Shown here: positions 1-62,300 of the stretch, piece after piece | Layout: each line of letters opens with the position of its first letter | Numbering within the stretch: position 1 is the stretch's first letter | Assembly (NCBI GenBank): GCA_964499705.1 | Contig: CAZCME010000001.1 | Coordinates: 134,943-197,242, forward strand | Source: an uncultured bacterium | GTDB taxonomy: Bacteria > UBA8481 | DNA length: 62,300 nucleotides | Direction of reading: 5' to 3' | Notes under the pieces: model-generated | Databases searched by the model: none | What the model was told of the DNA's origin: nothing | What the model saw: the letters and a program-made list of their open reading frames with translations, nothing else | Translations under genes and position numbers: made by a program

Positions 1-468
1 CCCAATTCCGCGGTGGATCCACCGCTGGCCATCAGACGAGCGCTCGATGTCATGCGACAGGTCACTCCCACCCCAGGCGATTACCTGGCACCGCAGCAGC
101 AGCCTGACTATGGAGTCGCGGCCGCATGGGACCTGGGCCATGCCATTACCGCGCTCGCCATGCGACCTGCGGTAGCGAGCCCCTATCTCTCGGGAAACAG
201 GGGGCGCGATCTCATGCGGAACATATTCTTTTCCGAGCCGCGCATAGCATCCGAGATTGCGGATAAACATGCGGCGCGTTACCTGCTTCTGACGAAACTG
301 CGAGTGGCCGCAGGACCCGCTCGATCACTCTATGAGCGACTGTATTACGATCATGACACACAACTGGGATGGGATTGCATCTATCAATCACCGGAGATAT
401 TTCGACTCGACGGAGTCGAAGTCCCGGCTGTCCAGATCTGGGAGCGAAATACGGGGACAGTATACTGA
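1..468 (+). CDS. C-terminal part of an STT3/AglB/PglB-like oligosaccharyltransferase (5' end outside window)
   Basis: Frame 1 is open from base 1. GVAAAWDLGHAITALAMRPAVASPY resembles the WWDYG-containing soluble domain of STT3/AglB enzymes. Confidence 0.55.
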   Translation, partial: PNSAVDPPLAIRRALDVMRQVTPTPGDYLAPQQQPDYGVAAAWDLGHAITALAMRPAVASPYLSGNRGRDLMRNIFFSEPRIASEIADKHAARYLLLTKLRVAAGPARSLYERLYYDHDTQLGWDCIYQSPEIFRLDGVEVPAVQIWERNTGTVY

Positions 469-490
469 TTTTCCGTGAAGATATTCACGG
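448..490. repeat. Degenerate copy of the palindromic element at 19967-20032
   Basis: AATACGGGGACAGTATACtgATTTTcCGTGAA matches the left arm at 19967. A residual hairpin CCGTGAA-gata-TTCACGG remains. Confidence 0.75.
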
Positions 491-513
491 GCCGGCGGAG
501 TATCCTCTCGAAC

Positions 514-1926
514 ATGAATGTTCATCGTCTCAAAGAGATCGCTTTCGCGGCGCTCGCGCTTGTCATATTACCGCTATCCGCCGCCCGCGCGGATGAGGAA
601 TGGATCCTGTCGTGGCACGATGAGTTTGACGGGCCCGCGGTCGATACGTCGAAATGGCGCATCGAGGATGCGGCGCTCGTCAAGAATCATGAGAAGCAGT
701 ATTACGCCCCGGATGACGTTTATATCCGGGATGGTGTTCTTGTCCTGCGGTCGCAACACCGCGACATGGGCGGCCGCGCATTCACGTCGGGGCTTGTGGA
801 ATCCAAGAATCTCTTCTCCCAGCGATACGGCCGGTTCGAATTCCGATCGCGACTGCCATATGGCAGGGGAATTTGGCCCGCCAACTGGATGCTCGGCGCG
901 ACGATCGACCAGGTCGGATGGCCGGCCTGCGGCGAGATCGATGTCATGGAACTTCTCGGACACGACACGGCGACGATTTATCAGACGACCCACTGGGGTC
1001 CTCCGCTCCGATCGAGCGGCACGCCCTGCAAGGGCCGTGACTTTGCCGATACGTTTCACATCTTCGCCGTCGAGTGGGAGCCGTTCGAAGTCCGGTACTT
1101 CATCGACAACGTCCTGAATCACAGGGATGTTTCGCCCCGATTCATTCCCGATGTTCCGGCATACATCCTCCTGAACACGGCTGTGGGCGGCGACTGGCCG
1201 GGCGATCCGGACTCCACCACGATCTTTCCCCATTATCACGAGATCGATTACGTGCGTGTGTATCGGCGACCTGGTTCCTATGATTCCCTCGTCCAACTGA
1301 ATACGGTTGCCTCTCATGGGGCGATCCGAACTTCGCCCCAACGACAACTCTTCACGAAGGGCAGCGCGGTGACCATCGAGGCCGTTCCGGATTTCGGTTT
1401 CCGTTTCGCCGGATGGACGGGCGCGCATTTCGGAACGGAGCCATTCGGCGAGCTCGTCATGGACACGGACCGAATCGTCACCGCGAGCTTTGAGATTGAT
1501 CCCGCCTCGGCGCCCCTTCTTTCCAGAGGTGCTGTCTGCCGGGCATCCTCGGAAGAGAGCGATCGCACTCCGGCGGGAAATGTCACGGATGGCGATCCCG
1601 CGACGCGATGGGCATCGGCCTGGTCGGATCCGCAATGGATCACGATCGACCTGGGCGAAATGCGGAACGTGGATATCGTCCGGCTTGCATGGGAGACCGC
1701 TTCGGCCAGGGAGTTCCGTGTCGAGCTCTCCCGCGACGGCGCCGACTGGCGGACGATCCACGAGTCGAGCGAAGGTCAGGGCGGTTTCACGCATATCGGG
1801 AATATCGGCGCGACGGCGAGATACGTCCGCCTGCTCGGAATCCGGCGCAATACACCTTGGGGATATTCGCTCTACGATTTCAATGTCTATGGAAAGGCAT
1901 CAGGAGCCGGTCGCAAGGCGGATTGA
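514..1926 (+). CDS. Secreted GH16 beta-1,3-glucanase/laminarinase-like enzyme with an InlB-B-repeat-like linker and C-terminal F5/8 type C (CBM32) domain
   Basis: Signal peptide (..LSAARA); W.DEFDG; catalytic WPACGEIDVME (ExDxxE); CBM32 motifs TDGDPATRWAS, QWITIDLG, ARYVRL. Start moved to ATG 514. Confidence 0.9.
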   Translation: MNVHRLKEIAFAALALVILPLSAARADEEWILSWHDEFDGPAVDTSKWRIEDAALVKNHEKQYYAPDDVYIRDGVLVLRSQHRDMGGRAFTSGLVESKNLFSQRYGRFEFRSRLPYGRGIWPANWMLGATIDQVGWPACGEIDVMELLGHDTATIYQTTHWGPPLRSSGTPCKGRDFADTFHIFAVEWEPFEVRYFIDNVLNHRDVSPRFIPDVPAYILLNTAVGGDWPGDPDSTTIFPHYHEIDYVRVYRRPGSYDSLVQLNTVASHGAIRTSPQRQLFTKGSAVTIEAVPDFGFRFAGWTGAHFGTEPFGELVMDTDRIVTASFEIDPASAPLLSRGAVCRASSEESDRTPAGNVTDGDPATRWASAWSDPQWITIDLGEMRNVDIVRLAWETASAREFRVELSRDGADWRTIHESSEGQGGFTHIGNIGATARYVRLLGIRRNTPWGYSLYDFNVYGKASGAGRKAD

Positions 1927-1933
1927 ATTTCGA

Positions 1934-1961
1934 TTGACGGTCCTCGCGCCATCGGTATCAT
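1934..1961 (+). promoter_or_regulatory. Putative sigma70 promoter of the btu operon
   Basis: TTGACG-N16-TATCAT directly upstream of the riboswitch. Confidence 0.6.
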
Positions 1962-1974
1962 CCGGTCGATTCAA

Positions 1975-2182
1975 CGCACAGGTGCCCCTTCGGGGGTGAA
2001 ACGGGAAGCCGGTGAAAATCCGGCGCGGTCCCGCCGCTGTAACCGGGGACGAATCTCCGACCCACACGATGTGGGAAGTGTCGCGGGCGCCAGGATGGCG
2101 CAGGAGCGACCATAGCCACTGGACTTATGTCCGGGAAGGCGGAGATGTAGATCGATCCGGAAGCCAGAAGACCGGCCTGAGC
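1975..2182 (+). ncRNA. Cobalamin (AdoCbl, class I) riboswitch
   Basis: AGGTGCCC..GGGTGAAACGGGAAGCCGGTGAAAATCCGGCGCGGTCCCGCCGCTGTAA, then GCCACTGG..CCGGGAAGGC and the B12 box GAAGCCAGAAGACCGGCC. It lies upstream of a TonB-dependent receptor. Confidence 0.95.
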
Positions 2183-2239
2183 GACAACTTGCGTTCCCTG
2201 CGATGGCAAAGTGGGACGGATACGACTCCGATATACGGG

Positions 2240-2275
2240 CGGGGCGTCATGCTGTGCATGGCGCCCCGTTTTTTT
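2240..2275 (+). terminator. Intrinsic terminator, probable expression platform of the cobalamin riboswitch
   Basis: CGGGGCGTCATGC-TGT-GCATGGCGCCCCG followed by T7, between the aptamer and the btuB start. Confidence 0.8.
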
Positions 2276-2329
2276 CGGGTCCTCTCGTCCTGTTCCATCG
2301 TGTGCGAACGTCCCCGATGGAGGGACAGG

Positions 2330-4315
2330 ATGAAGACGAAGGTCGTTACCGGATTACTGTTGGCGTCGGCGATGGTCGGCGTTGCGCGCGCTGACGATAC
2401 CCGTGCGTTGATGCTCGACGACGAGCCCGAGATCGTCATCTCCGCTCCGCGATCCTCGCGCGTGGTCGAAGCGCCTCCGGTTCAACAGGAACTCGTCCAA
2501 CCTCCGAGGGAAATACTTCATACCGGCCGTCCGGTCACCGTGATCAGTTCCGAGGAGATCGAGCGGTCCGGCGCGCGGCAGGTTCTCGAGGTCCTTCGCG
2601 ACGTGCCCGGCATCCGCGTGACGCAGTTCGGGTCCTTTGGCGGCAGAACGAGCGTTTCGTCCCGGGGCGCGGAGACGAGCAATAACCTCGTCCTCCTCGA
2701 CGGCGTCAAGGTGAATGCTCCGGGCGGCGACTACAACTGGAACGCCCTGCCGACGGACAACATCGATCGGATCGAGATCGTCCGCGGACCAGCCGCGTTC
2801 GCGCTCGGCGGAGACGGATCTTCCGCCGTCATACAGATTTTCACCAAGCGCGGTCAGGGTCCGCCGCGTTACACGCTCGCGGCGGAAGCGGGATCTTTTT
2901 CGACATTCTCCGAGGATGTCTCGGGCCTGGGAACGACGGGTCCGGCGAACTGGTCGTTCTCCCTCTCTCAGCTCAACACGGAGGGACATCTTCCGATCAA
3001 TAACGACTACGGCCGGGCTGCCGCATCGGGGCGGATCGATCTTCCGGTTTCCGACCGAACCGACGTGCAGGTGACGTTGAATCACTTCTCCGACAAATTC
3101 GAGATCGCCACGGATGTCGGCGGAGATCTGCTTCCACCATTCTTCCTTGATCCTGACGGCGCCGTGCGCGTGACGTCGACGGCGATGGGCGCGCGCGTGG
3201 AGAGAGAGATGCGCGATAACTGGACCGTCGGGCTCTCGCTCGAAAATTTTCTCGGCACGTCCTTCAATCGCGACCCGCGCGACTCACCGGCGGATGCGAC
3301 GCCGTTCTTTTCGGAGCAGGAGACGCGTCGCCAGTCGGCGGAATTGAGATCGGACCATGAATGGCGAGGATGGAAGATCGGCGTGGGCGGCGAATTCGAG
3401 CGCGAAGAAGTGCATGGCGTCTCGGTTTCCGGAGCGGCACCGACGACGACTCATTTCGGGCGCCTCAACAGCGCCGGATATATCTCGCTGGCCGGCGAGA
3501 TCAGGGAGAACCTCAGCCTGTCAGCGGGCGTTCGCCTGGATGAAAACACGCGCCTCCATCGGGAATGGAGCGCGGGAGGCGGATTGCAGTATCTCTATCC
3601 GCGAACGCGCACGACGCTCCGGCTCTCCGGCGGTCAGGGCTTCAAATATCCGACGATCGCCCAGGTCGCTTCTCAGACCGCGACATTCCTGCCGAATCAG
3701 AATTTGAAAGCCGAACACGAGCTCTCCGGTGAATTCGGAATCGATCAGCCCTTCTGGAATGATCGATGGCGGGCCTCGGTCACCGGATTCTGGGCGCATT
3801 CGAAGGACATGATCGGAAATGTGAGAGTGCCCGGCACAACCGTCTCCACACCCATGAATCTCTCGCGCGTCGAGCGCGTGGGCGCGGAAGCGACTCTCTC
3901 GTTGAAGATCACGCCCCGGTGGAAGATTTCGGGAAACTATACGTATCTCGAAACGGAGGTCAAAGACGCGGGCCCCGTCTCCAGCAACGCGTTCCTTGTC
4001 GGAGACGCGGTCACGCGGCGGCCGAAGCACACGGGAAACGCGACGCTGGCGTACAACGGCGAACGTCTCCGTGGCGAGATCAATGTGAACGCGGTCGGAA
4101 AATCGATCGATCGCGACTTTTCGAACAATCCTGTCTCGTTCCGGCTGTACGTTCCGGGCTACGCCAAGGTCGATGCTTCTCTCGAATACGACATGACAGA
4201 AAATCTGACGCTGACCGCGGCGGGCAACAACATTCTCGACAAGGATTATCAGGAGAATTACGGATTCTCGAATCCTCCCGCGAACTGGCGCGGCGGCGTG
4301 AAATGGAATTTCTGA
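2330..4315 (+). CDS. btuB: TonB-dependent cobalamin receptor
   Basis: Signal peptide; plug motifs VTVISSEEIERSG, LRDVPG, NIDRIEIVRGP; C-terminal GVKWNF; riboswitch upstream. Start ATG 2330 after GGAGGG. Confidence 0.9.
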   Translation: MKTKVVTGLLLASAMVGVARADDTRALMLDDEPEIVISAPRSSRVVEAPPVQQELVQPPREILHTGRPVTVISSEEIERSGARQVLEVLRDVPGIRVTQFGSFGGRTSVSSRGAETSNNLVLLDGVKVNAPGGDYNWNALPTDNIDRIEIVRGPAAFALGGDGSSAVIQIFTKRGQGPPRYTLAAEAGSFSTFSEDVSGLGTTGPANWSFSLSQLNTEGHLPINNDYGRAAASGRIDLPVSDRTDVQVTLNHFSDKFEIATDVGGDLLPPFFLDPDGAVRVTSTAMGARVEREMRDNWTVGLSLENFLGTSFNRDPRDSPADATPFFSEQETRRQSAELRSDHEWRGWKIGVGGEFEREEVHGVSVSGAAPTTTHFGRLNSAGYISLAGEIRENLSLSAGVRLDENTRLHREWSAGGGLQYLYPRTRTTLRLSGGQGFKYPTIAQVASQTATFLPNQNLKAEHELSGEFGIDQPFWNDRWRASVTGFWAHSKDMIGNVRVPGTTVSTPMNLSRVERVGAEATLSLKITPRWKISGNYTYLETEVKDAGPVSSNAFLVGDAVTRRPKHTGNATLAYNGERLRGEINVNAVGKSIDRDFSNNPVSFRLYVPGYAKVDASLEYDMTENLTLTAAGNNILDKDYQENYGFSNPPANWRGGVKWNF

Positions 4316-4316
4316 G

Positions 4317-4853
4317 ATGATCACGGATCAGGTCGTCCGCATCGCACTTTTCGGAGCGGAGTGGGTGATGTGGTTGCTGCTCGCTCTCTCGGTCGTATCC
4401 GTCTGGATCATCGTGGACCGAGGGATGATGCTTCGTTCGGCGCGACCTCAGGTGATCGCCGCCGCGGTCAGGCGTGCACGCGAGGAGGGAATCGAGGGAA
4501 TCGAGCCGCTGCTTGTTCGAGAGCGGCTCCGCATGGAGAACGGGCTCGGGCTCCTGGCCACGATCGGATCGAATGCGCCGTTCGTGGGACTTCTCGGAAC
4601 AGTGATCGGAGTGATCGTCGCGTTTCACGATCTCTCGAAGAATGTCATGGGAGGACCCGGCCTCGTGATGGCGGGAATATCGGAAGCGCTCGTGGCGACG
4701 GCGGTCGGGCTCTTCGTCGCGATTCCGGCGGTCGTCACCTACAACATCTATTCGAGGCAGGTTCGCAGGGTCATGGCCGAGGCCGAGGCCGAGGCGCGCG
4801 ACGTCGTCCTCGAGATGAGATCCACCGGGATTTCCATCATGGCGAAACACTGA
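4317..4853 (+). CDS. exbB: MotA/TolQ/ExbB proton channel protein
   Basis: LATIGSNAPFVGLLGTVIG and GISEALVATAVGLFVAIPA motifs. Confidence 0.92.
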   Translation: MITDQVVRIALFGAEWVMWLLLALSVVSVWIIVDRGMMLRSARPQVIAAAVRRAREEGIEGIEPLLVRERLRMENGLGLLATIGSNAPFVGLLGTVIGVIVAFHDLSKNVMGGPGLVMAGISEALVATAVGLFVAIPAVVTYNIYSRQVRRVMAEAEAEARDVVLEMRSTGISIMAKH

Positions 4854-5287
4854 TGGCCGGCATTCTCCGCGACGACGAGCCGATCTCCGATATCAATGTC
4901 ACGCCTTTCATCGACGTTACGCTCGTGCTGCTGGTCATCTTCATGGTGACGGCGACGATCATCGTCAATCCCGCTATCGCGGTGAAATTGCCGGAGGCTT
5001 CGTCGGCTGACAGCACGAATCCGGAGGAAGCGGTCGTAACCATACTGGCGAGCGGCGCCTATCGCATCGGCGGTCGGCCTGTCGAAGCGGCGGCCCTGCC
5101 CGGCGAGCTTAAATCGCTCCTCGATCGCGCGACACGCAAAGTCGTCCGAATCGAAGCCGACGAGGCCGCGGAGGTCGGGCCCGCGATCCGCGTGCTCGAT
5201 ATCTGCCGCTCCGTCGGAGCCGAAGGAGCTTTCATCGCGACGAGGCCGGTCGCGCAGAATGATGCGGCCGCGGAGGTTGTGAAATGA
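4853..5287 (+). CDS. exbD: ExbD/TolR biopolymer transport protein
   Basis: INVTPFIDVTLVLLVIFMV motif; TGATG overlap with the exbB stop. Confidence 0.92.
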   Translation: MAGILRDDEPISDINVTPFIDVTLVLLVIFMVTATIIVNPAIAVKLPEASSADSTNPEEAVVTILASGAYRIGGRPVEAAALPGELKSLLDRATRKVVRIEADEAAEVGPAIRVLDICRSVGAEGAFIATRPVAQNDAAAEVVK

Positions 5288-6249
5288 AGAAGCGGATTTC
5301 ACTCGCGGTCTCTCTCGTGATTCACGCCGGAGTGATCCTCGCACCGCTCGCCGATCCGGCGCGAGCGAAGATGCTCGATATCGTCGCGGTGACGTTTCCG
5401 GAAAACTTTCCGGTGCCTGCGGCGTCAGCTGACGAACTCCTTGCGGGGATCGATGAGGCGCTTCCCGGTCTGCCGGCCGTTGATGAACCTGACGCAGACC
5501 CTGTCGCCGCGCAGGACCAGATATATTCTGATCCCGCGCCCGCAGTCGAGGAGCCTGCTCAAGCCGTTGCAACGCAAATCCTCGCGCCGCTTCCCGCTCC
5601 GGTTGTCGAGGCGCCCGCGCCTGTCACGGCGAGCGTTCCGCCTTCGGCGGCGACGGCGCCACTTCCCATTGCGGAGCCCGTCCTGCTGTCGCGCGTTTCA
5701 CTGGAGCGAGAGATACTGGCCACGCGCGGAGCGCGAGATGGAGCGGTGTCCGGCGCGACGTCGGCGCCTCGCGAAGCTCAACCGAATTCTGAGGGGATCG
5801 GTTCGAGCGGAGGAGGAATTTCACTTGCCGAGGGTTCCGCGCGCGGTTCTGTCGAAGGCGGGGGAACGCGCGGATTTCCGAGCGCGCCATCAAGATCGGG
5901 TGGTGGCGCCGCACAGGCTGGCGAAATAGGCGGTTCGGGCGGCGGGGGAGCGGGATCGCCGGCGGTCAATCATCTCGCGATCTTCCGCGCCGCGGTCGCC
6001 AGAAAAGTCGGCGCGGAAGCGGAACGCCGATTTCAGCGTCGAGCCGTCCGCGAAGACGAGGGCCTCGTCAAAATCAAAGCGCGCATTCATTCCGGAGGCT
6101 GCATCGAGATCATCGCTGTTCTGGCGGAGAAGCCGCTTCTCTCGGACATCATCGACGACGCGGTGCGAGCCGTCGAGGCCCCCGCCCCGCCGCCGGAACT
6201 CTCGTTGCCGGTCGAGATCTCGTTCCGATTCCGGTTCGTCCTTGAGTAG
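5284..6249 (+). CDS. tonB: TonB-like energy transducer
   Basis: N-terminal TM with SxxxH (SLVIH), Pro/Ala/Gly-rich linker, TonB_C-like C-terminus; follows exbBD. Confidence 0.7.
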   Translation: MKKRISLAVSLVIHAGVILAPLADPARAKMLDIVAVTFPENFPVPAASADELLAGIDEALPGLPAVDEPDADPVAAQDQIYSDPAPAVEEPAQAVATQILAPLPAPVVEAPAPVTASVPPSAATAPLPIAEPVLLSRVSLEREILATRGARDGAVSGATSAPREAQPNSEGIGSSGGGISLAEGSARGSVEGGGTRGFPSAPSRSGGGAAQAGEIGGSGGGGAGSPAVNHLAIFRAAVARKVGAEAERRFQRRAVREDEGLVKIKARIHSGGCIEIIAVLAEKPLLSDIIDDAVRAVEAPAPPPELSLPVEISFRFRFVLE

Positions 6250-6282
6250 CTTGCTCTTGAATAGCGCATCGCGGAGGGGCCG

Positions 6283-7389
6283 ATGATGACCGGCGCCGTG
6301 CGCATCGCCGTCTCCATGCTCGCGGTACTGGGCGTCATCGCGCTCTTCGTTATCCCGGGCGAGGGAGGCACGCCGATTCTCGGCATGCGCCCATACGAAA
6401 CGACGCGGATCGACGATCCCAACGGGCCTGGAGGCGATCCCGCGCCGGACGGATTTCCGAAGCGACTCTTCGATCCTTCCGGCGCCGAACAGATCCTCCC
6501 CGAACCGCCGCGTCGGATCGCGTCGATGAACCTCGGCGCCGACGAGATCCTCTGCGCGCTTCTCGATCACGAGCTCGACCGGATCGCCGGGCTGACAATC
6601 TCCGCGTCCGACACGAGTATCTCGAATTGCTATGATCTCGCCCCGCCGGGCTCCGCGCGTTTCGCCGGCGCGATCGAGAGCGTCATCGAGGTCGAGCCGG
6701 ACCTCGTGATCACGTCGCCCGGCACCCGCGCCGAGATCGTTCGCGCGCTCGTCAGCGGCGATATTCCCGTTGTCCGGTTCGGCCAATGGTCCACGCTCGA
6801 GGATCTGAAAGAGAACATCCGCCTGATCGGCAGAAGCGTCGGGAAGAACGAGCGCGCCGAAGAGATCGTCGGGTGGATGGAGGGGAGGATTCGCATGGTG
6901 GCCGCGCGCGTCGCCGGGCGTCCGCGTCCGCGCGTTCTCTTCTGGAACTCGACCGGTCACACGACGGGCCGGAACACGACGATGGGTCAGATGATCGAGC
7001 TGGCCGGCGGACTTAACGTAGCTGCGGAGGCCGGGATCGATCGCTCGACGCCGCTTCCGACGGAGTTCGCGCTCGCGCTCGAGCCGGATGTGATCCTCTG
7101 CTCGACCCGCTCCGTCGTCCGGACGACCCGCGGCTATGAACCCGCCGGTTCGCCGGCGCGGGAATTTCTCGACGATCCGCGATGGCGCAATTCGCCCGCC
7201 GTGAAGAACCGCCGCGTCTACGCGATCAAAGCGGGGTGGTCGACGTCCGTCTCTCATTACGCCGTCCTCGCGCTGGAGGCGATGGCGCGTGGAATCCATC
7301 CGGAGGCATACACGGACACGGATATGATGTCGGCGGAGGATGCGCTGTATACCGCTCTCCATCCCGATCTCGTGCGGCGGCCGCGATGA
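6283..7389 (+). CDS. btuF: Cobalamin/iron-complex ABC transporter periplasmic binding protein
   Basis: PRRIASMNLGADEIL, EPDLVI, MIELAGGLNV, PAVKNRRVY; context. Confidence 0.85.
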   Translation: MMTGAVRIAVSMLAVLGVIALFVIPGEGGTPILGMRPYETTRIDDPNGPGGDPAPDGFPKRLFDPSGAEQILPEPPRRIASMNLGADEILCALLDHELDRIAGLTISASDTSISNCYDLAPPGSARFAGAIESVIEVEPDLVITSPGTRAEIVRALVSGDIPVVRFGQWSTLEDLKENIRLIGRSVGKNERAEEIVGWMEGRIRMVAARVAGRPRPRVLFWNSTGHTTGRNTTMGQMIELAGGLNVAAEAGIDRSTPLPTEFALALEPDVILCSTRSVVRTTRGYEPAGSPAREFLDDPRWRNSPAVKNRRVYAIKAGWSTSVSHYAVLALEAMARGIHPEAYTDTDMMSAEDALYTALHPDLVRRPR

Positions 7390-8420
7390 AGAGCGCCCGA
7401 TTCGTTTCTGCGACCGTGCTGATCGTCGTGCTTCTGTTGGCGACGCTTCTAGGCGGAGTGCTCATCGGCACCGCGCAGATCCCCGCACGCGTTGGCGCGG
7501 GAGCGCTCGCGAAGGCGCTTGGATTCCCCGTCGCGACGACTTGGCGCCCCTGGGTCGACACGATTATCGTGGACGTTCGCCTGCCTCGCGTGATCGTTGC
7601 CGCGCTCATCGGAAGCGCGTTGGCCGTGGCAGGCACCGCGCTTCAGGGGATCTTCCGGAATCCGCTCGCCGACACCGGCGTCCTCGGAGTTTCGGCCGGC
7701 GCGTCGCTCGGCGCGGTCATCTCGATCTACTGCGGACTCGCCGCCACGACGATGTGGGCCCTGCCGGCCTTTTCCTTCATCGGAGCGACGATCACGACGC
7801 TCGCGGTCTACGCGGTCGCGACGCGTCGCGGGCATACTCCGGTCGGAACGCTTCTCCTCTCCGGCATCGCGATCGGTAGTCTCTGCGTCGCGTTGTCATC
7901 GGGAATTCTGTCGCTCGCCCTGAAGAATTTCGAGGTCGGCAAGATGCTCGTCTACTGGATGCTCGGCGGGCTCGACGGCCGCACATGGGACCATGTTCGG
8001 ATCGTCGCGGGACCGACCCTCATCGGGACGGCGATCATCGCGATGCACGCGCGTGAACTCGACGCGATGCTTCTCGGCGAGGTCCACGCCTCCTCGATCG
8101 GAGTGAACGTGCTGGCCGTCCGACGGCGGCTCATCGTCGCGACGTCGCTGATCACCGGCGCTGCCGTCGCCGTCTCCGGGACGATCGGCTTCGTCGGGCT
8201 CGTCGTGCCGCACATCCTTCGGCTCATTCTGGGTCCGGCTCACGGCCGCCTTCTGCCCGTCGTCGCTCTTTCGGGCGCGGTCTTCGTGCTTCTCGCCGAC
8301 ATGGTCGCGCGAACGCTCATCGCGCCCGAGGAGATCCGGCTCGGCGTCGTGACGTCCGTCGTCGGCGCGCCGTTCTTTCTCTGGTTGCTCGCGAAGAAAC
8401 GCGTCGAGGCCGTGATATGA
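7386..8420 (+). CDS. btuC: FecCD/BtuC-family ABC permease
   Basis: VRLPRVIVA, QGIFRNPLAD, SGTIGFVGLVVPH, GAPFFL; ATGA overlap. Confidence 0.9.
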   Translation: MKSARFVSATVLIVVLLLATLLGGVLIGTAQIPARVGAGALAKALGFPVATTWRPWVDTIIVDVRLPRVIVAALIGSALAVAGTALQGIFRNPLADTGVLGVSAGASLGAVISIYCGLAATTMWALPAFSFIGATITTLAVYAVATRRGHTPVGTLLLSGIAIGSLCVALSSGILSLALKNFEVGKMLVYWMLGGLDGRTWDHVRIVAGPTLIGTAIIAMHARELDAMLLGEVHASSIGVNVLAVRRRLIVATSLITGAAVAVSGTIGFVGLVVPHILRLILGPAHGRLLPVVALSGAVFVLLADMVARTLIAPEEIRLGVVTSVVGAPFFLWLLAKKRVEAVI

Positions 8421-9214
8421 ACGCGATCGATCGCGCGTCGCTTCTTGACGCCCGGGGTGTTCGATTCACATACAATGAAACGCCGGTGCTTGGCGGCGCG
8501 GATCTCGAGATCCGGCGGGGTGAGTTCGTCGGGCTGGTCGGGCCGAACGGCGCGGGAAAGTCGACGCTCCTGAAGTCGATCATCGGAATTCTTGTCGCCG
8601 ACGGTGGCGAGATCAAGCTGGACGGCGAAGATCTGAAGAGACTCACCCGGAACCAGATCGCTCGCCGGGCCGCGTTCGTTCCGCAGGACACCGGAATCGG
8701 ATCGGGCTTCACCGCATACGAGGTCGTCGCGATGGGGCGTTTTCCGTATCTCGGGAGGTTCAAGCCCGAGGGTCCGGAGGATCTCGAGGCGATCGAGAGC
8801 GCGTTCAAGGCCACGGAGACCTCCGCGTTCCGCGATCGTCCCATCAACGAACTCTCCGGCGGAGAGCGCCAGCGTGTCATCATCGCCCGCGCGCTGGCGC
8901 AGGACACTCTTCTCACGGTCCTCGACGAACCGACCGCGAACCTCGACCTGTCGCACCAGATCGAAGTGCTCAGCCTGATGCGGGATCTCTGCCGGAACCA
9001 CGGCCACGCCGCGATCGCTGCGATTCACGATCTCGCGTCGGCGGCCCGGTTCTGCGACCGGATCTCGATCGTGTTCGCGGGGCGGATTGTCGCGACCGGC
9101 CCGCCGCGCGATGTTGTCACTCCGGAGAATCTGAAACGGTATTTCAATGTCCGCGCCGTGGTGCGCGAAGAGAGTGGCCAGCTCATCGTGGTGCCGCTCG
9201 CCGCGGAACGGTGA
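8417..9214 (+). CDS. btuD: Cobalamin/iron-complex ABC ATPase
   Basis: GPNGAGKST, LSGGERQ, LDEPT, HDL motifs. Confidence 0.9.
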   Translation: MNAIDRASLLDARGVRFTYNETPVLGGADLEIRRGEFVGLVGPNGAGKSTLLKSIIGILVADGGEIKLDGEDLKRLTRNQIARRAAFVPQDTGIGSGFTAYEVVAMGRFPYLGRFKPEGPEDLEAIESAFKATETSAFRDRPINELSGGERQRVIIARALAQDTLLTVLDEPTANLDLSHQIEVLSLMRDLCRNHGHAAIAAIHDLASAARFCDRISIVFAGRIVATGPPRDVVTPENLKRYFNVRAVVREESGQLIVVPLAAER

Positions 9215-9367
9215 TTGCGCGGAACGATTCGTCAGGATGTGCGAGCTAGAGGACTGGACGCGACTGGTGGACCATGTCGCGCGCGCTGGTGCCGCCGGCT
9301 CCCTTGGGTGGCCGACATAACAGTCGCGGGATTTCGGCTGGAACAGGCCGAGGAAAGGAAGAAGCTG

Positions 9368-9748
9368 ATGACGCAGGAGGAATTGCTCGCGACGTTGAGC
9401 GAGGCCGTGACGCTGGGGGAGACGATCCTGATCGTCCGGAGCGAAGGCGCGATCGCGGAAGTGGTGGGAGTTCATCGATACAGCCTGTCGGACAGTTGGA
9501 TCACGATCGGCCAGGAGAAAGGTTCGCACATCCACGTGAAGTCGGCGGACGTCGCGGCGATCCGCTTCGTGAATACGTACAACGGAAAGCCCGCGAACGG
9601 CGGCCTGGAAGTGCTCGGCCACGACGATCGCGTGCTCCTCAAGATCGCGTTTCGCTCAACGAATCCCAACGGCAAGAAATACGATGCGGAGTATGCGCAA
9701 CGGGTCAACGATCGGCTCGCGCGATTCGCGTTGCCGGTAACGGCTTGA
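9368..9748 (+). CDS. Small cytoplasmic protein, putative HutX/ChuX/HemS-like fold
   Basis: Purine-rich RBS then ATG 9368. The pattern TILIVRSEGAIAEV..WITIG..HIHVK..IRFV..LEVLGHDDRVLLKIAF resembles HutX/ChuX. Confidence 0.5.
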   Translation: MTQEELLATLSEAVTLGETILIVRSEGAIAEVVGVHRYSLSDSWITIGQEKGSHIHVKSADVAAIRFVNTYNGKPANGGLEVLGHDDRVLLKIAFRSTNPNGKKYDAEYAQRVNDRLARFALPVTA

Positions 9749-9776
9749 ATCTCGACAAGAGATAAAGGAGAAAAAT

Positions 9777-10382
9777 ATGTCACAGACCATCGCGGCGAAT
9801 GTCGCGCCGGGCAGAATGATTACGTCGACGAATCTCGACGGATCGATAAGCGAAACATGGGGAATTGAGTGTTCCGAGGAGAAATTGAAGGCGCTTGTGA
9901 AGGAACTCTTCGAGGAGCATTGGAACGAGATCGTCTTCGGACCGTGCGTTCAGGGAGCGGTTTTTGAGGGGCGGATGTTCGCGAAGCCGACCTTCAAATA
10001 TCTAGACGGCTACGCGACGGTCGAGATCGAAGGGAGCGAGGGCTGGCACTTTCATCTCTGCCTCGGTCCGCACAAGGGAACGAAAAACAGACCGACGCCG
10101 CCTGAGCTCGCCGCGTGGAGAAAGTGCACGCGCGCCGCGTTCTTCCGCGACACGGACATTTCGGGCAGGCCCGGCTCGTGGGGCCTGCGGTTCTGGAACG
10201 GCCGCGATGAGCAGATGATGACGGTCTTCTTCCCGGGCCCGTGGTATGACCGCGATGCCGGCAAGTTCCGCAAGGAGCCGGACTGGACGCAGCTCGATCT
10301 CTGGATGGCGCTGCGCGAGAAATACGCGGGTGTCCCGGCGGAAGGCCCGCTGGCATCAGCGGAGGCGCCAAGGATGCACTGA
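9777..10382 (+). CDS. Conserved hypothetical cytoplasmic protein, possibly HemS/HutX-like fold
   Basis: Strong RBS AAAGGAG; FGPCVQGAVFE, LDGYATV, WHFHLCLG, WGLRFWNGRDEQMMTVFF, PDW..LDLW. Confidence 0.7.
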   Translation: MSQTIAANVAPGRMITSTNLDGSISETWGIECSEEKLKALVKELFEEHWNEIVFGPCVQGAVFEGRMFAKPTFKYLDGYATVEIEGSEGWHFHLCLGPHKGTKNRPTPPELAAWRKCTRAAFFRDTDISGRPGSWGLRFWNGRDEQMMTVFFPGPWYDRDAGKFRKEPDWTQLDLWMALREKYAGVPAEGPLASAEAPRMH

Positions 10383-10682
10383 GCTTCGCGCGGGTGAAAC
10401 TCATGCTGCGGCAGGCGCGCGTTTTATCCCATTCCTGGTCCGTGCTTCGTTCGTTCGACTTCGTGCAAAGGTCTGTGCCCGAGGAGGACGTTGCGGATCA
10501 AGATAGCGCTGACTCTTGGCCGGAGAATCTGATATCGTGAACACGATTTGGGGAGACATGAGAGGGAACCATGTGATCGGGAACAGCGGGGGCGCGAGAG
10601 ACGCGAGAATGCGAGCCTGCGACGATATCGGGCGCGAGGATCGGGAAGCCGGGATTCGCGCGGCGATCATGCCGGTCAGTTC

Positions 10683-12272
10683 ATGACTCGAATTACATCC
10701 GGACGGTATGCTGTTCTCGCGCTGCTTCTGCATTTTGCATCCGCGGGATGCGGCGCATCTTCGCCGCCGCCTTCGCCGAACACGATTCCTCCACCGGGTC
10801 CATCCCGTGCGCAATCCTTGCCCCGCTCACAGATCGGCATGAACCTGTCCGGGATCGCAAGCTACTCGACCGCGTTTCCGTTCCTCGATCTTTTCAAGTC
10901 GTCGACGCCCTGGGTCTCGGGTCACGGAGACGTATGGGATGACAAGCGCCGCATTGACGTCGACGAGCACGGTTGGGTGAAATCGCTGGCTCCGGGGCAG
11001 ATCGTTTACACCTCTTTCATTGACTCCGGTGTGCGAGCTCCCGCCGGACAGTACATCGTCGAATATGAAGGCGAAGGCGAGATCGTCTATCAAGAGGGAG
11101 CGCGCCTGATCGAGCACGGGCCTGGGTCTGACGTGATCGAGGTCGATCCCATGCAGGGCAATTGCCTTCTCGCCATCGTTTCCGTAAATCCGCGGAATTC
11201 TCTGCGGAATATCCGGATTCGCCTTCCCGTCCGGGTGCCGATGAGCCAGACGTTCAATCCCGTCTTCCTGGATCGCATAAAAAAATTCAAGACGCTTCGC
11301 TTCATGTGCTCGATGCTGGGCGACAATCCGAAACAGATCGGCCAGCGGAAATGGAGCGAGCGGCCGCGGCTTTCCGATGCCCGATGGGGCGACAAGGGCA
11401 TGCCGATCGAGGTGATGGTCGAGCTCTCGAATCGCATCGGCGCCGATCCCTGGTTCAGTATCCCTCACGAGGCGGAAGACGACTACATCCGGCAATTCGC
11501 CGCGTATGTGCGCGACAACCTCGATTCGAATCTGAAAGCCTGCGTCGAGCATTCCAACGAGGTATGGAACAACATGTTTTCGGTCCACGCGTACGCGACC
11601 CGACGCGGCCTTGAGCTTGGACTATCAACGGATCCATGGGAGGCGCGGTTACGGTACCACGCCCGGCGATCCAGGGAGATCTTCGATATCTTCGAGGAGA
11701 TCATGGGGCGCGAACGGATCGTGCGCGTCCTCGCCGCACAGGAGGATGGTCCCGCCGAGGCGGAAGCGTTGCTCGCCTATGAGGACACCGCAAGGCACGT
11801 CGATGTTCTGGCCATTGGATCTTACTTCGGTTTCGAGCTTGGGCTGCCCGAAAATCAAGCGCGCGTCTCCAGGATGACGGTCGACGAACTATTCCGCGAA
11901 CTCGAGACTGTCTCGCTCCCGTCGACGATGGGGTATGTGCGCGAAAATGCCGCGATCGCCGCCCGGTACGGCATCCCGCTCGTGGCATACGAAGGCGGCC
12001 AGCATCTCTCGGCCGTGATGTTCGGCGTCGACGATCCCGCCATTGACGATCTCTTCGACCGGGCGAATCGTGACCCGCGCATGGGTAGGCTGTACACGAA
12101 GCTTTTCGAGGAGTGGAGCGCCGCATCCCGGGGAGGGCTCTTCCTGCACCTCAATGAATGCAACCCGTTGGGCCCGTACGGTCGCTGGGGGCTGCTGGAG
12201 TATATCGACCAGCCGCGGGAGGAAGCGCCGAAGTATGACGCGGTGATGAAGTGGATGGAAGCGGGACAGTGA
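10683..12272 (+). CDS. Lipoprotein, putative glycoside hydrolase ('cellulose-binding protein'-like, clan GH-A-type barrel)
   Basis: Lipobox-like SAGC; IGMNLSG, PFLDLFK, PWFSIPH, EHSNEVWN (acid/base-like NE), YEGGQH (nucleophile-like). Confidence 0.6.
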   Translation: MTRITSGRYAVLALLLHFASAGCGASSPPPSPNTIPPPGPSRAQSLPRSQIGMNLSGIASYSTAFPFLDLFKSSTPWVSGHGDVWDDKRRIDVDEHGWVKSLAPGQIVYTSFIDSGVRAPAGQYIVEYEGEGEIVYQEGARLIEHGPGSDVIEVDPMQGNCLLAIVSVNPRNSLRNIRIRLPVRVPMSQTFNPVFLDRIKKFKTLRFMCSMLGDNPKQIGQRKWSERPRLSDARWGDKGMPIEVMVELSNRIGADPWFSIPHEAEDDYIRQFAAYVRDNLDSNLKACVEHSNEVWNNMFSVHAYATRRGLELGLSTDPWEARLRYHARRSREIFDIFEEIMGRERIVRVLAAQEDGPAEAEALLAYEDTARHVDVLAIGSYFGFELGLPENQARVSRMTVDELFRELETVSLPSTMGYVRENAAIAARYGIPLVAYEGGQHLSAVMFGVDDPAIDDLFDRANRDPRMGRLYTKLFEEWSAASRGGLFLHLNECNPLGPYGRWGLLEYIDQPREEAPKYDAVMKWMEAGQ

Positions 12273-13612
12273 TGGCGCGACGCCTCTTTTTTGTCGCTAT
12301 CGTCGTTCTGGCGGCGTGCGGCGCGGCGTCAACTTCACCGACGACGCTGGAATCGGAAAAACCGGCCGCGTCGCAACCGTTTCTTATCGGAGCTTTCGTC
12401 GGCGCGAATGTTCACGATTGGGGCGATCTCGCCGGCATGGGATCGGATTCGATCTCGTGCATCCACGCTATCTGCGATGATCTTTCCAAGATGGGGATGA
12501 ATTCTGTCTGGGTGACTGGATTCGCGCCGTTTTATGCCGAGGAACCATTGATGGGAAGCTGGCTTGATGCGGGTCAGATACTGGGCCTGAAAATTGTCAT
12601 CGAGGGAAGCGGCGAGCCCTGGTGCATTCCTCGTCTGCCCGTTGAGCAGGCGGACGAGGTTCTCCTGAAGACCCGCGAGGAGATCGTCCCCGCGTGGCAG
12701 AGCATCGCGCGCACCTACGGGAAACATCCGGCCCTGTTGGCTTACAGCCCCGTCGAAGAGATCGGCGACAACATCGAGCTGGGAGAAAACCATACCGTCC
12801 GAGCGCTCGCGGAAGTCGGTCGAGGCATTGCGCGCATTGACACCGTGCATCCCACCGTGACGATTCATATCGCTTCGTGGCACAGCGTCGCCGTCGAGGA
12901 GGCCCGGCTGCGGAACATATCCTCAAGCCGCGGGGGACTCGGCGCCCTTGTTTTCGATCTCTATCTCTTCTCACATCCCATTCCGGAGTGGTCGGACGTC
13001 GTCGATCAGAAGCTCTCCGTCACACCCGAGGAGATCCCGTCGAAGTATCTCGATTTTCTCGAACGATATGTTGTGTTGGGAGAAGAGAGGGGGGAACCAG
13101 GCAAGCCCGTTCCCGTCTGGATCATGGCGCAGGCATACGGATCGAATTGGATTCGGAAAATCGATGGCAAGATCGTCTCAAAGCCGAATTCCCGATTTCC
13201 AAACGCCGCCGAGATGAGATTCCAGATTTGGGCCGCCGCGCTTGCGGGGGCGAAGGCTATCTACTTTTTTCAGTATCATTCCACGCCTCCGCCGTCCGAG
13301 GCGAACCAGGCCGAGTTGCCCGAATGGGAGGAAGGATTCGGAATCCGACGGCTCGATGGGTCTCCGACGGAGATGCACGAGAGCCTCGCCGCCGCGATTC
13401 GGAGCATCCGCCCGCATCTGGATTTGCTGGGACGCGTTCGAATCGACGGGCCGATGGAACGGGAGGGAAATATTCTTTCAAGGAAATTCCGCGACCCGGT
13501 TTCCGGTAAGCTCTACATAATTCACCTGAACAGCAGTCTGACAGAAAAGGCAACCGGGTCTATCGGCGCTCTCGCCGCCGGCGACGGCAGGATTGTGGAA
13601 ATCGGCCCCTGA
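12272..13612 (+). CDS. Lipoprotein, putative glycoside hydrolase-like TIM barrel
   Basis: Lipobox LAAC; HPALLAYSPVEE, PVWIMAQ, EMRFQIWAAALAGAKAIYFFQY; TGATG coupling to the previous gene. Confidence 0.5.
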   Translation: MARRLFFVAIVVLAACGAASTSPTTLESEKPAASQPFLIGAFVGANVHDWGDLAGMGSDSISCIHAICDDLSKMGMNSVWVTGFAPFYAEEPLMGSWLDAGQILGLKIVIEGSGEPWCIPRLPVEQADEVLLKTREEIVPAWQSIARTYGKHPALLAYSPVEEIGDNIELGENHTVRALAEVGRGIARIDTVHPTVTIHIASWHSVAVEEARLRNISSSRGGLGALVFDLYLFSHPIPEWSDVVDQKLSVTPEEIPSKYLDFLERYVVLGEERGEPGKPVPVWIMAQAYGSNWIRKIDGKIVSKPNSRFPNAAEMRFQIWAAALAGAKAIYFFQYHSTPPPSEANQAELPEWEEGFGIRRLDGSPTEMHESLAAAIRSIRPHLDLLGRVRIDGPMEREGNILSRKFRDPVSGKLYIIHLNSSLTEKATGSIGALAAGDGRIVEIGP

Positions 13613-13635
13613 ATTGAGGAGGGGAAATTTTCCCG

Positions 13636-13779
13636 TCAGCCCGCGATCCTGATCCGGATCAGCGTGATGAACAGGGATATTGCGGTCACCGGCACGCCGA
13701 TCCTCATGTGTTCCCGGAACGTTATGGTCACGCTGTGCTGCCGCGCCCGATAAAAGCGATCCCGGGCCGCCGAAAACAT
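13636..13779 (-). pseudogene. 47-aa remnant resembling the C-terminus of an ArsB/NhaD/SLC13 anion transporter
   Basis: Translates as MFSAARDRFYRARQHSVTITFREHMRIGVPVTAISLFITLIRIRIAG. The TITFREHMRIGVPVT segment is typical of the last helix of this family. Confidence 0.45.
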
Positions 13780-13823
13780 GAGTCTTTCCCTGGATAATAC
13801 TTACCTTATGGTAATAGATTCTC

Positions 13824-13851
13824 TTGACGCGTGGCGAGATCCATCTATCAT
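13824..13851 (+). promoter_or_regulatory. Putative sigma70 promoter of the porin gene
   Basis: TTGACG-N16-TATCAT, the same hexamers as the btu promoter; preceded by the palindrome TTACC-ttat-GGTAA (13801-13814). Confidence 0.55.
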
Positions 13852-13896
13852 GCCGCCAGTCCAGTGAAGAAACGAAGCGGTGAGGTGCGGGGTCGC

Positions 13897-15006
13897 ATGA
13901 AGACGAGGCCGGGTGCGCAGCGGTGGAGCTTCGCCTCGGCACTCATAGTCTCGTGCGCGATGGCGGCATCCGCCGCCGTGGAGATCGCCGGATTCATGGA
14001 CTACCGCTACGATGACGCGGAGAATACGGAAGGCCAGTTTCAGTTCAGGCCGGGCAACGGTGTGGAATTGAGCTTATCCTCGGAACTGTCTCCTCATGTC
14101 ACGGCTCAGGCCACGATCGTATCGGGCGGAGGCGGATTCACGCTCGGCCCGTCCTTCGTCGACTGGAATATCAAGGCGGCGGGAGAACATGACGTCCATG
14201 GTGCCATGGTGGACCATTCGGGTATCCAGGCAGGGCTTTTCGATGTTCCTTTCGGCATCGAATCCCGCTATTACTCGTCCGTGGATCGGCCGACCGTCTC
14301 CGCGCCGTTCCTGACGGCACGGCTCCTCGGTGGAGGTTGGACCGATTATGGTTTCCATGCGTATTTTTCGAACCAGTGTGGCGAAGAGGAGTGTCCGGGT
14401 CCGTTCACGCTCGACCTGTACGGAGTGACCGGGCTGCAGTGGAACGATGGGGCGGATGCGATCCTGGGTACGCTTGACGACGGTCTTGTCACTGTCCCGC
14501 TTACGGCTTTCAGTAATGGACGAACTCTCGGAGGGAGGTTCGGATTCTCCGTTACGGACGGTCTCGAGCTGGGCGGATCCTACGCGCGCGGGGATTACCA
14601 CGCCAACATCGGTGGTATGGACCCCGGGATGACGCTCACGGGATTGGATGTCACCTTGTCGCATGGTGCTCTGGCGGTGAGGGGCGAATACGCGACGTTC
14701 AGCGGCGAGATACCTGCCGGCCCGGACCGGGAGATCAAGACATGGTATATCGAAGCGACCTATGAATGGACGGATAGACTGACGCCTGTCATTCGCTATG
14801 ACGAAATCATGTTCGAATTCGATCGTGACGGTGACGGCCTCCGCAATGACGGGCTTAAAGCCTGGCTGGGCGGGATCAAATATGCGTTGACGGATAACCT
14901 GGCTCTTCGTGCCGAATATCAGATCTACCATTATCAAAAGCCCGGCTTCCAGGTATCCTCTGCCCGCGATCATGGGTTTCGTGCTTCCGCGGTGGCCGAG
15001 TTCTGA
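13897..15006 (+). CDS. Outer-membrane beta-barrel porin-like protein (OprO/OprP-like)
   Basis: Signal peptide, QAGLFDVPFGIE, GGRFG, WYIEATY, alternating beta strands, C-terminal Phe. Confidence 0.7.
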   Translation: MKTRPGAQRWSFASALIVSCAMAASAAVEIAGFMDYRYDDAENTEGQFQFRPGNGVELSLSSELSPHVTAQATIVSGGGGFTLGPSFVDWNIKAAGEHDVHGAMVDHSGIQAGLFDVPFGIESRYYSSVDRPTVSAPFLTARLLGGGWTDYGFHAYFSNQCGEEECPGPFTLDLYGVTGLQWNDGADAILGTLDDGLVTVPLTAFSNGRTLGGRFGFSVTDGLELGGSYARGDYHANIGGMDPGMTLTGLDVTLSHGALAVRGEYATFSGEIPAGPDREIKTWYIEATYEWTDRLTPVIRYDEIMFEFDRDGDGLRNDGLKAWLGGIKYALTDNLALRAEYQIYHYQKPGFQVSSARDHGFRASAVAEF

Positions 15007-15059
15007 TCCGGGAAGCAACGGAGATATTTCCTATACAACATCTCGAAGCCGTATAAACT

Positions 15060-15168
15060 TGATCCGTCTTCGGATCGGCAGGGGAAACCGGGTCATTCCC
15101 GGGCTGTGGCGCAACCGTGATTTCCGTCCATGCATGCGGGCGGGATAAGCCGGGACGCTCTGCTGACC
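15060..15168 (+). ncRNA. Short cobalamin riboswitch (class II / AdoCbl-variant type)
   Basis: GATCCG-tctt-CGGATC, then GGGGAAA-CCGGG-tcatt-CCCGG-GCTGTGGCGCAACCGTGA...AAGCCGGGACGC. It lacks the long peripheral domain and sits upstream of cbtB. Confidence 0.75.
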
Positions 15169-15215
15169 GCACTCTTTTTTGGGCCCTACGCTCTATGGGG
15201 CCGGAAGGAACATCG

Positions 15216-16301
15216 GTGCTCACACATCTTCCGCTTTGTCGTCCTGCCGCGCTTCTTGTTGCGCTCTGTGCCGTGCTGATGCTCTCGGCCGAAGCTCATG
15301 CGGTTCGTATCAACTTCACGACACAGCCCGAATGCAGCGAGATAGGACCCGACAATACGCTCGCCCGCTACACCCTCTCCGTCGTGGATGACGCGGGTGT
15401 GCCCGTCAGGGATGTCCGGCTGAAATACACGCTCCATGCTCCGCCGAAGAACGCATTCTTCAGCACCGATTTTCCCATCGTCGAAGGCACGCCCCTGATG
15501 GAAGCCGACGTCGTCGTTCCGGACGGATCGATGTCCTTCGACTACCTGACGCCCATCCGCGGCGAGTATCGCCTTGTCGTCGAAGCTCATTCGACTGCGG
15601 AAACCGCGGCGTTTGCTCCCGTGACCGATGAAATCAGATACAGGATCGCCGAAAATGCCGACGAGGTCCGGAACGGATTCCTGCTCTTCGCGCTTCTCTT
15701 CGGCATCGGCCTCACTTCCGGTTTCGTGATCGCGCGGCCTCGCTTCGCGCGGCCCGTGCTCGTCACCGCGTCGCTTCTCCTCCTTTTCTCGATGGGCTCC
15801 AGAGACGCCTGGGCGCACGGCCAGAAGCATGGCGCGACCCCCGCCGGCCCGGCGGGAGGCACGACGACGTCCGATTCCGTCGCGCTCTCCGTCGACTTCG
15901 AGCCTGACGGCGGGCGCGTGGGCGAGTTCGTCACGATCCGCGGCGACGTTCGCGACGCCGCGGGACAATCGCTTCCCGGCGCGAAGATCTCGATCCGGCT
16001 CCATCACATCGAGGACGACAAGACGATGTACGAGGGATCCTTCATCGCTCCCGGCGGGCGGTTCGAATGGAAAAATCAGTTCTTCGACGGAGCCGAGCAC
16101 AGGGTCTTTGTCACGGCGTCGCCGCTTGTGGACGGAGCCTTCACGCCGGTCACGTTCGAGTCCGTGATCGATGTCGAGGCGATCGATCCTCCGAATGCGA
16201 TCATCATCCGGACATGGATCTTCCTGGTCGGATTGACCGCCGCGGGCATGGCGTGCGGAACTTTCCTGGCGCGCATCGGCCGCTCGCCCCGCGCGGCATA
16301 A
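15216..16301 (+). CDS. Unknown membrane protein with two Ig-like extracytoplasmic domains and a His-containing linker; putative cobalt-uptake partner
   Basis: GGAAGGA RBS then GTG 15216. Signal peptide, STDFPIVEGT..PIRGEY domain, two TMs, AWAHGQKHG, second beta domain, C-terminal TM. Confidence 0.7.
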   Translation: MLTHLPLCRPAALLVALCAVLMLSAEAHAVRINFTTQPECSEIGPDNTLARYTLSVVDDAGVPVRDVRLKYTLHAPPKNAFFSTDFPIVEGTPLMEADVVVPDGSMSFDYLTPIRGEYRLVVEAHSTAETAAFAPVTDEIRYRIAENADEVRNGFLLFALLFGIGLTSGFVIARPRFARPVLVTASLLLLFSMGSRDAWAHGQKHGATPAGPAGGTTTSDSVALSVDFEPDGGRVGEFVTIRGDVRDAAGQSLPGAKISIRLHHIEDDKTMYEGSFIAPGGRFEWKNQFFDGAEHRVFVTASPLVDGAFTPVTFESVIDVEAIDPPNAIIIRTWIFLVGLTAAGMACGTFLARIGRSPRAA

Positions 16302-16311
16302 GGAGAATCTC

Positions 16312-16500
16312 ATGGCGCAACACAATACGGCGCATCAGCACGCGAAAAAATCGATCGCACTTTCGCTGACCGTTCAACTCGGGTTGGTGCTCGTCCTGGT
16401 CGGCGTCGTTGTCTACACTGTCCTCTTCACGACGTATCCGCCCGTTCACGACTTCTTTCACGAGATTCGCCACTCGCTCCTCATCATCCCATGTCATTAA
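16312..16500 (+). CDS. cbtB: CbtB-family probable cobalt transporter subunit
   Basis: 62 aa, one TM, C-terminal VHDFFHEIRHSLLIIPCH (CbtB His/PCH signature); AAGGAG RBS. Confidence 0.85.
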   Translation: MAQHNTAHQHAKKSIALSLTVQLGLVLVLVGVVVYTVLFTTYPPVHDFFHEIRHSLLIIPCH

Positions 16501-16502
16501 AT

Positions 16503-16625
16503 GGGGTCATTCTCCAACATTCCAACATTGGGGATAAAGAAGTTGCGATTTCAGTGAAAAAATCGGCATTTGACCAAGATCATTACTCCAATGTTCCCAA
16601 TGTTGGAATGTTGGAGAATGACCCC
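16503..16625. repeat. 123-bp element with perfect 30-bp terminal inverted repeats (MITE/REP-like), copy 1
   Basis: GGGGTCATTCTCCAACATTCCAACATTGGG (16503-16532) and its exact reverse complement (16596-16625). Confidence 0.9.
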
Positions 16626-16627
16626 CT

Positions 16628-18583
16628 GTGATCCGCCGTTTTCTTTTCGCCGGTTCCGCACGGCTTCTCATCTATGTCCACGCGCGGCGCAGTGTGGAGT
16701 CCGTTGCTCTTGGCATAAGAATTCTCCAGTCGCAACTTCTGCACGACCCCGGACGCAATATCGATCTTTTCCGGAGCTGCGCGGAATCTTCGGAGTGGAT
16801 TCTCCGTTTCACCGCGGCGCGGTGCGCCGGGGAGTGGCTCCCGTATCACTACGATGAAGCCTTTCGCATCATCCTCGTGCTGGCGCAGGACCAGGACGCT
16901 CGCGTCAGGGAGGGCGTCGGCACCGGGCTTGCGGCTCTCATCGAGCGGTCCTACGATGAATCCCAGCCCGTCGTGCAGGCGCTTCTTCGGCATCCCGCGG
17001 AGCGGGCGCGCGTCTCGCTGGCTCTGTCGCTCATTCCGCTCATGCGACGTCCCGCGGCGGCGATGCATTCCTATCGGCCGCTCCTCGATCAACTGCTGGA
17101 CGATTCTTCGCGAACCGTCCAGAGCGCGCTCGGGAATTTCGTCATCACGCGGACTCTGGCCGCCGTCGATCGCGCGGAAGCAATATCCCTCTTCCGGGAT
17201 GCGGTCGCCCTTCGCCGAAGACGGGCGGCGCTCGATCTTGCGGCAAAATCACTGAGGAAAGTGTATCCTTCCGACGGCACGCTCATGGATACCCTGAACG
17301 CCTACGAACGCATCGATCCGGCTGACGCGGATTTCAGGACGACGGCCGATCTCGCCGTGCCCGACCGTATCGTGGACCAGGTCATCGGCCAGGATCACGC
17401 GGTCGCATTGATTCGACGCGCGGCGATCCAGAAGCGGTCTGTCCTGATGATCGGCGAACCCGGCACCGGCAAGAGCATGCTCGGCGCGGCTCTCGCGGAG
17501 CTTCTGCCCGGCGAGGAATTGGAAGACGTGCTGGCGTGGCCGAACGACGACGATCGCAACACGCCGCGCATCGAGACCGTTCCGGCGGGTGAAGGCTTGC
17601 GGAAACGAGAGGAATCACGCGCGAGGCTTCGTCATCTCGATGTCTCCGTCAACTTCGTCTTCGGTGTCGCCTTCTGCTCGATCCTCACCGTCGGACTCTT
17701 CTATTTCTTCTCGCGGGAGAACATCAACTTTCTCTGGGGAACGCTCGCGGCTTTCGCGCTTCTCGCGGCGGCGCGGGGATACGTCCGGCGCCACGAGCGG
17801 ATCCCCGTCCCGAAAGTGCTCATCAACAACAGCGGCGGCAGCAAGGCGCCCTTCATCGAGGCGACCGGTTTTCATGCGGGCGGTCTCCTCGGCGACGTCC
17901 GGCACGATCCGTTCCAGTCCGGCGGCGTGGAAACGGCGCCGCATGAACTTCTTGAGATCGGAGCCATTCACCAGGCGCACAAGGGAGTTCTCTTCATCGA
18001 TGAAGTCGGCACGCTCGGCATCGAGTCGCAGCAGAGTCTCCTGACGGCGTTCCAGGAGAATAAGCTCGCGGTAACCGGGCGCAGTCCCGGTTCGAGCGGG
18101 ACGATGGTGCGGAGCCAGCCGATCCCGTGCGATTTCATCCTCGTCATCGCCGGGAATTTCGAAGATGTCGAGAAGATGCATCCCGCCCTCAGATCGCGCA
18201 TCCGCGGTTACGGCTACGAGATCGTCATGCGCACTTCCATGGAAGATTCGGCCGGGAATCGGCACAAGCTCGCGCGCTTCATCGCCGCCGAAATCCGCAA
18301 GGACGGCCGCATACCGCATTTCTCCAGGGACGCCGTGGATGCCGTCATCGCCGAAGCGCGTCTTCGTTCCGATGAACCCGGGAACTTGACGATCCGCCTG
18401 CGGGAACTTGGCGGGCTCATCCGCGCCGCCGGAGATCTCGCCGTGGAACGGGGGGATGCGCTGGTGGAACCGATGCATGTTCATCGGGGGCGGGAGGTCG
18501 TGAAGCCGGTGGAGGAACAGTTACGGGGCGAAAAGACTCCTCACGCGGAGGTCACAAGGATCGCGTTTCCCGCATCCGCGTAG
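16628..18583 (+). CDS. HEAT-repeat domain fused to an archaeal-type LonB membrane AAA+ ATPase module, no protease domain
   Basis: HEAT-like LAQDQDARVREGVG; DQVIGQDHAV, Walker A GEPGTGKS, two TMs inside the ATPase, GLLGDVRHDPFQSGG, Walker B VLFIDE, HPALRSRIRGYGYE, LRELGGLIRAAGD. The ORF ends before any Ser-Lys domain. Start uncertain. Confidence 0.85.
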   Translation: MIRRFLFAGSARLLIYVHARRSVESVALGIRILQSQLLHDPGRNIDLFRSCAESSEWILRFTAARCAGEWLPYHYDEAFRIILVLAQDQDARVREGVGTGLAALIERSYDESQPVVQALLRHPAERARVSLALSLIPLMRRPAAAMHSYRPLLDQLLDDSSRTVQSALGNFVITRTLAAVDRAEAISLFRDAVALRRRRAALDLAAKSLRKVYPSDGTLMDTLNAYERIDPADADFRTTADLAVPDRIVDQVIGQDHAVALIRRAAIQKRSVLMIGEPGTGKSMLGAALAELLPGEELEDVLAWPNDDDRNTPRIETVPAGEGLRKREESRARLRHLDVSVNFVFGVAFCSILTVGLFYFFSRENINFLWGTLAAFALLAAARGYVRRHERIPVPKVLINNSGGSKAPFIEATGFHAGGLLGDVRHDPFQSGGVETAPHELLEIGAIHQAHKGVLFIDEVGTLGIESQQSLLTAFQENKLAVTGRSPGSSGTMVRSQPIPCDFILVIAGNFEDVEKMHPALRSRIRGYGYEIVMRTSMEDSAGNRHKLARFIAAEIRKDGRIPHFSRDAVDAVIAEARLRSDEPGNLTIRLRELGGLIRAAGDLAVERGDALVEPMHVHRGREVVKPVEEQLRGEKTPHAEVTRIAFPASA

Positions 18584-18625
18584 TAGAATTAATCCGGCAG
18601 CGCGCTTTTATCAAGGGGGATTCGT

Positions 18626-18976
18626 ATGAATATGCTTGTGAAGCTGGTTCTTTCCGCACTGGCGGTTCTCGTCACCGCCTATCTTCTGCCGGGCGTACAT
18701 GTGGATGGATTCTTTACCGCGCTTGTGGTCGCGGTTGTCCTGGGAATCGTGAACGCCGTCCTGCGGCCGATTCTCTTCATACTCACATTACCCATAAATA
18801 TCATGACGCTTGGATTGTTCACGTTTGTCATCATCGGCGTCTGCGTGCTCCTGGTCTCGGCCATTGTGCCGGGATTCCACGTGGACGGCTTTTTCATGTC
18901 TCTCCTGTTCGCGCTGGTGCTGGCAGTCGTGAATGCGGGATTCGAACTGGTGGCGGGCAAATCCGAGCAGGGGTGA
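18626..18976 (+). CDS. Four-TM 'phage holin family 4'/YvlD-like membrane protein
   Basis: LGIVNAVLRPILFILTLPINIMTLGLFTFVI and VPGFHVDGF motifs. Confidence 0.85.
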   Translation: MNMLVKLVLSALAVLVTAYLLPGVHVDGFFTALVVAVVLGIVNAVLRPILFILTLPINIMTLGLFTFVIIGVCVLLVSAIVPGFHVDGFFMSLLFALVLAVVNAGFELVAGKSEQG

Positions 18977-18979
18977 ACT

Positions 18980-19924
18980 TCAGATCAGGTCTTCGTCCTT
19001 CAGGCTGGCTTCGTAGAATTTCGTGAACTCCGTCCAGTTCTCGCCGTCCATCTGCGCCATCGCCTGCCGCGGGTGCTGGTTCAATATTCCGCAGACCATG
19101 TAAGGAATCTGGTAACCCCACTTGTGCTTCTCCATCATGGACAGGAAGTCCGAGCTGATGAGATCGAGAATGGGCCGGATGTTGAACTTCGGATTCTTGA
19201 GAAACCCCAGCAGGAGCTCGGTCGGGCAGTTGCCGGCGCCGCGACCCATGCCGTAGATCGTGCAGTCGAGATAATTGACGCCCTGGATGATTCCCTCCAC
19301 GGTGTTGGCGAAGGCCAGCTGCTGGTTGTTGTGCATGTGCACGCCGATCTTCTTCCCCTTGCAGAGCGTCTGGTACTTGTTGACGAGATAACGAGCCTGC
19401 TCGCAATAGAGGTAGCCGAAGGAATCGACGAGGTAAACGCCGTCAAGGCCGGTGTCGGCGAGCTGACGGAGCGCCTCGTCGAGATCTGGTTCCAGGGCGT
19501 GCGAAACCGCCATGATGTTGACGAATGTCTCGTAACCTTTTTCCTTGATGTGGTTGGCGAGCGCGATCGCCTTGTCCACGTCCTTGACGTAGCAGGCGAC
19601 GCGCATCGTGTTCACGATGCTCTCGGTCCGGGGGCGGATATCGTCGAGCTCCACGCGCCCGAGATCGACCATTACGGAGATTTTCGTGTCGCAGGGTTCC
19701 GCGACGGCCCGGATGTCCTCCTCAGCGCAGAACTTCCACGCGCCGAATTTCTCGGGCGAGAACTGCTTCTTGGAGGAGAAATACCCGATCTCCATGTAGT
19801 CCACGTTCGCAAGCTTCAAAGCCTGGAAGATGCGGCGGACAAGGTCGTGGCTGAACTGATGGTTGTTGCAGAGGCCTCCGTCTCGGATGGTGCAGTCGAA
19901 GGTCTTGATTTCCGGTCGATACAT
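18980..19924 (-). CDS. DRE-TIM metallolyase, 4-hydroxy-2-oxovalerate aldolase-like catalytic domain
   Basis: DCTIRDGG, YLVDSFG, GVHMHNN, GMGRGAGNCPTE. Start ATG 19924. Confidence 0.8.
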   Translation of the reverse strand: MYRPEIKTFDCTIRDGGLCNNHQFSHDLVRRIFQALKLANVDYMEIGYFSSKKQFSPEKFGAWKFCAEEDIRAVAEPCDTKISVMVDLGRVELDDIRPRTESIVNTMRVACYVKDVDKAIALANHIKEKGYETFVNIMAVSHALEPDLDEALRQLADTGLDGVYLVDSFGYLYCEQARYLVNKYQTLCKGKKIGVHMHNNQQLAFANTVEGIIQGVNYLDCTIYGMGRGAGNCPTELLLGFLKNPKFNIRPILDLISSDFLSMMEKHKWGYQIPYMVCGILNQHPRQAMAQMDGENWTEFTKFYEASLKDEDLI

Positions 19925-19966
19925 GGTCTCTCTTCTTTCGTAATACGGCAAAATACAGGGCAGCAG

Positions 19967-20032
19967 AATACGGGGACAGTATACCATTTTGCGTGAATAA
20001 ATTCACGCAAAATGGTATACTGTCCCCGTATT
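19967..20032. repeat. Perfect 66-bp palindrome (32-bp arms, 2-nt loop)
   Basis: AATACGGGGACAGTATACCATTTTGCGTGAAT-AA-ATTCACGCAAAATGGTATACTGTCCCCGTATT. Confidence 0.95.
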
Positions 20033-20097
20033 ATTTCTGATGCGGGATCAGGATGTCCGATGTTGCGGGGGTTTGTCAATACCCGGTTCAGGGCTCC

Positions 20098-22395
20098 TCA
20101 GGGCGAAACACCCAGGTCGATGTAGGCGGTCTGGCCCAGGACGACCTTGACGCTTGCGGAGTATCCGCTCCAGGTGATGCTGTACGTTCCCGCCGGAAGA
20201 TCGTAGAACTTGGCCTTCCCGGCGGTTTCGCCCCAGCCGGTTCTCGCGGTCTTGTTCGTATTGCCGGAGCAGGAAACCGTGACGCCCTGCGCGAAAACGA
20301 CCTGGCCGTCCGCGTTGGTTTTCCGGACTGTGGCGACGATGGAGGGAAGGGGAATCGGGGTGAGCGAAAAATTAACCGTCTTGGTCTGTCCCGCTTCGAT
20401 GGTGATGGTGCGCGTGGAACGCTTGAAGTCTTCCGCGATCGCGGCGACGGTATACTTGCCGGGCTGAAGTTCCGCGAAGCTGAAGACGTCGCCGCGGGCT
20501 TCCTGGCCTGTGGAGAGCGTCACGACCGCCGTGGAGATCGCCTCTCCCGTGTTCTTGTTCTTGACCGTGCCCTTGATGATGGTGCCGGATGCGGGCGGCG
20601 TCGATCCGCCTCCGCCCGATCCGCCGCCGCGCGCCCGGGTCACCGCGGCCTTCGCGTTCAGGCGGCCGAATCCATATTTCTGGCTGCGGCCGGACGCGTT
20701 GTACGCCGCGGTCGCTGGCTGCACCTTGTCGGCGGTCTCCTTCAGAATCGCTTCGACCTCGTTGGCGCGCAGGTCGGGATTCACGCTGAAGACGAGGGCC
20801 GCGACTCCGGCCGCGATAGGACAGGCTCCGGATGTGCCGTCGAACTGGTTGCCGGGTTCGTCCGTATAGCTCGTCGACGTGTATCCCTTCGACGCCGCTC
20901 GATCCGTCGCGACGAGCCCGGCCTTGTCACCGTAGCCGGCCGGCGCGACGGCGAAGAGCCGGTCGCCGTAATTACTGTAGGTTGTCCGCTTGTCCTGGTG
21001 CGTCGTCGCGCCGATCGCCAGAACATTGATGTTGTTGGAGAGATCGTTCGTGGTGCCGATGTTCGCGTTCTCATTGCCGCTGGCGAAGAGAACAAGCGTT
21101 CCCTTGCCGCCGCGGCCGGATTTGCGGGCATAGGAAAGAGCGGATGTCACGACGCTGCCGGGATCGGTGTAGCCCCAGGAATTGGACATCACATGCGCGC
21201 CATGGTCGGCGGCCCATCGGATCCCGTCGGCCGTTCCCCGCTCGTCGAGTTCCATCGGCGTCCGGAGAAGCATGAACTTGACGCCCGGAGCCACGCCCGC
21301 GACTCCGCGGTTGTTGTTATGCAGCGCGGCCACAAGTCCCCAGACCGGCGTGCCGTGGTTGTCCGGATCCTCCGGGTCGTTGTCGGCGGGTCGGGGATCA
21401 GATGTATTCCGGACGAAGTCACGGGAATGGACGAGGGCGCCGGCAGGAGGAAGATCCGAATGGCCGATGTCGAATCCGTCGTCGAAGATCGCGACGATCA
21501 CCTGGGAATTGCCGGAAGTGAATCCCCAGGCGCCTTCGGCCGATATGTCCGCGCCAATCGTTCCGGCAGTCTGGCCGGTGTTCTTGAGGTGCCATTGGAG
21601 CTTGTAGAGCGGATCCGCCGGCAAGGCTCTCTTCTTCACCTCGCGGAACCAGTTCGGCTCCGCGTAACGACAAGGCACCGCCTTCACAAGCGCGTTGGCC
21701 GCCTTGAATATCTCCTCCGGCCAGGACGCCGTGGTTTTCAGCAGCCACCATTCGTCCGAACTCGTCGCGGCGCGCGTCACGCTCATGCCGAGCGTCTTGA
21801 CCGTTTCCTTGAAAGCCTCGACCGATACGGTCGGATCCGGGATGACGTTCAACTCTCCCGTCGGCACGACGCGCTCGCCGCTGGGAAGCAGGATGGCCGG
21901 CATGTAGCCATTCTTCCGCAGATCCTCGGCGGCCGTTCCGCGTTCCTCCGCGGTCGGCATCTGCTCCGCTGACGCGGCGATCTCCCGCACATCGCGTGCT
22001 CCGTCGGACAACCGGTAGAACTTCGTGGAGGAATAATAGACAGGCATTGCATTTTCGCCGACGCGCGCGAGTCCCAGCGGCGCCTGGGAAGGAGCCTCAT
22101 GCCCGTCGACGAAGACGAGAGGATCGCGGAGCGAAAAGGGGGCGGCAGGAACGTTGGAAGAGGCGGCCGGCCCGAGGGTGGCTCGCATCTCGGCGGACAT
22201 ATCCGCGAACGCCACAAAGGGGAATTCGCCCGGCTTCAGCGCGCCATCGGTAAACTCCACGAAATGATTCGTCGGGTTCTCGGGACCTGTGAACTTCAGA
22301 GACGTGCTCGAAATTTCAGGCGGGCGCTTCAGGAGAAAGAACGCGAATCCCAGGACGAGTCCGAGCGCCAGCGTGAGTTGCAGGTAACGCTTCAC
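20098..22395 (-). CDS. S8 subtilisin/kexin-like serine peptidase with C-terminal carboxypeptidase-regulatory-like Ig domains
   Basis: Triad IFDDG / NHGT / GTSGACP, oxyanion FASGN, SNSWG, YGFGRLNA; N-terminal TM or signal. Confidence 0.9.
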   Translation of the reverse strand: MKRYLQLTLALGLVLGFAFFLLKRPPEISSTSLKFTGPENPTNHFVEFTDGALKPGEFPFVAFADMSAEMRATLGPAASSNVPAAPFSLRDPLVFVDGHEAPSQAPLGLARVGENAMPVYYSSTKFYRLSDGARDVREIAASAEQMPTAEERGTAAEDLRKNGYMPAILLPSGERVVPTGELNVIPDPTVSVEAFKETVKTLGMSVTRAATSSDEWWLLKTTASWPEEIFKAANALVKAVPCRYAEPNWFREVKKRALPADPLYKLQWHLKNTGQTAGTIGADISAEGAWGFTSGNSQVIVAIFDDGFDIGHSDLPPAGALVHSRDFVRNTSDPRPADNDPEDPDNHGTPVWGLVAALHNNNRGVAGVAPGVKFMLLRTPMELDERGTADGIRWAADHGAHVMSNSWGYTDPGSVVTSALSYARKSGRGGKGTLVLFASGNENANIGTTNDLSNNINVLAIGATTHQDKRTTYSNYGDRLFAVAPAGYGDKAGLVATDRAASKGYTSTSYTDEPGNQFDGTSGACPIAAGVAALVFSVNPDLRANEVEAILKETADKVQPATAAYNASGRSQKYGFGRLNAKAAVTRARGGGSGGGGSTPPASGTIIKGTVKNKNTGEAISTAVVTLSTGQEARGDVFSFAELQPGKYTVAAIAEDFKRSTRTITIEAGQTKTVNFSLTPIPLPSIVATVRKTNADGQVVFAQGVTVSCSGNTNKTARTGWGETAGKAKFYDLPAGTYSITWSGYSASVKVVLGQTAYIDLGVSP

Positions 22396-22558
22396 GCGTT
22401 CAGTCTACTTATTTCCATGGATGGGGGAATCTTTTTTTTCGCGGCAATATTCGTCATGAACAGGTTCGGCCTGATCAACCGCGTCGCCGGCCGCCGTGAT
22501 CTTCAGCATGAGCGACTCCGTTACGGAAGTGAAGCATCGGCTTGATCACTTAAAAATC

Positions 22559-22882
22559 TTACTTCTCCTCCCGCACTTTCCAGGTCGCCCCGATCAGGAC
22601 ATAGCGTAGGCTCGCCTTCTCGAGGTCGGTTCCTTCAGGCACCGGAATTCCGGCGCGGACCGGTTCATTCTCGTGCCTGATGAAGACCGGCAGGTCGTGA
22701 CGTTCCGCCACCTTTCCCGCGGCCCGCACACTTTTGCCGACAACTTCGGCGGGCCATTCCTCGAGCGCGTCAATCCATACTGCCTGCGATTCCGATCTGA
22801 CACACGCGCCAAGCTTCGAGTTTTCGGCGAGCCCTTCGACGGTGGCCATCTGCCCCGAAATCATCCGCGCGCACGACAACAA
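22559..22882 (-). CDS. Hypothetical protein (possible small lipoprotein; start uncertain)
   Basis: Protein-like composition. The frame is open back to 22930 and encodes ..FSVALLLSC, a lipobox-like segment with no canonical start before it. Confidence 0.45.
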   Translation of the reverse strand: MLSCARMISGQMATVEGLAENSKLGACVRSESQAVWIDALEEWPAEVVGKSVRAAGKVAERHDLPVFIRHENEPVRAGIPVPEGTDLEKASLRYVLIGATWKVREEK

Positions 22883-22930
22883 CAGGGCGACGGAGAAACA
22901 GCACGCACCGCGCGCGACTCTGAGAACGAT

Positions 22931-23952
22931 CTATCTCGCTGGAGATTCCGCGGGAGCAGCGGACATCGGCGCCACAAAACCCGCTGCAGGAATCCCGTAG
23001 AACGCGCCTGTTTTCCAGGCGTTTTTGTCCCTGTTGGCGTCGCCGTCGCCCTTGATCTCGACTGGGAATAGCATGCGTCCCGATCCAAGCGAGGCGCCGA
23101 ATCCGGGATCCACGATCTTGCCGTCCGCTCCATCCGTGAATTTCATGACGCGGCTCATGAGGCCCTTGCGCAAGACCTTCAGCACGTACTCGCCGGGGTG
23201 CTTCGAGAGGCCCCATTGGCCGTTAAAACCTGATCCGGTTAATGTTGGTGCGCACATTGACGAAAGAAAAGGTAATCCGCGTCCATGCGTCATATTCGGC
23301 ATCGTGATTCGTATTCCGATTGAGTTCCTCTTCGTCGAGAACCTGGCCTGCAATCTCCTCATTGCGCGGGAATCGGTCTTACCACATCGTATACACCGCC
23401 CCGCGATTGATGTTCCGGCAGTGCGCCCGGGGTGCCTTCCGGTACGAAGGGCGTGCTGTACCATACATTCAGAACCTCTCGATAATGAGTGACATCAGCG
23501 TTGGTCGCTTCATCCGGAAGATTGTAAAAAACCCAATTCGGCGGCGCGGTCATGACGCCTTTAGGGAGTTCCGCTTGCAGATGCAGACCCAGAGGTATGT
23601 TTCCCCCGGCGGGAACAGAGTACCGATAATGGTTCCCGTCCTGGCCGTGATCGTTGATGTACCACGTGAATTCAATCTGCGCAAATACGGAATCGCCAAC
23701 GAAGGGTCTCGTGTCGGGATTCCGGCCAGAGAACATGACAAAATTTCCGTTGGCATCAAGCTTTCCAAACTGAATTTTGTAATACGCCGTCTTGAGATCG
23801 GGATGAACATTCCTGAGCATAAGATTCGTGCCCATCAGCCTGATATCCGAGTCGGTTCGCACGCGCGCGTCCGCGCTTCCAGCAACCACGGCGCCGAAGA
23901 AAACCGCGACACAGCAAAGCCCACCTCTCAGCAATAAAACCTTGATCCTCAT
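22931..23952 (-). pseudogene. Probable frameshifted secreted hypothetical protein (three consecutive frames)
   Basis: GGAGGT RBS and a signal-peptide ORF 23952-23359. A protein-like bridge in a second frame (EEIAGQVLDEEE..WTRITFSFVNVR) leads into the C-terminal part in ORF 22931-23464 (PGEYVLKVL..NAWKTGAFYG). Confidence 0.45.
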
Positions 23953-23978
23953 GTTTAACACCTCCCGCAATATTTGAT

Positions 23979-25103
23979 TCATTCTCCTGCAACTCCATTC
24001 CAAATTCCTTCCACGATTAATTCGTCCGGCGTAAACGTAATCGGCCGAAAAGGTTCATACACTCCCTCGACTGTCAGCGCCTCAGGCGTGAACGTCATGG
24101 TGCGAAATGACTGGTACACTCCCTCGACGCTCAGCGCCTCCGGCGTGAATGTCATGGGGAGAAACGATTGGTAGACTCCCTCGACCGTCAGCGCCTCTGG
24201 CGTGAAAGTCATGGTGCGAAATGGCTGGTACACTCCCTCGACGGTCAGCGCCTCCGGCGTGAATGTCATGGATCGAAATGGCTGATAAACGCCCTCGACG
24301 GTCAGCGCCTCCGGCGTGAATGTCATGGATCGAAATGGCTGATAAACGCCCTCGACGGTCAGCGCCTCCGGCGTGAATGTCATGGTGCGAAATGGCTGAT
24401 AAACGCCCTCAACGGTCAATGGATCCGGAGTGAACGTCATCGAATGGAATCCGACATGGGTGATCGAAATTGTGTTCGAAGCAATGCTGCCATTCGTGGC
24501 CGCATCCTGCACCGCGCCCGCTGAAAGCGATATCGAGATCGCGACGTTGGGCGACACCGGCGTTACGGTAAAGTTGTAGTTCGACGCGCTAACCTTGACG
24601 AGCCCGCCCGCGTTTCCGCCAGTAACGACGACGTCCGCCACGCTGAATCCACCGACCGGTTCGCTGAATGTCGCCGTTACCGGGATCGGATTCGTATTGC
24701 TCGGCGAGGCGGCGGAAGTCGAAAGCGTAACCGTCGGCGCCGTCGCGTCGTGCGTCAGCCTCAGAACGTTCGAGGCCAGACTCGAAACGTTGGTCGCATT
24801 CTTCGCCGCGCCGGCCGGAATCGAGATCGTGATGACTTTCATCGAAGACGCCGGCGTCACCTGAAAGGTGAAAACCGTCTTGGTCACGGCGACAAAATTT
24901 CCGAGGGAGCCGTTGATCACGGTGATGTCGGCGGCCGTAAACCCGGCGACCGCCTCGCTGAAGGTCGCGGTGAGCATTTTCGGGGCGATGTTGCTGGGGG
25001 ACGGTGTCGTCGATGAAATCGTCACGGTGGGCGCGGCCGCGATCGCTTGTTGGACGAAACACATGTAGAACGTCGCCAGCAGAGCCGATCGATTAATGCT
25101 CAT
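23979..25103 (-). CDS. Secreted protein with two bacterial Ig-like domains and a C-terminal 19-aa tandem repeat
   Basis: Signal peptide; two copies of PTVT.S..TATFSE.V.GF..AD..V.G; eight units of [ST]MTFTPEALTVEGVYQPFR. Confidence 0.85.
   Translation of the reverse strand: MSINRSALLATFYMCFVQQAIAAAPTVTISSTTPSPSNIAPKMLTATFSEAVAGFTAADITVINGSLGNFVAVTKTVFTFQVTPASSMKVITISIPAGAAKNATNVSSLASNVLRLTHDATAPTVTLSTSAASPSNTNPIPVTATFSEPVGGFSVADVVVTGGNAGGLVKVSASNYNFTVTPVSPNVAISISLSAGAVQDAATNGSIASNTISITHVGFHSMTFTPDPLTVEGVYQPFRTMTFTPEALTVEGVYQPFRSMTFTPEALTVEGVYQPFRSMTFTPEALTVEGVYQPFRTMTFTPEALTVEGVYQSFLPMTFTPEALSVEGVYQSFRTMTFTPEALTVEGVYEPFRPITFTPDELIVEGIWNGVAGE
23990..24443 (-). repeat. 57-bp coding tandem repeat, about 8 units
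   Basis: Units 24241-24297 and 24298-24354 are identical at DNA level; the outer units diverge. Confidence 0.95.
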
Positions 25104-25327
25104 TAATGCTGATTATGCGAACCATCTCGCTGAAATCAAACGCTATGTCAGTACACTTTCTTACATGTGGCTGACGTTTCGATGCCTTCCGGAGTCCGCC
25201 CCCTGCGCTCCGTTGCCGGACATTACTCGCGCTTGGTTCTCGACCTGCTCCTGGAATTCGAGCATGCCGCCGATTGTTCTTGATGCCCCCCCTGACCTCT
25301 GGCCTCCCATGAACTCAGGAAGGGAGC

Positions 25328-26959
25328 CTACTTCCGGCCCAACGACCAATCGCCGCCCACCGGTGCGCGGACAAGGCCGTCGTGCACGGTGTTGGAGAGG
25401 AGATCGTATTTCCGCGTGTAACCGCGCGGCGTCACCATGAGGCCGTTGTACTCGATCGTGGAGGAATTTCCGATGATGAGGGTCGTCAGCATGCCGATGT
25501 CGAATTCCTGGATGCTGTCGAGCGTCGTGATGTTGGCGATCTGCCGTTTCCGATAGGCGGACTTGACGATGCCGACCGGCGTCTTCGGATCGCGGTGCTC
25601 CAGAAAAATTTCCTGGGCGCGGACGAGCTGCTGAGTCCGGCGGCCGGACTTGGGATTGTACAGTCCGCAGATCATGTCGCTCGATGCCGCCGCGACAAGT
25701 CTCCGCTCGATCACATCCCAGGGCGTCAAGAGATCCGAGAGCGAGATCGAGGCATAGTCGTGGGACAATGCCGCACCGAGGAGCGCCGAGATCGAGTTCA
25801 CCGCGGTGACCCCGGGCACCACTTCCACGTCGGGATTGTCGCCCGGTTTCCAGCCCTTCTCGATCAGGTATTCGAACGCCGGCGCGGCCATGCCGTAGAC
25901 GCCCGAGTCGCCGGACGAGATGAGCGAAACGATCTTGCCCTCCTTCGCCTTCTCGTAAGCCGCGATGGCGCGTCCGACTTCCTCGGTCATGCCGCCCCGC
26001 ACGATCTCCTTGCCGTCGAGAAGTTCCTGCACGAGCTTCAGGTATGTGACATATCCGACCACGACATCGGAAGCCATGATCGCCTGTCGCGCGCGAAACG
26101 TCATGTGCTCCCGATGCCCGGGACCGAATCCGACGAGAAAGAGTTTTCCCCGCCCCGGTTCCGTGGGAAGCATGGCCGATATCGGAGCCAGGGACTGGAC
26201 GCTGGCCGGAGTCTCCTTCCGCGGCGCTTCGACGGCTGATCCTTCGGGGATCTTCACGATGATGAGCGACATGTACGGGATGTTCTTGCCCCGGAGCGTG
26301 GTGATGTCCTCCACGATTTCCTCCTCCGGCATTCCACCCTTGATGACGGCACGGGCGGCGGAAAGAAGTCCCCGCGTCTCCAGGTAACGTATGACATTCT
26401 GGATCGAGCGGGAGATCTTCATCAGGACGACGGTTCCTCCCATCGCGAAGGCTTTCTCCATGTTCGCGTCGATCTCCGAATCCGGCACGATCGTGACGTT
26501 CTGGTTCCCGAGCGCCAGGGGCGAACCCAGCCGCGACGAGCAGGCCGTCGGAGAGATAACGCCCGGAGTGATCTCCACATGGATCGCGGGATCGATTTCC
26601 AGCATCGACTGAACGATGTACGCGGACGTGCCGAAGAGCGAGGCGTCGCCGAGGACGGCCATGCCCGCGGATTTTCCCTCGTTGATCTTCAGGAGGATCT
26701 TCTCCGCGGCCTCGCGCCACCTGTTCTCCAGGACGGTCACGTCGTACGTCATCGGCAGGTCGAGGTAGAGGATCTCCGCCGAAGCGCTCATGAATCCTTC
26801 CGCGATCCTGTGCGCCAGCGATTCGCCGTCCGCGCGCGGCGAAGGAACCGCGATGACGTCGAGGGAACGGAGCTTCTCCACGGCTTCGAGTGTCAACCAT
26901 TTCGGGTTGCCGGGTCCCACGGAGACGATGTGCAGCGTCTTGACGCGCGATGTCTTCAT
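25328..26959 (-). CDS. cobIJ: Fused precorrin-2 C20-methyltransferase / precorrin-3B C17-methyltransferase (CobI-CobJ, CbiL-CbiH)
   Basis: Two tetrapyrrole methylase domains: VSVGPGNPKWLT..LGDASLF and VGFGPG..ISSGDSGVYGMA..ISLSDLLTPW..YNPKS..TPRGY. ATGA overlap with the mrp stop. Confidence 0.9.
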   Translation of the reverse strand: MKTSRVKTLHIVSVGPGNPKWLTLEAVEKLRSLDVIAVPSPRADGESLAHRIAEGFMSASAEILYLDLPMTYDVTVLENRWREAAEKILLKINEGKSAGMAVLGDASLFGTSAYIVQSMLEIDPAIHVEITPGVISPTACSSRLGSPLALGNQNVTIVPDSEIDANMEKAFAMGGTVVLMKISRSIQNVIRYLETRGLLSAARAVIKGGMPEEEIVEDITTLRGKNIPYMSLIIVKIPEGSAVEAPRKETPASVQSLAPISAMLPTEPGRGKLFLVGFGPGHREHMTFRARQAIMASDVVVGYVTYLKLVQELLDGKEIVRGGMTEEVGRAIAAYEKAKEGKIVSLISSGDSGVYGMAAPAFEYLIEKGWKPGDNPDVEVVPGVTAVNSISALLGAALSHDYASISLSDLLTPWDVIERRLVAAASSDMICGLYNPKSGRRTQQLVRAQEIFLEHRDPKTPVGIVKSAYRKRQIANITTLDSIQEFDIGMLTTLIIGNSSTIEYNGLMVTPRGYTRKYDLLSNTVHDGLVRAPVGGDWSLGRK

Positions 26960-28023
26960 TTGAGGATCAGCCCGTCCAGGGAAATTTCCCGGGGCTTCGA
27001 AAGAAACCGCGTCGATATTTCTCCCGCGACATTCCGGGCGACCAGAGAAAAGGCATCCGTCATCGGATCGTCGGTCAAAGCGATCGGGGAGCCTGTATCC
27101 CCGAGGATCCGGACCCGGGGATCCATGGGGAGCTTGCCGAGAAATCGCACGCCCCATTGCGCTGCGGCTTTTTCCGCTCCGCCTTCGCCGAAGAGATCGA
27201 TCCGGTCGTCGCAATGCGGGCATTTCAGGTATGCCATGTTCTCCACGACGCCCAGGATCGGCACGTTCACCTTCCGGAACATCGCGATCGCTTTGGCGGC
27301 GTCCTCCAGCGCGACTCTCTGCGGAGTCGCCACGATGACCGCGCCGGAGAGGGGAATCATCTGCGACAGGGAGAGCTGGATGTCGCCGGTGCCCGGCGGC
27401 AGATCCACGACGAGGTAATCGAGCTCGCCCCATTCCACATCCTGGATGAACTGCTTTATGGCTCCATGAAGCATCGGTCCGCGCCAGATGACGGGCTCGT
27501 CGGGATTCAGGAAGAAGCCGATCGAGAGAATCTTCATGCCGAATTTTTCCGCGGGGGAGATCTTCTGGCCGTCGACGCCCTTGGGTTCATGGACGTCCAG
27601 CATCGTCGGAATGTTCGGGCCGTAAAGATCGGCGTCGAGCAGCCCGACGGAGGCTCCGTCGCGCGCCAGGGCGATCGCCATGTTGGCGGAGACGGTCGAT
27701 TTTCCGACGCCGCCTTTTCCCGCGCCGACGGCGATCACATGCTTGACGCCGGGGATGGAGTTCTTCTGGGCGTTGGCCGCCACGCGGCCGGTGATGTTGA
27801 GGTTGATCGTGCCGATTCCCGGGAGTTCATTCAACCGACCCCGGACATCCGCTTCGATCTGCGCCTTGAGAGGACAGGCCGGCGTCGTCAGTTCCACCGT
27901 GAGCGCGACATTCGTGCCCTCGACGACCAGGTTCTTAATCATGGAAAGCGAGACGATATCCCTGTGCAATTCGGGATCGATAACCTTCTTTAATTGTTCC
28001 AATACAGATTCGCGTGTGATCAT
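26956..28023 (-). CDS. mrp: Mrp/ApbC/NBP35 Fe-S cluster carrier ATPase
   Basis: DPEL..DIVSL, LTTPACP, GKGGVGKST, DADLYGP, WRGPM, DLPPGTGD, ENM..CPHC. Confidence 0.95.
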   Translation of the reverse strand: MITRESVLEQLKKVIDPELHRDIVSLSMIKNLVVEGTNVALTVELTTPACPLKAQIEADVRGRLNELPGIGTINLNITGRVAANAQKNSIPGVKHVIAVGAGKGGVGKSTVSANMAIALARDGASVGLLDADLYGPNIPTMLDVHEPKGVDGQKISPAEKFGMKILSIGFFLNPDEPVIWRGPMLHGAIKQFIQDVEWGELDYLVVDLPPGTGDIQLSLSQMIPLSGAVIVATPQRVALEDAAKAIAMFRKVNVPILGVVENMAYLKCPHCDDRIDLFGEGGAEKAAAQWGVRFLGKLPMDPRVRILGDTGSPIALTDDPMTDAFSLVARNVAGEISTRFLSKPREISLDGLILK

Positions 28024-28092
28024 GGACGAAGTATGAACGATGATGTTTGAAGTATGAAGGGAAAACGACAGGAGTTCCCCATCAAGAAGTAA

Positions 28093-28272
28093 TAACAGGA
28101 TGGGCAGGATCGATTTTGAGTGAAAACCATGGTAATTGTAGTCCTGTTATCGGGGAGGGATTTTCTTTTCTCTCTATCAGGAGAATTCATATTGTAATCA
28201 TGCATGCGCCAAAATCGCGTTCCAATCGCGTCCTACAACCTCAAAATCCTGCCCATCTTGCCCATCCTGTTA
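28093..28272. repeat. Imperfect inverted repeat pair built from (A)CAGGATGGG units
   Basis: TAACAGGATGGGCAGGATCGATTTTGAG (28093-28120) versus CTCAAAATCCTGCCCATCTTGCCCATCCTGTTA (28240-28272). Confidence 0.75.
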
Positions 28273-28337
28273 ATTTCCCGCTACCGGATGGGGAAGTTCC
28301 AGGAAAACGAACTTCGTCTTGGCTCGGTTCAAACCAT

Positions 28338-28366
28338 AAAAAGAAGGGGCAGCCGAAGCCGCCCCT
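28338..28366 (-). terminator. Intrinsic terminator
   Basis: Minus strand AGGGGCGGC-TTCG-GCTGCCCCT-TCTTTTT. The G.U pair forms only on the minus strand. Confidence 0.8.
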
Positions 28367-28452
28367 CCCGATCCGTATTGTGGGTCCCTATCCAGTCGGG
28401 CCCACTCGGTCGCAAACTGATAGACGGAGAACTCCCGAAAGAGTTTCCCTCC
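28338..28452 (-). ncRNA. Candidate ~115-nt structured RNA (sRNA or riboswitch-like leader), family not recognised
   Basis: Promoter-like hexamers upstream, two UUCG hairpins, a central possible pseudoknot and a U-tailed terminator; no credible ORF. Confidence 0.5.
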
Positions 28453-28458
28453 AATTTC

Positions 28459-28488
28459 AATATAGTACCCGTAGATCCTATATTGCAA
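28459..28488 (-). promoter_or_regulatory. Putative sigma70 promoter for the candidate RNA
   Basis: Minus strand TTGCAA-N18-TATATT, placing the start near 28452. Confidence 0.45.
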
Positions 28489-28628
28489 GGGCAGGGGAGA
28501 TGTCTTGTCTGCAAATATCGATCTTATTCAAGTAATATGAGATATTCATAGTTAGTAACAGGGGTCAAAATGCTCGATCTTATTTTTGTGCACGTGAGCT
28601 GAAAGAGGCAATCGAGGGGCCGATGCGC

Positions 28629-31298
28629 CTACTTTCGAGGCGCGTTTTCGGGCCGATTCACCGGTGTGTCCGAGGAGGCATCGCGGCTGAAGAGATCGGT
28701 GACTTTCCGGACGGGCGCGGAGAAGAGACTGGTGATGGCGCGCAACTGGCGCGTGAGCGAGTTCAGGATGACGCGCGTCATCATCTGTTCCACGAGCCAG
28801 GAGAGTTTCGGCTGCGTCAGCGGACCGGTCAACTTCCCGTTCAACGTGACAAGCTGGTCGTCGTCGGCGATCAGCTTCAATGAATCCGATGCCTTGCGCC
28901 CTCCGACCTGCACTCGTTCGAGCGCCGGAGTTCTCTTCAGGAAAATGGGCACATCGATCCGCGCCTTGATATTCGCGTCAATGAGTGCGGGCTTGTCCGC
29001 GCTGATGGTGCCTTCGCAGGAGAGACTGGAACTTCCCTGGGTTACTTCGAGGATGTCGATCTTCGTGCCCTTTTCCGATCGATCGATCCGCGTCGAGATG
29101 AGGAAGGGTTCGCCCGCGGGCTTGAACCAGGTGTCCCCCAGCATCATGATCGCCTCCTTCGCGTTGAGATTCGCGACGACATTCACGTTCTCATCCGCGC
29201 CCTTGATGGCAATGTGCACATCACCCTTTCCGGTGATATCGATCTGAGAGAGCGCCGGCCAGAGCCTGGGGGCGAGGAATGTGCGGAGGCCATCGAGCCC
29301 TGTGCGGTCCCGTCCCAGTGCCAGATCATAATCGCGTGCGGATACATGGCCGCTCAATCCGAGATCGGTGTTGCCGATGGCGATGTTTCCGGAAGCAATT
29401 TCCAGCCGCTTATTTTCGAAGGTGGCGTTCATGCTGAGCGAGGATCCGAGCCCGCGGGGTTTGACGCCGGCGGCCGGCATGTCCAGCGCGGTCTGATCCA
29501 GCCGGATCGTCGTCCTGATCGCCCAGGCATTTCCTCGCTGCGCAAGCGCGGCCTGTCCCGAGGCCGCTCCATCGAGCCTGGCATAGGAGGACAATTGATC
29601 GAGGGTTCCCGGGAAATATTTCCGCACATCGTTCCACAGGATCTCATCCAGCTTCACGTCGAGATCGGCGTTATGCGGAGCCCACTCTCCGTCGATGTGG
29701 AACCGGCTTTTTCCGATCCGCGCTTCGCAATTCTCCGCCCGGATCTTCTCCTTCGCGAAATGTCCCGCGACGCTCAGCGACGCCGGATCACCGGCAGGCT
29801 TCTTCATCCAGCCTTCGATCTCGGCGGAAGCATCCTGGAAGTCGATGGAACCCGACATGCCGCCGCCGCGCGCGAGCCTGAAGACCGCCGAGACGGGGCC
29901 GTCGAGCGTGAAGCCCGGGAGATCCTGGAAGGCGGTCAAGTGCCGCGCGACATCGGAACCATGCAGCTCCGGGAGCGTCAACTTCCAATGGTCATTCTCC
30001 GGCACGAGCTCGGCGCGCGATCGCGAGACCTCGATGGAGATCTTCGCCACGCCCGCCCTGGCCGCCGTGGTCCGCGATCGTCCCTCGATCGCAAGGCGCC
30101 CGTGGATGCCCGCGGCCTTATGGATGATATTTCCATATCGCGCGACCGCGCCGGTCATGTCGATCTCGATGGCGTATCGATCGCCCGTCGTGTCGCCGGT
30201 CAGGAGACTATGACCGTTCACCGGCCCGTCGGCTTCGAAGGAAGGATCGCACAGGAGAAACGCGATGTCTTCTCCGCGGCCGTCACGCGTCTCGATCGTG
30301 AACGACGTGAAGCTGTCCGGAGCGCGCTTCGAGCTGAAGATTCCGCGGCCATCCAGCCTCGTCCTCTTCCATCCCATGGTCGCGGACGCGACCTCGATCC
30401 GCGTGTCCCGCGTGATGCTCTTGAAGTCGATCGTCATCGTATCCGCACGAGGCCGCGCGCCGCTTGCGGGATGATCGAGGACCGGCCCCGCCACGCGGAA
30501 TTCCGCATCGTAGGAGACGACACCGCTGTCGAAGTCGATCCGGATCGGGCCGGAGAGACGCCCCTCGTGAAAGGAGATGATCCTCAGGAATTCGTAGTAG
30601 GGTTTCAGTTGTGTCACCTCGGCTTCGTTGAAGAGAATCGTGGCCGCCGCTTTGCGCGCGTTGGGGTGCGTGAAGAGCGTCAGGTCCATGGTGCCGCCTT
30701 TCGGCAGCCGGATTTCCGGGGCTGCGGTGTTGTTCGTGATCTCGGCTCCGTCCGACATCACGGTGTGGTTGACCTTCACATCGCGAAATGTCATCTGGAA
30801 TCCTGACCGGCCGACGCGGCCGTCATCGAGATGGATGGTCGCTCCATGGATGGCGATCGGCAGCGCAAACGTGGGGTGATCCGTCCGAGGCGGCTTCTTC
30901 ACCCAGAAATGATCCGTGTTCCATGTCCTCGTCCAGTCGCGCTCAAACCAGATCTCCGGGTCGAGGATCGTGATCCGCGTGGGACGGAACGCGCTGGTTT
31001 CTCCTCCGGTCATCCCCAGCTGAAAGCGGATGATGGGCGCCGCAAAGAGCAGGGGCGCGTTGTAGCCGGTATCGTTATAGATCCGGACATCGCGGAGCGT
31101 CACGCGGCCGAGAAGATTGAAGGAGGCTTCGCCGACCTCGATCCGGCGCGCGCACATCGAAGCGAGGAACTCGCCCGCGAGCGCCCTGAAGCGCTCGGAA
31201 CGGATCTCCGTCAGGGCGCCGGCCGCCGCGAGAATCAGCAGGACGACGACCGAGTATATGAGGACGCGGTGGCGGTGTGTCATGCCCGGAATTTTCAT
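28629..31298 (-). CDS. AsmA-like/YhdP-like periplasmic beta-rich protein
   Basis: Single N-terminal TM, long beta-strand-rich body with repeated KP.G motifs, C-terminal LNGKLTGPLTQPK. Confidence 0.65.
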   Translation of the reverse strand: MKIPGMTHRHRVLIYSVVVLLILAAAGALTEIRSERFRALAGEFLASMCARRIEVGEASFNLLGRVTLRDVRIYNDTGYNAPLLFAAPIIRFQLGMTGGETSAFRPTRITILDPEIWFERDWTRTWNTDHFWVKKPPRTDHPTFALPIAIHGATIHLDDGRVGRSGFQMTFRDVKVNHTVMSDGAEITNNTAAPEIRLPKGGTMDLTLFTHPNARKAAATILFNEAEVTQLKPYYEFLRIISFHEGRLSGPIRIDFDSGVVSYDAEFRVAGPVLDHPASGARPRADTMTIDFKSITRDTRIEVASATMGWKRTRLDGRGIFSSKRAPDSFTSFTIETRDGRGEDIAFLLCDPSFEADGPVNGHSLLTGDTTGDRYAIEIDMTGAVARYGNIIHKAAGIHGRLAIEGRSRTTAARAGVAKISIEVSRSRAELVPENDHWKLTLPELHGSDVARHLTAFQDLPGFTLDGPVSAVFRLARGGGMSGSIDFQDASAEIEGWMKKPAGDPASLSVAGHFAKEKIRAENCEARIGKSRFHIDGEWAPHNADLDVKLDEILWNDVRKYFPGTLDQLSSYARLDGAASGQAALAQRGNAWAIRTTIRLDQTALDMPAAGVKPRGLGSSLSMNATFENKRLEIASGNIAIGNTDLGLSGHVSARDYDLALGRDRTGLDGLRTFLAPRLWPALSQIDITGKGDVHIAIKGADENVNVVANLNAKEAIMMLGDTWFKPAGEPFLISTRIDRSEKGTKIDILEVTQGSSSLSCEGTISADKPALIDANIKARIDVPIFLKRTPALERVQVGGRKASDSLKLIADDDQLVTLNGKLTGPLTQPKLSWLVEQMMTRVILNSLTRQLRAITSLFSAPVRKVTDLFSRDASSDTPVNRPENAPRK

Positions 31299-31372
31299 GG
31301 GTGAAGTATGGGGGATTGCCTGAGAAGTATGAAGTACTTCATCTCTCCCGCTTCTTCCCTTATTCTTAACCC

Positions 31373-32737
31373 ATGAAGTCCGCGGAAGATCGCATCATCT
31401 ACTCGATCGTGGGTGGAGTTCTCATCATAGGAACTTGCCTGACCGTGGCGCTCCTGGCTTTCACCGGCAAACTGAGCGCATGGAAATTTCCGAAGACCGT
31501 GGACGAGATCACGGGTACGAAGCTCGAATCGGCCGCGGCCGGAGCTGTCCAGGATCCGGAAGCCCAGGAAGCTCTGACCAGCGGACAATGGGAAAAGGCC
31601 ATCACCCGGCTGGAATTTCTGCTGGCGTCGGGCGTTTCCGATCCGTCGGTCGCGCGCGCGCTCGGTATCGCTCTCTACAATTCCGCCGTGGAATTGAGCG
31701 ACGACGAGAGCTCCGGGCCCGCCGAGTGGTCCCGAGCCCTGGCGCGATTCCAGAAATCGGATGCGATCCTTGCTTCCGACGAGGCGCATCGCGTCAAGAT
31801 TTCCCGCGGCTATGGAACGATCGGGCTGAGGTTGTACGAGAGCGGTCAGAGGGAGGAAGGAAAGCGGCGGATCGAGGAGGGAAGAACGCGGCATCTGACC
31901 GATCCGTATCTCTGTTACCTGGCCGGCGCCATCAAGGCGGTGGAAGGCTACTACGCCGATGCGCAACCGCTCCTGACGAGAGGCACGGAATCTCCGGACG
32001 CCGGCATCCGGGCCGCTTCGGCGAAGATGCTTTCGCGCATCGCCGGAGACGTGAAGGCGGAGGCGAACTACGCGGTGACGGAGAATGCGCGGCTCACGAT
32101 GCGGTTCGAGGGATCTCCGCGCCCCGAACTCGCGGCGAAGATCCAGACGATTCTCGCGAGCGAGGAAGGGAACATTGCCGCGATCGTCGGGAGGGCGCCG
32201 AGCCGGAAGACGGAGGTGATCATCTACACCAGCTCTCAATTCGCGCAGGCGCGCGGACTGCCCGACTGGGTCGGAGGTCTCTTCGACGGCAGAATCCGTG
32301 TAAGCGCCGGCGATGCCTCCGAGGGCGATGATTTCCTCCGGTCCATTCTTTCCCACGAATACGCGCACGCCGCCGTGTACGATCTACTTGGACGCTCGGC
32401 TCCGGGCTGGCTCGATGAAGGGATCGCCCAGGTCGCGCAGTACGGCTCCTCGCCTCCCGTGGATCAATTGCGCTCGAAGATCGCGGCAGCGGGATGGAAG
32501 CCCTTGTCTTCGCTCAATTCCAACTTCACCGGCATGGGAGGCGTGGCCGCGGGAGGGGCTTATGCTCAGGCCTACGCGGTCGCCGGTTTCATCATCCAAC
32601 GGAACGGCCTGGGTGGAATCCAGTCATTGCTGGGATTTATGTCACGCGGCGCAGATGCGGAATCGGCCTTGCGCCAGAGTGTGGGCTTCGATCTAGCCAC
32701 GCTTGATGCGGAAACGAAGAAATGGGTGGGACTGTAA
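31373..32737 (+). CDS. TPR-containing membrane-anchored peptidase MA-family (gluzincin) protein
   Basis: N-terminal TM, helical TPR-like region, PDWVGGLFDG, LSHEYAH, PGWLDEGIAQ, AYAQA. Confidence 0.8.
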   Translation: MKSAEDRIIYSIVGGVLIIGTCLTVALLAFTGKLSAWKFPKTVDEITGTKLESAAAGAVQDPEAQEALTSGQWEKAITRLEFLLASGVSDPSVARALGIALYNSAVELSDDESSGPAEWSRALARFQKSDAILASDEAHRVKISRGYGTIGLRLYESGQREEGKRRIEEGRTRHLTDPYLCYLAGAIKAVEGYYADAQPLLTRGTESPDAGIRAASAKMLSRIAGDVKAEANYAVTENARLTMRFEGSPRPELAAKIQTILASEEGNIAAIVGRAPSRKTEVIIYTSSQFAQARGLPDWVGGLFDGRIRVSAGDASEGDDFLRSILSHEYAHAAVYDLLGRSAPGWLDEGIAQVAQYGSSPPVDQLRSKIAAAGWKPLSSLNSNFTGMGGVAAGGAYAQAYAVAGFIIQRNGLGGIQSLLGFMSRGADAESALRQSVGFDLATLDAETKKWVGL

Positions 32738-32775
32738 GCACGGCCGCTGCTATCGAAAAAGTGGCCGATTTGCAA

Positions 32776-32805
32776 TTGACATCCTGAGCAACCGTTCATT
32801 ATCCT
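32776..32805 (+). promoter_or_regulatory. Putative sigma70 promoter
   Basis: TTGACA-N18-TATCCT upstream of the porin gene. Confidence 0.4.
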
Positions 32806-32871
32806 CCATCCGCACGCGGCTGTGCTCCAGAAAAGCGGAGAGCGCGAATACAAGGCGACAAGGGGCTGCAC

Positions 32872-33957
32872 ATGCTGAGACCTTTCAAGACGACGTTCGC
32901 ACTCGCGGCGATTCTTACAATCCTGGCTTCTCCAACGATGGCCTTGGATATCAACGGCAACCTGATTGTGGAATACCGGAACCGCGAAGGTGGCACGGGA
33001 TTGATAGCGGGAACCCAGCATGATCAGTTTCGGCTTGTCCAGACCACGCTCCGCCTGACCCATGACTTCACCGACTACAATCGCTTCGGCGCGTCGATCA
33101 CATCCGGGCAGGGTGGAGCCGTCGCTGTCACGGAAGGATGGGCCGAGCTCGGCGGGTTGCCGTATAACGGCGTCCTGACCCTCGGCCGATTCTACAAGCC
33201 TCTGGCCGCTCCGTATCAGACCGTGGGATTGTCCTACCCGGCGCTTCTCTTTCATACAAATCCCGTTCTCGGCGCCAAAGTCGGCATGGACTTTTACCCA
33301 TGGCGATGGGAAGTCGGGCTCGTGAACAATTACGACCTGTCCCTCACCGGAACGACGATCAGCAATTCACCGGCGATGGCGAGGCCGATCGTGGTCGCCG
33401 GCGCGGGAGAACATATCAAGGAAGTCTATTCCTACCTGGGTTGGCGGGATGGAGGATCATGGGGAAGCCTCGACGCGAGCGCGGGTTTTTCCTACGGCAG
33501 CTTCAATATTCGTGATCGCGCGCTCTTCAACACGATCGCGGGATTCGTTCCCGGATCCCAGAATGACCGGTCCGATCGCTATCTGTACGAATTTTCCGCG
33601 GATTATACGTATGGCCCGTATCGCGTGTCCGGAGATTATGCGCGGTCGCGGGAGGGCAGATTCGCCATGACCGTGTATAATGTCACCGGTGGATATCGCT
33701 GGGGCAAATACAATTTTCTCGTCGGGTACGATCATTTGACCAACAATGCCAATGTTCGTCTCACATCGACTCCAGCCACCTGGGAGCGCGACAGGGTCAC
33801 ATACGGAATCAACTACGAATGGCATCCCAACGTGACGCTGGCGCTCGAGTACGAGGACAACAGGGAAGACATCACGACCGTATCAGCGGAGCGGCGGCAG
33901 GCGAAGGACGGCATCGAGAATGACGGTCTCGTCTTCCAGATCAACGCGTCCTTCTAG
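32872..33957 (+). CDS. Outer-membrane beta-barrel porin-like protein
   Basis: Signal peptide, LTLGRFYKP, aromatic alternating strands, C-terminal FQINASF. Confidence 0.7.
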   Translation: MLRPFKTTFALAAILTILASPTMALDINGNLIVEYRNREGGTGLIAGTQHDQFRLVQTTLRLTHDFTDYNRFGASITSGQGGAVAVTEGWAELGGLPYNGVLTLGRFYKPLAAPYQTVGLSYPALLFHTNPVLGAKVGMDFYPWRWEVGLVNNYDLSLTGTTISNSPAMARPIVVAGAGEHIKEVYSYLGWRDGGSWGSLDASAGFSYGSFNIRDRALFNTIAGFVPGSQNDRSDRYLYEFSADYTYGPYRVSGDYARSREGRFAMTVYNVTGGYRWGKYNFLVGYDHLTNNANVRLTSTPATWERDRVTYGINYEWHPNVTLALEYEDNREDITTVSAERRQAKDGIENDGLVFQINASF

Positions 33958-33962
33958 GAGAC

Positions 33963-34844
33963 ATGAGCATGCTTAATGTGAACAATGCAAGGGAGGCGGT
34001 GAGCGCCATGGTGAGGATCGTTCTGACGTCGAGGCGTTTCTGGAGTCTGATGCTTGTGGTCGCCGCGTTTTTCATGGTGGGTCAATTCGTGGAAGCGGAG
34101 CGTCCTCTCTACGGTTCGCTCGTGAAATCCCGGGGCGTTGTGGAATATCGCGCCGCCGGAACGACGAAATGGATCACGGCCACGGAACGCCAGAGAGTCT
34201 CCCAGGGAGACCGTTTCAAGACAGGCGCCGACGGCGAAGTTGTCATCAAGCTCTCCAACCGCAATCTCGTCTCCGTCCGGTCCAATTCGGAAGTCACGAT
34301 CAACATGGCGACGACGCAGTCCTCCACCGATGAGAACAACATGGCCCTCGGCCTCTTCCCCGCCCGCACCCAGGTTCAGAACATGGAAGTGGGTCTCGAT
34401 CGTGGCCGGGCGATTAACGTGATGAAGGGCCTGCGCGCGAATTCCCAGTTCCGCATGGCGACGCCGGTCGCGGTTGCCGGAGTCCGCGGCACGGTCTTCC
34501 TCGCGGAAGTTCTGCCTCCCGGCGACGCCCGCCGCGGTCAGAAACAGAGCGGCGCCAACACGCTCACGAATTTCTCCTGCATCGAGGGCAGCCTCAATGT
34601 GAATCCGACGGCTCTCGGCGGCTTTGATCCGACCATCGTTCCGGAAGGACAGGGTTTCTCCATCGGATCGGGTCCGGACGGTGCGCCGATCGGATCTCCC
34701 GACGTCAGCCCGGTCCCTTCGAATGTCGTGGAAGAAGTGACCAACGCCGTGGATCCGACGCTGCAGGCCGATCCCACCGGGGGCCCGGAGCCCCCCTCGC
34801 AACCGGATCCGGTCACGAGTTCCGACAACGTCTACTGCTATTAG
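33963..34844 (+). CDS. FecR-domain protein
   Basis: TM or signal, GDRFKTGADG, VRSNSEV, ATPVAVAGVRGT, CIEGSL; Pro-rich tail. Confidence 0.8.
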   Translation: MSMLNVNNAREAVSAMVRIVLTSRRFWSLMLVVAAFFMVGQFVEAERPLYGSLVKSRGVVEYRAAGTTKWITATERQRVSQGDRFKTGADGEVVIKLSNRNLVSVRSNSEVTINMATTQSSTDENNMALGLFPARTQVQNMEVGLDRGRAINVMKGLRANSQFRMATPVAVAGVRGTVFLAEVLPPGDARRGQKQSGANTLTNFSCIEGSLNVNPTALGGFDPTIVPEGQGFSIGSGPDGAPIGSPDVSPVPSNVVEEVTNAVDPTLQADPTGGPEPPSQPDPVTSSDNVYCY

Positions 34845-34924
34845 GGTCACTCCGCCGCAGCGTTGCCTTTTTACAACAGCCTGATTTCCCGTTCGGTTCC
34901 GCAACGGTCCGGTCCCCAAATTTC

Positions 34925-34953
34925 TTGACACTCCTCAGGCTTCCGCTCATTCT
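34925..34953 (+). promoter_or_regulatory. Putative sigma70 promoter of the LLM-cofG-cofH operon
   Basis: TTGACA-N17-CATTCT. Confidence 0.45.
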
Positions 34954-35003
34954 ACTCCGCTGGCGATTGCCGTCAGTCATTTCATCTCTCCGGAGGGTAG
35001 CAC

Positions 35004-36026
35004 GTGCTTAATTTTGGAATCTGTTTCAAGGGCGACATGGCTGTCGGACGCACCGTTTCTCTCGCTCAGCGCGCCGAACGCGCGGGCTTCACCTACTGCT
35101 GGACCTTCGATTCTCACGTTCTCTGGAAAGAATACAACACCATGATCGGCTATCTCGCGGGCAAGACTGACATCATGCGCCTCGGTCCCTGCGTGACGAA
35201 CCCCGGAGTTCGCGACTGGACCGTCGCCGCCAGCCACTTCGCGGCCCTGAATGTCATCTCCGGAGGTCGTGCCGTCTGCGGCGTCGGCCGCGGAGATTCC
35301 TCGCGCCGCGTCCTGGGACGCACGCCGATGCCCGTCGAGAAGATGAAGGAATTCGGAATCTTCGTGAAGAAGATGGCCGAAGGCGGCCGTGTCGAATACG
35401 AAGGCAAGGAGCAGTGGTTTCCCTGGGCCAATCCCGATTACAAGCTGCCGATGTGGGTCGCCGGTTACGGCCCGAAGGTTCTTCGTTCCGCCGGTACTTA
35501 CGCCGACGGTATCATTCTCCAGATCGCCGACGTCGAGCTCTGCAAGTGGTTCATCTCCCAGGTTCACGAAGGCGCGCGGTCGGTCGGGCGAGATCCGAGC
35601 CAGATCAAGATCATGGCTGCGGCCCCGGTCTGGATCTCCAAGGACAAGGCGGAGTGCCGCCGCCACGTGAAGTGGTTTCCGGCGATGGTCGGCAATCATG
35701 TCGCGGACATCGTCAAACATGTCGTCGATAAGGATCCCGAGCAGGCGAAGCACATTCCGAAGTCGCTCACCGACTACATCAAGGGTCGCGAAGGTTACGA
35801 CTACCGCCAGCACGCGGACAAGGATTCGGATCACCTGAAGTTCATCAGCGACGAGATCGTCGACGGATTCTGCATTGTCGGCACCGTCGAGGAGCATATT
35901 GCCAAGCTGCGCGCGTTGCGGGCCGTGGGCGTCGATCAGTTCAACATGTACTGCATGTTCGACGACGAGGAGCGGATCGTGGAGCAGTATTGCACCGAGA
36001 TTCTCTTCGAAGTCAATAAGTGGTAG
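35004..36026 (+). CDS. LLM-class, probably F420-dependent, oxidoreductase
   Basis: GFTYCWTFDSHVLW, LGPCVTNP, SGGRAVCGVGRGDS, AGYGPKVL, ADGIILQ; GGAGGG RBS plus GTG; adjacent to cofGH. Confidence 0.85.
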   Translation: MLNFGICFKGDMAVGRTVSLAQRAERAGFTYCWTFDSHVLWKEYNTMIGYLAGKTDIMRLGPCVTNPGVRDWTVAASHFAALNVISGGRAVCGVGRGDSSRRVLGRTPMPVEKMKEFGIFVKKMAEGGRVEYEGKEQWFPWANPDYKLPMWVAGYGPKVLRSAGTYADGIILQIADVELCKWFISQVHEGARSVGRDPSQIKIMAAAPVWISKDKAECRRHVKWFPAMVGNHVADIVKHVVDKDPEQAKHIPKSLTDYIKGREGYDYRQHADKDSDHLKFISDEIVDGFCIVGTVEEHIAKLRALRAVGVDQFNMYCMFDDEERIVEQYCTEILFEVNKW

Positions 36027-36057
36027 ATCGGGCCGCGGACCGAGCCAGGTTCACCCG

Positions 36058-37170
36058 ATGCATTCTTTCGACTTCTCCGGAGAAGATCTCGCGACACTGA
36101 TGTCGCGCTCCGCCGCGAGGCGCGATGCGGCATGGGGCCGGATGGTCACCTACTCCCGCAAGGTCTTCATTCCGCTCACCAATCTTTGCCTCGATAAGTG
36201 CGGTTACTGCGTCTTCGCGCGCCCGCCCGAGGAAGAAGCCGCGCGCTACATGACTCCGGAAGAAGTCCTCGCCGTGGCCGAACGCGGCCGCACGCTCGGC
36301 TGCAAGGAGGCGCTCTTCTCGCTCGGCGAGCGACCGGAGCTCCGTCATGCGAAGGCCCGCGAATCGCTCGCGCGCCTGGGATATGAAACCACGATTGCTT
36401 ATCTCCGCGCGATGTGCGCGCTCGTGCTGGAAAAGACCGGACTCCTGCCGCACGCCAATCCCGGAGCACTGTCGGAGTCCGAACTGCGATCGCTCATGCC
36501 CGTCGCGGGATCGATGGGGATGATGCTCGAGAATATATCGGAGCGGCTGATGGAGCCGGGGCAGGCGCATTTTCAATGTCCGGACAAGCATCCGGTCAGG
36601 AGGATCGCGACCCTGGAAGCCGCGGGCCGGTTGAAGATCCCGTTCACGACGGGAATCCTGATCGGCATCGGCGAGACATGGGAGGAACGCATCGCGACGC
36701 TCGAAGCGATCGCGCGCATTCACCATGAATTCGGACATATCCAGGAAGTGATCGTCCAGAACTTCCGGGCCAAGCCGGGGATTCGCGCGGAGTCCTGGCC
36801 GGAACCTCCTCTGGATGACATGCTCCGCACGATCGCCGCCGCGCGCCTCATCCTTCCCGATGAAGTGAGCATCCAGGCTCCGCCGAATCTCATGCCCGAC
36901 GAATACGGCCGGTACATCGACGCGGGCCTGAACGACTGGGGCGGAGTTTCGCCGGCGACGGCCGATCATATCAATCCCGAGCGGGCCTGGCCGAAGATCG
37001 CGGAACTCGCGGACGTCACCGCGGGTCGCGGCTTTCAACTTGCGGAGCGGCTCACGATCTATCCACGCTACCTGGGAGATCCCGACCGCTTCGTCGCGGA
37101 GGAAATGCGCGGGCCCATCTTCAGGCTCGCGGGTGCCGACGGACTTCCGGCGGAGCAGCGGCTCTCATGA
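36058..37170 (+). CDS. cofG: FO synthase subunit CofG (radical SAM)
   Basis: TYSRKVFIPLTNLCLDKCGYC, GCKEALF, LLPHANPG, PFTTGILIGIGET, IQAPPNL, DWGGVSP. Confidence 0.92.
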   Translation: MHSFDFSGEDLATLMSRSAARRDAAWGRMVTYSRKVFIPLTNLCLDKCGYCVFARPPEEEAARYMTPEEVLAVAERGRTLGCKEALFSLGERPELRHAKARESLARLGYETTIAYLRAMCALVLEKTGLLPHANPGALSESELRSLMPVAGSMGMMLENISERLMEPGQAHFQCPDKHPVRRIATLEAAGRLKIPFTTGILIGIGETWEERIATLEAIARIHHEFGHIQEVIVQNFRAKPGIRAESWPEPPLDDMLRTIAAARLILPDEVSIQAPPNLMPDEYGRYIDAGLNDWGGVSPATADHINPERAWPKIAELADVTAGRGFQLAERLTIYPRYLGDPDRFVAEEMRGPIFRLAGADGLPAEQRLS

Positions 37171-38375
37171 GCGCCGAACGCATCGAATCCGCCCTGAGTG
37201 CCGCGTCAGGCGATATCTCCGCGATTCTCGAACTCTCCCTGGCCGGAAGACCGCTCTCCTGTGAAAACGCGCTCCGACTTTTCCAGGCGGAGGGGAAAGA
37301 CCTGCACGCCGTTCTCCTGGTCGCCGACGAGGTGAGGCGCGTCCGTGTCGGAGACCTCGCGACGTTCGTCATCGTCCGCAACATCAACTTCACGAATATA
37401 TGCTACACGAACTGCCGCTTCTGCGGTTTCGCCCGCAAGGAAGGGGAGGCGGAAGCGGAGCTTCTTTCGATGGAGGAAATCGTCCATCGCACGGAGGAAG
37501 CCGTCGAACGCGGCGCCACGGAAGTCTGTATCCAGGGAGGGCTCCATCCGAAGATCGCCGGAACGCATTACCGGGATATCTGCGTCGCCATCAAGGACCG
37601 CTTTCCGGAGATGCACATCCACGCCTTTTCGCCCTTCGAGATCAAGTTCGGAGCGGGCAAGTGCCGGATGGGCTACGAGGATTATCTCCGGATGATGAAG
37701 GAACACGGGCTGGATACGATCCCGGGAACCGCCGCGGAAATTCTCGACACGGAGATCCGGGAGCAGCTGACGCGCGACAAGCTGAAGGCGCACGAGTGGG
37801 TCGAGATCGTGAAGGCCGCTCATCGCGTCGGGATCAGGACGACGTCGACGATGATGTATGGCCACGTCGACAGACCGGAGCACTGGGTCGCGCACATGTC
37901 GCTCCTTCGGGACATCCAGGATGAAACCGGCGGCTTCACCGAGTTCGTGCCGCTCGGTTTCGTGTACTGGGATGCTCCGCTGTACCTCGACGGCAAGGCC
38001 CGCCCGGGACCGACCCGTGACGAGAACCTGAAGATCCACGCCGTTGCGCGCCTCTTCTTCCAGGGGAAGATTGACAACATCCAGGTCTCCTGGGTCAAGA
38101 TGGGACCGCGCCTCGGTCAGTACATCATGAAGCACGGCGCCAACGATTTCGGCGGTACCCTGATGAACGAGACGATCTCCCGTTCGTCCGGCGCGCCTTA
38201 CGGCGAGGAGATCACGCCGCGCGAATTCTGCCGGTTGATCCGCGAGATCGGCCGGATTCCCGCGCGGCGAAATACGCTCTATGAGATCCAGGAGGTCTTC
38301 GAAGATCACGATCCTCCCGATTGGCAACCGCTGAAGCCGCGATCGATGCGGACCATGGAGTTGACCGGGCTGTAG
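37167..38375 (+). CDS. cofH: FO synthase subunit CofH (radical SAM)
   Basis: NINFTNICYTNCRFC, ATEVCIQGG, PGTAAEIL, TGGFTEFVPL, NIQVSWVKMG, GANDFGGTLMNETISR; follows cofG. Confidence 0.9.
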   Translation: MSAERIESALSAASGDISAILELSLAGRPLSCENALRLFQAEGKDLHAVLLVADEVRRVRVGDLATFVIVRNINFTNICYTNCRFCGFARKEGEAEAELLSMEEIVHRTEEAVERGATEVCIQGGLHPKIAGTHYRDICVAIKDRFPEMHIHAFSPFEIKFGAGKCRMGYEDYLRMMKEHGLDTIPGTAAEILDTEIREQLTRDKLKAHEWVEIVKAAHRVGIRTTSTMMYGHVDRPEHWVAHMSLLRDIQDETGGFTEFVPLGFVYWDAPLYLDGKARPGPTRDENLKIHAVARLFFQGKIDNIQVSWVKMGPRLGQYIMKHGANDFGGTLMNETISRSSGAPYGEEITPREFCRLIREIGRIPARRNTLYEIQEVFEDHDPPDWQPLKPRSMRTMELTGL

Positions 38376-38475
38376 GGGACATTCTCCAACATTGCAACAT
38401 TCAGGATATTGGACTTATACGATACGGTGCTCGAACTCGTTTATCTTCAATGTTGCAATGTTGGAGAATGTCCCC
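38375..38475. repeat. 101-bp element with perfect 27-bp terminal inverted repeats (MITE/REP-like), copy 2
   Basis: GGGGACATTCTCCAACATTGCAACATT (38375-38401) and its exact reverse complement (38449-38475). Confidence 0.9.
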
Positions 38476-39529
38476 CTTTACGCGCGGCGGCCTCCTCGAT
38501 CAGGGCGGATATTTTCGACAGGGGCGCCACTATATCCACGGCCCCTTCGCTTATCGCGGCGCGGGGCATGCCGAAGACCGCGCATGTCGCTTCATCCTGC
38601 GCAAGCGTGTGAGCGCCGGCATCCTTCATGGCCCTTAATCCCTTCGCTCCGTCGGAACCCATGCCGGTGAGGAGCACCCCGATGGCGTCGGCTCCTGCCG
38701 CCTTCGCGACGGATTGAAACAGCACGTCGACGCTCGGTCGCTGGAAGTGCACGAGCGGACCGTCGGTCAGTTCCACGCGGCGATGATCGGGCGATCCCCT
38801 CAGTATCATGTGGCGGCCGCCTGGGGCGATCCACGCGCATCCGGAATGAAGCTGGTCTCCGTGACAGGCTTCCCTCACTTCCATCCCCACCGATTCATTC
38901 AATCGCTTTGCGTAGGGAGCCGTGAATCCGGCCGGCATGTGCTGGACGATGAGAATGGGCGGCGCGTCGGCGGACAGCGCCGCAAGCACTTCCCGTGTCG
39001 CCTCCGTTCCGCCCGTCGATGCTCCGATCGCGATGATGATCTTCCCATTCGGCGAATGAGCGGCGCGCGAAGGCGCGGCAACGGATGCGCTCGCCCGTGA
39101 CGAGGACGGTACACGGATCCGATGCTTCTCGCGCGAGGCTTGCCGGATGAGGTGAATGAGCGTCGCGGAGAGATCCTTCGTCGAGAAAGACGATCCGGGC
39201 TTGCCGACAACGTCGAACGCGCCGGCCTCCAGCGCTTCGAGCGCCTTCGCGCTTCCTGCGGGCGAGAGCGAACTGACGATGATGACCGGCAGGGGACGGT
39301 GCTTCATGATCTGCCGGAGAAGAGATAGTCCGTCCATGCCCGGCATCTCGATGTCGAGCGTGACGACGTCCGGCTCGAGCTCGACGATCAGATCGCGCGC
39401 GGTGATGGCGTCGGGAGCGGTCCCGATGATCTCGATGTCCGGAAAGCGCGCCAGTCCATCCGAAAGGATCCGACGGACGAGGGCGGAATCGTCGACGACG
39501 AGGACGCGGATCGCGGAGGAAACGGTCAT
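38447..39529 (-). CDS. cheB: Chemotaxis response regulator protein-glutamate methylesterase
   Basis: Receiver VVDDS..TLDIEMP; GASTGG, VQHMP, RPSVD, LTGMGSDG. Confidence 0.95.
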   Translation of the reverse strand: MTVSSAIRVLVVDDSALVRRILSDGLARFPDIEIIGTAPDAITARDLIVELEPDVVTLDIEMPGMDGLSLLRQIMKHRPLPVIIVSSLSPAGSAKALEALEAGAFDVVGKPGSSFSTKDLSATLIHLIRQASREKHRIRVPSSSRASASVAAPSRAAHSPNGKIIIAIGASTGGTEATREVLAALSADAPPILIVQHMPAGFTAPYAKRLNESVGMEVREACHGDQLHSGCAWIAPGGRHMILRGSPDHRRVELTDGPLVHFQRPSVDVLFQSVAKAAGADAIGVLLTGMGSDGAKGLRAMKDAGAHTLAQDEATCAVFGMPRAAISEGAVDIVAPLSKISALIEEAAARKGGHSPTLQH

Positions 39530-40404
39530 TCCGCGGTGATGCGCGCCGCCGCCGTGAGATTGCCGTAGATCGTCGGCTCGATGTAGGCGAGGTCATGCGT
39601 CATGCCCGAGAGGCTTTCGGAGTGGCCGATGCAGAGGATGCCGCCGTTATCCAGCTGTGCTGACATTCGCTTGACGATAAGCTCGCGAACGGCGGGCGAA
39701 AAATAGATCATGACATTGCGGCAGAAGATCGCGTCGAACTGGCGGCGCATCGGCCAGGGATCCACGAGATTGAGCCTTTCGAAATGAACGCAGGACCGGA
39801 CGCGGGCATTAACGTGATGGAAGCGATCCCTGCCGGAATGCGGCGGCGAGGAAAAATACCGCATCCTGATGGAAGCGGGAACATTGTCGAGCGACTCCTC
39901 GGGATATCGTCCCGCCTTCGCGGTCTCGATCATTGACTTCGAAATATCGGTTGCCAGGATCCGGATATCCCAGCCGGTGGAATTCGCGAGGCTTTCCATG
40001 AGCGTGATGGTTATCGAATAGGGCTCCTCGCCGGACGAACATCCCGCGCTCCAGATCCGCACGGTCTTTCGGCCCGTCTGTCGAATCCGCTCCGCGATAT
40101 GGCGCGCCGTGAATTCGAGATGGCGCGGTTCCCGGAAAAAATGCGTGAGATTTGTCGTGAGAGCCTCGACCATGCGCTGCAATTCCATGCCGCAGGAGTC
40201 CGACTTGACGCGCGCGACGTAAGCGTCGAGCGTGGAGAGACCAAGCTCGCGGATACGCTTCTGCAGCCGCGCGACGATGAGATGGGACTTCGCGGGGCCG
40301 AGGTGGATGCCGCAGGTATCGTGGAGGATCGCGCCGATCTCCGCGAGCGTTTCCGCTGTCGCTCCGGGCGCTCGCGCCGGCGGGGTCTGGAAACCCGTCA
40401 TCAA
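39526..40404 (-). CDS. cheR: Chemotaxis methyltransferase
   Basis: [45 protein letters not shown]. Confidence 0.95.
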
Positions 40405-41981
40405 AAGTCGCTCATGGTGAGCGCGCTCGCTTTCTCCTCGGCCTCGTTCAACGGAAGGACGCGGCTGGGAGCGGCCTTGCCGCGTCCGATGGGACGTTTG
40501 GATTTATGCGCCGGCTCGTCGGACGCCGCCTCATTTACGATTTCAGGTTCGGCTCCAACGACTCCGCCTTCCAGAAACGTCACCACCTCGCGAACGATGT
40601 TTCGCAGCCTCTGCGCCTGCGCATTCATTTCCTCCGCGGACGAGGAAAGCTGCTCCGCGCTGGACGCGTTCTGCTGTGTCACAGTGTCCATCTGCGCCAC
40701 CGCGACGTTCGTCTGCTCCAGGCCCCGCGTCTGTTCCTTCGATGCCGTCGTGATCTCCGCGACCAGTTCGTTCACTTTCTGCGTGTGGGTCACGATTTCC
40801 GCCAGCGAGCTCGATGTCTGTTCCGAAAGGCTGACGCCTTCCTGCGTTGAGTGGACGGAGCCTTCGATGAGGGCGGAGGTATTCCGGGCCGCCTCACCCG
40901 CGCGGATCGCGAGGTTGCGGACTTCGTCCGCGACGACGGCGAATCCCTTGCCCGCTTCTCCGGCGCGTGCCGCCTCTACCGCCGCGTTCAGAGCCAGGAG
41001 ATTTGTCTGGAACGCGATTTCGTCGATGGTCTTGACTATTTTGCTGGTCTCATGCGCGGAAACACGGATCTTCTCGATCGCGCTGCTTAGTTTTCGCATC
41101 CGCTCCGATCCTTCCATGGCCGCCTGCTTCGCGTGCTCCGCGATGGAGCTCGCGGTCTCCGCGTTGTTCGCGTTCTGTCGCGTCATCGACGCGATCTCCT
41201 CCAGGGCCGACGCGCTCTGTTCCAGGGACGCCGCCTGTTCGCTCGATCCTTGAGAAAGCGACTGGCTGCTCGCGGAGATCTGGCGCGCCGCGGCGGCGGT
41301 ATGGCCGGCGCCGGCCGAAAGTTTCGCGACGGTAGTCCGGAGCGAGTTGGATGTCGAGCGCGAGATGTAGACGGCGAAGAGGACGACGCTGAGGATGATG
41401 ACGACGGAAAGCGTGCCGAGGATCTGCCGGGTTTCGCTCGTGGCCCCGGCGAGTTCGTCATTACTGACGAGAGCGCCTTCCGCCACCTGGTTCACGTCGT
41501 CGAATTCCTTCATCAGGTGCTGCAGAAGCGGCCGCATCTCCGCGTGGAAAAAACGCATCCCGTCGGCGTGGCGCCCTGCGGCCATCAGCGTGTTGAGATG
41601 CGCGGCCTTTTCATGAAGCGCCCGGTGCGGGATTTCCATCTCCGCCAGGTGGGGCGCGAGGTCCGGAGTCGCCTGGGTGGCGCGCGTTCTTCCATCGCCG
41701 TAATACCACTGGCCGAAGTTGCATCGCGTCGGATCCAGCTGAACATCCAGGTCGCGCGATTTCGCGTCCGACAGCGCGAGCAGAACCTTGTTCACCCAGA
41801 TCGAATGATCGAGCTTGGACTGATTCAGGACGCGCAGTATGTCCCGGGATTGCGACACGTCCTTCGAAAGTTCCAGGAGCGAAGCCGTGCGCAGTTCGCC
41901 GACGAGACCTATCAGCAGCAGTCCCGCGATGGGCAGGCCGAATCCGAGCGTCAATTTTGACAGGAGACTCATCTTCTTCAT
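40401..41981 (-). CDS. Methyl-accepting chemotaxis protein with CZB (zinc-binding) sensor domain
   Basis: TM1, then [20 protein letters not shown], then TM2; signalling domain [34 protein letters not shown]; ends MSDF. Confidence 0.92.
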
Positions 41982-42478
41982 GGTTCGTTCTTCCTTTCGG
42001 GGTCCGAGGACCATTCTTCCAGCAGCGCCGTTTCTTCCGCGCTCAGGACGTTTTCGATGTCGAGGAGAATCCTGATGCCGTTCTCCACTTTTCCAATGCC
42101 GCTGACGAAGCGCGTCTCCACCGACGAACCCCAGCTCGGCGCCTCGCCTATGCTGCTTTCCTTCAGGTAGAGCACCTCCGAAACGCGGTCCACGAGGAGC
42201 CCCATCTGGGCTCGGCCCGCTTCGACGACGATGATGCAGTGGTGGGGATGGTCTTCCGCGGCGGGCATTCCGAATTTTCGCCGGAGATCGACGACGGGAA
42301 TCACGTTCCCGCGCAGGTTGATGAGGCCGCGGATGAAGAGAGGCGTTCCGGGAACAGGCGTGATCGGGAGAAGGCCGACGATCTCCAGGACCTTCATGAT
42401 CTCCAGTCCGTATTCCTCCCCGCCGAGCGCGAATGTGAGGTATTTCCCCTCCCTCGCCGGATGCGATGCGGTTGTCAT
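41978..42478 (-). CDS. cheW: Chemotaxis coupling protein
   Basis: [35 protein letters not shown]. Confidence 0.95.
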
Positions 42479-44463
42479 GATGCCGTGCTCCTTTCGTTCG
42501 AATGCTTGTGGAGGTTTCGTTCGCGCGCCCGCGCCACCAGCACGGGAATGTCGAGGATGAGGCTGACGGTGCCGTCGCCGAGGATCGCGGAACCGGCGAT
42601 GCCGGGAATTCTGCCGAGATTGCGATCGAGCGATTTCAGGACGTATTGCTGGTGACCGAGCACATCGTCTGCGGAGAGCGCGCACAGCTCGCCGCCGTCT
42701 TCGACGATGACGAAGAGTTTCCCGGTCCGCGCGTGTCCTGCCGGGCAATCATCCCCGAGGACGCGGCGCAGGGAAAAGACCGGGATCGTCTTGCCGCGCA
42801 GCACGATCAGCTCGCCTTCGCCCATGACGGTGCGGATTTCCGCGGCATCCGGGGAAATGATTTCGCGGATGGACAGGAAGGGGATGATGGAGCGGCGCCC
42901 CGCCGCCGCGACCAGCATGCCGTCGATGATGGCGAGCGTGAGGGGGAAGCGGATCGTGAACGTCGTGCCCTTTCCCGTCTCGGACGCCACCTCGATCCGG
43001 CCGCGCAGTTCCTCCACGTTGCGTTTCACAACGTCCATTCCCACTCCCCGCCCGGAAACGTCGGTGATTTTTTCGGCGGTGGAAAATCCCGGGAGGAAAA
43101 TGACCTGGTAAAGGTCCTGGTTGCGCGCCGCGGAGTCGGGCGAGAGGAGTCCGGCGGCTTCCGCCTTCGCCTTCAACCGGGCGGGATCGAGCCCCCGGCC
43201 GTCGTCGTGAATCTGGATGACGACCTGGCCGGCTTCATGGCGCGCGGACAGGAGAATCGTTCCCTCGCGCGGCTTTCCGGCGGCGGCGCGTTCCGATTCC
43301 GATTCGATGCCGTGGTCGCAGGAATTCCGGATCATGTGCGTGAGGGGATCGACCAGCTTCTCGACAAGCGTCCGGTCGATCTCCGTCTCCTCGCCTTCGG
43401 TCCGGAACGCGATTGCTTTTCCCGAGGAGGCCGAGAGATCGCGAGCCAGGCGTGCCATGCGCTGAAATGTGGTTTTCAAAGGAACGGTGCGAAACGCGAC
43501 GGCCAGGTCCTGGATCTCGCGGAGGATCTTGCTCGATCGGAGAACGGATTGCGCCAGGGGAGAGGACGGCGCGCGAGCGACCTCCTCCTGGTCCGCCAGG
43601 ATCGCCTGCGCGATGACCATCTCGCCGATCAGATCGATCAACTTGTCCATCCGAAGCGTGGAGACGCGCAGCGTTCCGGACTCCGCGGAATCGCGCGCAG
43701 GCTTTTCTTCGCCTCTCGGTTTCGAAGCAGGCACCGCCTTCGCGGGCACGGCCGCCACCCTTACGACTTCCTCGCCCGACGACACGCGATCCAGGTTTCG
43801 GCAGAGCTCGTCGATGCCGTCGACGGATTCCGAATGGAGGATACGCCGGAGCACATCGAGGCTGCGGTACAGCAGCGCGGATGAATCGGTCGTCAGGACG
43901 AGCTCGCTTTTCCGAACGCGATCCAGCAGGTTTTCCGCGGTGTGAGCGACGCGGCTGATCGTTTTCATTCCGGCGAATCCCGCGAAACCCTTGACGCTGT
44001 GGAAGGCGCGGAAAAGCCGGTCGATCTCCTCTCGATTCGACGGATCCTGGTCCAGTACCAGAAGCGCCGCTTCGCCGGCCTCGAGATTTTCGAGCGATTC
44101 CGTGATGCCTTCCTTCAGGAGCTCAGGTTCAATCTCCGGGAGTTCTTCCTGCGAGCCTGATTCAGACATCAGGCTGTCCGCAAGAAGAGGAGCGCGCAGC
44201 TCCTCCAATCCGGCCATCAACTGGGGACGCGCTTCCTCGACGGTCAGGTCTCCCTCGAAGATGGTGCGATCGAGGAGATCGAGCATGCGTTCGCCGTGTT
44301 CCCGGACGGATTCCTGCGCGATGTCCAGAGCGAGCAGATCCTGAACCGCCTTGCGAACCAGGAAGAGCTCGCTCAGATCGCCCTCCTGGAGATTGATGAT
44401 CTTCACGGCGGCTTCATCGCAGAGCGAGAGCGCGGATTCGTGGGAAAGCTCGGTATCGGTCAT
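42475..44463 (-). CDS. cheA: Chemotaxis histidine kinase
   Basis: Hpt [47 protein letters not shown]-terminal CheW domain. Start ATG 44463 is approximate. Confidence 0.95.
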
Positions 44464-44529
44464 GAGGAGCACGCAGGCGGGCCAGGGCGTTCGCTGCGGC
44501 CGAGCAAATTGATCCCCCGCTTTTTGTGA

Positions 44530-44610
44530 AGCGGCATCTGTTAAGGAATTACCTCTGTGACGAAGATCTGCATATTGCGTGCCCGTTTTCACATGGTGAT
44601 TAATGTCATG
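44530..44610 (-). ncRNA. Possible degenerate GEMM-I (cyclic dinucleotide) riboswitch
   Basis: Minus strand GACATTAATCACCATGT-GAAA-ACGGGCACGCAATATGCAGATCT...CAGATGCCG partly matches GEMM-I landmarks; upstream of cheA. Confidence 0.3.
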
Positions 44611-44825
44611 TCATGGCGAGGGAGGGCCGGCTTTCCAGAGAGACAAATTACGGGCGGAATAGCCAAGCGCCGCAATTGCAGCTCTCATCACAAGGTGACG
44701 CTTTTACAACCCGGAAGAAATGCTGATCAGGGATCGTCGGATTTTCCCAAGCCTGAAATTCAGGAAAAGTCGTTTCTCAGGAAGTGGACGGTTGTTTGTG
44801 CTCCGGACATCGTTATAATGCCATC

Positions 44826-45200
44826 ATGGGGACCGATAAACCCGGGAAGGTTCAGGCCATCGCGATCATGTCGCTTGTCAGCGGCATCCTGAGCGTGATC
44901 GTCGGCATCAGCTGGCTGATGGCGGGTCTGTCGTGGCTCATCGTGGGCGTCGTCTTCACGATCGTCCCCGCAGCCTACCTGATGATCACCGGGATCCTGA
45001 ACATCGTGTACGCATCGAAGATGATCGGATCGACCGTATCCGTCTTGGCTCCCGCGAAATATCTCGCGATTCTCGATATCGTGAGCGTCCTCTTCTGCAA
45101 TTTCGTGCCGATGGTGCTCGGCATCATCAACCTCGTCTTCTACGCCGACCCCGAGGTCGAAGGATTCTTTCAGAAGAGAGCAGCCTCGATCACGATCTAG
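44826..45200 (+). CDS. Hypothetical multi-TM membrane protein
   Basis: Hydrophobic ORF, KPGKVQAIAIM..GIINLVFY; TATAAT just upstream. Confidence 0.7.
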   Translation: MGTDKPGKVQAIAIMSLVSGILSVIVGISWLMAGLSWLIVGVVFTIVPAAYLMITGILNIVYASKMIGSTVSVLAPAKYLAILDIVSVLFCNFVPMVLGIINLVFYADPEVEGFFQKRAASITI

Positions 45201-46930
45201 CCGAGCGCCTTCAGGACTTCATCCCGCAGTCGCTTCAATCCCGATTCCAGGTCTCCGCCGATGTGAATTCGCACGGCTCTCCGGTTGCGGCTCAGGAGCG
45301 ATTGAAAGTCTCCGATGGATTGAGCGGTCTTGAGGATGCTGAACGAGAAGGGCTCGCCCGCGATCGGCACATCGTCCGCGTCATCCGAGGTGATCTGGAT
45401 GAAGACGCCGTTGTCTCCGCCGCCCTTGTGGAGCTGGCCGGTGGAATGGAGGAATCGCGGAGCGTATCCCGTTGTGGTCGCCACCTTCAGCCGGTCGCGG
45501 ATCGCTGACCTCATCGCCTGCAGAGCGCCATCGTGACCCGGTGACTCCTGGATGTACTGCGTGATCGCGAAATAGTCGCCGGCCTTGACGCGCGCGAAAT
45601 GAGCCTTCAACAGCTCCGGGATCGCCTTTACGCCTGCAAAGGCCGCCGCCGTGCCATAGGCGGTCAATTCGCCGTCGCGGAGAATTACCTCCTGGTCCGG
45701 CAGCATGCCCTTCGCCTTGTATTCGTCGATGAGCGCGACCGTGTTCGTCTTCGATTCCTGCACGTTCGGCTGGTCGAAGGGATTGATTTGCATCAGGGCT
45801 CCGATGAGCGCCGTGGCGAATTCCCAGAGGAAGAATTCCTCGCCGAGATTGACGAGCTCGTTCAGGATGATCCGCAGAAACGGGTGCCCGGCCTGCGCCA
45901 GCGCGTCGAGCTTCGCTTCCACCTCCGCGTTGTCCGTTTCCCGGTAGTGAATGTAGACGAAGAAGCGGTCATTGCCGTAAACCTCGGGCGGGCCGAGCGG
46001 CTCACCGGAAATGGGAACGATGCCGACTCCTTCCTTGCCCGTGCTTTCGGCGACGAGCTGTTCGATCCAGAGCCCGAGAGAATCGAGGACGGGATCCAGG
46101 ACGAGCGTCATCTTGTCGCGCCCGCCTCGGGCGAATGTCGCGATCGTGCCGGCCCTGCGGGCGCCGGGCATGCCCAGGAGGGGCGTGTTCTGCGAGCAGA
46201 AATTCACGGAGTGCAGCGCGCGATCGAGCATGACCTTGATGTCGAGACCCATGAGAGCGGCGGGCACCATGCCGAAGTTCGTGAGCGCGGAATAGCGGCC
46301 TCCGATGTCGGCCTGGCCGAGAAAAATCTTTCGGAACTTCGCCTCCTTCGCCATCTTCTCCATGTGCGTGCCCGGATCGGTGATCGCTATGAACTGTTCG
46401 CCGGCGGCATCGCCCTTCAAGGCGCGAACGCGGCCGAAGAAATAACGGTAGAACATCTGGGGTTCGATCGTGGAGCCCGACTTCGAGGCGACGATGAAGA
46501 GCGTCTTCGGAAGATCGAGCATTTTCTCGAGCGACGAAACGGACGCGGGGACCGTCGAATCGAGCATGTGAAAGCGCGGATAACCGGCGCGCGGTCCGAA
46601 GACACGGCGCAGGACTTCCGGGCAGAGGCTCGATCCGCCCATGCCCAGCAGGACGACATCCGTGAATCCCGCCTCCCGGATTTCCTGCGCGAAGGCGATG
46701 AGGTCGTCGCATTTCTTGCGCTGCATCACGGCGATGTTCAGCCAACCGAGCGAGCTCTTGATCTGCGCCTGGGATGCCGCGTCGGATTTCCAGAGTGTCG
46801 CATCGCGCGTCCAGAGCCTTGCGACGTATTCTCCGTCGTCCATCTTCACGAGCGCGTCCTGCACGTCGTTCATGTACGCGCCCAGCCGTTCGACTTTCCG
46901 TTCCGTCTTCTTCGCTGACGTGCCGCTCAT
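45197..46930 (-). CDS. pgi: Glucose-6-phosphate isomerase (Tal-Pgi type PGI domain)
   Basis: LGMGGSSL, VASKSGSTIE, IGGRYSAL, EQLVAESTGK, NPFDQPNVQESK, HSTGQLHKGG. Confidence 0.9.
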   Translation of the reverse strand: MSGTSAKKTERKVERLGAYMNDVQDALVKMDDGEYVARLWTRDATLWKSDAASQAQIKSSLGWLNIAVMQRKKCDDLIAFAQEIREAGFTDVVLLGMGGSSLCPEVLRRVFGPRAGYPRFHMLDSTVPASVSSLEKMLDLPKTLFIVASKSGSTIEPQMFYRYFFGRVRALKGDAAGEQFIAITDPGTHMEKMAKEAKFRKIFLGQADIGGRYSALTNFGMVPAALMGLDIKVMLDRALHSVNFCSQNTPLLGMPGARRAGTIATFARGGRDKMTLVLDPVLDSLGLWIEQLVAESTGKEGVGIVPISGEPLGPPEVYGNDRFFVYIHYRETDNAEVEAKLDALAQAGHPFLRIILNELVNLGEEFFLWEFATALIGALMQINPFDQPNVQESKTNTVALIDEYKAKGMLPDQEVILRDGELTAYGTAAAFAGVKAIPELLKAHFARVKAGDYFAITQYIQESPGHDGALQAMRSAIRDRLKVATTTGYAPRFLHSTGQLHKGGGDNGVFIQITSDDADDVPIAGEPFSFSILKTAQSIGDFQSLLSRNRRAVRIHIGGDLESGLKRLRDEVLKALG

Positions 46931-48069
46931 CGCACGGGCCCCGCGCCAACGGCTCGTGTGGCCGCCAGCCGTCTCTCCTCGATCGACGCGATCAGCTTGT
47001 CAAAAGAATCGGCGAAAGACTTGACTCCTTCGGTCGTCAGCCGGTCCGTCACATCCTTCAGGCTGATCTCTTCCAGTTCCAGCCCCGCGATGACCGTCCG
47101 GGATTCCTCCAGGTCGGCGTCCAGGGTCCGCTCGATCCGCCCATGATCGCGGAAAGCGTCGTAGGTCTGCGGCGGCACCGTGTTGACCGTGTCGGGGCCG
47201 ATCAGGCCGTCGACGTACAGGACGTCGGAATAGCGCGGATTCTTCGTGCCCGTCGATGCCCAGAGCGGCCGCTGGACATGCGCGCCCGTGGCGCGGAACG
47301 AATCGGTCGCGAAGACGCGCAGAAAGACCTGGTAGGCCGTCTTGGCGTTGGCGATCGCCGCCTTTCCCCGCAGGAGTTCCAGTTCCGTGCGTGCCGCGCC
47401 CATCTTGAGCGGCATCTTCTCCTCGATGATCTTGTCCACGGCGGAGTCGATCCGGGAGACGAAGAAACTCGCCACCGATGCGATCCCGTTCACAGGAAGT
47501 CCCTTCGTCCGGCGTGCATCGATCGCCGCAAGATAGGCCTCCATCACTTTTTCATATACCGGCACCGCGAAGATGAGCGTGACGTTGACGTTGAGCCCCT
47601 GGCCGAGGAGCTCCCGCACCGCAGGGATGCCTTCCGGAGTTGCCGGCACCTTCATCATGAGATTCGGCCGGTTCACGGTGCGCCACAGGCGCAACGCCTC
47701 GTCGATCGTTCCCTTCGTGTCGTGCGCCAGGTGCGGATTCACCTCGAGGCTCACGAATCCGTCCGTGCCCTTCGATTCCTCGTAGAGCGGCCGGAAGCAA
47801 TCCGCCGCGCTCTTGATGTCGTCGATCACCAGCGCTTCGTAGATTTCCATTGTGGAACGGCCCTCGCGGGACAGGTCTCTCAATTGCGTTTCATACTCCT
47901 GGCCGCTCGAAATCGCCTTCTCGAAGATCGTCGGATTCGACGTCAATCCTCGCAGTCCATCCTCGCGGATCATCCTGTCGAGTTCCCCGCTGTCAAGAAG
48001 CGACCGGCTCAGTTGGTCATACCAGATGCTTTGCCCCTGTTTATGAAGCTCGAAAAGTGAAGTTGTCAT
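46927..48069 (-). CDS. tal: Transaldolase
   Basis: GQSIWYD, GLTSNPTIF, VSLEVNP, MKVPAT, NVTLIF, SFFVSRID, RPLWASTGTKNP. Start ATG 48069. Confidence 0.95.
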   Translation of the reverse strand: MTTSLFELHKQGQSIWYDQLSRSLLDSGELDRMIREDGLRGLTSNPTIFEKAISSGQEYETQLRDLSREGRSTMEIYEALVIDDIKSAADCFRPLYEESKGTDGFVSLEVNPHLAHDTKGTIDEALRLWRTVNRPNLMMKVPATPEGIPAVRELLGQGLNVNVTLIFAVPVYEKVMEAYLAAIDARRTKGLPVNGIASVASFFVSRIDSAVDKIIEEKMPLKMGAARTELELLRGKAAIANAKTAYQVFLRVFATDSFRATGAHVQRPLWASTGTKNPRYSDVLYVDGLIGPDTVNTVPPQTYDAFRDHGRIERTLDADLEESRTVIAGLELEEISLKDVTDRLTTEGVKSFADSFDKLIASIEERRLAATRAVGAGPVR

Positions 48070-48177
48070 AGCATTAAATTGTACCGTGACGGCTCCTTCT
48101 TGCCAGCGCGTATTTTCCGTTGTCCACAGGCGACACCCTCTCTGATACCATGCCTGCACGGGAAGGAAGGAAGTCAC

Positions 48178-49065
48178 ATGCGGTTTCACAAGATGCAGGG
48201 CGCCGGGAACGATTACGTCTATATCGATACCGCTGAAGAGTCAGTGGGCGACCCTGCGCAGCTGGCGATTCTTCTGTCGGATCGGAATTTCGGAATCGGC
48301 GGCGACGGCATTATCCTGATCGAATCATCGACTCAGGCCGACGCGCGGATGCGGATGTTCAACGCCGACGGTTCAGAGAGCGAGATGTGCGGCAACGGGA
48401 TCCGCTGCGTCGCGAAGTATCTCTTCGATCGAGGCCGGATCGGCGAGTCGGCGCGCATCGAGACGGGCGCCGGCATGATCGGCGTCCAGATCGCCGTCGT
48501 TGACGGCGTTGGAAAAGCCGAGCGCATCCGCGTGGACATGGGCCGACCGCGCCTCGTGCCCGCGGACGTGCCCACTACTCTCCGGATGGATCACGGCAAC
48601 GACTCGGCTCCTGTCGTCGGCGTTCCCTTGGATGCCGCCGGATCCACGCTGAAGGTCACATGCGTCTCCATGGGGAATCCTCACTGCGTCATCTTTGTTC
48701 CGGATGTCGCCGCCGTCGATCTTCCCGCCATCGGGCCCCGCATCGAGCATCATCCCGCGTTTCCGCGCCGGACGAATGTGGAGTTCGTCCAGCAGACGGG
48801 GCCGTCCTCCTTTCGGCAGCGCACGTGGGAACGAGGTTCCGGCGTGACGCTGGCCTGCGGCACCGGCGCCTCGGCTGTCTGCGTCGCGGCCACGTTGAAC
48901 GGTCTCACGGACCGGAAGGCGCAGATCACGCTGGATGGCGGCGTCCTGGACATCGAATGGGGATCCGACGATCGCGTCTCCATGACGGGACCCGCCGGTT
49001 ATGTATTCTCGGGTGAAGTCGATCCTGCCCGCGTCACCGTCTTCGACCGCATTCTCCGGCGGTGA
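48178..49065 (+). CDS. dapF: Diaminopimelate epimerase
   Basis: KMQGAGNDY, EMCGNGIRC, SMGNPH, NVEFV, WERGSGVTLACGTG. Confidence 0.95.
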   Translation: MRFHKMQGAGNDYVYIDTAEESVGDPAQLAILLSDRNFGIGGDGIILIESSTQADARMRMFNADGSESEMCGNGIRCVAKYLFDRGRIGESARIETGAGMIGVQIAVVDGVGKAERIRVDMGRPRLVPADVPTTLRMDHGNDSAPVVGVPLDAAGSTLKVTCVSMGNPHCVIFVPDVAAVDLPAIGPRIEHHPAFPRRTNVEFVQQTGPSSFRQRTWERGSGVTLACGTGASAVCVAATLNGLTDRKAQITLDGGVLDIEWGSDDRVSMTGPAGYVFSGEVDPARVTVFDRILRR

Positions 49066-50855
49066 GCACGCCGCACGAGCGTGTTGAGAGCTCCTACGCC
49101 ACGATCTTCCGCCTCGCCCGCACCGAATCGAAAGTCTACATCGTCGGTTTCATCCTTATCTTCGTCACCAACGTCATTGAGACGGCCTGGGTGCGCGCGA
49201 CGGCGCTCGCCGTGGAGGAAGTCTGGCGGGGTTCGGCGACGGCCGCGACGGCCGGGATCATCATGGGGCTGGCGCTCGTGGTGTTTCTCTTCCGCTGCCT
49301 GAATCGCAATGTGACGTTCCTGGCCGGGCGCCGCATCGAGAGGAGGCTCCGGACGCGGATTTTCAGGAGCGCCATCGGCCTGTCCCAGGACGAGATGGAC
49401 AAGCACAGGACGGGCGACCTCGTCTCCCGCATCATCAACGATGTTTCCGACATCCGCCTCGTCCTCGGCTCCGGTTTCCTCCAGGTGACGAACAACATCA
49501 TCGCGTACGCCGTCACGATCGCCACGATGCTCGCGCTCGTGCCGAAGCTGGCCATCGTCGCGATCCTCCCGTTTCTTCCGCTTTTCTGGATCGCGAAGAA
49601 GCTGACGGCGGCGACGCATGAACGGTCGAAGCGGTCGCAGGAAGCGCTTGGCGCGCTTTCCTCGGCCGTGGAGGAGACCGTGGGCGGCATCGAGGTGATC
49701 AAGTCGCACACAGCGGAGCCGTGGCAGTTGGAGAGATTCTGCGCGGCCAACGAGCGCCACTACGACGCGGAGCTTGCGAGGACGAGGCCGGAGTCGGTCT
49801 TCGTCGGCCTGATGGGTTCGGTCGTCTGGATCGGAATCGCGGCGATTCTGCTGGCGGGCGGCGCCCTGCTGCCGCTCGCGCTGGATCATCCGGAAAGTTC
49901 CGGAGGCATCGGCGACCTGGCCACGTTCATCTTTCTCTTCGCGAGGCTCGTCTGGCCGACCGTCGCGCTCGGCTGGATCATGAACGTCATCCAACGCGGG
50001 CTGGCGGCCTCGACGCGGGTGGAGATGTTCCTGACGGAGACCGTTCAAGGGGACGTGACCCGCGCGGCCGGCATCGATCCGCGAAAAACCTCTCTCATCG
50101 AACTGCGTCAGGTCTCCTTCACGTATTCGACTCGTTCGCGTCCGTCCGTCACCGATCTTGATATCATCATCAAGCCGGGCGAGTGGGTCGGCATCGTCGG
50201 CCCTACCGCGTCCGGCAAGACGACGCTGGCCCGGCTCATCGCGGGGCTCCGGGCGCCGACCGTCGGCGCCACGATGATCGGAGGTCTTCCTGTCGCGGAA
50301 CTCGATGACGATTCTCGCCGCGGTCTCGTTCACCTCGCGACCCAGGTTCCCACGCTCTTCTCGATGAGCATCGCGGCGAATCTCCGGCTTTCGGACGGTC
50401 CCGATCTCTCGGATGTCCGGCTCCGCGCCGTGATCGATGATGTCGCCTTCCTCGAAGATCTCGACGCGATGAAGGACGGCCTCGCCACCGAGATCGGCGA
50501 GCGGGGACTCCTGCTCTCCGGGGGCCAGCGCCAGAGGCTCTCCCTGGCGCGCGCGTATCTCTCCAGCGCGGAAGTGCTCGTCCTCGACGATATTCTCTCC
50601 GCGGTCGATCTGCGGACTGAGCTCGCCATTCTCGAAGGCATCAGGCGGAATCGCGCGGGCAAGACGACGATCTTCATCACGCATCGCCTTCTCCTTCTCT
50701 CCCGCCTCGATCGCGTGATCGTGATGGAGGATGGCCGCGTCACTGCGGATGGAACGCTCCCGGAGGCCATGCGCGATTCCACGTGGCTCCGCGCGACCTT
50801 CGAAGCCGACAAGCTGACGGCGTCGCTGGAATCGGAAGACGCGGTGACGGCATGA
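49062..50855 (+). CDS. Type IV ABC exporter half-transporter (TMD+NBD), degenerate Walker B
   Basis: TMD with TGDLVSR; GPTASGKT, LSGGQRQR, LVLDD (no catalytic Glu), THR. Confidence 0.9.
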   Translation: MSTPHERVESSYATIFRLARTESKVYIVGFILIFVTNVIETAWVRATALAVEEVWRGSATAATAGIIMGLALVVFLFRCLNRNVTFLAGRRIERRLRTRIFRSAIGLSQDEMDKHRTGDLVSRIINDVSDIRLVLGSGFLQVTNNIIAYAVTIATMLALVPKLAIVAILPFLPLFWIAKKLTAATHERSKRSQEALGALSSAVEETVGGIEVIKSHTAEPWQLERFCAANERHYDAELARTRPESVFVGLMGSVVWIGIAAILLAGGALLPLALDHPESSGGIGDLATFIFLFARLVWPTVALGWIMNVIQRGLAASTRVEMFLTETVQGDVTRAAGIDPRKTSLIELRQVSFTYSTRSRPSVTDLDIIIKPGEWVGIVGPTASGKTTLARLIAGLRAPTVGATMIGGLPVAELDDDSRRGLVHLATQVPTLFSMSIAANLRLSDGPDLSDVRLRAVIDDVAFLEDLDAMKDGLATEIGERGLLLSGGQRQRLSLARAYLSSAEVLVLDDILSAVDLRTELAILEGIRRNRAGKTTIFITHRLLLLSRLDRVIVMEDGRVTADGTLPEAMRDSTWLRATFEADKLTASLESEDAVTA

Positions 50856-52708
50856 GCCGCATTCATGCGAGCGTCACGGCGGGGCCGGACGACGCGGAAC
50901 AGAAGCCGGCGCGCCGGGGGGATTTTTCTCTGGTGAAGCTGATCGTCCCCTATGTTCTTCGCGAGAGAAGGTTGTACATCCTCAGCCTTCTTCTCCTGCC
51001 GCTATCGATCCTCTTTCCCCTCGCGCTGCCGCGGATCGTGAAGGAGATCGTGGACCACAGGCTTCATTCGGGCATGTCCCGCGAGCTTGTGACGGGAGTG
51101 GGGATTCTTCTCGCTGTCGTCGGGATGAATTTTCTCGTCATGTATCAATTCCAGTGCATTCTCCGCAACATCGGCCTCCGGATCATGCGCGCCCTGCGGA
51201 CGGATCTCTACGCGAGGCTCCAGTCGTTTCCGATCGGATATTTCCGGCATGAGTCGCGCGGCCGCATCGTCGCGCGCCTGCCGCCCGATCTCGATCAGAT
51301 CGACCCGAGGTTCGCCTCGGGCGGCCTCATGCTCGTGGCGGATTGTCTCTCCGTTCTCGCCATCGGCGTCGCCATGCTCGATCTCTCCGTGCCCCTGGGT
51401 CTCTGGGGACTCTCCGTCATTCCCTTCATGGCCGTCACCGTCACGTGGCTGAGCCATCGCATGCGTTCGATCATCCGCATCGTCAGGACGCTGACGGCGC
51501 GGATGAATTCCTTCGCCCAGGAAGCGCTCTCCGCGCATGACGTGATCGCGGTCCTCGCCGCGCGCGATCATTTCCGGAATGACTTCGACAAGATCGCGAG
51601 CGAATTCGAAACCACGACCCTGACGGCCAACCGCTATGAATCGGCCTTCTTCGCGGGCATCGATTTCTTCGGATCGCTGGCCGTCGCGATGGTCGTCTAC
51701 GGCGCCATCGGCGTCACGGGCATCACGGCCGGGCTCATGATCGCCATGGCCCAGTACGTCCAGCAGTTCTTCGTTCCGCTCCGGGGACTGGCGACCCGCT
51801 TCTCCACGTTCCAGCAGGCGATGGTCGCTCTGGAACGCATCGACCATCTGATGCGGCTGCCGGTCGAACCGCAGGAGGCTCCGGTCGTCGACTCATCGGC
51901 CCGAGGGATTCCAGGCAAGCCCGTGCGGAAACTCCAGGTGAAGGATCTCGATTTTTCCTATCGCGCCGGAACGCCTGTGCTGAAAAATGTCAGCCTCGAC
52001 ATCGAACCGGGGATTCACATGGCGATGCTCGGCGAAACCGGCAGCGGCAAATCCACGTTCGCCCGGATCCTCTGCGGATTCTACCGGCAGGACAGGGGAA
52101 CCGTTGCCTGGGGAGGATCGGACCTGGACGCGATCCCGTTGCGGGAACGCAGGAAGATCGTGTCGCTGGTGCCGCAGGAGGTTTTTCTCTTCGACGCGTC
52201 CGTGGAGGAGAACATCAGGCTGGGCCGCGATGTCGCCGATGCGGATCTGAGTCGGATCATCGCCGCCGTGGGCCTGGAGCAGGTATGCGCAAGGGAACAG
52301 GCCGGCACGGACGGCGGGGCGACCATTCGTACCGGCCTCGGCGAATGGGGGCGGCGGCTCTCGGAGGGAGAGAAGCAACTCATCGCCGCCGCGCGGATCA
52401 TCGTGTATAACCCGGACATGGTCGTTCTCGATGAAGCCACTTCCTCGCTCGATCCGCTTCTCGACGCCAGTGTCCGTGCCGCGATCCGCAAGGCCCTGGA
52501 GGGACGCTCCGCGATCATCATCGCCCACCGCCTCTCCACGCTCCAGTCCGCCGACGCCATCGCGGTGATGCACAAGGGATCCGTCGTGGAGACGGGGACG
52601 CACGAGGAACTGATCGCGCGGGGCGAGTATTACGCGAAGCTGTATCGCCTGATGGAACTGAGCGAGGTCACGGCGAGCCACGGCGCGCGCGAAAGAACAG
52701 CGGCGTGA
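50852..52708 (+). CDS. Type IV ABC exporter half-transporter (TMD+NBD), partner subunit
   Basis: GETGSGKST, degenerate signature LSEGEKQ, VLDEATS, AHRLST; ATGA overlap. Confidence 0.9.
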   Translation: MSRIHASVTAGPDDAEQKPARRGDFSLVKLIVPYVLRERRLYILSLLLLPLSILFPLALPRIVKEIVDHRLHSGMSRELVTGVGILLAVVGMNFLVMYQFQCILRNIGLRIMRALRTDLYARLQSFPIGYFRHESRGRIVARLPPDLDQIDPRFASGGLMLVADCLSVLAIGVAMLDLSVPLGLWGLSVIPFMAVTVTWLSHRMRSIIRIVRTLTARMNSFAQEALSAHDVIAVLAARDHFRNDFDKIASEFETTTLTANRYESAFFAGIDFFGSLAVAMVVYGAIGVTGITAGLMIAMAQYVQQFFVPLRGLATRFSTFQQAMVALERIDHLMRLPVEPQEAPVVDSSARGIPGKPVRKLQVKDLDFSYRAGTPVLKNVSLDIEPGIHMAMLGETGSGKSTFARILCGFYRQDRGTVAWGGSDLDAIPLRERRKIVSLVPQEVFLFDASVEENIRLGRDVADADLSRIIAAVGLEQVCAREQAGTDGGATIRTGLGEWGRRLSEGEKQLIAAARIIVYNPDMVVLDEATSSLDPLLDASVRAAIRKALEGRSAIIIAHRLSTLQSADAIAVMHKGSVVETGTHEELIARGEYYAKLYRLMELSEVTASHGARERTAA

Positions 52709-54051
52709 CGACGAAGATCGAGGGCGGCGACGAGCTCCGCGCGGAAGTCGCGCGCGCCGACGACATCGTCCGGCACATCGAGCGCCAGTCGAAGCTCCGC
52801 GAGAATTTTCTCATCGGCATGGAGTACGAGCGCCTCGGCGTTTACAGGGATACGGGCCGGGCCATTCCCTACGAGGGCGTCATCGAGAAGATTCTCGATC
52901 GCGTTGCGGAGAAAGACGGCTGGACCCGCGGATATGAAAACGGCCACATCATATTTCTGGAGAAGAAGACCGGTGACATGTCGCATTCGGAGACAATCAC
53001 CCTGGAGCCCGGCGGCCAGACCGAGTACGCGTCGGCGCCCGCGAAGACGATCGCCGAGCTGCTGCGGAGCTCGCGGCGCGCGGGGAAGATCCTCGACGCC
53101 GCCGCCGCGGAATTCGGAGCCGTCTACATCGGGCTGGGGTACCAGCCCTATTCGAGCCCCGAGGAAATCGCGTGGGTTCCGAAGGCACGCTATCGCGCAA
53201 TGGCGCCTTACCTCGCCCGGCGCGGCCGGCTGGCGCACGAGATGATGAAGATGACGGCCGGCTGCCAGGTCTCCCTCGACTTCACCGACGGCCGCGACGC
53301 CATGCGCAAGCTCCGCGCGGCCCTCCTCTGCACCCCGATCGCGCAGGCGCTCTTCGCGGCCTCGTCCATCGGCGGCGGCCGTGACCTGGGGTACGCGACA
53401 TGGCGCGCGAAGATCTGGACGGAGACGGACAACGACCGGTGCAACACGCCCGGGTTCATGATGCGGGAGAACGCGACGATCGAGGAATATGTGGAGTGGT
53501 TGCTCGACATGCCGCTCATGTTTCTCGAGCACGATGGAGAATACCGCGACGGCACAGGATTCACCTTGAGGCGATTGATGAAGGAGGGGCATGAAGGTCG
53601 AAGAGCGACGCTGTATGATGCGGAGCTGGCGATGACGCAGGCTTTTCCCGAGGCGCGGATCAAGCGGTTCGTGGAGGTCCGGTCCTGCGACACGCCGCGA
53701 CCCGACCTCGTCGCGACCGTCGCGTGTTTCTGGACATCGCTGCTGTACGGAAACCTGGACGCCGTCTTCGATCTCTTCGCTCGCGTCGACGAAGCGACCT
53801 ATACGGAGATGCGCGAGGCCGCGATCAAAGAGGGACTGCGCGGCAGGGCGGGCGGCCGCACGATGGGCGAATGGGCGACCGCCCTGCTGGAGATCGCCGG
53901 CGCCACGGCGACATGCCGGACGAACATGGAGATCCTGCGGGACCGCGCCGCGCGTGGAGTAACGCCCGCCGACGACGCTGCGGCTCTGATTCGCCGGAAT
54001 ATTTCGCCCATGGAACTGGTGGAGTCTTTTGCCAGCCAGGCTACTTTATAA
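52705..54051 (+). CDS. gshA: Glutamate--cysteine ligase (GCS2, plant/alphaproteobacterial GshA or EgtA-like)
   Basis: IGMEYE, ITLEPGGQ, WVPKARY, MMKMTAGCQVSLD, RAKIWTETD..R, FPEARIKRFVEVR. Confidence 0.85.
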   Translation: MTTKIEGGDELRAEVARADDIVRHIERQSKLRENFLIGMEYERLGVYRDTGRAIPYEGVIEKILDRVAEKDGWTRGYENGHIIFLEKKTGDMSHSETITLEPGGQTEYASAPAKTIAELLRSSRRAGKILDAAAAEFGAVYIGLGYQPYSSPEEIAWVPKARYRAMAPYLARRGRLAHEMMKMTAGCQVSLDFTDGRDAMRKLRAALLCTPIAQALFAASSIGGGRDLGYATWRAKIWTETDNDRCNTPGFMMRENATIEEYVEWLLDMPLMFLEHDGEYRDGTGFTLRRLMKEGHEGRRATLYDAELAMTQAFPEARIKRFVEVRSCDTPRPDLVATVACFWTSLLYGNLDAVFDLFARVDEATYTEMREAAIKEGLRGRAGGRTMGEWATALLEIAGATATCRTNMEILRDRAARGVTPADDAAALIRRNISPMELVESFASQATL

Positions 54052-55653
54052 AGCTCTCCATAATTGAGGGATGGCCAGGAACGCCCAGTCCAGGAGAAAT
54101 TGCATTCCGATCAGCGCGCCGAGCACATACAAGCCCCAGGATCTATCCAGAAGTCGTTTCATCGCGTCGGCGAGCCAGGGAGCCAGCAGGGGAAGGATCG
54201 GAATCATATAGCGGATATGGGGCCAGGAGTCGAAGGTGTGGGGATAGGTCACGATGAGCGCGGCGTAGGCGAGGAAGGCGACCATGCCGATGCGGTGCGC
54301 CGTGTTGTCCGGGTGAGGCGCGGATTTTCGCAGGACGAGCCCGAACAGCGCCAGCAGCGGGGGTAGATGCATGAAGATTCCTATCCGGATGGAGAAGGCG
54401 TGCGCGATGGCGGCTGTCATCCAGCGCGCGGGCTGGAAAAAGTGAGCTGACGAAGAGCCATAGGCATGGGGAAGCTGATGCGGCCATCGGAACTGGAATG
54501 TCGCCGCATAGGAGAAAGCAACGGGAAGGAAGAATACCGCGCTTGCGATGACGAGTCGAATGCGCGCGCGGCCGAAGAAGAAGGCCAGGACCAGGAGCGG
54601 CACGGCCACGCCCGCCATACGTTCATGAAGAAGCATCGACATGGTCGTGACGGCCGCAAACGCGGTCGGGCCCTTTCGACCGGCGAGATATTCGTCAAGG
54701 AGATGCAGGCTCCAGGCAACCGTTGCCGCCATGAATATTTCGGGCTGGGTATTCGTGGGATAGTACAGAACTGGTGTCGCCGTCGCGAACGCCGTCAGGG
54801 CAATGGTGCCGGCCTTGCCATGAGGCAGGAGAATCCTGGTCAGCGCGAGGAGGAGCAGGAAATATCCAGCAAGCCCGGGCAGATACGCGATCCACCAGCG
54901 CGCGACAGGCTCGCGCGCCCGCGAGGCGCAGGCCACGAAGGGGGCGAGGATGACCGGATACCCGGCCATGCGGAGAGAATAGACATTCAGATTTTCCGGA
55001 TAGTGGCGGAGCATGAATCGGTAGTAATCCCAGGAGGGGGGAATCTTTTCAAAATAGAAATCATCGAGGACGGGCGGATCGATGATCGGCGGCAGGAGCG
55101 TCGAGCCATTGTGCGCGATCGCCAGCGCGGCGGCGATGAAATCGCCCTCGTCCGATTCATTGGGGGGCTGGGATGCGGTCGCGAACGAAGCGAGGAGCGC
55201 GAGGACGGTCCAACCTGCGGCAATCCGGTGAGGAATGCGCTCGGCAAGGAGCGGCCTAAGGAGAAAAGCGGAGAAGAGCGCGGACCCGAGAAGCCACGAC
55301 GCCGCCAGAAGGTATTTTATCCCTCCGAAGGGAGTAATGGTCCGCGCGAAATAGGATTCGGGCAGCAGCCATGCCGCCGCGGGGAAAAGAGCGGCCGACC
55401 AGGGAAGCAGCGATGCGCTCAGCGGCGGTTTGCCGTCCCGATTGTGCGCCCATCGAAGAAGGCGATCGAGGAGAAGCGCAAGCGCGGAACCGGCCGTCGC
55501 GAGCACGAGAAGCAAGTCTCCCGACGGCGCCGCCGTGCCGCCTCGGTGAAGAGCGAGTTCCGGCAGGAGCCACGCGATCCAGGCTCCGGCCAGGCATCCC
55601 GAAGCGATGACCAGGTAAAGCTTAAGTCCTGATCGTTCACGGCATGTGTTCAT
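54046..55653 (-). CDS. Polytopic membrane protein, GT-C glycosyltransferase-like
   Basis: More than 10 TMs, loop SDEGDF, ATPVLYY..QPE, RYMIPILP. Confidence 0.55.
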   Translation of the reverse strand: MNTCRERSGLKLYLVIASGCLAGAWIAWLLPELALHRGGTAAPSGDLLLVLATAGSALALLLDRLLRWAHNRDGKPPLSASLLPWSAALFPAAAWLLPESYFARTITPFGGIKYLLAASWLLGSALFSAFLLRPLLAERIPHRIAAGWTVLALLASFATASQPPNESDEGDFIAAALAIAHNGSTLLPPIIDPPVLDDFYFEKIPPSWDYYRFMLRHYPENLNVYSLRMAGYPVILAPFVACASRAREPVARWWIAYLPGLAGYFLLLLALTRILLPHGKAGTIALTAFATATPVLYYPTNTQPEIFMAATVAWSLHLLDEYLAGRKGPTAFAAVTTMSMLLHERMAGVAVPLLVLAFFFGRARIRLVIASAVFFLPVAFSYAATFQFRWPHQLPHAYGSSSAHFFQPARWMTAAIAHAFSIRIGIFMHLPPLLALFGLVLRKSAPHPDNTAHRIGMVAFLAYAALIVTYPHTFDSWPHIRYMIPILPLLAPWLADAMKRLLDRSWGLYVLGALIGMQFLLDWAFLAIPQLWRAL

Positions 55654-57851
55654 GAATTCCGGTTCGTACGTCGAGATACATGTCGCTCCATCGCGAGATC
55701 AAAATGCGAACGGCCGGTCCGCGCGCGATAGAGGACCACGATCGCGAGCATCGATGCAAAGAAGGATACCGTGAGACCCAGGAAGAAGAGGGAGGGACGA
55801 TAGGAATATTCGAGCGCGTTGTCGACGGCGTGGTCCAGCCGGACGATCTGGCCGGGAAGAGCAGCGGGCTCAGTCGACCATGCGTTTTCTCCGATCACGA
55901 CCGACCATCCGGGCGCGAAACATTCGACGCGATAGAGCCATCCCGGTCCGCTTGTTTTCAGCCGCGCTCGCAATCGTCCATCCCGTGCATGTTCGATGCA
56001 GCTTACTTCACCTGTGCCCCGGGACAGAAGGGCGGTTTCGGAAGGCGCTTCAACCTGCGCGTAGAACCGCAGTTCCGGAAGCGCGTCCGGATTTCGAAAG
56101 AGAGCGATCGATTCGCTCCGGCTTTCCCGCCGCCATCCCGTGGAATCGGCATAGGCAAAGAGCGGTTCATCGCAGAGAAAGTACCTGACTCCGACGGCGG
56201 CCAGCGCGCGGCGGCCATCCGAGGCGTCATTCGCGACATGGCGCTCCCACCAATGCGTCCACGCTCGCCGCCTGAACGAACCGTATTCTTCCACGTACCG
56301 GACGCCATGCGGAACGCCTGAGTTCATATCCAGGAGATCGCGCACGCGTTGCGTGGAGGTCTTTCTCGCATCGGGAAAGGAAACCTCCGCTGTCGCGATG
56401 ATGCGCGGCCAGGTGTCAGGGATGGCGGTGCGAAGAGCCGGCGGATCCGCGATGGAAGCCGGTTCGAAAACAAGGGCGCGCCTGGCCGCCACATTCAGGT
56501 CGAAAGAAGCGACGATGATGAACAGTACGGCGATCAGTCTCGGCGCGCGATCCGAAGCGAAGAGAAGAACGCAACCGGCGAGGAACATCGCGAAGCTGAT
56601 CTGAGCGCCTTCGAGGAGCCGGGAATTGAATGCCAGCCAGAGTTGCGCGTGGGCGGGATCCGGCCAGAGCACCGCGAGCGCCGCAAGGGAGCCCATGAGC
56701 GCCGCCGCGACCAGGATGGCCGTGGCCCTGGGACTTTCTCCGACTCGCGGAAATCCATCCAGGCCGCTGGCTCCGAGGTTGGCGACGGCGGGCGGAAGGA
56801 AGAAGACAAATTTGACGGGATATCCAAAGGAAGTAATCCACGGCGCGGCCGCTAAAAGTGATTCCATGCCCGGCAGATAGCGCCCCAGGGAAAGCAGGAT
56901 TCCGACAACGGCTGTGAAGACGAATCGACGATTACCGCGGCCGACGCCGAAAACAAGCAGAGGAAAAAGCGCGGCTCCGATGTACGTCGAGAAGAACATC
57001 GGATGCGAAAATGGGTACATGCCCGGCGGAGAGGGCCCTCCGTGCTCGCCGAAGAAGGTGATGGGGAAGATGAGACCCAGGATTTCCAGCGGAGACAGGG
57101 AATAATCGAACGCGAAGCCATGGGGGAGACCTCCGAGCCGATCGGAGCTGAGATAAAGTTCGACTGTCGGAAGAACCTGGAAGAGCGAAAAACCGGCCGC
57201 GGCGGCGAGACACGCGAACATTTCCTTCGCGCGCGAACGAGCGACAACGCCTACCTCCATGAACCAGAGTAGAAATGTGAAGAGGGTAGGCTCGATCATG
57301 CCTCCCGTCAGCATGAGCGTGAACGCGGCTCCCGCCGCGATACCGCGGCCCGCCGGCGTGCCTCCGCTGCGGGGTATGGCGAGAACCAGCGGAACGTACA
57401 TCCAGCAACCGGCCCACGGCAGGGAAGTCCAGGAACCGATCGTCATTCCCGAGAAGAGGTAGAACAGTCCGCCGCCCGCCGCCGCCAGAAGCGAGCGATC
57501 CGACAACCGAAGGTATCGATACATGGCGGCGCCTGCCAGAACGTAGCGCAGCCAGACGAGCAGGGTGCCGACAAAAAGTGGTTTCAGCGGCAGGAAAAAG
57601 AGAAGCGTGAACGGATCGAAGGCTCCGGCGACGGGATCCGCCATGAGCGGCGTACCGAGACCGGATGCGGAATTCCAGAGTGGAAGAGACCCGTCGCTCC
57701 AGATGTTCGCCGCCAGCCACCGCGATGGAACCGTAAGGCGGATGAGATCGCGGCCTGCGAGGAGCTGACCGCTCAGGATGGGATGGAAGAGGCACAGCGA
57801 GACAACGCCGAAGAAAAGCACGACACCTCCCGCTCGCGCGAAGGATTTCAT
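55650..57851 (-). CDS. YfhO-like GT-C membrane protein
   Basis: GRDL, LPLWN..SGLGTPL, FQVLPT.E..S.R, YIG, YPVKF, FAPGW, YRP motifs. Start ATG 57851. Confidence 0.75.
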   Translation of the reverse strand: MKSFARAGGVVLFFGVVSLCLFHPILSGQLLAGRDLIRLTVPSRWLAANIWSDGSLPLWNSASGLGTPLMADPVAGAFDPFTLLFFLPLKPLFVGTLLVWLRYVLAGAAMYRYLRLSDRSLLAAAGGGLFYLFSGMTIGSWTSLPWAGCWMYVPLVLAIPRSGGTPAGRGIAAGAAFTLMLTGGMIEPTLFTFLLWFMEVGVVARSRAKEMFACLAAAAGFSLFQVLPTVELYLSSDRLGGLPHGFAFDYSLSPLEILGLIFPITFFGEHGGPSPPGMYPFSHPMFFSTYIGAALFPLLVFGVGRGNRRFVFTAVVGILLSLGRYLPGMESLLAAAPWITSFGYPVKFVFFLPPAVANLGASGLDGFPRVGESPRATAILVAAALMGSLAALAVLWPDPAHAQLWLAFNSRLLEGAQISFAMFLAGCVLLFASDRAPRLIAVLFIIVASFDLNVAARRALVFEPASIADPPALRTAIPDTWPRIIATAEVSFPDARKTSTQRVRDLLDMNSGVPHGVRYVEEYGSFRRRAWTHWWERHVANDASDGRRALAAVGVRYFLCDEPLFAYADSTGWRRESRSESIALFRNPDALPELRFYAQVEAPSETALLSRGTGEVSCIEHARDGRLRARLKTSGPGWLYRVECFAPGWSVVIGENAWSTEPAALPGQIVRLDHAVDNALEYSYRPSLFFLGLTVSFFASMLAIVVLYRARTGRSHFDLAMERHVSRRTNRNS

Positions 57852-59218
57852 CGCAAAACCCGCGGAGTGGACATCCCACCGAAAGCCGATGCGGCTTTCA
57901 CCAGGACGACGGCCTGCGTGCAGAGAGTAAAGGGATAGAGATATCGGAAATCGGGCGTGACCGCGAACGGGAGGAAAGACACGAGTCCGATAAGTGGAAT
58001 TCCAAGAAGAGTCGCGTCGAGAAGCGACTCGGCATGCTCGGGATTGCGGCGAAACCGATCGATTTCGAGGATCGTCATGACAATGGAGATCATGATCCAG
58101 ATCCAGTGCGATGCAAGGATCAGACGAAGCGGCTCGATCAGCAGAGTCGGGTCGGCTGAATGTATGAGGAAGTCGCGCGCGGGCTGAAGAGCCGGCGGCG
58201 CCTGGATGCCGAAATCGTTTTTCATGATGCCGTAGGCGTGCCACAGGAGTGTGTGCTGCAATGCCAGCATATTCGAAGCCGCAAGCCACTTGATTTCCAG
58301 GAGGACCCAGGGGGCGCGACGGAGAGCGATGGCGTATTCTTCGTGAATTCTCCGCGCGTCGAAGATGTCCAGGTAGGCGGGACCAAGAAAATAGGAGCGA
58401 TCAAGAAAGCGTGCTACCGGCGCGCCTTTCGGTACATCGACAGGATAGGCCGGCAGGAGCGTCTTCTGTGTGTACGGCAGCGCCGCGCCATGCTCGGGAT
58501 GCGTGTGGCACATAGCGACCAGTTCGCCGGCCTTCAGGATCGCGGTGAGGTCGGCGCGTTTCACATTCCATGAGGCATCGAGAAGCGTGCCGGCCAGGAA
58601 GAGCGCGAAAAGGGGGACGGTGGCGAGAACGACCGCATGTCGAAAATACGGGCGCGTCGCCAGCGCGATCGAACCTCCTGCGAAAGGTATCCAAAGGAGC
58701 ATGTTGTGGCGCAGAAGCCCGGCCGCTGTCGCGGAGAGCACCGCCACGCCGATGGCGGCGGACCGCCCGCGCGCGGTCAGGACATGCGGGATCATGCGGA
58801 TTCCGGCGAGAAACCAGAGCAACGCGGCCAGCAACGCCGCATCTTTCCAGACCGTGACCAGGTAGTAGGGCAGGGGAGGAATCATGAGGAGAAGGATTGT
58901 AAGGAGAGCCGCAATCCGGTAGGGCAGCCCGTTTTTCCGGGGAAGCGAGTAAAGAATGAAGGCGAGAAGTCCGAACGCGATCATCTGCGATTGCAGGAAC
59001 GTGTAGGCACCGACACCTCCGATCGGAAGGAGAATTCGAAGGAGAAGAGCGAGGAGGGGCGGATGCCAATCGGTGAACTCCCCCGAGCTCGCCTGCCGCA
59101 GCTGCTCCATGGAATCGGAAGTCATGAGTCCCGGTTGGAAAACGATCCACACCATCGTTGTCGTCACGGCGACGGCGGATATTTCAAGAATCGGTAATCG
59201 GCCTGTCGCTTTGATCAC
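57848..59218 (-). CDS. Polytopic membrane protein, GT-C-like
   Basis: PGLMTSDS..Q..QA..G.FTDWHPP, VWKD, LRHN, DFRY motifs; many TMs. Confidence 0.6.
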   Translation of the reverse strand: MIKATGRLPILEISAVAVTTTMVWIVFQPGLMTSDSMEQLRQASSGEFTDWHPPLLALLLRILLPIGGVGAYTFLQSQMIAFGLLAFILYSLPRKNGLPYRIAALLTILLLMIPPLPYYLVTVWKDAALLAALLWFLAGIRMIPHVLTARGRSAAIGVAVLSATAAGLLRHNMLLWIPFAGGSIALATRPYFRHAVVLATVPLFALFLAGTLLDASWNVKRADLTAILKAGELVAMCHTHPEHGAALPYTQKTLLPAYPVDVPKGAPVARFLDRSYFLGPAYLDIFDARRIHEEYAIALRRAPWVLLEIKWLAASNMLALQHTLLWHAYGIMKNDFGIQAPPALQPARDFLIHSADPTLLIEPLRLILASHWIWIMISIVMTILEIDRFRRNPEHAESLLDATLLGIPLIGLVSFLPFAVTPDFRYLYPFTLCTQAVVLVKAASAFGGMSTPRVLR

Positions 59219-59318
59219 GGAAGCATGTAATCACATTGAAGGAAAAAGACAAGAATCGTGCTGGAGATGCGGTCACGGAGGCTTATCCACATCCCGCTCT
59301 GCCCCGGCCAATTCCTCA

Positions 59319-59346
59319 TTGACACGCTTTCTGACCCCCGTATCGT
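59319..59346 (+). promoter_or_regulatory. Putative sigma70 promoter of ppdK
   Basis: TTGACA-N16-TATCGT. Confidence 0.5.
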
Positions 59347-59435
59347 AGGTCGTTTGTTTTTCAAGGATGAGCGGTCCTGCCATGCAGGACACACCGGCTC
59401 AATTCATGGCAATTCTTCGGGAGGTTTCGGTTCAC

Positions 59436-62108
59436 ATGGCTAAGAAACAGAAGTTCGTCTATTTCTACGGCGCAGGCAAAGCGGAAGGCAAGGGCACGGA
59501 CAAGGAACTTCTCGGCGGCAAAGGAGCGGGTCTTGCCGAGATGACGAAGATCGGCCTTCCCGTTCCGGCCGGATTCACGATCACGACCGAAGCCTGCGAC
59601 ATGTTCTACAAGCTGGGCCGTAAATTCCCGAAGGGGCTCGACGCTGAAGTCAGGGAGCACGTCAAACGGCTCGAAAAAGTCACTGGCAAGAAGCTCGGCG
59701 ATGACCGCGATCCGCTCCTCGTTTCCGTCCGTTCCGGCGCGGCCCGTTCCATGCCGGGCATGATGGAGACGATCCTGAATCTCGGGCTGAACGATATTTC
59801 CGTCGTGGGCCTGACGCAGAAGACGGGCAATCCGCGTTTTGCGTACGATGCCTATCGCCGTTTCATCCAGATGTATTCGACCGTCGTCATCGGACTTCCC
59901 AAGGAAGACCTCGAAGACAAGCTCCACGCCATGAAGGCGCGTCTTGGAGTGAAGAACGATCCGGACGTGCCTGCGGAAGGCTGGCAGGAACTGTGCGCGG
60001 AATTCAAGATCTTCTTCCGCGAGAAGACCGGCAAGGATTTTCCGCAGGATCCTATGGAGCAGCTCTGGGGCGCCGTCGGCGCCGTTTTCGGATCATGGAT
60101 GGCGGAGAAGGCTCTGACGTACAGAAAGGTCGAGAAGATCAGCGGCCTGAAGGGAACGGCCGTCAATATCGTACAGATGGTCTTCGGCAACAAGGGCGAA
60201 AAGTCCGGCACGGGCGTCTGCTTCACTCGCGATCCGAACACGGGCGAGAATGTTTTCTACGGCGATATGCTCATCAATGCCCAGGGCGAAGATGTCGTGG
60301 CCGGAATCCGCACTCCGATCAGGCTCTCGGAGCTGGCCAAGCTGCTTCCCAAGGCCAACAAGCAATTGTACGAGGTTCGCCGCATTCTCGAACGCCACTA
60401 CAAGGACATGCAGGATCTCGAGTTCACGGTCGAAGACGAGAAGCTCTACATGCTGCAGTGTCGGACGGGCAAGCGCTCGCCCCAGGCCACGTTCACGATC
60501 GCCGTTGCGATGGTGAAGGAGAAACTGATTTCGAAGGAAGAAGCTCTGTCGAGAATCACATCCGAGGATATCGAGCGGCTATTCTATCCGGTCATCGATC
60601 CCAATATCGGCCGGGAAGAGCTGGCGCGCAGGAAGATCGCTGCGGGGATCAATGCCGTGCCGGGCGCGGCCGCGGGCCGAGTCGTTTTCACGGCGGAAGA
60701 AGCGGAAGCCTGGGCTGGCGGCGGCGAGAAGATCATTCTCGTCCGGAAGGAAACGAGCCCGGAGGATGTCGGTGGCATGCACGCGGCGCAGGGAATTCTG
60801 ACGGCCACGGGCGGCAAGACATCGCACGCCGCCGTGGTTGCGCGCGGATGGGGCAAGTGCTGCATCGTCGGTTGCGAAGTGCTGAACATCGATTACCCCG
60901 GGAAGAAGATGTATATCGGCGACAGAACCATCAACCAGGGCGACTGGATCTCGCTGGATGGATCCGAGGGCGTTGTGTACGAAGGGGGCATGCCGCTCGT
61001 CACGCCCCAGTTGCCGAAGGAATACGAGACGATCATGAAGTGGGCGGATGCGATCCGCCGGTTGAAGGTCAGGACGAACGCGGATTCTCCCGCGGATTCC
61101 AGGAAGGCGCGGGAATTCGGAGCCCAGGGCATCGGGCTCTGCCGCACCGAGCACATGTTCTTCGAGACGGAGGAACGCCGCCTGGCGATCCAGGAGATGA
61201 TCGTTTCGGACACGCGCGAAGCCCGCGAAAAGGCTCTGGCGAAGCTGCTGCCTTTCCAGAGAAACGACTTCATCGGCATTTTCGAGGCCATGCACGGGCT
61301 TCCTGTCACGATCAGGCTGATCGATCCGCCGTTGCATGAGTTCGTGCCTCACGACGAGCCGAAGCAGAGGGAACTGGCCGAGCGCATCGGTGTTTCGTAT
61401 GAGAAGGTGAAGCATCGCGTGGAGCAGCTGCACGAGATGAATCCGATGCTGGGGCATCGGGGATGCCGCCTGGCGATTACGTATCCGGAGATCCTGGAGA
61501 TGCAGGTTCGCGCGATCATCGAAGCGGCGGTGGAATGCAGGAAGCAGAAAGTCAAGGCGATCCCGGAAATCATGATCCCGCTCGTCTTCGACCGGAAGGA
61601 ACTGCAGATACTCGTCGACGCGACGCACGCCGTGGCGAAGCAGGTTTTCGCGGAGAAGAAATCGAAGGTGGAATATCTCGTCGGTACGATGATCGAGATC
61701 CCGCGCGCGGCCATCCTGGCGGACGAGATCGCGCAAGTGGCCGAGTTCTTTTCTTTCGGCACGAACGATCTTACGCAGATGACGATGGGGCTCTCCCGCG
61801 ACGATGCCGGCAGGTTCCTTCCGGATTATGTCGATGAGAAGAAGGCGGGAATCTTCAAGGCCGATCCGTTCCAGTCCCTGGATCAGTCGGGCGTCGGCAA
61901 GCTCGTGGAGTGGGGAATTCAGCGCGGGCGCGCGGCTCGGAAGGGATTGAAGATAGGAATCTGCGGCGAACATGGCGGAGAAGCGGAATCGGTGAAGTTC
62001 TGCCATCGCGTGGGGATGGACTATGTCTCCTGCTCGCCCTATCGAGTTCCTATCGCCCGGTTGGCGGCGGCGCAGGCGGTTGTGGCGGAGAAGAAGCGGA
62101 AGAAATAG
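59436..62108 (+). CDS. ppdK: Pyruvate, phosphate dikinase
   Basis: LLGGKGAGLAEM, VSVRSGA..SMPGMM, GGKTSHAAVVARG (phospho-His), GLCRTEHMF, FSFGTNDLTQ, GICGEHGG; GGAGGT RBS. Confidence 0.97.
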   Translation: MAKKQKFVYFYGAGKAEGKGTDKELLGGKGAGLAEMTKIGLPVPAGFTITTEACDMFYKLGRKFPKGLDAEVREHVKRLEKVTGKKLGDDRDPLLVSVRSGAARSMPGMMETILNLGLNDISVVGLTQKTGNPRFAYDAYRRFIQMYSTVVIGLPKEDLEDKLHAMKARLGVKNDPDVPAEGWQELCAEFKIFFREKTGKDFPQDPMEQLWGAVGAVFGSWMAEKALTYRKVEKISGLKGTAVNIVQMVFGNKGEKSGTGVCFTRDPNTGENVFYGDMLINAQGEDVVAGIRTPIRLSELAKLLPKANKQLYEVRRILERHYKDMQDLEFTVEDEKLYMLQCRTGKRSPQATFTIAVAMVKEKLISKEEALSRITSEDIERLFYPVIDPNIGREELARRKIAAGINAVPGAAAGRVVFTAEEAEAWAGGGEKIILVRKETSPEDVGGMHAAQGILTATGGKTSHAAVVARGWGKCCIVGCEVLNIDYPGKKMYIGDRTINQGDWISLDGSEGVVYEGGMPLVTPQLPKEYETIMKWADAIRRLKVRTNADSPADSRKAREFGAQGIGLCRTEHMFFETEERRLAIQEMIVSDTREAREKALAKLLPFQRNDFIGIFEAMHGLPVTIRLIDPPLHEFVPHDEPKQRELAERIGVSYEKVKHRVEQLHEMNPMLGHRGCRLAITYPEILEMQVRAIIEAAVECRKQKVKAIPEIMIPLVFDRKELQILVDATHAVAKQVFAEKKSKVEYLVGTMIEIPRAAILADEIAQVAEFFSFGTNDLTQMTMGLSRDDAGRFLPDYVDEKKAGIFKADPFQSLDQSGVGKLVEWGIQRGRAARKGLKIGICGEHGGEAESVKFCHRVGMDYVSCSPYRVPIARLAAAQAVVAEKKRKK

Positions 62109-62270
62109 GAATCTCCACACCGTCGGTATTACGTCTGGATCAGTCAAATAATTGACGATTAAAGCGGAATCAGGCGGGAATATAAGTCTAAAGACTGTAA
62201 TATCAAAGCGGCACTGATCTTGCTCTATTTCAGAGCAGAAGTCAGATCACATACATAAACGAGGTGCTCC

Positions 62271-62300
62271 ATGAAGCTTTTCGGTATCGGTAAGAGGACG
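62271..62300 (+). CDS. Possible start of a gene running out of the window
   Basis: GAGGTG RBS then ATG, MKLFGIGKRT... Confidence 0.4.
   Translation, partial: MKLFGIGKRT

Follow-up and report, generated by a model that had tools for sequence, protein, structure and literature searches.

At the end of a TonB/ABC uptake operon headed by a cobalamin riboswitch, this uncultured bacterium encodes two small proteins, P0001 and P0002, that resemble haem carriers, raising the question of what ligand they would handle in such a setting. The original prediction, made from the window (the whole stretch of 62,300 nucleotides analysed here), proposed that they are distant paralogues related to HutX and HemS, which could act as cytosolic corrinoid chaperones or ligand-remodelling proteins. 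The genomic context collected below suggests cobalt, not haem. Moreover, as their relatives occur alongside the synthesis or uptake of B12 or alongside a cobalt enzyme, the two proteins probably represent an undescribed kind of intracellular handler of cobalt compounds.

The operon and its transcription signals

The operon's features are listed in Table 1. The predicted upstream cobalamin riboswitch was recovered across its full covariance model, and the promoter match before it was the single site found in a scan where 0.2 were expected. Between the aptamer and the first gene, a hairpin with a folding energy of -34 kcal/mol (z -5.4; none of 200 shuffles folded equally well) is likely the expression platform of the riboswitch; its U run (2269-2275) was read from the sequence, and the pattern scan did not list the hairpin.

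Table 1. Features of the riboswitch operon, in window positions
Feature	Position	Strand	Remarks
Sigma-70-like promoter match	1934..1961	+	TTGACG-16-TATCAT; 10/12 positions; consensus match only
Cobalamin riboswitch aptamer	1963..2194	+	RF00174, 107.6 bits (gathering 31.5), full model 1-189
Terminator-like hairpin + U7 tract	2237..2275	+	Between aptamer and first gene
TonB-dependent outer-membrane receptor (BtuB-like)	2330..4315	+	Plug + TonB_dep_Rec_b-barrel domains
ExbB	4317..4853	+	MotA_ExbB, 106 bits
ExbD	4853..5287	+	ExbD, 87 bits, last 124 residues of frame 4361-5287; start approximate
TonB-like protein (putative)	5284..6249	+	Named by position and Pro/Ala-rich make-up only
Periplasmic binding protein, Peripla_BP_2 (BtuF/haem/siderophore type)	6283..7389	+	107 bits
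FecCD-type permease (BtuC-like)	7386..8420	+	FecCD, 287 bits
ABC ATPase (BtuD-like)	8417..9214	+	NF007082
P0001	9368..9748	+	126 aa, ChuX/HutX-fold protein; Pfam ChuX_HutX match, model pLDDT 89
P0002	9777..10382	+	201 aa, DUF7676 (PF24724), ChuX/HutX fold; model pLDDT 91

The best NCBIfam matches of the receptor (TonB-B12, TIGR01779, 180.8 bits), the permease (BtuC, NF007081, 281 bits) and the ATPase ('corrinoid ABC transporter ATPase', 288.7 bits) are all of B12 type and all below their cut-offs (599.7, 461 and 537, respectively); BtuB is among the receptor's best solved relatives. The binding protein scores best against a non-B12 type (TIGR04281, 129.7 bits) and reaches 22.6 of 234 bits against BtuF; since its relatives include binders of haem and of siderophores as well as BtuF, its ligand is not readable from sequence. 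The TonB-like protein had no family match in Pfam and NCBIfam profile searches. That the transporter proteins fall below every NCBIfam B12 cut-off counts against a corrinoid reading. The genome of the window has a single FecCD/binding-protein system, namely this operon. It also has its own Cbi enzymes (CbiX, CbiD and CbiC, with no CbiM match and one NicO match), so that B12 itself as the imported cargo stays putative. A second cobalamin riboswitch of this genome heads a radical SAM/SPASM gene and was set aside as unrelated to the pair.

The positions and frames of the two small genes after btuD were correctly called, as were their good ribosome binding sites, the purine runs GGAAAGGAAG and AAGGAG, which stand 7-10 nt 5' of the ATGs. 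No signal peptide is apparent: both N-termini are polar by eye and already lie within the fold in the models. The genes through the ATPase overlap or stand at most 33 nt apart, and the 153-nt gap before P0001 is the operon's largest; it holds no promoter-like or terminator-like site, and folds no better than shuffles. The hairpin after P0002 is not significant, and two terminator-like matches inside P0002, at the shuffle expectation, were rejected. From this arrangement, P0001 and P0002 would be the final genes of a TonB/ABC import operon attenuated by its B12 riboswitch, with presumed co-transcription across the gap.

Two distant predicted members of the ChuX/HutX/HemS fold

Structure prediction, compared by Foldseek as had been proposed, places both proteins in the HutX/HemS-type fold with a probability of 1.00, and the models, each confident, contain a single domain, unlike the tandem HemS/ChuS/PhuS proteins. 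P0001 exceeds the Pfam cut-off for ChuX_HutX (PF06228; 29.7 bits vs 25), but it reaches 12.8 bits against the HutX equivalog (TIGR04108, cut-off 110), 21.3 bits against HemS/ChuS/PhuS (PF05171, cut-off 24) and 23.5 bits against the LFE_1968-like family (PF22684, cut-off 27). P0002 has no match to PF06228 at E values up to 1, to TIGR04108 or to PF05171; it instead matches DUF7676 above the cut-off, at 192.1 bits, with residues 19-183 on positions 5-166 of the 166-position model. The best structural match of the P0001 model is 3na2 (E 2.9e-6, TM 0.70), a PF22684 protein with no assigned function, followed by ChuX, HutX and HemS, with TM values of 0.67-0.72 against 6u9j, 2ovi and 5exv. The P0002 model aligns in VIA-align at Z 10-11 to 2hqv, 2ph0, ChuX, 3na2 and HutX, and at Z 6.6-8.7 to HemS/ChuS/PhuS (2j0p, 1u9t and 4mf9), the next unrelated row having a Z of 3.3; for ChuX of E. 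coli O157:H7 (2ovi, 6u9j) and HutX of Vibrio cholerae (5exv), the values are Z 10.0-10.3 and rmsd 3.1-3.3 over 135-137 residues. A sequence search against solved structures returned nothing for P0002 alone or for the A2 profile, and the sole phmmer match of P0001, to paratox (E 0.87), was dismissed as chance.

The ordered pattern claimed to be common to both proteins is borne out by hhalign of the two family alignments, which sets AIAEV against GAVFEG and SHxH against WHFH, with the two strands after the His motif also in register. The alignment is marginal on sequence alone (E 0.0016, probability 16%), and pairwise BLASTP gives an E of 0.053. Three observations nevertheless carry the shared pattern beyond chance: the motif residues are the invariant ones within each family, the two proteins independently model as the same fold, and PF22684 bridges them, scoring 23.5 bits with P0001 while its proteins weakly match DUF7676 (E 9e-5). 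P0001 and P0002 are accordingly distant homologues, in support of the paralogy that had been suggested.

The Glu strand and the His-x-His strand hold the most conserved residues of both families. In P0001, the invariant residues are E31, W44, E50, H54 and H56, with E31, H54 and H56 kept in 16/16 relatives. P0002 carries E64, H91-x-H93-x-C95, C57, C117 and a C-terminal His; across 82 DUF7676 proteins, H91, H93 and C95 are present in all and E64 in 81, as are Y79, T81, R115, W135, R138 and N141 (82/82) and D77 and Q146 (81/82), while Cys117 (42/82) and the C-terminal His (40/82) mark the clade of P0002. Identity among the 118 aligned homologues is 52-83%.

The same two strands form the predicted interface of a P0001-P0002 complex (P0002 residues 55-66, 86-95, 114-117 and 139-148 with P0001 residues 23-34 and 52-58), which has an ipSAE of 0.72 vs 0.13 for the best control; of solved complexes, 116 of 157 attained this ipSAE mark, compared with 2 of 215 mismatched pairs. 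At least 91% of contacts are common to the runs, with a partner pLDDT of at least 85. ChuX dimerises into a ChuS-like body, and both ChuX dimers and HemS-type two-domain proteins have been structurally solved, so the complex score may only mirror that likeness. Likewise, because the conserved residues lie within the predicted interface, they may be structural.

Genomic contexts of the relatives

All ten strong P0001 relatives with a readable context lie within B12 synthesis clusters of the form CbiX-DUF3209-flavoreductase-X-CbiD-CbiC, and a FAD_binding_6 reductase adjoins the P0001-type gene in 10/10 of these modules. In particular, 301 Nitrospirota genomes gave nine strong matches, every one in CbiX-DUF3209-FAD_binding_6-X-CbiD-CbiC, and at L048 a cobalamin riboswitch stands upstream of the Cbi cluster. 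Among 401 Planctomycetota genomes there were two matches, one with an unreadable context and the other in the same Cbi module, preceded by a riboswitch and accompanied by FecCD and ABC genes; at L098, FecCD and ABC genes lie within one riboswitch operon with cbi genes. As a single-protein query in a metagenome scan, P0001 found no relatives. One relative bears the source name 'hemin-degrading factor'.

The 80 DUF7676 loci divide differently. TonB/ABC uptake operons account for 34, of which 26 are preceded on the same strand by a cobalamin riboswitch (17 confirmed by Rfam and nine on our own nhmmer model, three of the nine being weak). Of the remaining eight, seven lie on contigs that break off within ~1 kb 5' of the first gene visible in the operon; the other, L061, has no more than 499 nt before DUF7676, and a riboswitch lies just downstream of this gene. 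Another 25 of the 80 loci stand directly beside nitrile hydratase beta-alpha-accessory genes, without a transporter, and the alpha subunit in 24 of them carries CTLCSCY, which we take to be the cobalt-type motif; Rfam found no cobalamin riboswitch in the seven such loci scanned (7/7). A quick tree places P0002 in the nitrile hydratase-associated clade (SH-aLRT 98). Since nitrile hydratase of the type taken to be marked by this motif is a non-corrin cobalt enzyme, the DUF7676 family is cobalt-centred rather than strictly cobamide-centred.

The proposed comparison of homologue contexts therefore favours B12 for the riboswitch-linked DUF7676 loci and the P0001 relatives. Relatives from the two families lay within cbi clusters or in operons with a B12 riboswitch or with nitrile hydratase, and no haem context was seen around them, with haem marker genes lying outside the explicit screen. 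A P0001-type gene occurs in one of the 80 DUF7676 loci, there in a separate operon; that the two families rarely meet counts against a corrinoid reading. Of five genomes examined from the window's phylum, only this one has DUF7676.

Two fusions extend the contexts of DUF7676: one to CbiE (NF004457, 330 bits, cut-off 302), which backs a link to cobalt tetrapyrroles, and one to a MerR-type HTH (P0103), whose best NCBIfam match is CarH at 43.8 bits, far under the cut-off of 400. Further, in 20 loci the accessory protein of nitrile hydratase carries a fused Cys-rich domain, which also stands alone after uptake genes in four loci (L049, L057, L059 and L064); as this domain has no Pfam match, it is not called a ferredoxin. 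In nitrile hydratase loci, DUF7676 is preceded by a conserved gene (L010:9229-9957), which was rejected as a P0001 analogue. It has no family match, and shows a Cys/His/Asp pattern by eye.

Candidate functions

We tentatively favour the reading that P0001 and P0002 accept or chaperone cobalt tetrapyrroles in the cytoplasm, as part of a branch of the haem-carrier fold that is centred on cobalt. The two proteins would pair through the Glu and His-x-His strands into a pseudo-symmetric heterodimer, and this heterodimer, or each protein as a homodimer, would receive a cobalt tetrapyrrole from the BtuCD-like importer in the cytoplasm. The corrinoid could be held in a ChuX-type pocket, where H91, H93 and C95 of P0002 and H54 and H56 of P0001 may contact the cobalt, and the dimer would shield it and hand it on to activating or using enzymes. 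The predicted corrinoid chaperone thus keeps the support of the fold, the B12 contexts and the CbiE fusion; in its strict form it leaves unexplained the 25 loci beside nitrile hydratase, which count against it.

Those loci are what a cobalt-ion metallochaperone or supply factor would explain. Here the Glu/His-x-His(-x-Cys) site, with Cys117 and the C-terminal His in P0002's clade, would bind Co(II)/Co(III), and the protein would pass the metal to nitrile hydratase or to chelatases of the CbiX type. The riboswitch operon would then provide the cobalt, perhaps in chelated form, that goes into the B12 made by the cell itself. The His-x-His-x-Cys ladder with its Glu does resemble a metal-ion site, which counts against the corrinoid reading, and its residues are those kept in nearly every DUF7676 protein. 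The Cys-rich domains, the genome's own Cbi enzymes without a CbiM match and the L098 operon, which joins uptake to cbi genes, are also in keeping with cobalt supply, and the dual context of B12-regulated operons and cobalt nitrile hydratase is that of the cobalt NiCoT transporters, according to a review (PMC7689651). We nonetheless consider a cobalt-ion role rather unlikely, given that the CbiE fusion indicates cobalt-precorrin, not free cobalt. To our knowledge, every characterised member of the fold (ChuX, HutX and HemS) binds a tetrapyrrole; Peripla_BP_2/FecCD importers handle chelates (B12, haem and siderophores among them) rather than free ions, and we know of no cobalt-chelate importer of this type.

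ChuS and HemS degrade haem, and by analogy the pair could carry out redox chemistry on cobalt tetrapyrroles or otherwise process them (for example as a corrinoid Co(III) reductase, as a dealkylase/decyanase or by opening the ring), together with a small iron-sulfur partner. Some twelve polar residues (near-)invariant across phyla at the identities given above suggest an active site more than they do a carrier, the FAD_binding_6 reductase adjoins every P0001-type gene of the cbi modules, Cys-rich domains neighbour DUF7676, and in the Atlas a cyanobacterial cluster of 288 aa, all of whose members carry DUF7676, has 2Fe-2S_thioredx in 11%, which is a lead only. Such an enzyme is improbable: the analysis found no catalytic motif belonging to any known enzyme family, the iron-sulfur nature of the Cys-rich domain is putative, and the window encodes neither a ferredoxin nor a reductase beside the pair. 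Quite improbable, too, is a cobalt branch of the HemS/ChuX fold whose role with cobalt would parallel that of HemS/ChuS with iron, taking an imported or biosynthetic cobalt tetrapyrrole and handing over or liberating its cobalt; if true, the uptake of corrinoids would be tied to the loading of cobalt into non-corrin enzymes, nitrile hydratase for instance, and imported corrinoids would be a source of cobalt as well as a cofactor. That the proteins are ordinary haem carriers with true ChuX/HutX function, beside a B12 operon by chance or transcribed from the 153-nt gap, is very improbable in view of P0001's score against the HutX equivalog, the ten cbi clusters, the 26 riboswitch-linked DUF7676 loci, the single uptake system of this genome and the lack of a promoter-like site in the gap, even though P0001 passes the Pfam ChuX_HutX cut-off, one relative is named for hemin degradation and the gap is the widest of the operon. 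The MerR-type fusion, with its resemblance to the B12-dependent repressor CarH, would suit a module that senses corrinoid or cobalt and modulates an importer or regulator rather than carrying cargo; it forms one clear HTH-fusion cluster among the 120 homologues listed, and stand-alone DUF7676 dominates, amid transport or enzyme genes, making a sensor very improbable.

Relation to known systems

Under the favoured acceptor reading, the closest known systems are ChuX and HutX, which share the pair's fold and similar size, the absence of a signal peptide by eye and, at the gene level, the closing position in a TonB/ABC operon for tetrapyrrole uptake; the predicted pairing is also that of the ChuX dimer. 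They differ in that the pair lies under a cobalamin riboswitch, not iron or haem control, that P0001 fails the HutX equivalog and P0002 lacks a PF06228 match, and that the Glu/His-x-His(-x-Cys) residues with cbi, B12-uptake and nitrile hydratase contexts belong, as far as we know, to the pair's families and not to ChuX/HutX. The predicted heterodimer would set two HemS/ChuS-like halves side by side, whereas these halves come from two genes of unequal length (126 + 201 aa), and haem degradation is not implied. PF22684 has VAE and WHxHC motifs in register with those of P0001; in contrast, at the three of its loci examined the neighbours are an HAD hydrolase and an Slp lipoprotein, and B12 genes are absent from the surrounding 1.5 kb. 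CobE and the eukaryotic CblC/CblD, which hold or process cobalt tetrapyrroles between enzymatic or transport steps, offer a functional analogy with unrelated folds, and had no sequence or structural match in this analysis. The genes of cobalt NiCoT permeases (e.g. NhlF) lie in B12 operons or beside cobalt nitrile hydratase (PMC7689651), the same split as DUF7676; however, NiCoTs are membrane transporters of free Co(II), while DUF7676 is soluble with a tetrapyrrole-carrier fold.

The literature search found no description of DUF7676 or LFE_1968, nor of HutX with a cobalamin riboswitch; the accessible portions of the sources held nothing relevant tying ChuX to cobalamin or HemS to corrinoids, and on DUF3209 only an unrelated topic. 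Eukaryotes have the B12 chaperones CblC and CblD, and we know of no dedicated chaperone described for bacteria between the BtuCD importer and the user enzymes. Through their tetrapyrrole-carrier fold, together with the B12 riboswitch operons, cbi clusters and CbiE fusion, the P0001 and DUF7676 families are concrete, clonable candidates for this post-import step. The tie to nitrile hydratase was unexpected, and makes DUF7676 a new candidate maturation factor for an industrially used cobalt enzyme.

Genomic organization of the operon

The plus-strand operon in the window starts with leader elements, followed by transport genes (TonB-dependent receptor, ExbB, ExbD, TonB-like protein, Peripla_BP_2 binding protein, FecCD permease and ABC ATPase, in that order) and then by the genes for P0001, a ChuX/HutX-fold protein, and P0002, a DUF7676 (PF24724) protein. 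From receptor to ATPase, each gene overlaps the next or is separated from it by no more than 33 nt; the TonB-like protein had no match in a family search. A scan of the gap ahead of P0001 found no promoter-like site, terminator-like site or unusual fold, and sequence inspection places a purine-rich site ahead of the ATG of P0001 and of P0002, whose N-termini are polar. Past P0002 are two long plus-strand ORFs (10548-13612; 574 and 453 aa), the second overlapping the first by 22 nt, without a match in a Pfam search.

In the host genome (96% complete), this operon is the sole FecCD/binding-protein system, P0001 and P0002 are single-copy, and CbiX, CbiD and CbiC are encoded on a different contig. 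Searches of the genome returned no match for CbiM, one for NicO and, by tblastn, none for nitrile hydratase. Its second cobalamin riboswitch lies ahead of a radical SAM/SPASM gene, and genes for an ECF sigma and an anti-sigma factor come next.

Features of the operon and of related loci (L-numbered loci carry relatives or riboswitches; G000 is the host genome)
Feature	Position	Strand	Remarks
Promoter-like site	1934-1961	+	opens operon
Cobalamin riboswitch	1963-2194	+	RF00174, 107.6 bits
Strong hairpin and U7 tract	2237-2275	+	-34 kcal/mol, z -5.4; bases read from sequence
P0001	9368-9748	+	126 aa; 153-nt gap 5' of gene
P0002	9777-10382	+	201 aa; starts 28 nt past P0001
Second cobalamin riboswitch	L100:9709-9907 = G000:C1:454508-454706	-	59.7 bits; outside window
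CbiX...CbiC module	L048:11973-15757; L082-L090; L098:7282-12788
Paired cobalamin riboswitches	L046:1565-2763; L048:3357-4148; L049:5413-6725
Cys-rich domain	L010:11860-12420; L059:4238-4801; L064:2456-2899; L049:13398-14330; L057:5402-6352

Fold and homology of P0001 and P0002

P0001 exceeds the Pfam ChuX_HutX cut-off (29.7 vs 25 bits), falls slightly below those of LFE_1968-like (23.5 of 27) and HemS (21.3 of 24), and does not reach the HutX equivalog (12.8 of 110); P0002 is DUF7676 over its full length (192 bits). The AlphaFold2 models are confident (pLDDT 89 from 16 sequences for P0001 and 91 from 118 sequences for P0002), and Foldseek assigned each to the ChuX/HutX/HemS fold with a probability of 1.00. 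In particular, VIA-align of the P0002 model gave Z scores of 10-11 against 2hqv, 2ph0, ChuX, 3na2 and HutX and of 6.6-8.7 against HemS, ChuS and PhuS domains; the first row without such a relation came at a Z of 3.3.

Sequence comparison on its own gives marginal similarity between P0001 and P0002, with a BLASTP E of 0.053 and an hhalign E of 0.0016 (probability 16%). In register, the hhalign alignment matches exactly that of the original prediction, which had noted a shared, ordered Glu-strand and His-x-His pattern. The residues of this pattern coincide with the invariant positions: E31, H54 and H56 occur in 16/16 P0001 relatives, and E64 in 81 and H91, H93 and C95 in all 82 of 82 DUF7676 proteins (81 loci). 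In the solved protein 3na2, VAE and WHLHC stand in the matching register, and LFE_1968-like proteins weakly match DUF7676 (E 9e-5). Because of this register, the invariant residues, the 3na2 motifs and the LFE_1968-like bridge, we accept the proposed relatedness of P0001 and P0002 as distant homologues.

Genomic contexts of the two families

The P0001 family is rare, with 18 matches at E <= 0.001 in a search of 1.84 billion representatives. Across 301 Nitrospirota genomes, 13 have a P0001-type match; the match is strong in nine, and all nine strong matches (X) lie inside the arrangement CbiX, DUF3209, FAD_binding_6 reductase, X, CbiD, CbiC, with Pfam names taken from L048, where a cobalamin riboswitch heads the cbi cluster. 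The four genomes with weak matches yielded five loci; Pfam, applied to three of these (L093-L095), identified LFE_1968-like proteins adjoining HAD hydrolase and Slp genes. Two of 401 Planctomycetota genomes have a match, one within the same cbi module with FecCD and ABC genes downstream of a riboswitch, and the other at the end of a contig. The module, with its ChuX-like gene, is common to Nitrospirota and one Planctomycetota genome; its CbiX has a thioredoxin-like 2Fe-2S tail, and DUF3209 and the reductase are likewise uncharacterised B12-cluster genes.

For DUF7676, six-frame ORFs of 80 genome loci (nine too short for a context call) were searched with the window's proteins and the L010 nitrile hydratase proteins, and riboswitches with an nhmmer model from Rfam-placed copies. 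In 34 loci, DUF7676 is linked to genes for a TonB receptor and/or a binding protein, FecCD and ABC; in 26 of these 34, a same-strand cobalamin riboswitch lies upstream. Rfam confirmed 17 of these 26, including 12/12 nhmmer hits in 10 loci; the other nine rest on our nhmmer model and are weak in L047 (Rfam 24.7 bits, below threshold), L050 and L051. For seven of the eight remaining transporter-linked loci, the contig breaks off within ~1 kb ahead of the first gene visible in the operon; the eighth (L061) has only 499 nt upstream of DUF7676 and a riboswitch just downstream of it.

In 25 of the 80 loci, DUF7676 directly adjoins nitrile hydratase beta, alpha and accessory genes (in L010, TIGR03888 260.8, TIGR01323 267.2 and TIGR03889 66.5 bits). 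The alpha subunit carries CTLCSCY, which we take to be the cobalt-type signature, in 24 of these 25, and an Rfam scan of seven such loci found no cobalamin riboswitch in any. L044 and L080 have a nitrile hydratase fragment at the contig edge, five loci have only the conserved partner gene described below, and five have no such neighbours. In a quick tree, a 38-row clade (SH-aLRT 98) contains the nitrile hydratase loci as a subclade, together with P0002 and four Sorangium loci of B12 context; elsewhere the tree has, for the most part, B12 uptake context. P0002's clade shows that the DUF7676 family is cobalt-centred, not B12-only.

Further, a search of longer proteins found one form of a CbiE-DUF7676 fusion (NF004457, 330 bits, cut-off 302). 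The homologue P0103 fuses DUF7676 to a MerR HTH whose best match, CarH, is far under the cut-off. DUF7676 is present throughout an Atlas cluster of 288-aa cyanobacterial proteins, 11% of which also carry 2Fe-2S_thioredx, a lead only.

Predicted pairing and role

Complex prediction for P0002 with P0001 gave a score of 0.72, compared to 0.13 for the best control; this mark was reached in 116/157 solved complexes and 2/215 mismatched pairs. Contact agreement between runs was at least 91% and partner pLDDT at least 85. In the predicted interface, each protein's Glu strand lies against its partner's His-x-His strand (P0002 62-66 with P0001 53-56; P0002 91-95 with P0001 27-31). Because ChuX dimers and two-domain HemS-type proteins have solved structures, the high score may reflect only likeness to them. 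Both families occur together in just 1 of 80 DUF7676 loci, in separate operons, and each is probably also homodimeric.

Neighbourhood, riboswitch and one fusion link both families to cobalt tetrapyrrole genes, and every characterised member of the fold, to our knowledge, binds tetrapyrroles; for these reasons, P0001 and P0002 are most likely candidate cytoplasmic acceptors or chaperones for corrinoids, whose cobalt would lie near their His, Cys and Glu residues. The corrinoid-chaperone role first proposed is thus favoured by the riboswitch, cbi and CbiE-fusion ties, but not as that of a strictly B12 family, since the nitrile hydratase clade includes P0002. The same clade also fits a cobalt-ion chaperone, a serious rival because NiCoT cobalt transporters are described with the identical context split between B12-regulated operons and cobalt nitrile hydratase genes (PMC7689651). 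An enzymatic function is possible. Plain haem proteins are unlikely. ChuX/HutX, the closest known proteins together with HemS/ChuS, the two-domain counterpart of the fold, are alike in fold and place in an uptake operon, whereas the regulon, motifs and contexts of P0001 and P0002 differ. A literature search found no relevant paper on these families or their B12 link; what this analysis adds is that a second family, the P0001 type, sits in cbi clusters, that the two proteins are predicted to pair via conserved motifs, and that DUF7676 is linked to nitrile hydratase.

Additional features of DUF7676 loci

In nitrile hydratase loci, a conserved gene (L010:9229-9957, with 27 further ORF hits) immediately precedes DUF7676; in five loci without nitrile hydratase genes, its counterpart lies just downstream of DUF7676 or overlaps it. 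It had no Pfam or NCBIfam match; by eye, its Cys/His/Asp pattern resembles a transglutaminase-type fold. In 20 loci, the nitrile hydratase accessory protein has the Cys-rich domain CxGCCCG...CLGPC, without a match in a Pfam search, fused to its N-terminus; in L049, L057, L059 and L064 the domain stands on its own past B12-riboswitch uptake genes.

Several Nitrospira loci have two same-strand cobalamin riboswitches ahead of the TonB receptor, spaced ~0.4-1 kb from each other. A Methylococcaceae locus (L077) has two DUF7676 copies (5375-6013 and 9869-10546), the second split in two adjacent frames (9869-10153 and 10157-10546) and perhaps broken. A c-di-GMP-I riboswitch (L003:917-999, 43.4 bits) lies ~9 kb ahead of a DUF7676 locus of the nitrile hydratase type.

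Follow-up and report, generated by a model that had tools for sequence, protein, structure and literature searches.

We analysed a 62,300-nucleotide stretch of DNA (the window) from an uncultured bacterium. A cobalamin riboswitch (1963..2194, + strand; RF00174, 107.6 bits, E 1.1e-25) heads a co-directional string of genes (2012-18976) and is followed by a TonB-dependent receptor, ExbB/D, a periplasmic binding protein, FecCD, and an ABC ATPase. The distal part of the string, also on the + strand, encodes a porin-like outer-membrane protein with a weak OMP_b-brl match (13897..15006), which is probably the first gene of a local operon, a membrane protein termed IgAB (15117..16301), a CbtB-family protein (16312..16500), the HEAT-LonB ATPase (16628..18583), and a YvlD-like protein (18626..18976). 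No riboswitch was detected directly before the local operon (13300-14100, even at E<=1), the only one in the window lying 13 kb upstream. The 2.0-19.0 kb string is co-directional behind this riboswitch and may be co-transcribed. A promoter-like site (TTGACG-16-TATCAT; 13824..13851, + strand) was found in a consensus scan that returned 6 sites against 4.0 expected, which is not significant. The same hexamers occur in the site ahead of the riboswitch. A 383-aa gene occupies the position of the porin-like gene at another locus (L104); the similarity of the two is marginal (E 0.011), and we claim no homology.

The ATPase gene starts with GTG and encodes 651 amino acids in a frame that is open throughout, without internal stops. 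Walker A (GEPGTGKS, residues 276-283, 17453..17476, + strand) is present in 74/74 aligned rows with minor variants, and Walker B (VLFIDE, residues 454-459) lies at 17987..18004 (+). The pore-loop-1 motif GDVRHDPFQSGG (residues 422-433; 17891..17926, +) has its aromatic residue (F/Y) in all 74 rows; the loop is modelled by AF2 with low pLDDT (424-433). The motif HPALRSRIRGYG was located at residues 518-529, LRELGGL at 591-597, and KPVEEQL at 626-632, followed by 19 more residues and the stop. Each of the 74 rows retains Walker A/B, the pore loops, sensor 2, and the arginine-finger region, so that the product carries what the B-type AAA+ module of LonB requires (Walker A/B, arginine finger, sensors). 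Between Walker A and B lies a membrane hairpin (residues 339-361 and 366-386; 17642..17785, +), its first helix strong and its second weaker by Kyte-Doolittle hydropathy, with AF2 helices at H322-363 and H367-389. In alignment, the hairpin corresponds to the insert that anchors T. onnurineus LonB in the membrane, and it represents a LonB-type TM insert between Walker A and B as defined in PMC9569914. Residues 235-632 match positions 3-398 of 608 of the LonB profile TIGR00764 with 501.7 bits; this falls just under the NCBIfam whole-protein cut-off (516.6 bits) because the protease half is missing. The ATPase shares 49-50% identity with T. onnurineus LonB, and the predicted model superposes on 4zpx with a TM score of 0.90. 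Among PADLOC defence-system models it matched only generic AAA+ fragments (RtcR, IetA), and its neighbours matched none. The original prediction, made from the letters of the window, of an archaeal-type LonB with an intact AAA+ module and two transmembrane helices inside the ATPase was thus borne out by motif positions, their retention in relatives, profile, and model. It had also called the product an unfoldase or dislocase. With every ATPase and pore-loop motif intact, a non-proteolytic activity of this kind is plausible on sequence grounds.

The same prediction held that the protease domain is missing with no room for it downstream, and this was confirmed. Pfam detected no Lon_C in the product, and the TIGR00764 match ends at 398/608. 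The stop codon is separated by 42 bp from the gene at 18626, beyond which lies a convergent HMGL-like gene (18980-19987, - strand); with these two genes in place no frame can house a protease domain. A separate LonB-type protease was not found in the same genome (96% complete), whose sole clear Lon_C belongs to a frame of LonA size on a different contig. The end point is shared by dozens of other bacterial proteins. A homologue 77% identical to the window ATPase (P0002) has the same ends, and about 18-20 further aligned relatives, from contigs as long as 4.28 Mb, likewise stop shortly after the LID domain. That an ordinary LonB had been made protease-less by recent truncation, pseudogenization, or assembly chimerism, as the absent protease half and a TIGR00764 score slightly below cut-off might suggest, can be dismissed in view of P0002, the roughly 20 like-ended relatives, the open frame, and the conservation of all motifs.

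About 230 residues of HEAT-like helices had been predicted ahead of the ATPase. On the window sequence alone the evidence is weak; it is backed by the scores of homologues and by a helical model. The domain (residues 1-228; 16628..17311, + strand) comprises about 14 helices and scores 25.6 bits with HEAT_2 (PF13646; residues 48-133), below the gathering cut-off of 27.7. Homologous domains exceed it, at 33.4 bits in a split gene (L102) and 42.2 bits in an archaeal contig (L013), and 12 of the 14 N-domain relatives scanned are HEAT_2 proteins. The AF2 model is all-helical (pLDDT 83-90), and Foldseek retrieved with it only ARM/HEAT solenoids, weakly (E 5e-4 to 5e-3, TM 0.3-0.5). Homologous N-domains could be aligned in three alignments (A1, A2, A6). 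A single-sequence search of 1.84 billion representatives returned only 29 proteins at E<=1e-3; the domain is too divergent to be traced in this way. Across 14 ATPase-bearing loci HEAT is fused to the ATPase in six, split off in two, and absent in six; it forms a gene of its own in L102, L103, and L013.

In phylogenetic analysis the window ATPase grouped in a mainly bacterial clade, sister to archaeal LonB (SH-aLRT 99). The pore-2 motif reads GRSxGSSG in this clade versus GQSERSSG in archaeal LonB. Wherever a C-terminal domain persists in the clade (30 members), the catalytic Ser is missing, whereas it is present in 65/65 archaeal-type rows. The combination of HEAT and LonB ATPase without Lon_C recurs in other genomes, for example in P0002 and in a cassette locus (L098, genome G252) whose 610-aa frame suggested a canonical LonB and which proved to be HEAT plus ATPase without protease, inside the cassette. 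The clade also contains HEAT-LonB proteins whose protease domain is full-length and serine-less (P0003, P0004, P0022, and others), proteins made up of the ATPase only, and cases in which HEAT is a separate gene; Bacillota HEAT-LonB forms exist as well. Among its protease-less or serine-less members are a 648-aa group from ENA and proteins of Brevibacillus, Paenibacillus, and Chengkuizengella, and other homologues of the HEAT-LonB or ATPase-only type number roughly 40. Judged from this mixture, HEAT was gained and the protease lost in separate events, and the "clean domain swap" proposed originally had to be abandoned for that reason. Alignments across this LonB clade show a protease that first died and was then lost.

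Two proteins encoded upstream of the ATPase recur with it. The CbtB-like protein (62 aa, single-pass) scores 29.5 bits with PF09489 (cut-off 27) and falls below the narrower NCBIfam equivalog TIGR02459 (19.3 bits, cut-off 64.4). Its transmembrane segment spans residues 12-45, and its C-terminal motif, HDFFHE[IL]RH...CH, has four invariant His and one invariant Cys. It is 52% identical to Chloroflexota copies, and its gene was found in nearly all cassette loci. No cassette protein gave a Pfam match to CbtA (PF09490). IgAB, which carries a signal peptide and has two Ig-like domains in the periplasm, was delineated by BLASTP and alignment as the fusion of two genes that stay separate in Chloroflexota, where they encode proteins of 183 aa (41% identity, E 8e-36) and 203 aa (42%, E 2e-29). 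Pfam and NCBIfam offer no matching family for it; an Atlas look-up gave only clusters of hypothetical proteins and weak YtkA/FixH-like leads (TM < 0.5).

The cassette (gene order noted as CbtB-like, IgA, IgB, (HEAT), LonB-ATPase) was found in the window, in six of six Chloroflexota genomes with a LonB-type gene, and in seven metagenome loci. ATPase and IgA are present in exactly the same six of 401 Chloroflexota genomes, these six being kin and not independent samples. As a control, genome contigs were scanned with a full-length alignment, and 77 of 80 ordinary-LonB loci carried zero cassette genes (78 of the 80 loci cover the ATPase part only, and nearly all are archaeal LonB). The metagenome loci were gathered with an IgA query and are biased towards the cassette, so that the association in the direction from ATPase to cassette rests on the window, the six Chloroflexota genomes, and one archaeal contig. 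In the other direction, 20 of 27 distinct loci with at least 600 nt of downstream sequence have the cassette without the ATPase, and a 100%-complete genome (G625) has IgA and no LonB-type gene; the ATPase is therefore optional for the module. Comparison across phyla shows, by synteny, fusion, and fission, that IgAB and the CbtB-like protein are conserved partners upstream of the ATPase.

Several features tie this module to cobalamin. Of 37 distinct cassette loci, 17 have a cobalamin riboswitch directly ahead of them, as do five of six ATPase-bearing metagenome loci; in five Chloroflexota loci none was found within the flanks examined. The ATPase is followed by CbiX in L115, is flanked by CobQ and a corrin methylase in L118, and occurs in P0093 as a natural LonB-BluB fusion (TIGR02476, 256.7 bits). 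The genome of the window holds CbiX, CbiC, and CbiB, and CbiM, CbtA, and CobN were not found in it (96% complete). CbtAB has been described as a predicted B12-regulated cobalt transporter (PMC2667541, PMC8123684). For CbtB itself, a role in cobalt handling is largely a prediction, and the module may handle corrinoids rather than Co2+.

On balance we consider it probable that the protein is a membrane-anchored, hexamer-forming, non-proteolytic motor of the LonB lineage that serves as an accessory subunit of a cobalamin-regulon module, most likely in cobalt acquisition or hand-over for B12 synthesis. As the ATPase belongs to a conserved set with a cobalt-linked, often riboswitch-controlled protein, it probably helps to supply cobalt and not to degrade proteins. 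The core of the proposed module would be the CbtB-like protein, with its one transmembrane segment and His/Cys-rich C-terminus, together with IgAB and its two periplasmic Ig-like domains, and this core would acquire cobalt or hand it over for B12 synthesis. The ATPase ring, held under the membrane, might spend ATP to pull on a module protein, or to remodel it, at a segment exposed to the cytoplasm, and the metal-loaded complex could in this way be gated, reset, or extracted. The HEAT domain might act as a docking adaptor, fused here, encoded separately in some genomes, and absent in others.

The same synteny would also be expected if the motor were a shut-off device, a negative regulator that extracts CbtB/IgAB for another protease (FtsH, LonA, Clp) or disassembles them and so keeps cobalt out once the cell has enough cobalt or B12. 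Cobalt is toxic in excess, and the activity of CbtB can do harm; in M. capsulatus, according to PMC13108547, cobalt toxicity was relieved by cbtB knock-down. Many loci have the module without the ATPase, as a regulator would predict, and on the archaeal contig L013 a full-length LonB adjoins separate HEAT and CbtB genes. The protease domain of L013 also lacks the catalytic Ser, however, which makes degradation by the Lon domain itself unlikely even there. The ATPase is encoded in the same riboswitch-repressed operon as its supposed targets and would be produced only when uptake is wanted, and by inspection the C-terminus of the family has no docking motif for another peptidase. We regard a shut-off role as rather unlikely.

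A general quality-control unfoldase or dislocase for membrane proteins, recognizing substrates through HEAT and linked to the cassette only incidentally, without relation to cobalt, would agree with the membrane anchor and the intact translocation machinery, and ordinary LonB is described in PMC9569914 and PMC4343526 as a membrane quality-control protease. It is at odds with the tight co-location and co-occurrence with CbtB/IgAB, with the BluB fusion, and with the riboswitch-controlled operons. Moreover, the HEAT-LonB ATPase was found in none of 400 other bacterial genomes and in none of 40 relatives, and so rare and patchy a gene is unlike a housekeeping function. This role appears unlikely to us.

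Quite improbable, in our estimate, is a more elaborate scheme in which the outer-face His/Cys motif of the CbtB-like peptide would bind metal and the LonB-derived ring would grip its short cytoplasmic N-terminal tail, pulling peptide and metal through or out of the membrane at the cost of ATP for each delivery. HEAT, in the present forms, would then hand the cargo on to B12 synthesis (CbiX, BluB-type fusions), and ancestral protease forms would have destroyed the shuttle. If true, an AAA+ unfoldase would energise metal import, a kind of transporter so far not known.

Joint action of the motor with the adjoining YvlD-like protein, as first envisaged, is very doubtful. The identity of the neighbour is strong (PF04020, four transmembrane segments, E 1.1e-32), and in the window it follows on the same strand after the 42-bp gap. 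Yet among ATPase-bearing loci it was seen only in the window: a PF04020-like gene was detected in 0/13 others, or 0/10 counting those with downstream sequence, using a single-sequence profile that could miss distant homologues. Elsewhere the genes downstream of the ATPase are ilvB with a T-box, a Cu/Zn-SOD-like gene, or CbiX. We therefore regard the YvlD-like protein as a neighbour and not a conserved partner.

Returning to the accessory role in cobalt supply that we prefer, its relation to known systems can be stated as follows. The module shares with CbtAB (PF09489/PF09490) a CbtB-family protein, a frequent riboswitch, and nearby B12-biosynthesis genes; it differs from the system as outlined in PMC2667541 and PMC8123684 in having no CbtA, IgAB in the place of CbtA, and an AAA+ ATPase added in a subset of loci. 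If the cobalt link is true, an unfolding motor in trace-metal supply would give AAA+ proteins a new task and would add a new component to the "Cbt" candidate cobalt transporters, which are poorly understood. In the open-access literature we found no paper tying LonB to cobalt, riboswitches, HEAT repeats, or protease-domain loss. Lon enzymes are presented in reviews (PMC9569914) as always one chain joining ATPase to protease. The Bacillus "LonB" (LonBA) is characterized in the same paper as keeping its protease and lacking a membrane-anchor insert in the AAA+ module; it shares a database name with the window ATPase, which scores only 24.9 bits with TIGR02902. Sources name the genes studied here "ATP-dependent protease LonB", yet proteolysis is impossible for their products, and such annotations should be read with caution.

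With archaeal LonB (T. onnurineus, PDB 3K1J/4ZPX, TIGR00764, MEROPS S16) the window protein has in common the AAA+ module, the anchor insert, the LID domain, and the pore loops. In contrast to archaeal LonB, it has no protease and carries an extra N-terminal HEAT domain, and its type is rare and operon-linked rather than housekeeping. A mostly bacterial LonB branch has thus killed and then shed its protease while keeping every motor part, and this branch is tied to a B12-regulated set of small metal-linked membrane proteins. The window ATPase also matches LonC structurally (MtaLonC, PDB 4FW9 and others; E 5e-9 to 2e-7). LonC keeps its protease and has an inactive ATPase. Both are Lon relatives in which one activity has degenerated, with the situation reversed in the window clade, which has an intact ATPase and a protease that is dead or gone. 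Msp1/ATAD1 are membrane-tethered hexameric AAA+ extractors that have pore loops, lack an attached peptidase, and are anchored by an N-terminal helix. The HEAT-LonB motor may work alike, by analogy and with no homology claimed, since it belongs to the Lon/HCLR clade and its anchor is an internal hairpin.

The HEAT-LonB gene is an uninterrupted ORF of 651 amino acids with a GTG start (16628-18583, + strand). All motifs named in the original prediction were found in this ORF at the places reported for them: Walker A (residues 276-283), GDVRHDPFQSGG (422-433), Walker B (454-459), HPALRSRIRGYG (518-529), LRELGGL (591-597), and KPVEEQL (626-632), the last followed by 19 further residues and the stop. 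Residues 235-632 match profile positions 3-398 of 608 in the NCBIfam LonB model TIGR00764; the score (501.7 bits, cut-off 516.6) is slightly below threshold because the protease half is absent. No Lon_C was detected in the ATPase by Pfam search. The next gene, a strong PF04020 match, starts 42 bp downstream and is followed by a convergent gene, so no frame has space for a protease, and the protein lacks one, as had been claimed. In the genome itself (96% complete), the sole clear Lon_C was found in a LonA-sized gene on a different contig. In the AlphaFold model (pLDDT 80.7), residues 1-228 form an all-helical N-domain and residues 322-389 a long hairpin of helices; the third part is an AAA+ fold. 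LonB of T. onnurineus was the top match by both Foldseek and phmmer (3K1J, E 1e-32), and its structure 4ZPX gave a TM-score of 0.90 at 49-50% identity. Residues 234-618 align to residues 25-405 of this enzyme, membrane insert included, which confirms an archaeal-type LonB with the insert inside the ATPase. The protein is an intact, membrane-tethered LonB-type motor without proteolytic capacity. In their source records, several members that lack the protease or its serine (for example, those of Brevibacillus, Paenibacillus, and Chengkuizengella) go by the name "ATP-dependent protease LonB", which is not supported by the present results.

The assignment of the N-terminal domain to HEAT repeats was also upheld. 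HEAT_2 (Pfam) scores 25.6 bits on the window's N-domain, below the cut-off of 27.7, yet the homologous N-domains of relatives score above it. A search with residues 1-235 among 1.84 billion representatives returned 29 proteins; 12 of the 14 scanned were HEAT_2 proteins. Modeled separately (pLDDT 83), the domain matches solely ARM/HEAT proteins, weakly. The positions conserved in alignments are of the "D..VRE" type, which is typical for HEAT repeats, and include no conserved Cys or His. The N-domain relatives, the homologs above cut-off, the separate model, and the conserved positions show that the domain is a HEAT/ARM solenoid. As such, and with no conserved Cys or His, it would therefore be an adaptor for protein binding rather than a metal site.

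Truncation of an ordinary LonB is ruled out by the ends of related proteins. A homolog with 77% identity over 99% of the length (P0002) has identical ends, and 18 other aligned relatives (41-46% identical) all end soon past a conserved "LEEQ" after the LID domain; several of them are encoded on 1.4- to 4.3-Mb contigs. These close homologs carry no Lon_C, and the architecture recurs elsewhere. When 153 LonB-type sequences were sorted by the flanks of the ATPase, 79 were canonical, 42 had an N-terminal extension and no protease, 16 had both an N-terminal extension and a C-terminal domain, and 16 were ATPase alone; some short forms, such as the homolog P0078, are fragments. Two ATPase-domain trees, unrooted and built by quick methods (FastTree, 153 rows; IQ-TREE quick, 74 rows), both separate an archaeal canonical group from a mostly bacterial group (SH-aLRT 99). 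The latter contains all N-extended and ATPase-only forms plus a few of canonical length, and at least 14 architecture changes are required within it on the unrooted tree. Walker A and B, the pore-1 aromatic, the arginine-finger region, and sensor 2 are kept in all 74 rows; pore loop 2 is GRSxGSSG in the mostly bacterial group and GQSERSSG in the archaeal group. Alignment of the C-terminal domains of the 95 proteins possessing one revealed Ser at the catalytic position (GDSAS) in 65 of 65 archaeal-type rows and in none of the 30 other rows, where E, D, G, I, P, or K is found instead and Lys is mostly retained. Among these 30 is P0003, which carries HEAT, is the closest outgroup to the window's protein, and is full-length by TIGR00764 (530.6 bits). 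Since all retained domains of this kind are serine-less, that of P0003 included, protease inactivation came first in the mostly bacterial clade and deletion later, several times. The gene is an end point of this inactivation-then-deletion series, with serine-less full-length forms such as P0003, and not the product of the "clean domain swap" proposed originally.

The adjoining YvlD-like (PF04020) gene, suggested as a possible partner, is not conserved: it was seen only in the window and in none of 10 other ATPase-bearing loci with downstream sequence (single-sequence profile). The conserved operon partners of the ATPase are a CbtB-like protein and IgAB. The 62-aa CbtB-family ORF (16312-16500; PF09489, 29.5 bits, cut-off 27) is 52% identical to its counterparts in Chloroflexota; the C-terminal motif HD.FH..RH......CH is invariant. 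The 394-aa IgAB (15117-16301) is a fusion of two genes that are separate in Chloroflexota: its first half is 41% identical (E 8e-36) to the product of a 183-aa gene and its second 42% identical (E 2e-29) to that of a 203-aa gene. In each half, a TM helix comes after an Ig-like periplasmic domain. No model of this family was found in Pfam or NCBIfam, and an Atlas look-up gave only clusters named "hypothetical protein" and some weak leads to YtkA/FixH-like proteins. A LonB-type gene is present in 6 of 401 sampled Chloroflexota genomes, in all six directly after CbtB-like, IgA, and IgB genes; a separate IgA profile search returned precisely the same six genomes, which are kin and not six independent events. 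T-box leaders were observed before an ilvB-like gene just 3' of Chloroflexota cassettes (loci L099, L100, L101, and L136). In the control, cassette genes were absent from 77 of 80 ordinary-LonB loci. The three exceptions are L056 (the locus of Chloroflexota genome G041 again), L019 (a weak HEAT match only), and L013, a 3.4-kb archaeal MAG contig encoding a 640-aa LonB whose Lon_C has no catalytic Ser. This gene has a divergent HEAT gene (292 aa) on one side and a convergent CbtB gene (65 aa) on the other; the same MAG also encodes an ordinary LonB, on L017.

A metagenome scan seeded with IgA, a seed that biases the set toward the cassette, yielded 50 loci (47 distinct), with CbtB-like, IgA, and IgB genes consecutive in nearly all. 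Among the 27 distinct loci whose sequence extends 600 nt or more past IgB, the LonB ATPase comes next in 7 and is absent there in 20; the complete genome G625 has IgA and no LonB-type gene. A wider module of two to three genes thus exists, to which the ATPase is an optional addition. HEAT was present in one of the seven ATPase-bearing loci (L104), which is collinear with the window (70-73% DNA identity across aligning parts); in two of the six Chloroflexota genomes it is a separate 243-aa gene that shares 4 nt with the ATPase gene (414 aa). HEAT is thus a fused, split, or absent module among ATPase-bearing forms. In locus L112, a Cu/Zn superoxide-dismutase-like gene (10257-10844) directly follows the ATPase with a 4-nt overlap, and a 469-aa gene without assignment lies between a riboswitch and the CbtB-like gene.

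The module has a B12 and cobalt genomic context. In a scan of 47 of the 50 metagenome loci, a cobalamin riboswitch (Rfam) was found immediately upstream, in the same orientation, in 17 of the 37 distinct loci that have 250 nt or more of upstream sequence, and in five of six ATPase-bearing loci. CbiX comes after the ATPase in L115, and CobQ and a corrin methylase flank the cassette in L118. In the homolog P0093 (978 aa), an N-extended LonB with a serine-less protease domain is naturally fused to a full BluB, a 5,6-dimethylbenzimidazole (DMB) synthase by TIGR02476 (256.7 bits vs 150). The window's own genome encodes CbiX, CbiC, and CbiB; CbiM, CbtA, and CobN were not found in it, and the NicO-family match was weak only. 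This genome thus requires cobalt and is without the usual dedicated importers. Cbt proteins, CbtAB among them, have been predicted to transport cobalt as members of the B12 regulon (PMC2667541; PMC8123684), and cobalt toxicity in M. capsulatus was relieved by cbtB knock-down (PMC13108547).

The window carries a cobalamin riboswitch (1963-2194, 107.6 bits) at the head of a run of co-directional genes that extends to 18976. The segment beginning with it (1963-9214) contains a complete BtuB-type uptake set: TonB-dependent receptor, ExbB, ExbD, a 321-aa gene without assignment, periplasmic binding protein, FecCD permease, and ABC ATPase. In the same string, 9215-13612 encodes a ChuX/HutX-like protein, DUF7676, and two large proteins (574 and 453 aa) without a Pfam family, which may be undescribed corrinoid-handling genes; a porin-like gene and then the cassette follow. 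No riboswitch was found directly before the local operon. Promoter-like sites with the same hexamers and spacing (TTGACG-16-TATCAT) precede the riboswitch (1934-1961) and the porin-like gene (13824-13851); the scan total of 6 is not above chance (4.0 expected). The second site, itself not significant, suggests that the cassette may have its own transcription start. Because there is no adjacent riboswitch and a promoter-like site of its own is possible, B12 control of the window's copy is unproven. Outside this string, a large secreted subtilase (Peptidase_S8) with C-terminal CarboxypepD_reg and other Ig-like domains is encoded at 20098-22395 (- strand), and 52000-62000 differs from the rest of the window in that AT skew climbs to between +0.10 and +0.31 and GC skew to about +0.1.

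In the cobalt module, the window's protein probably, though by no means certainly, serves as an accessory motor. The HEAT domain would dock a client protein, and the ATPase ring, its entry face placed toward the membrane, would pull on a module protein by a segment exposed to the cytoplasm. Such an orientation is reportedly described in the T. onnurineus LonB structure paper. Pulling might instead switch the module off rather than help delivery, which we consider rather unlikely; the genomic data do not decide between the two.

The protein shares its membrane insert with archaeal LonB of T. onnurineus. Such an insert, placed between Walker A and Walker B, is the defining mark of true archaeal LonB and sets it apart from Bacillus "LonBA" (PMC9569914).
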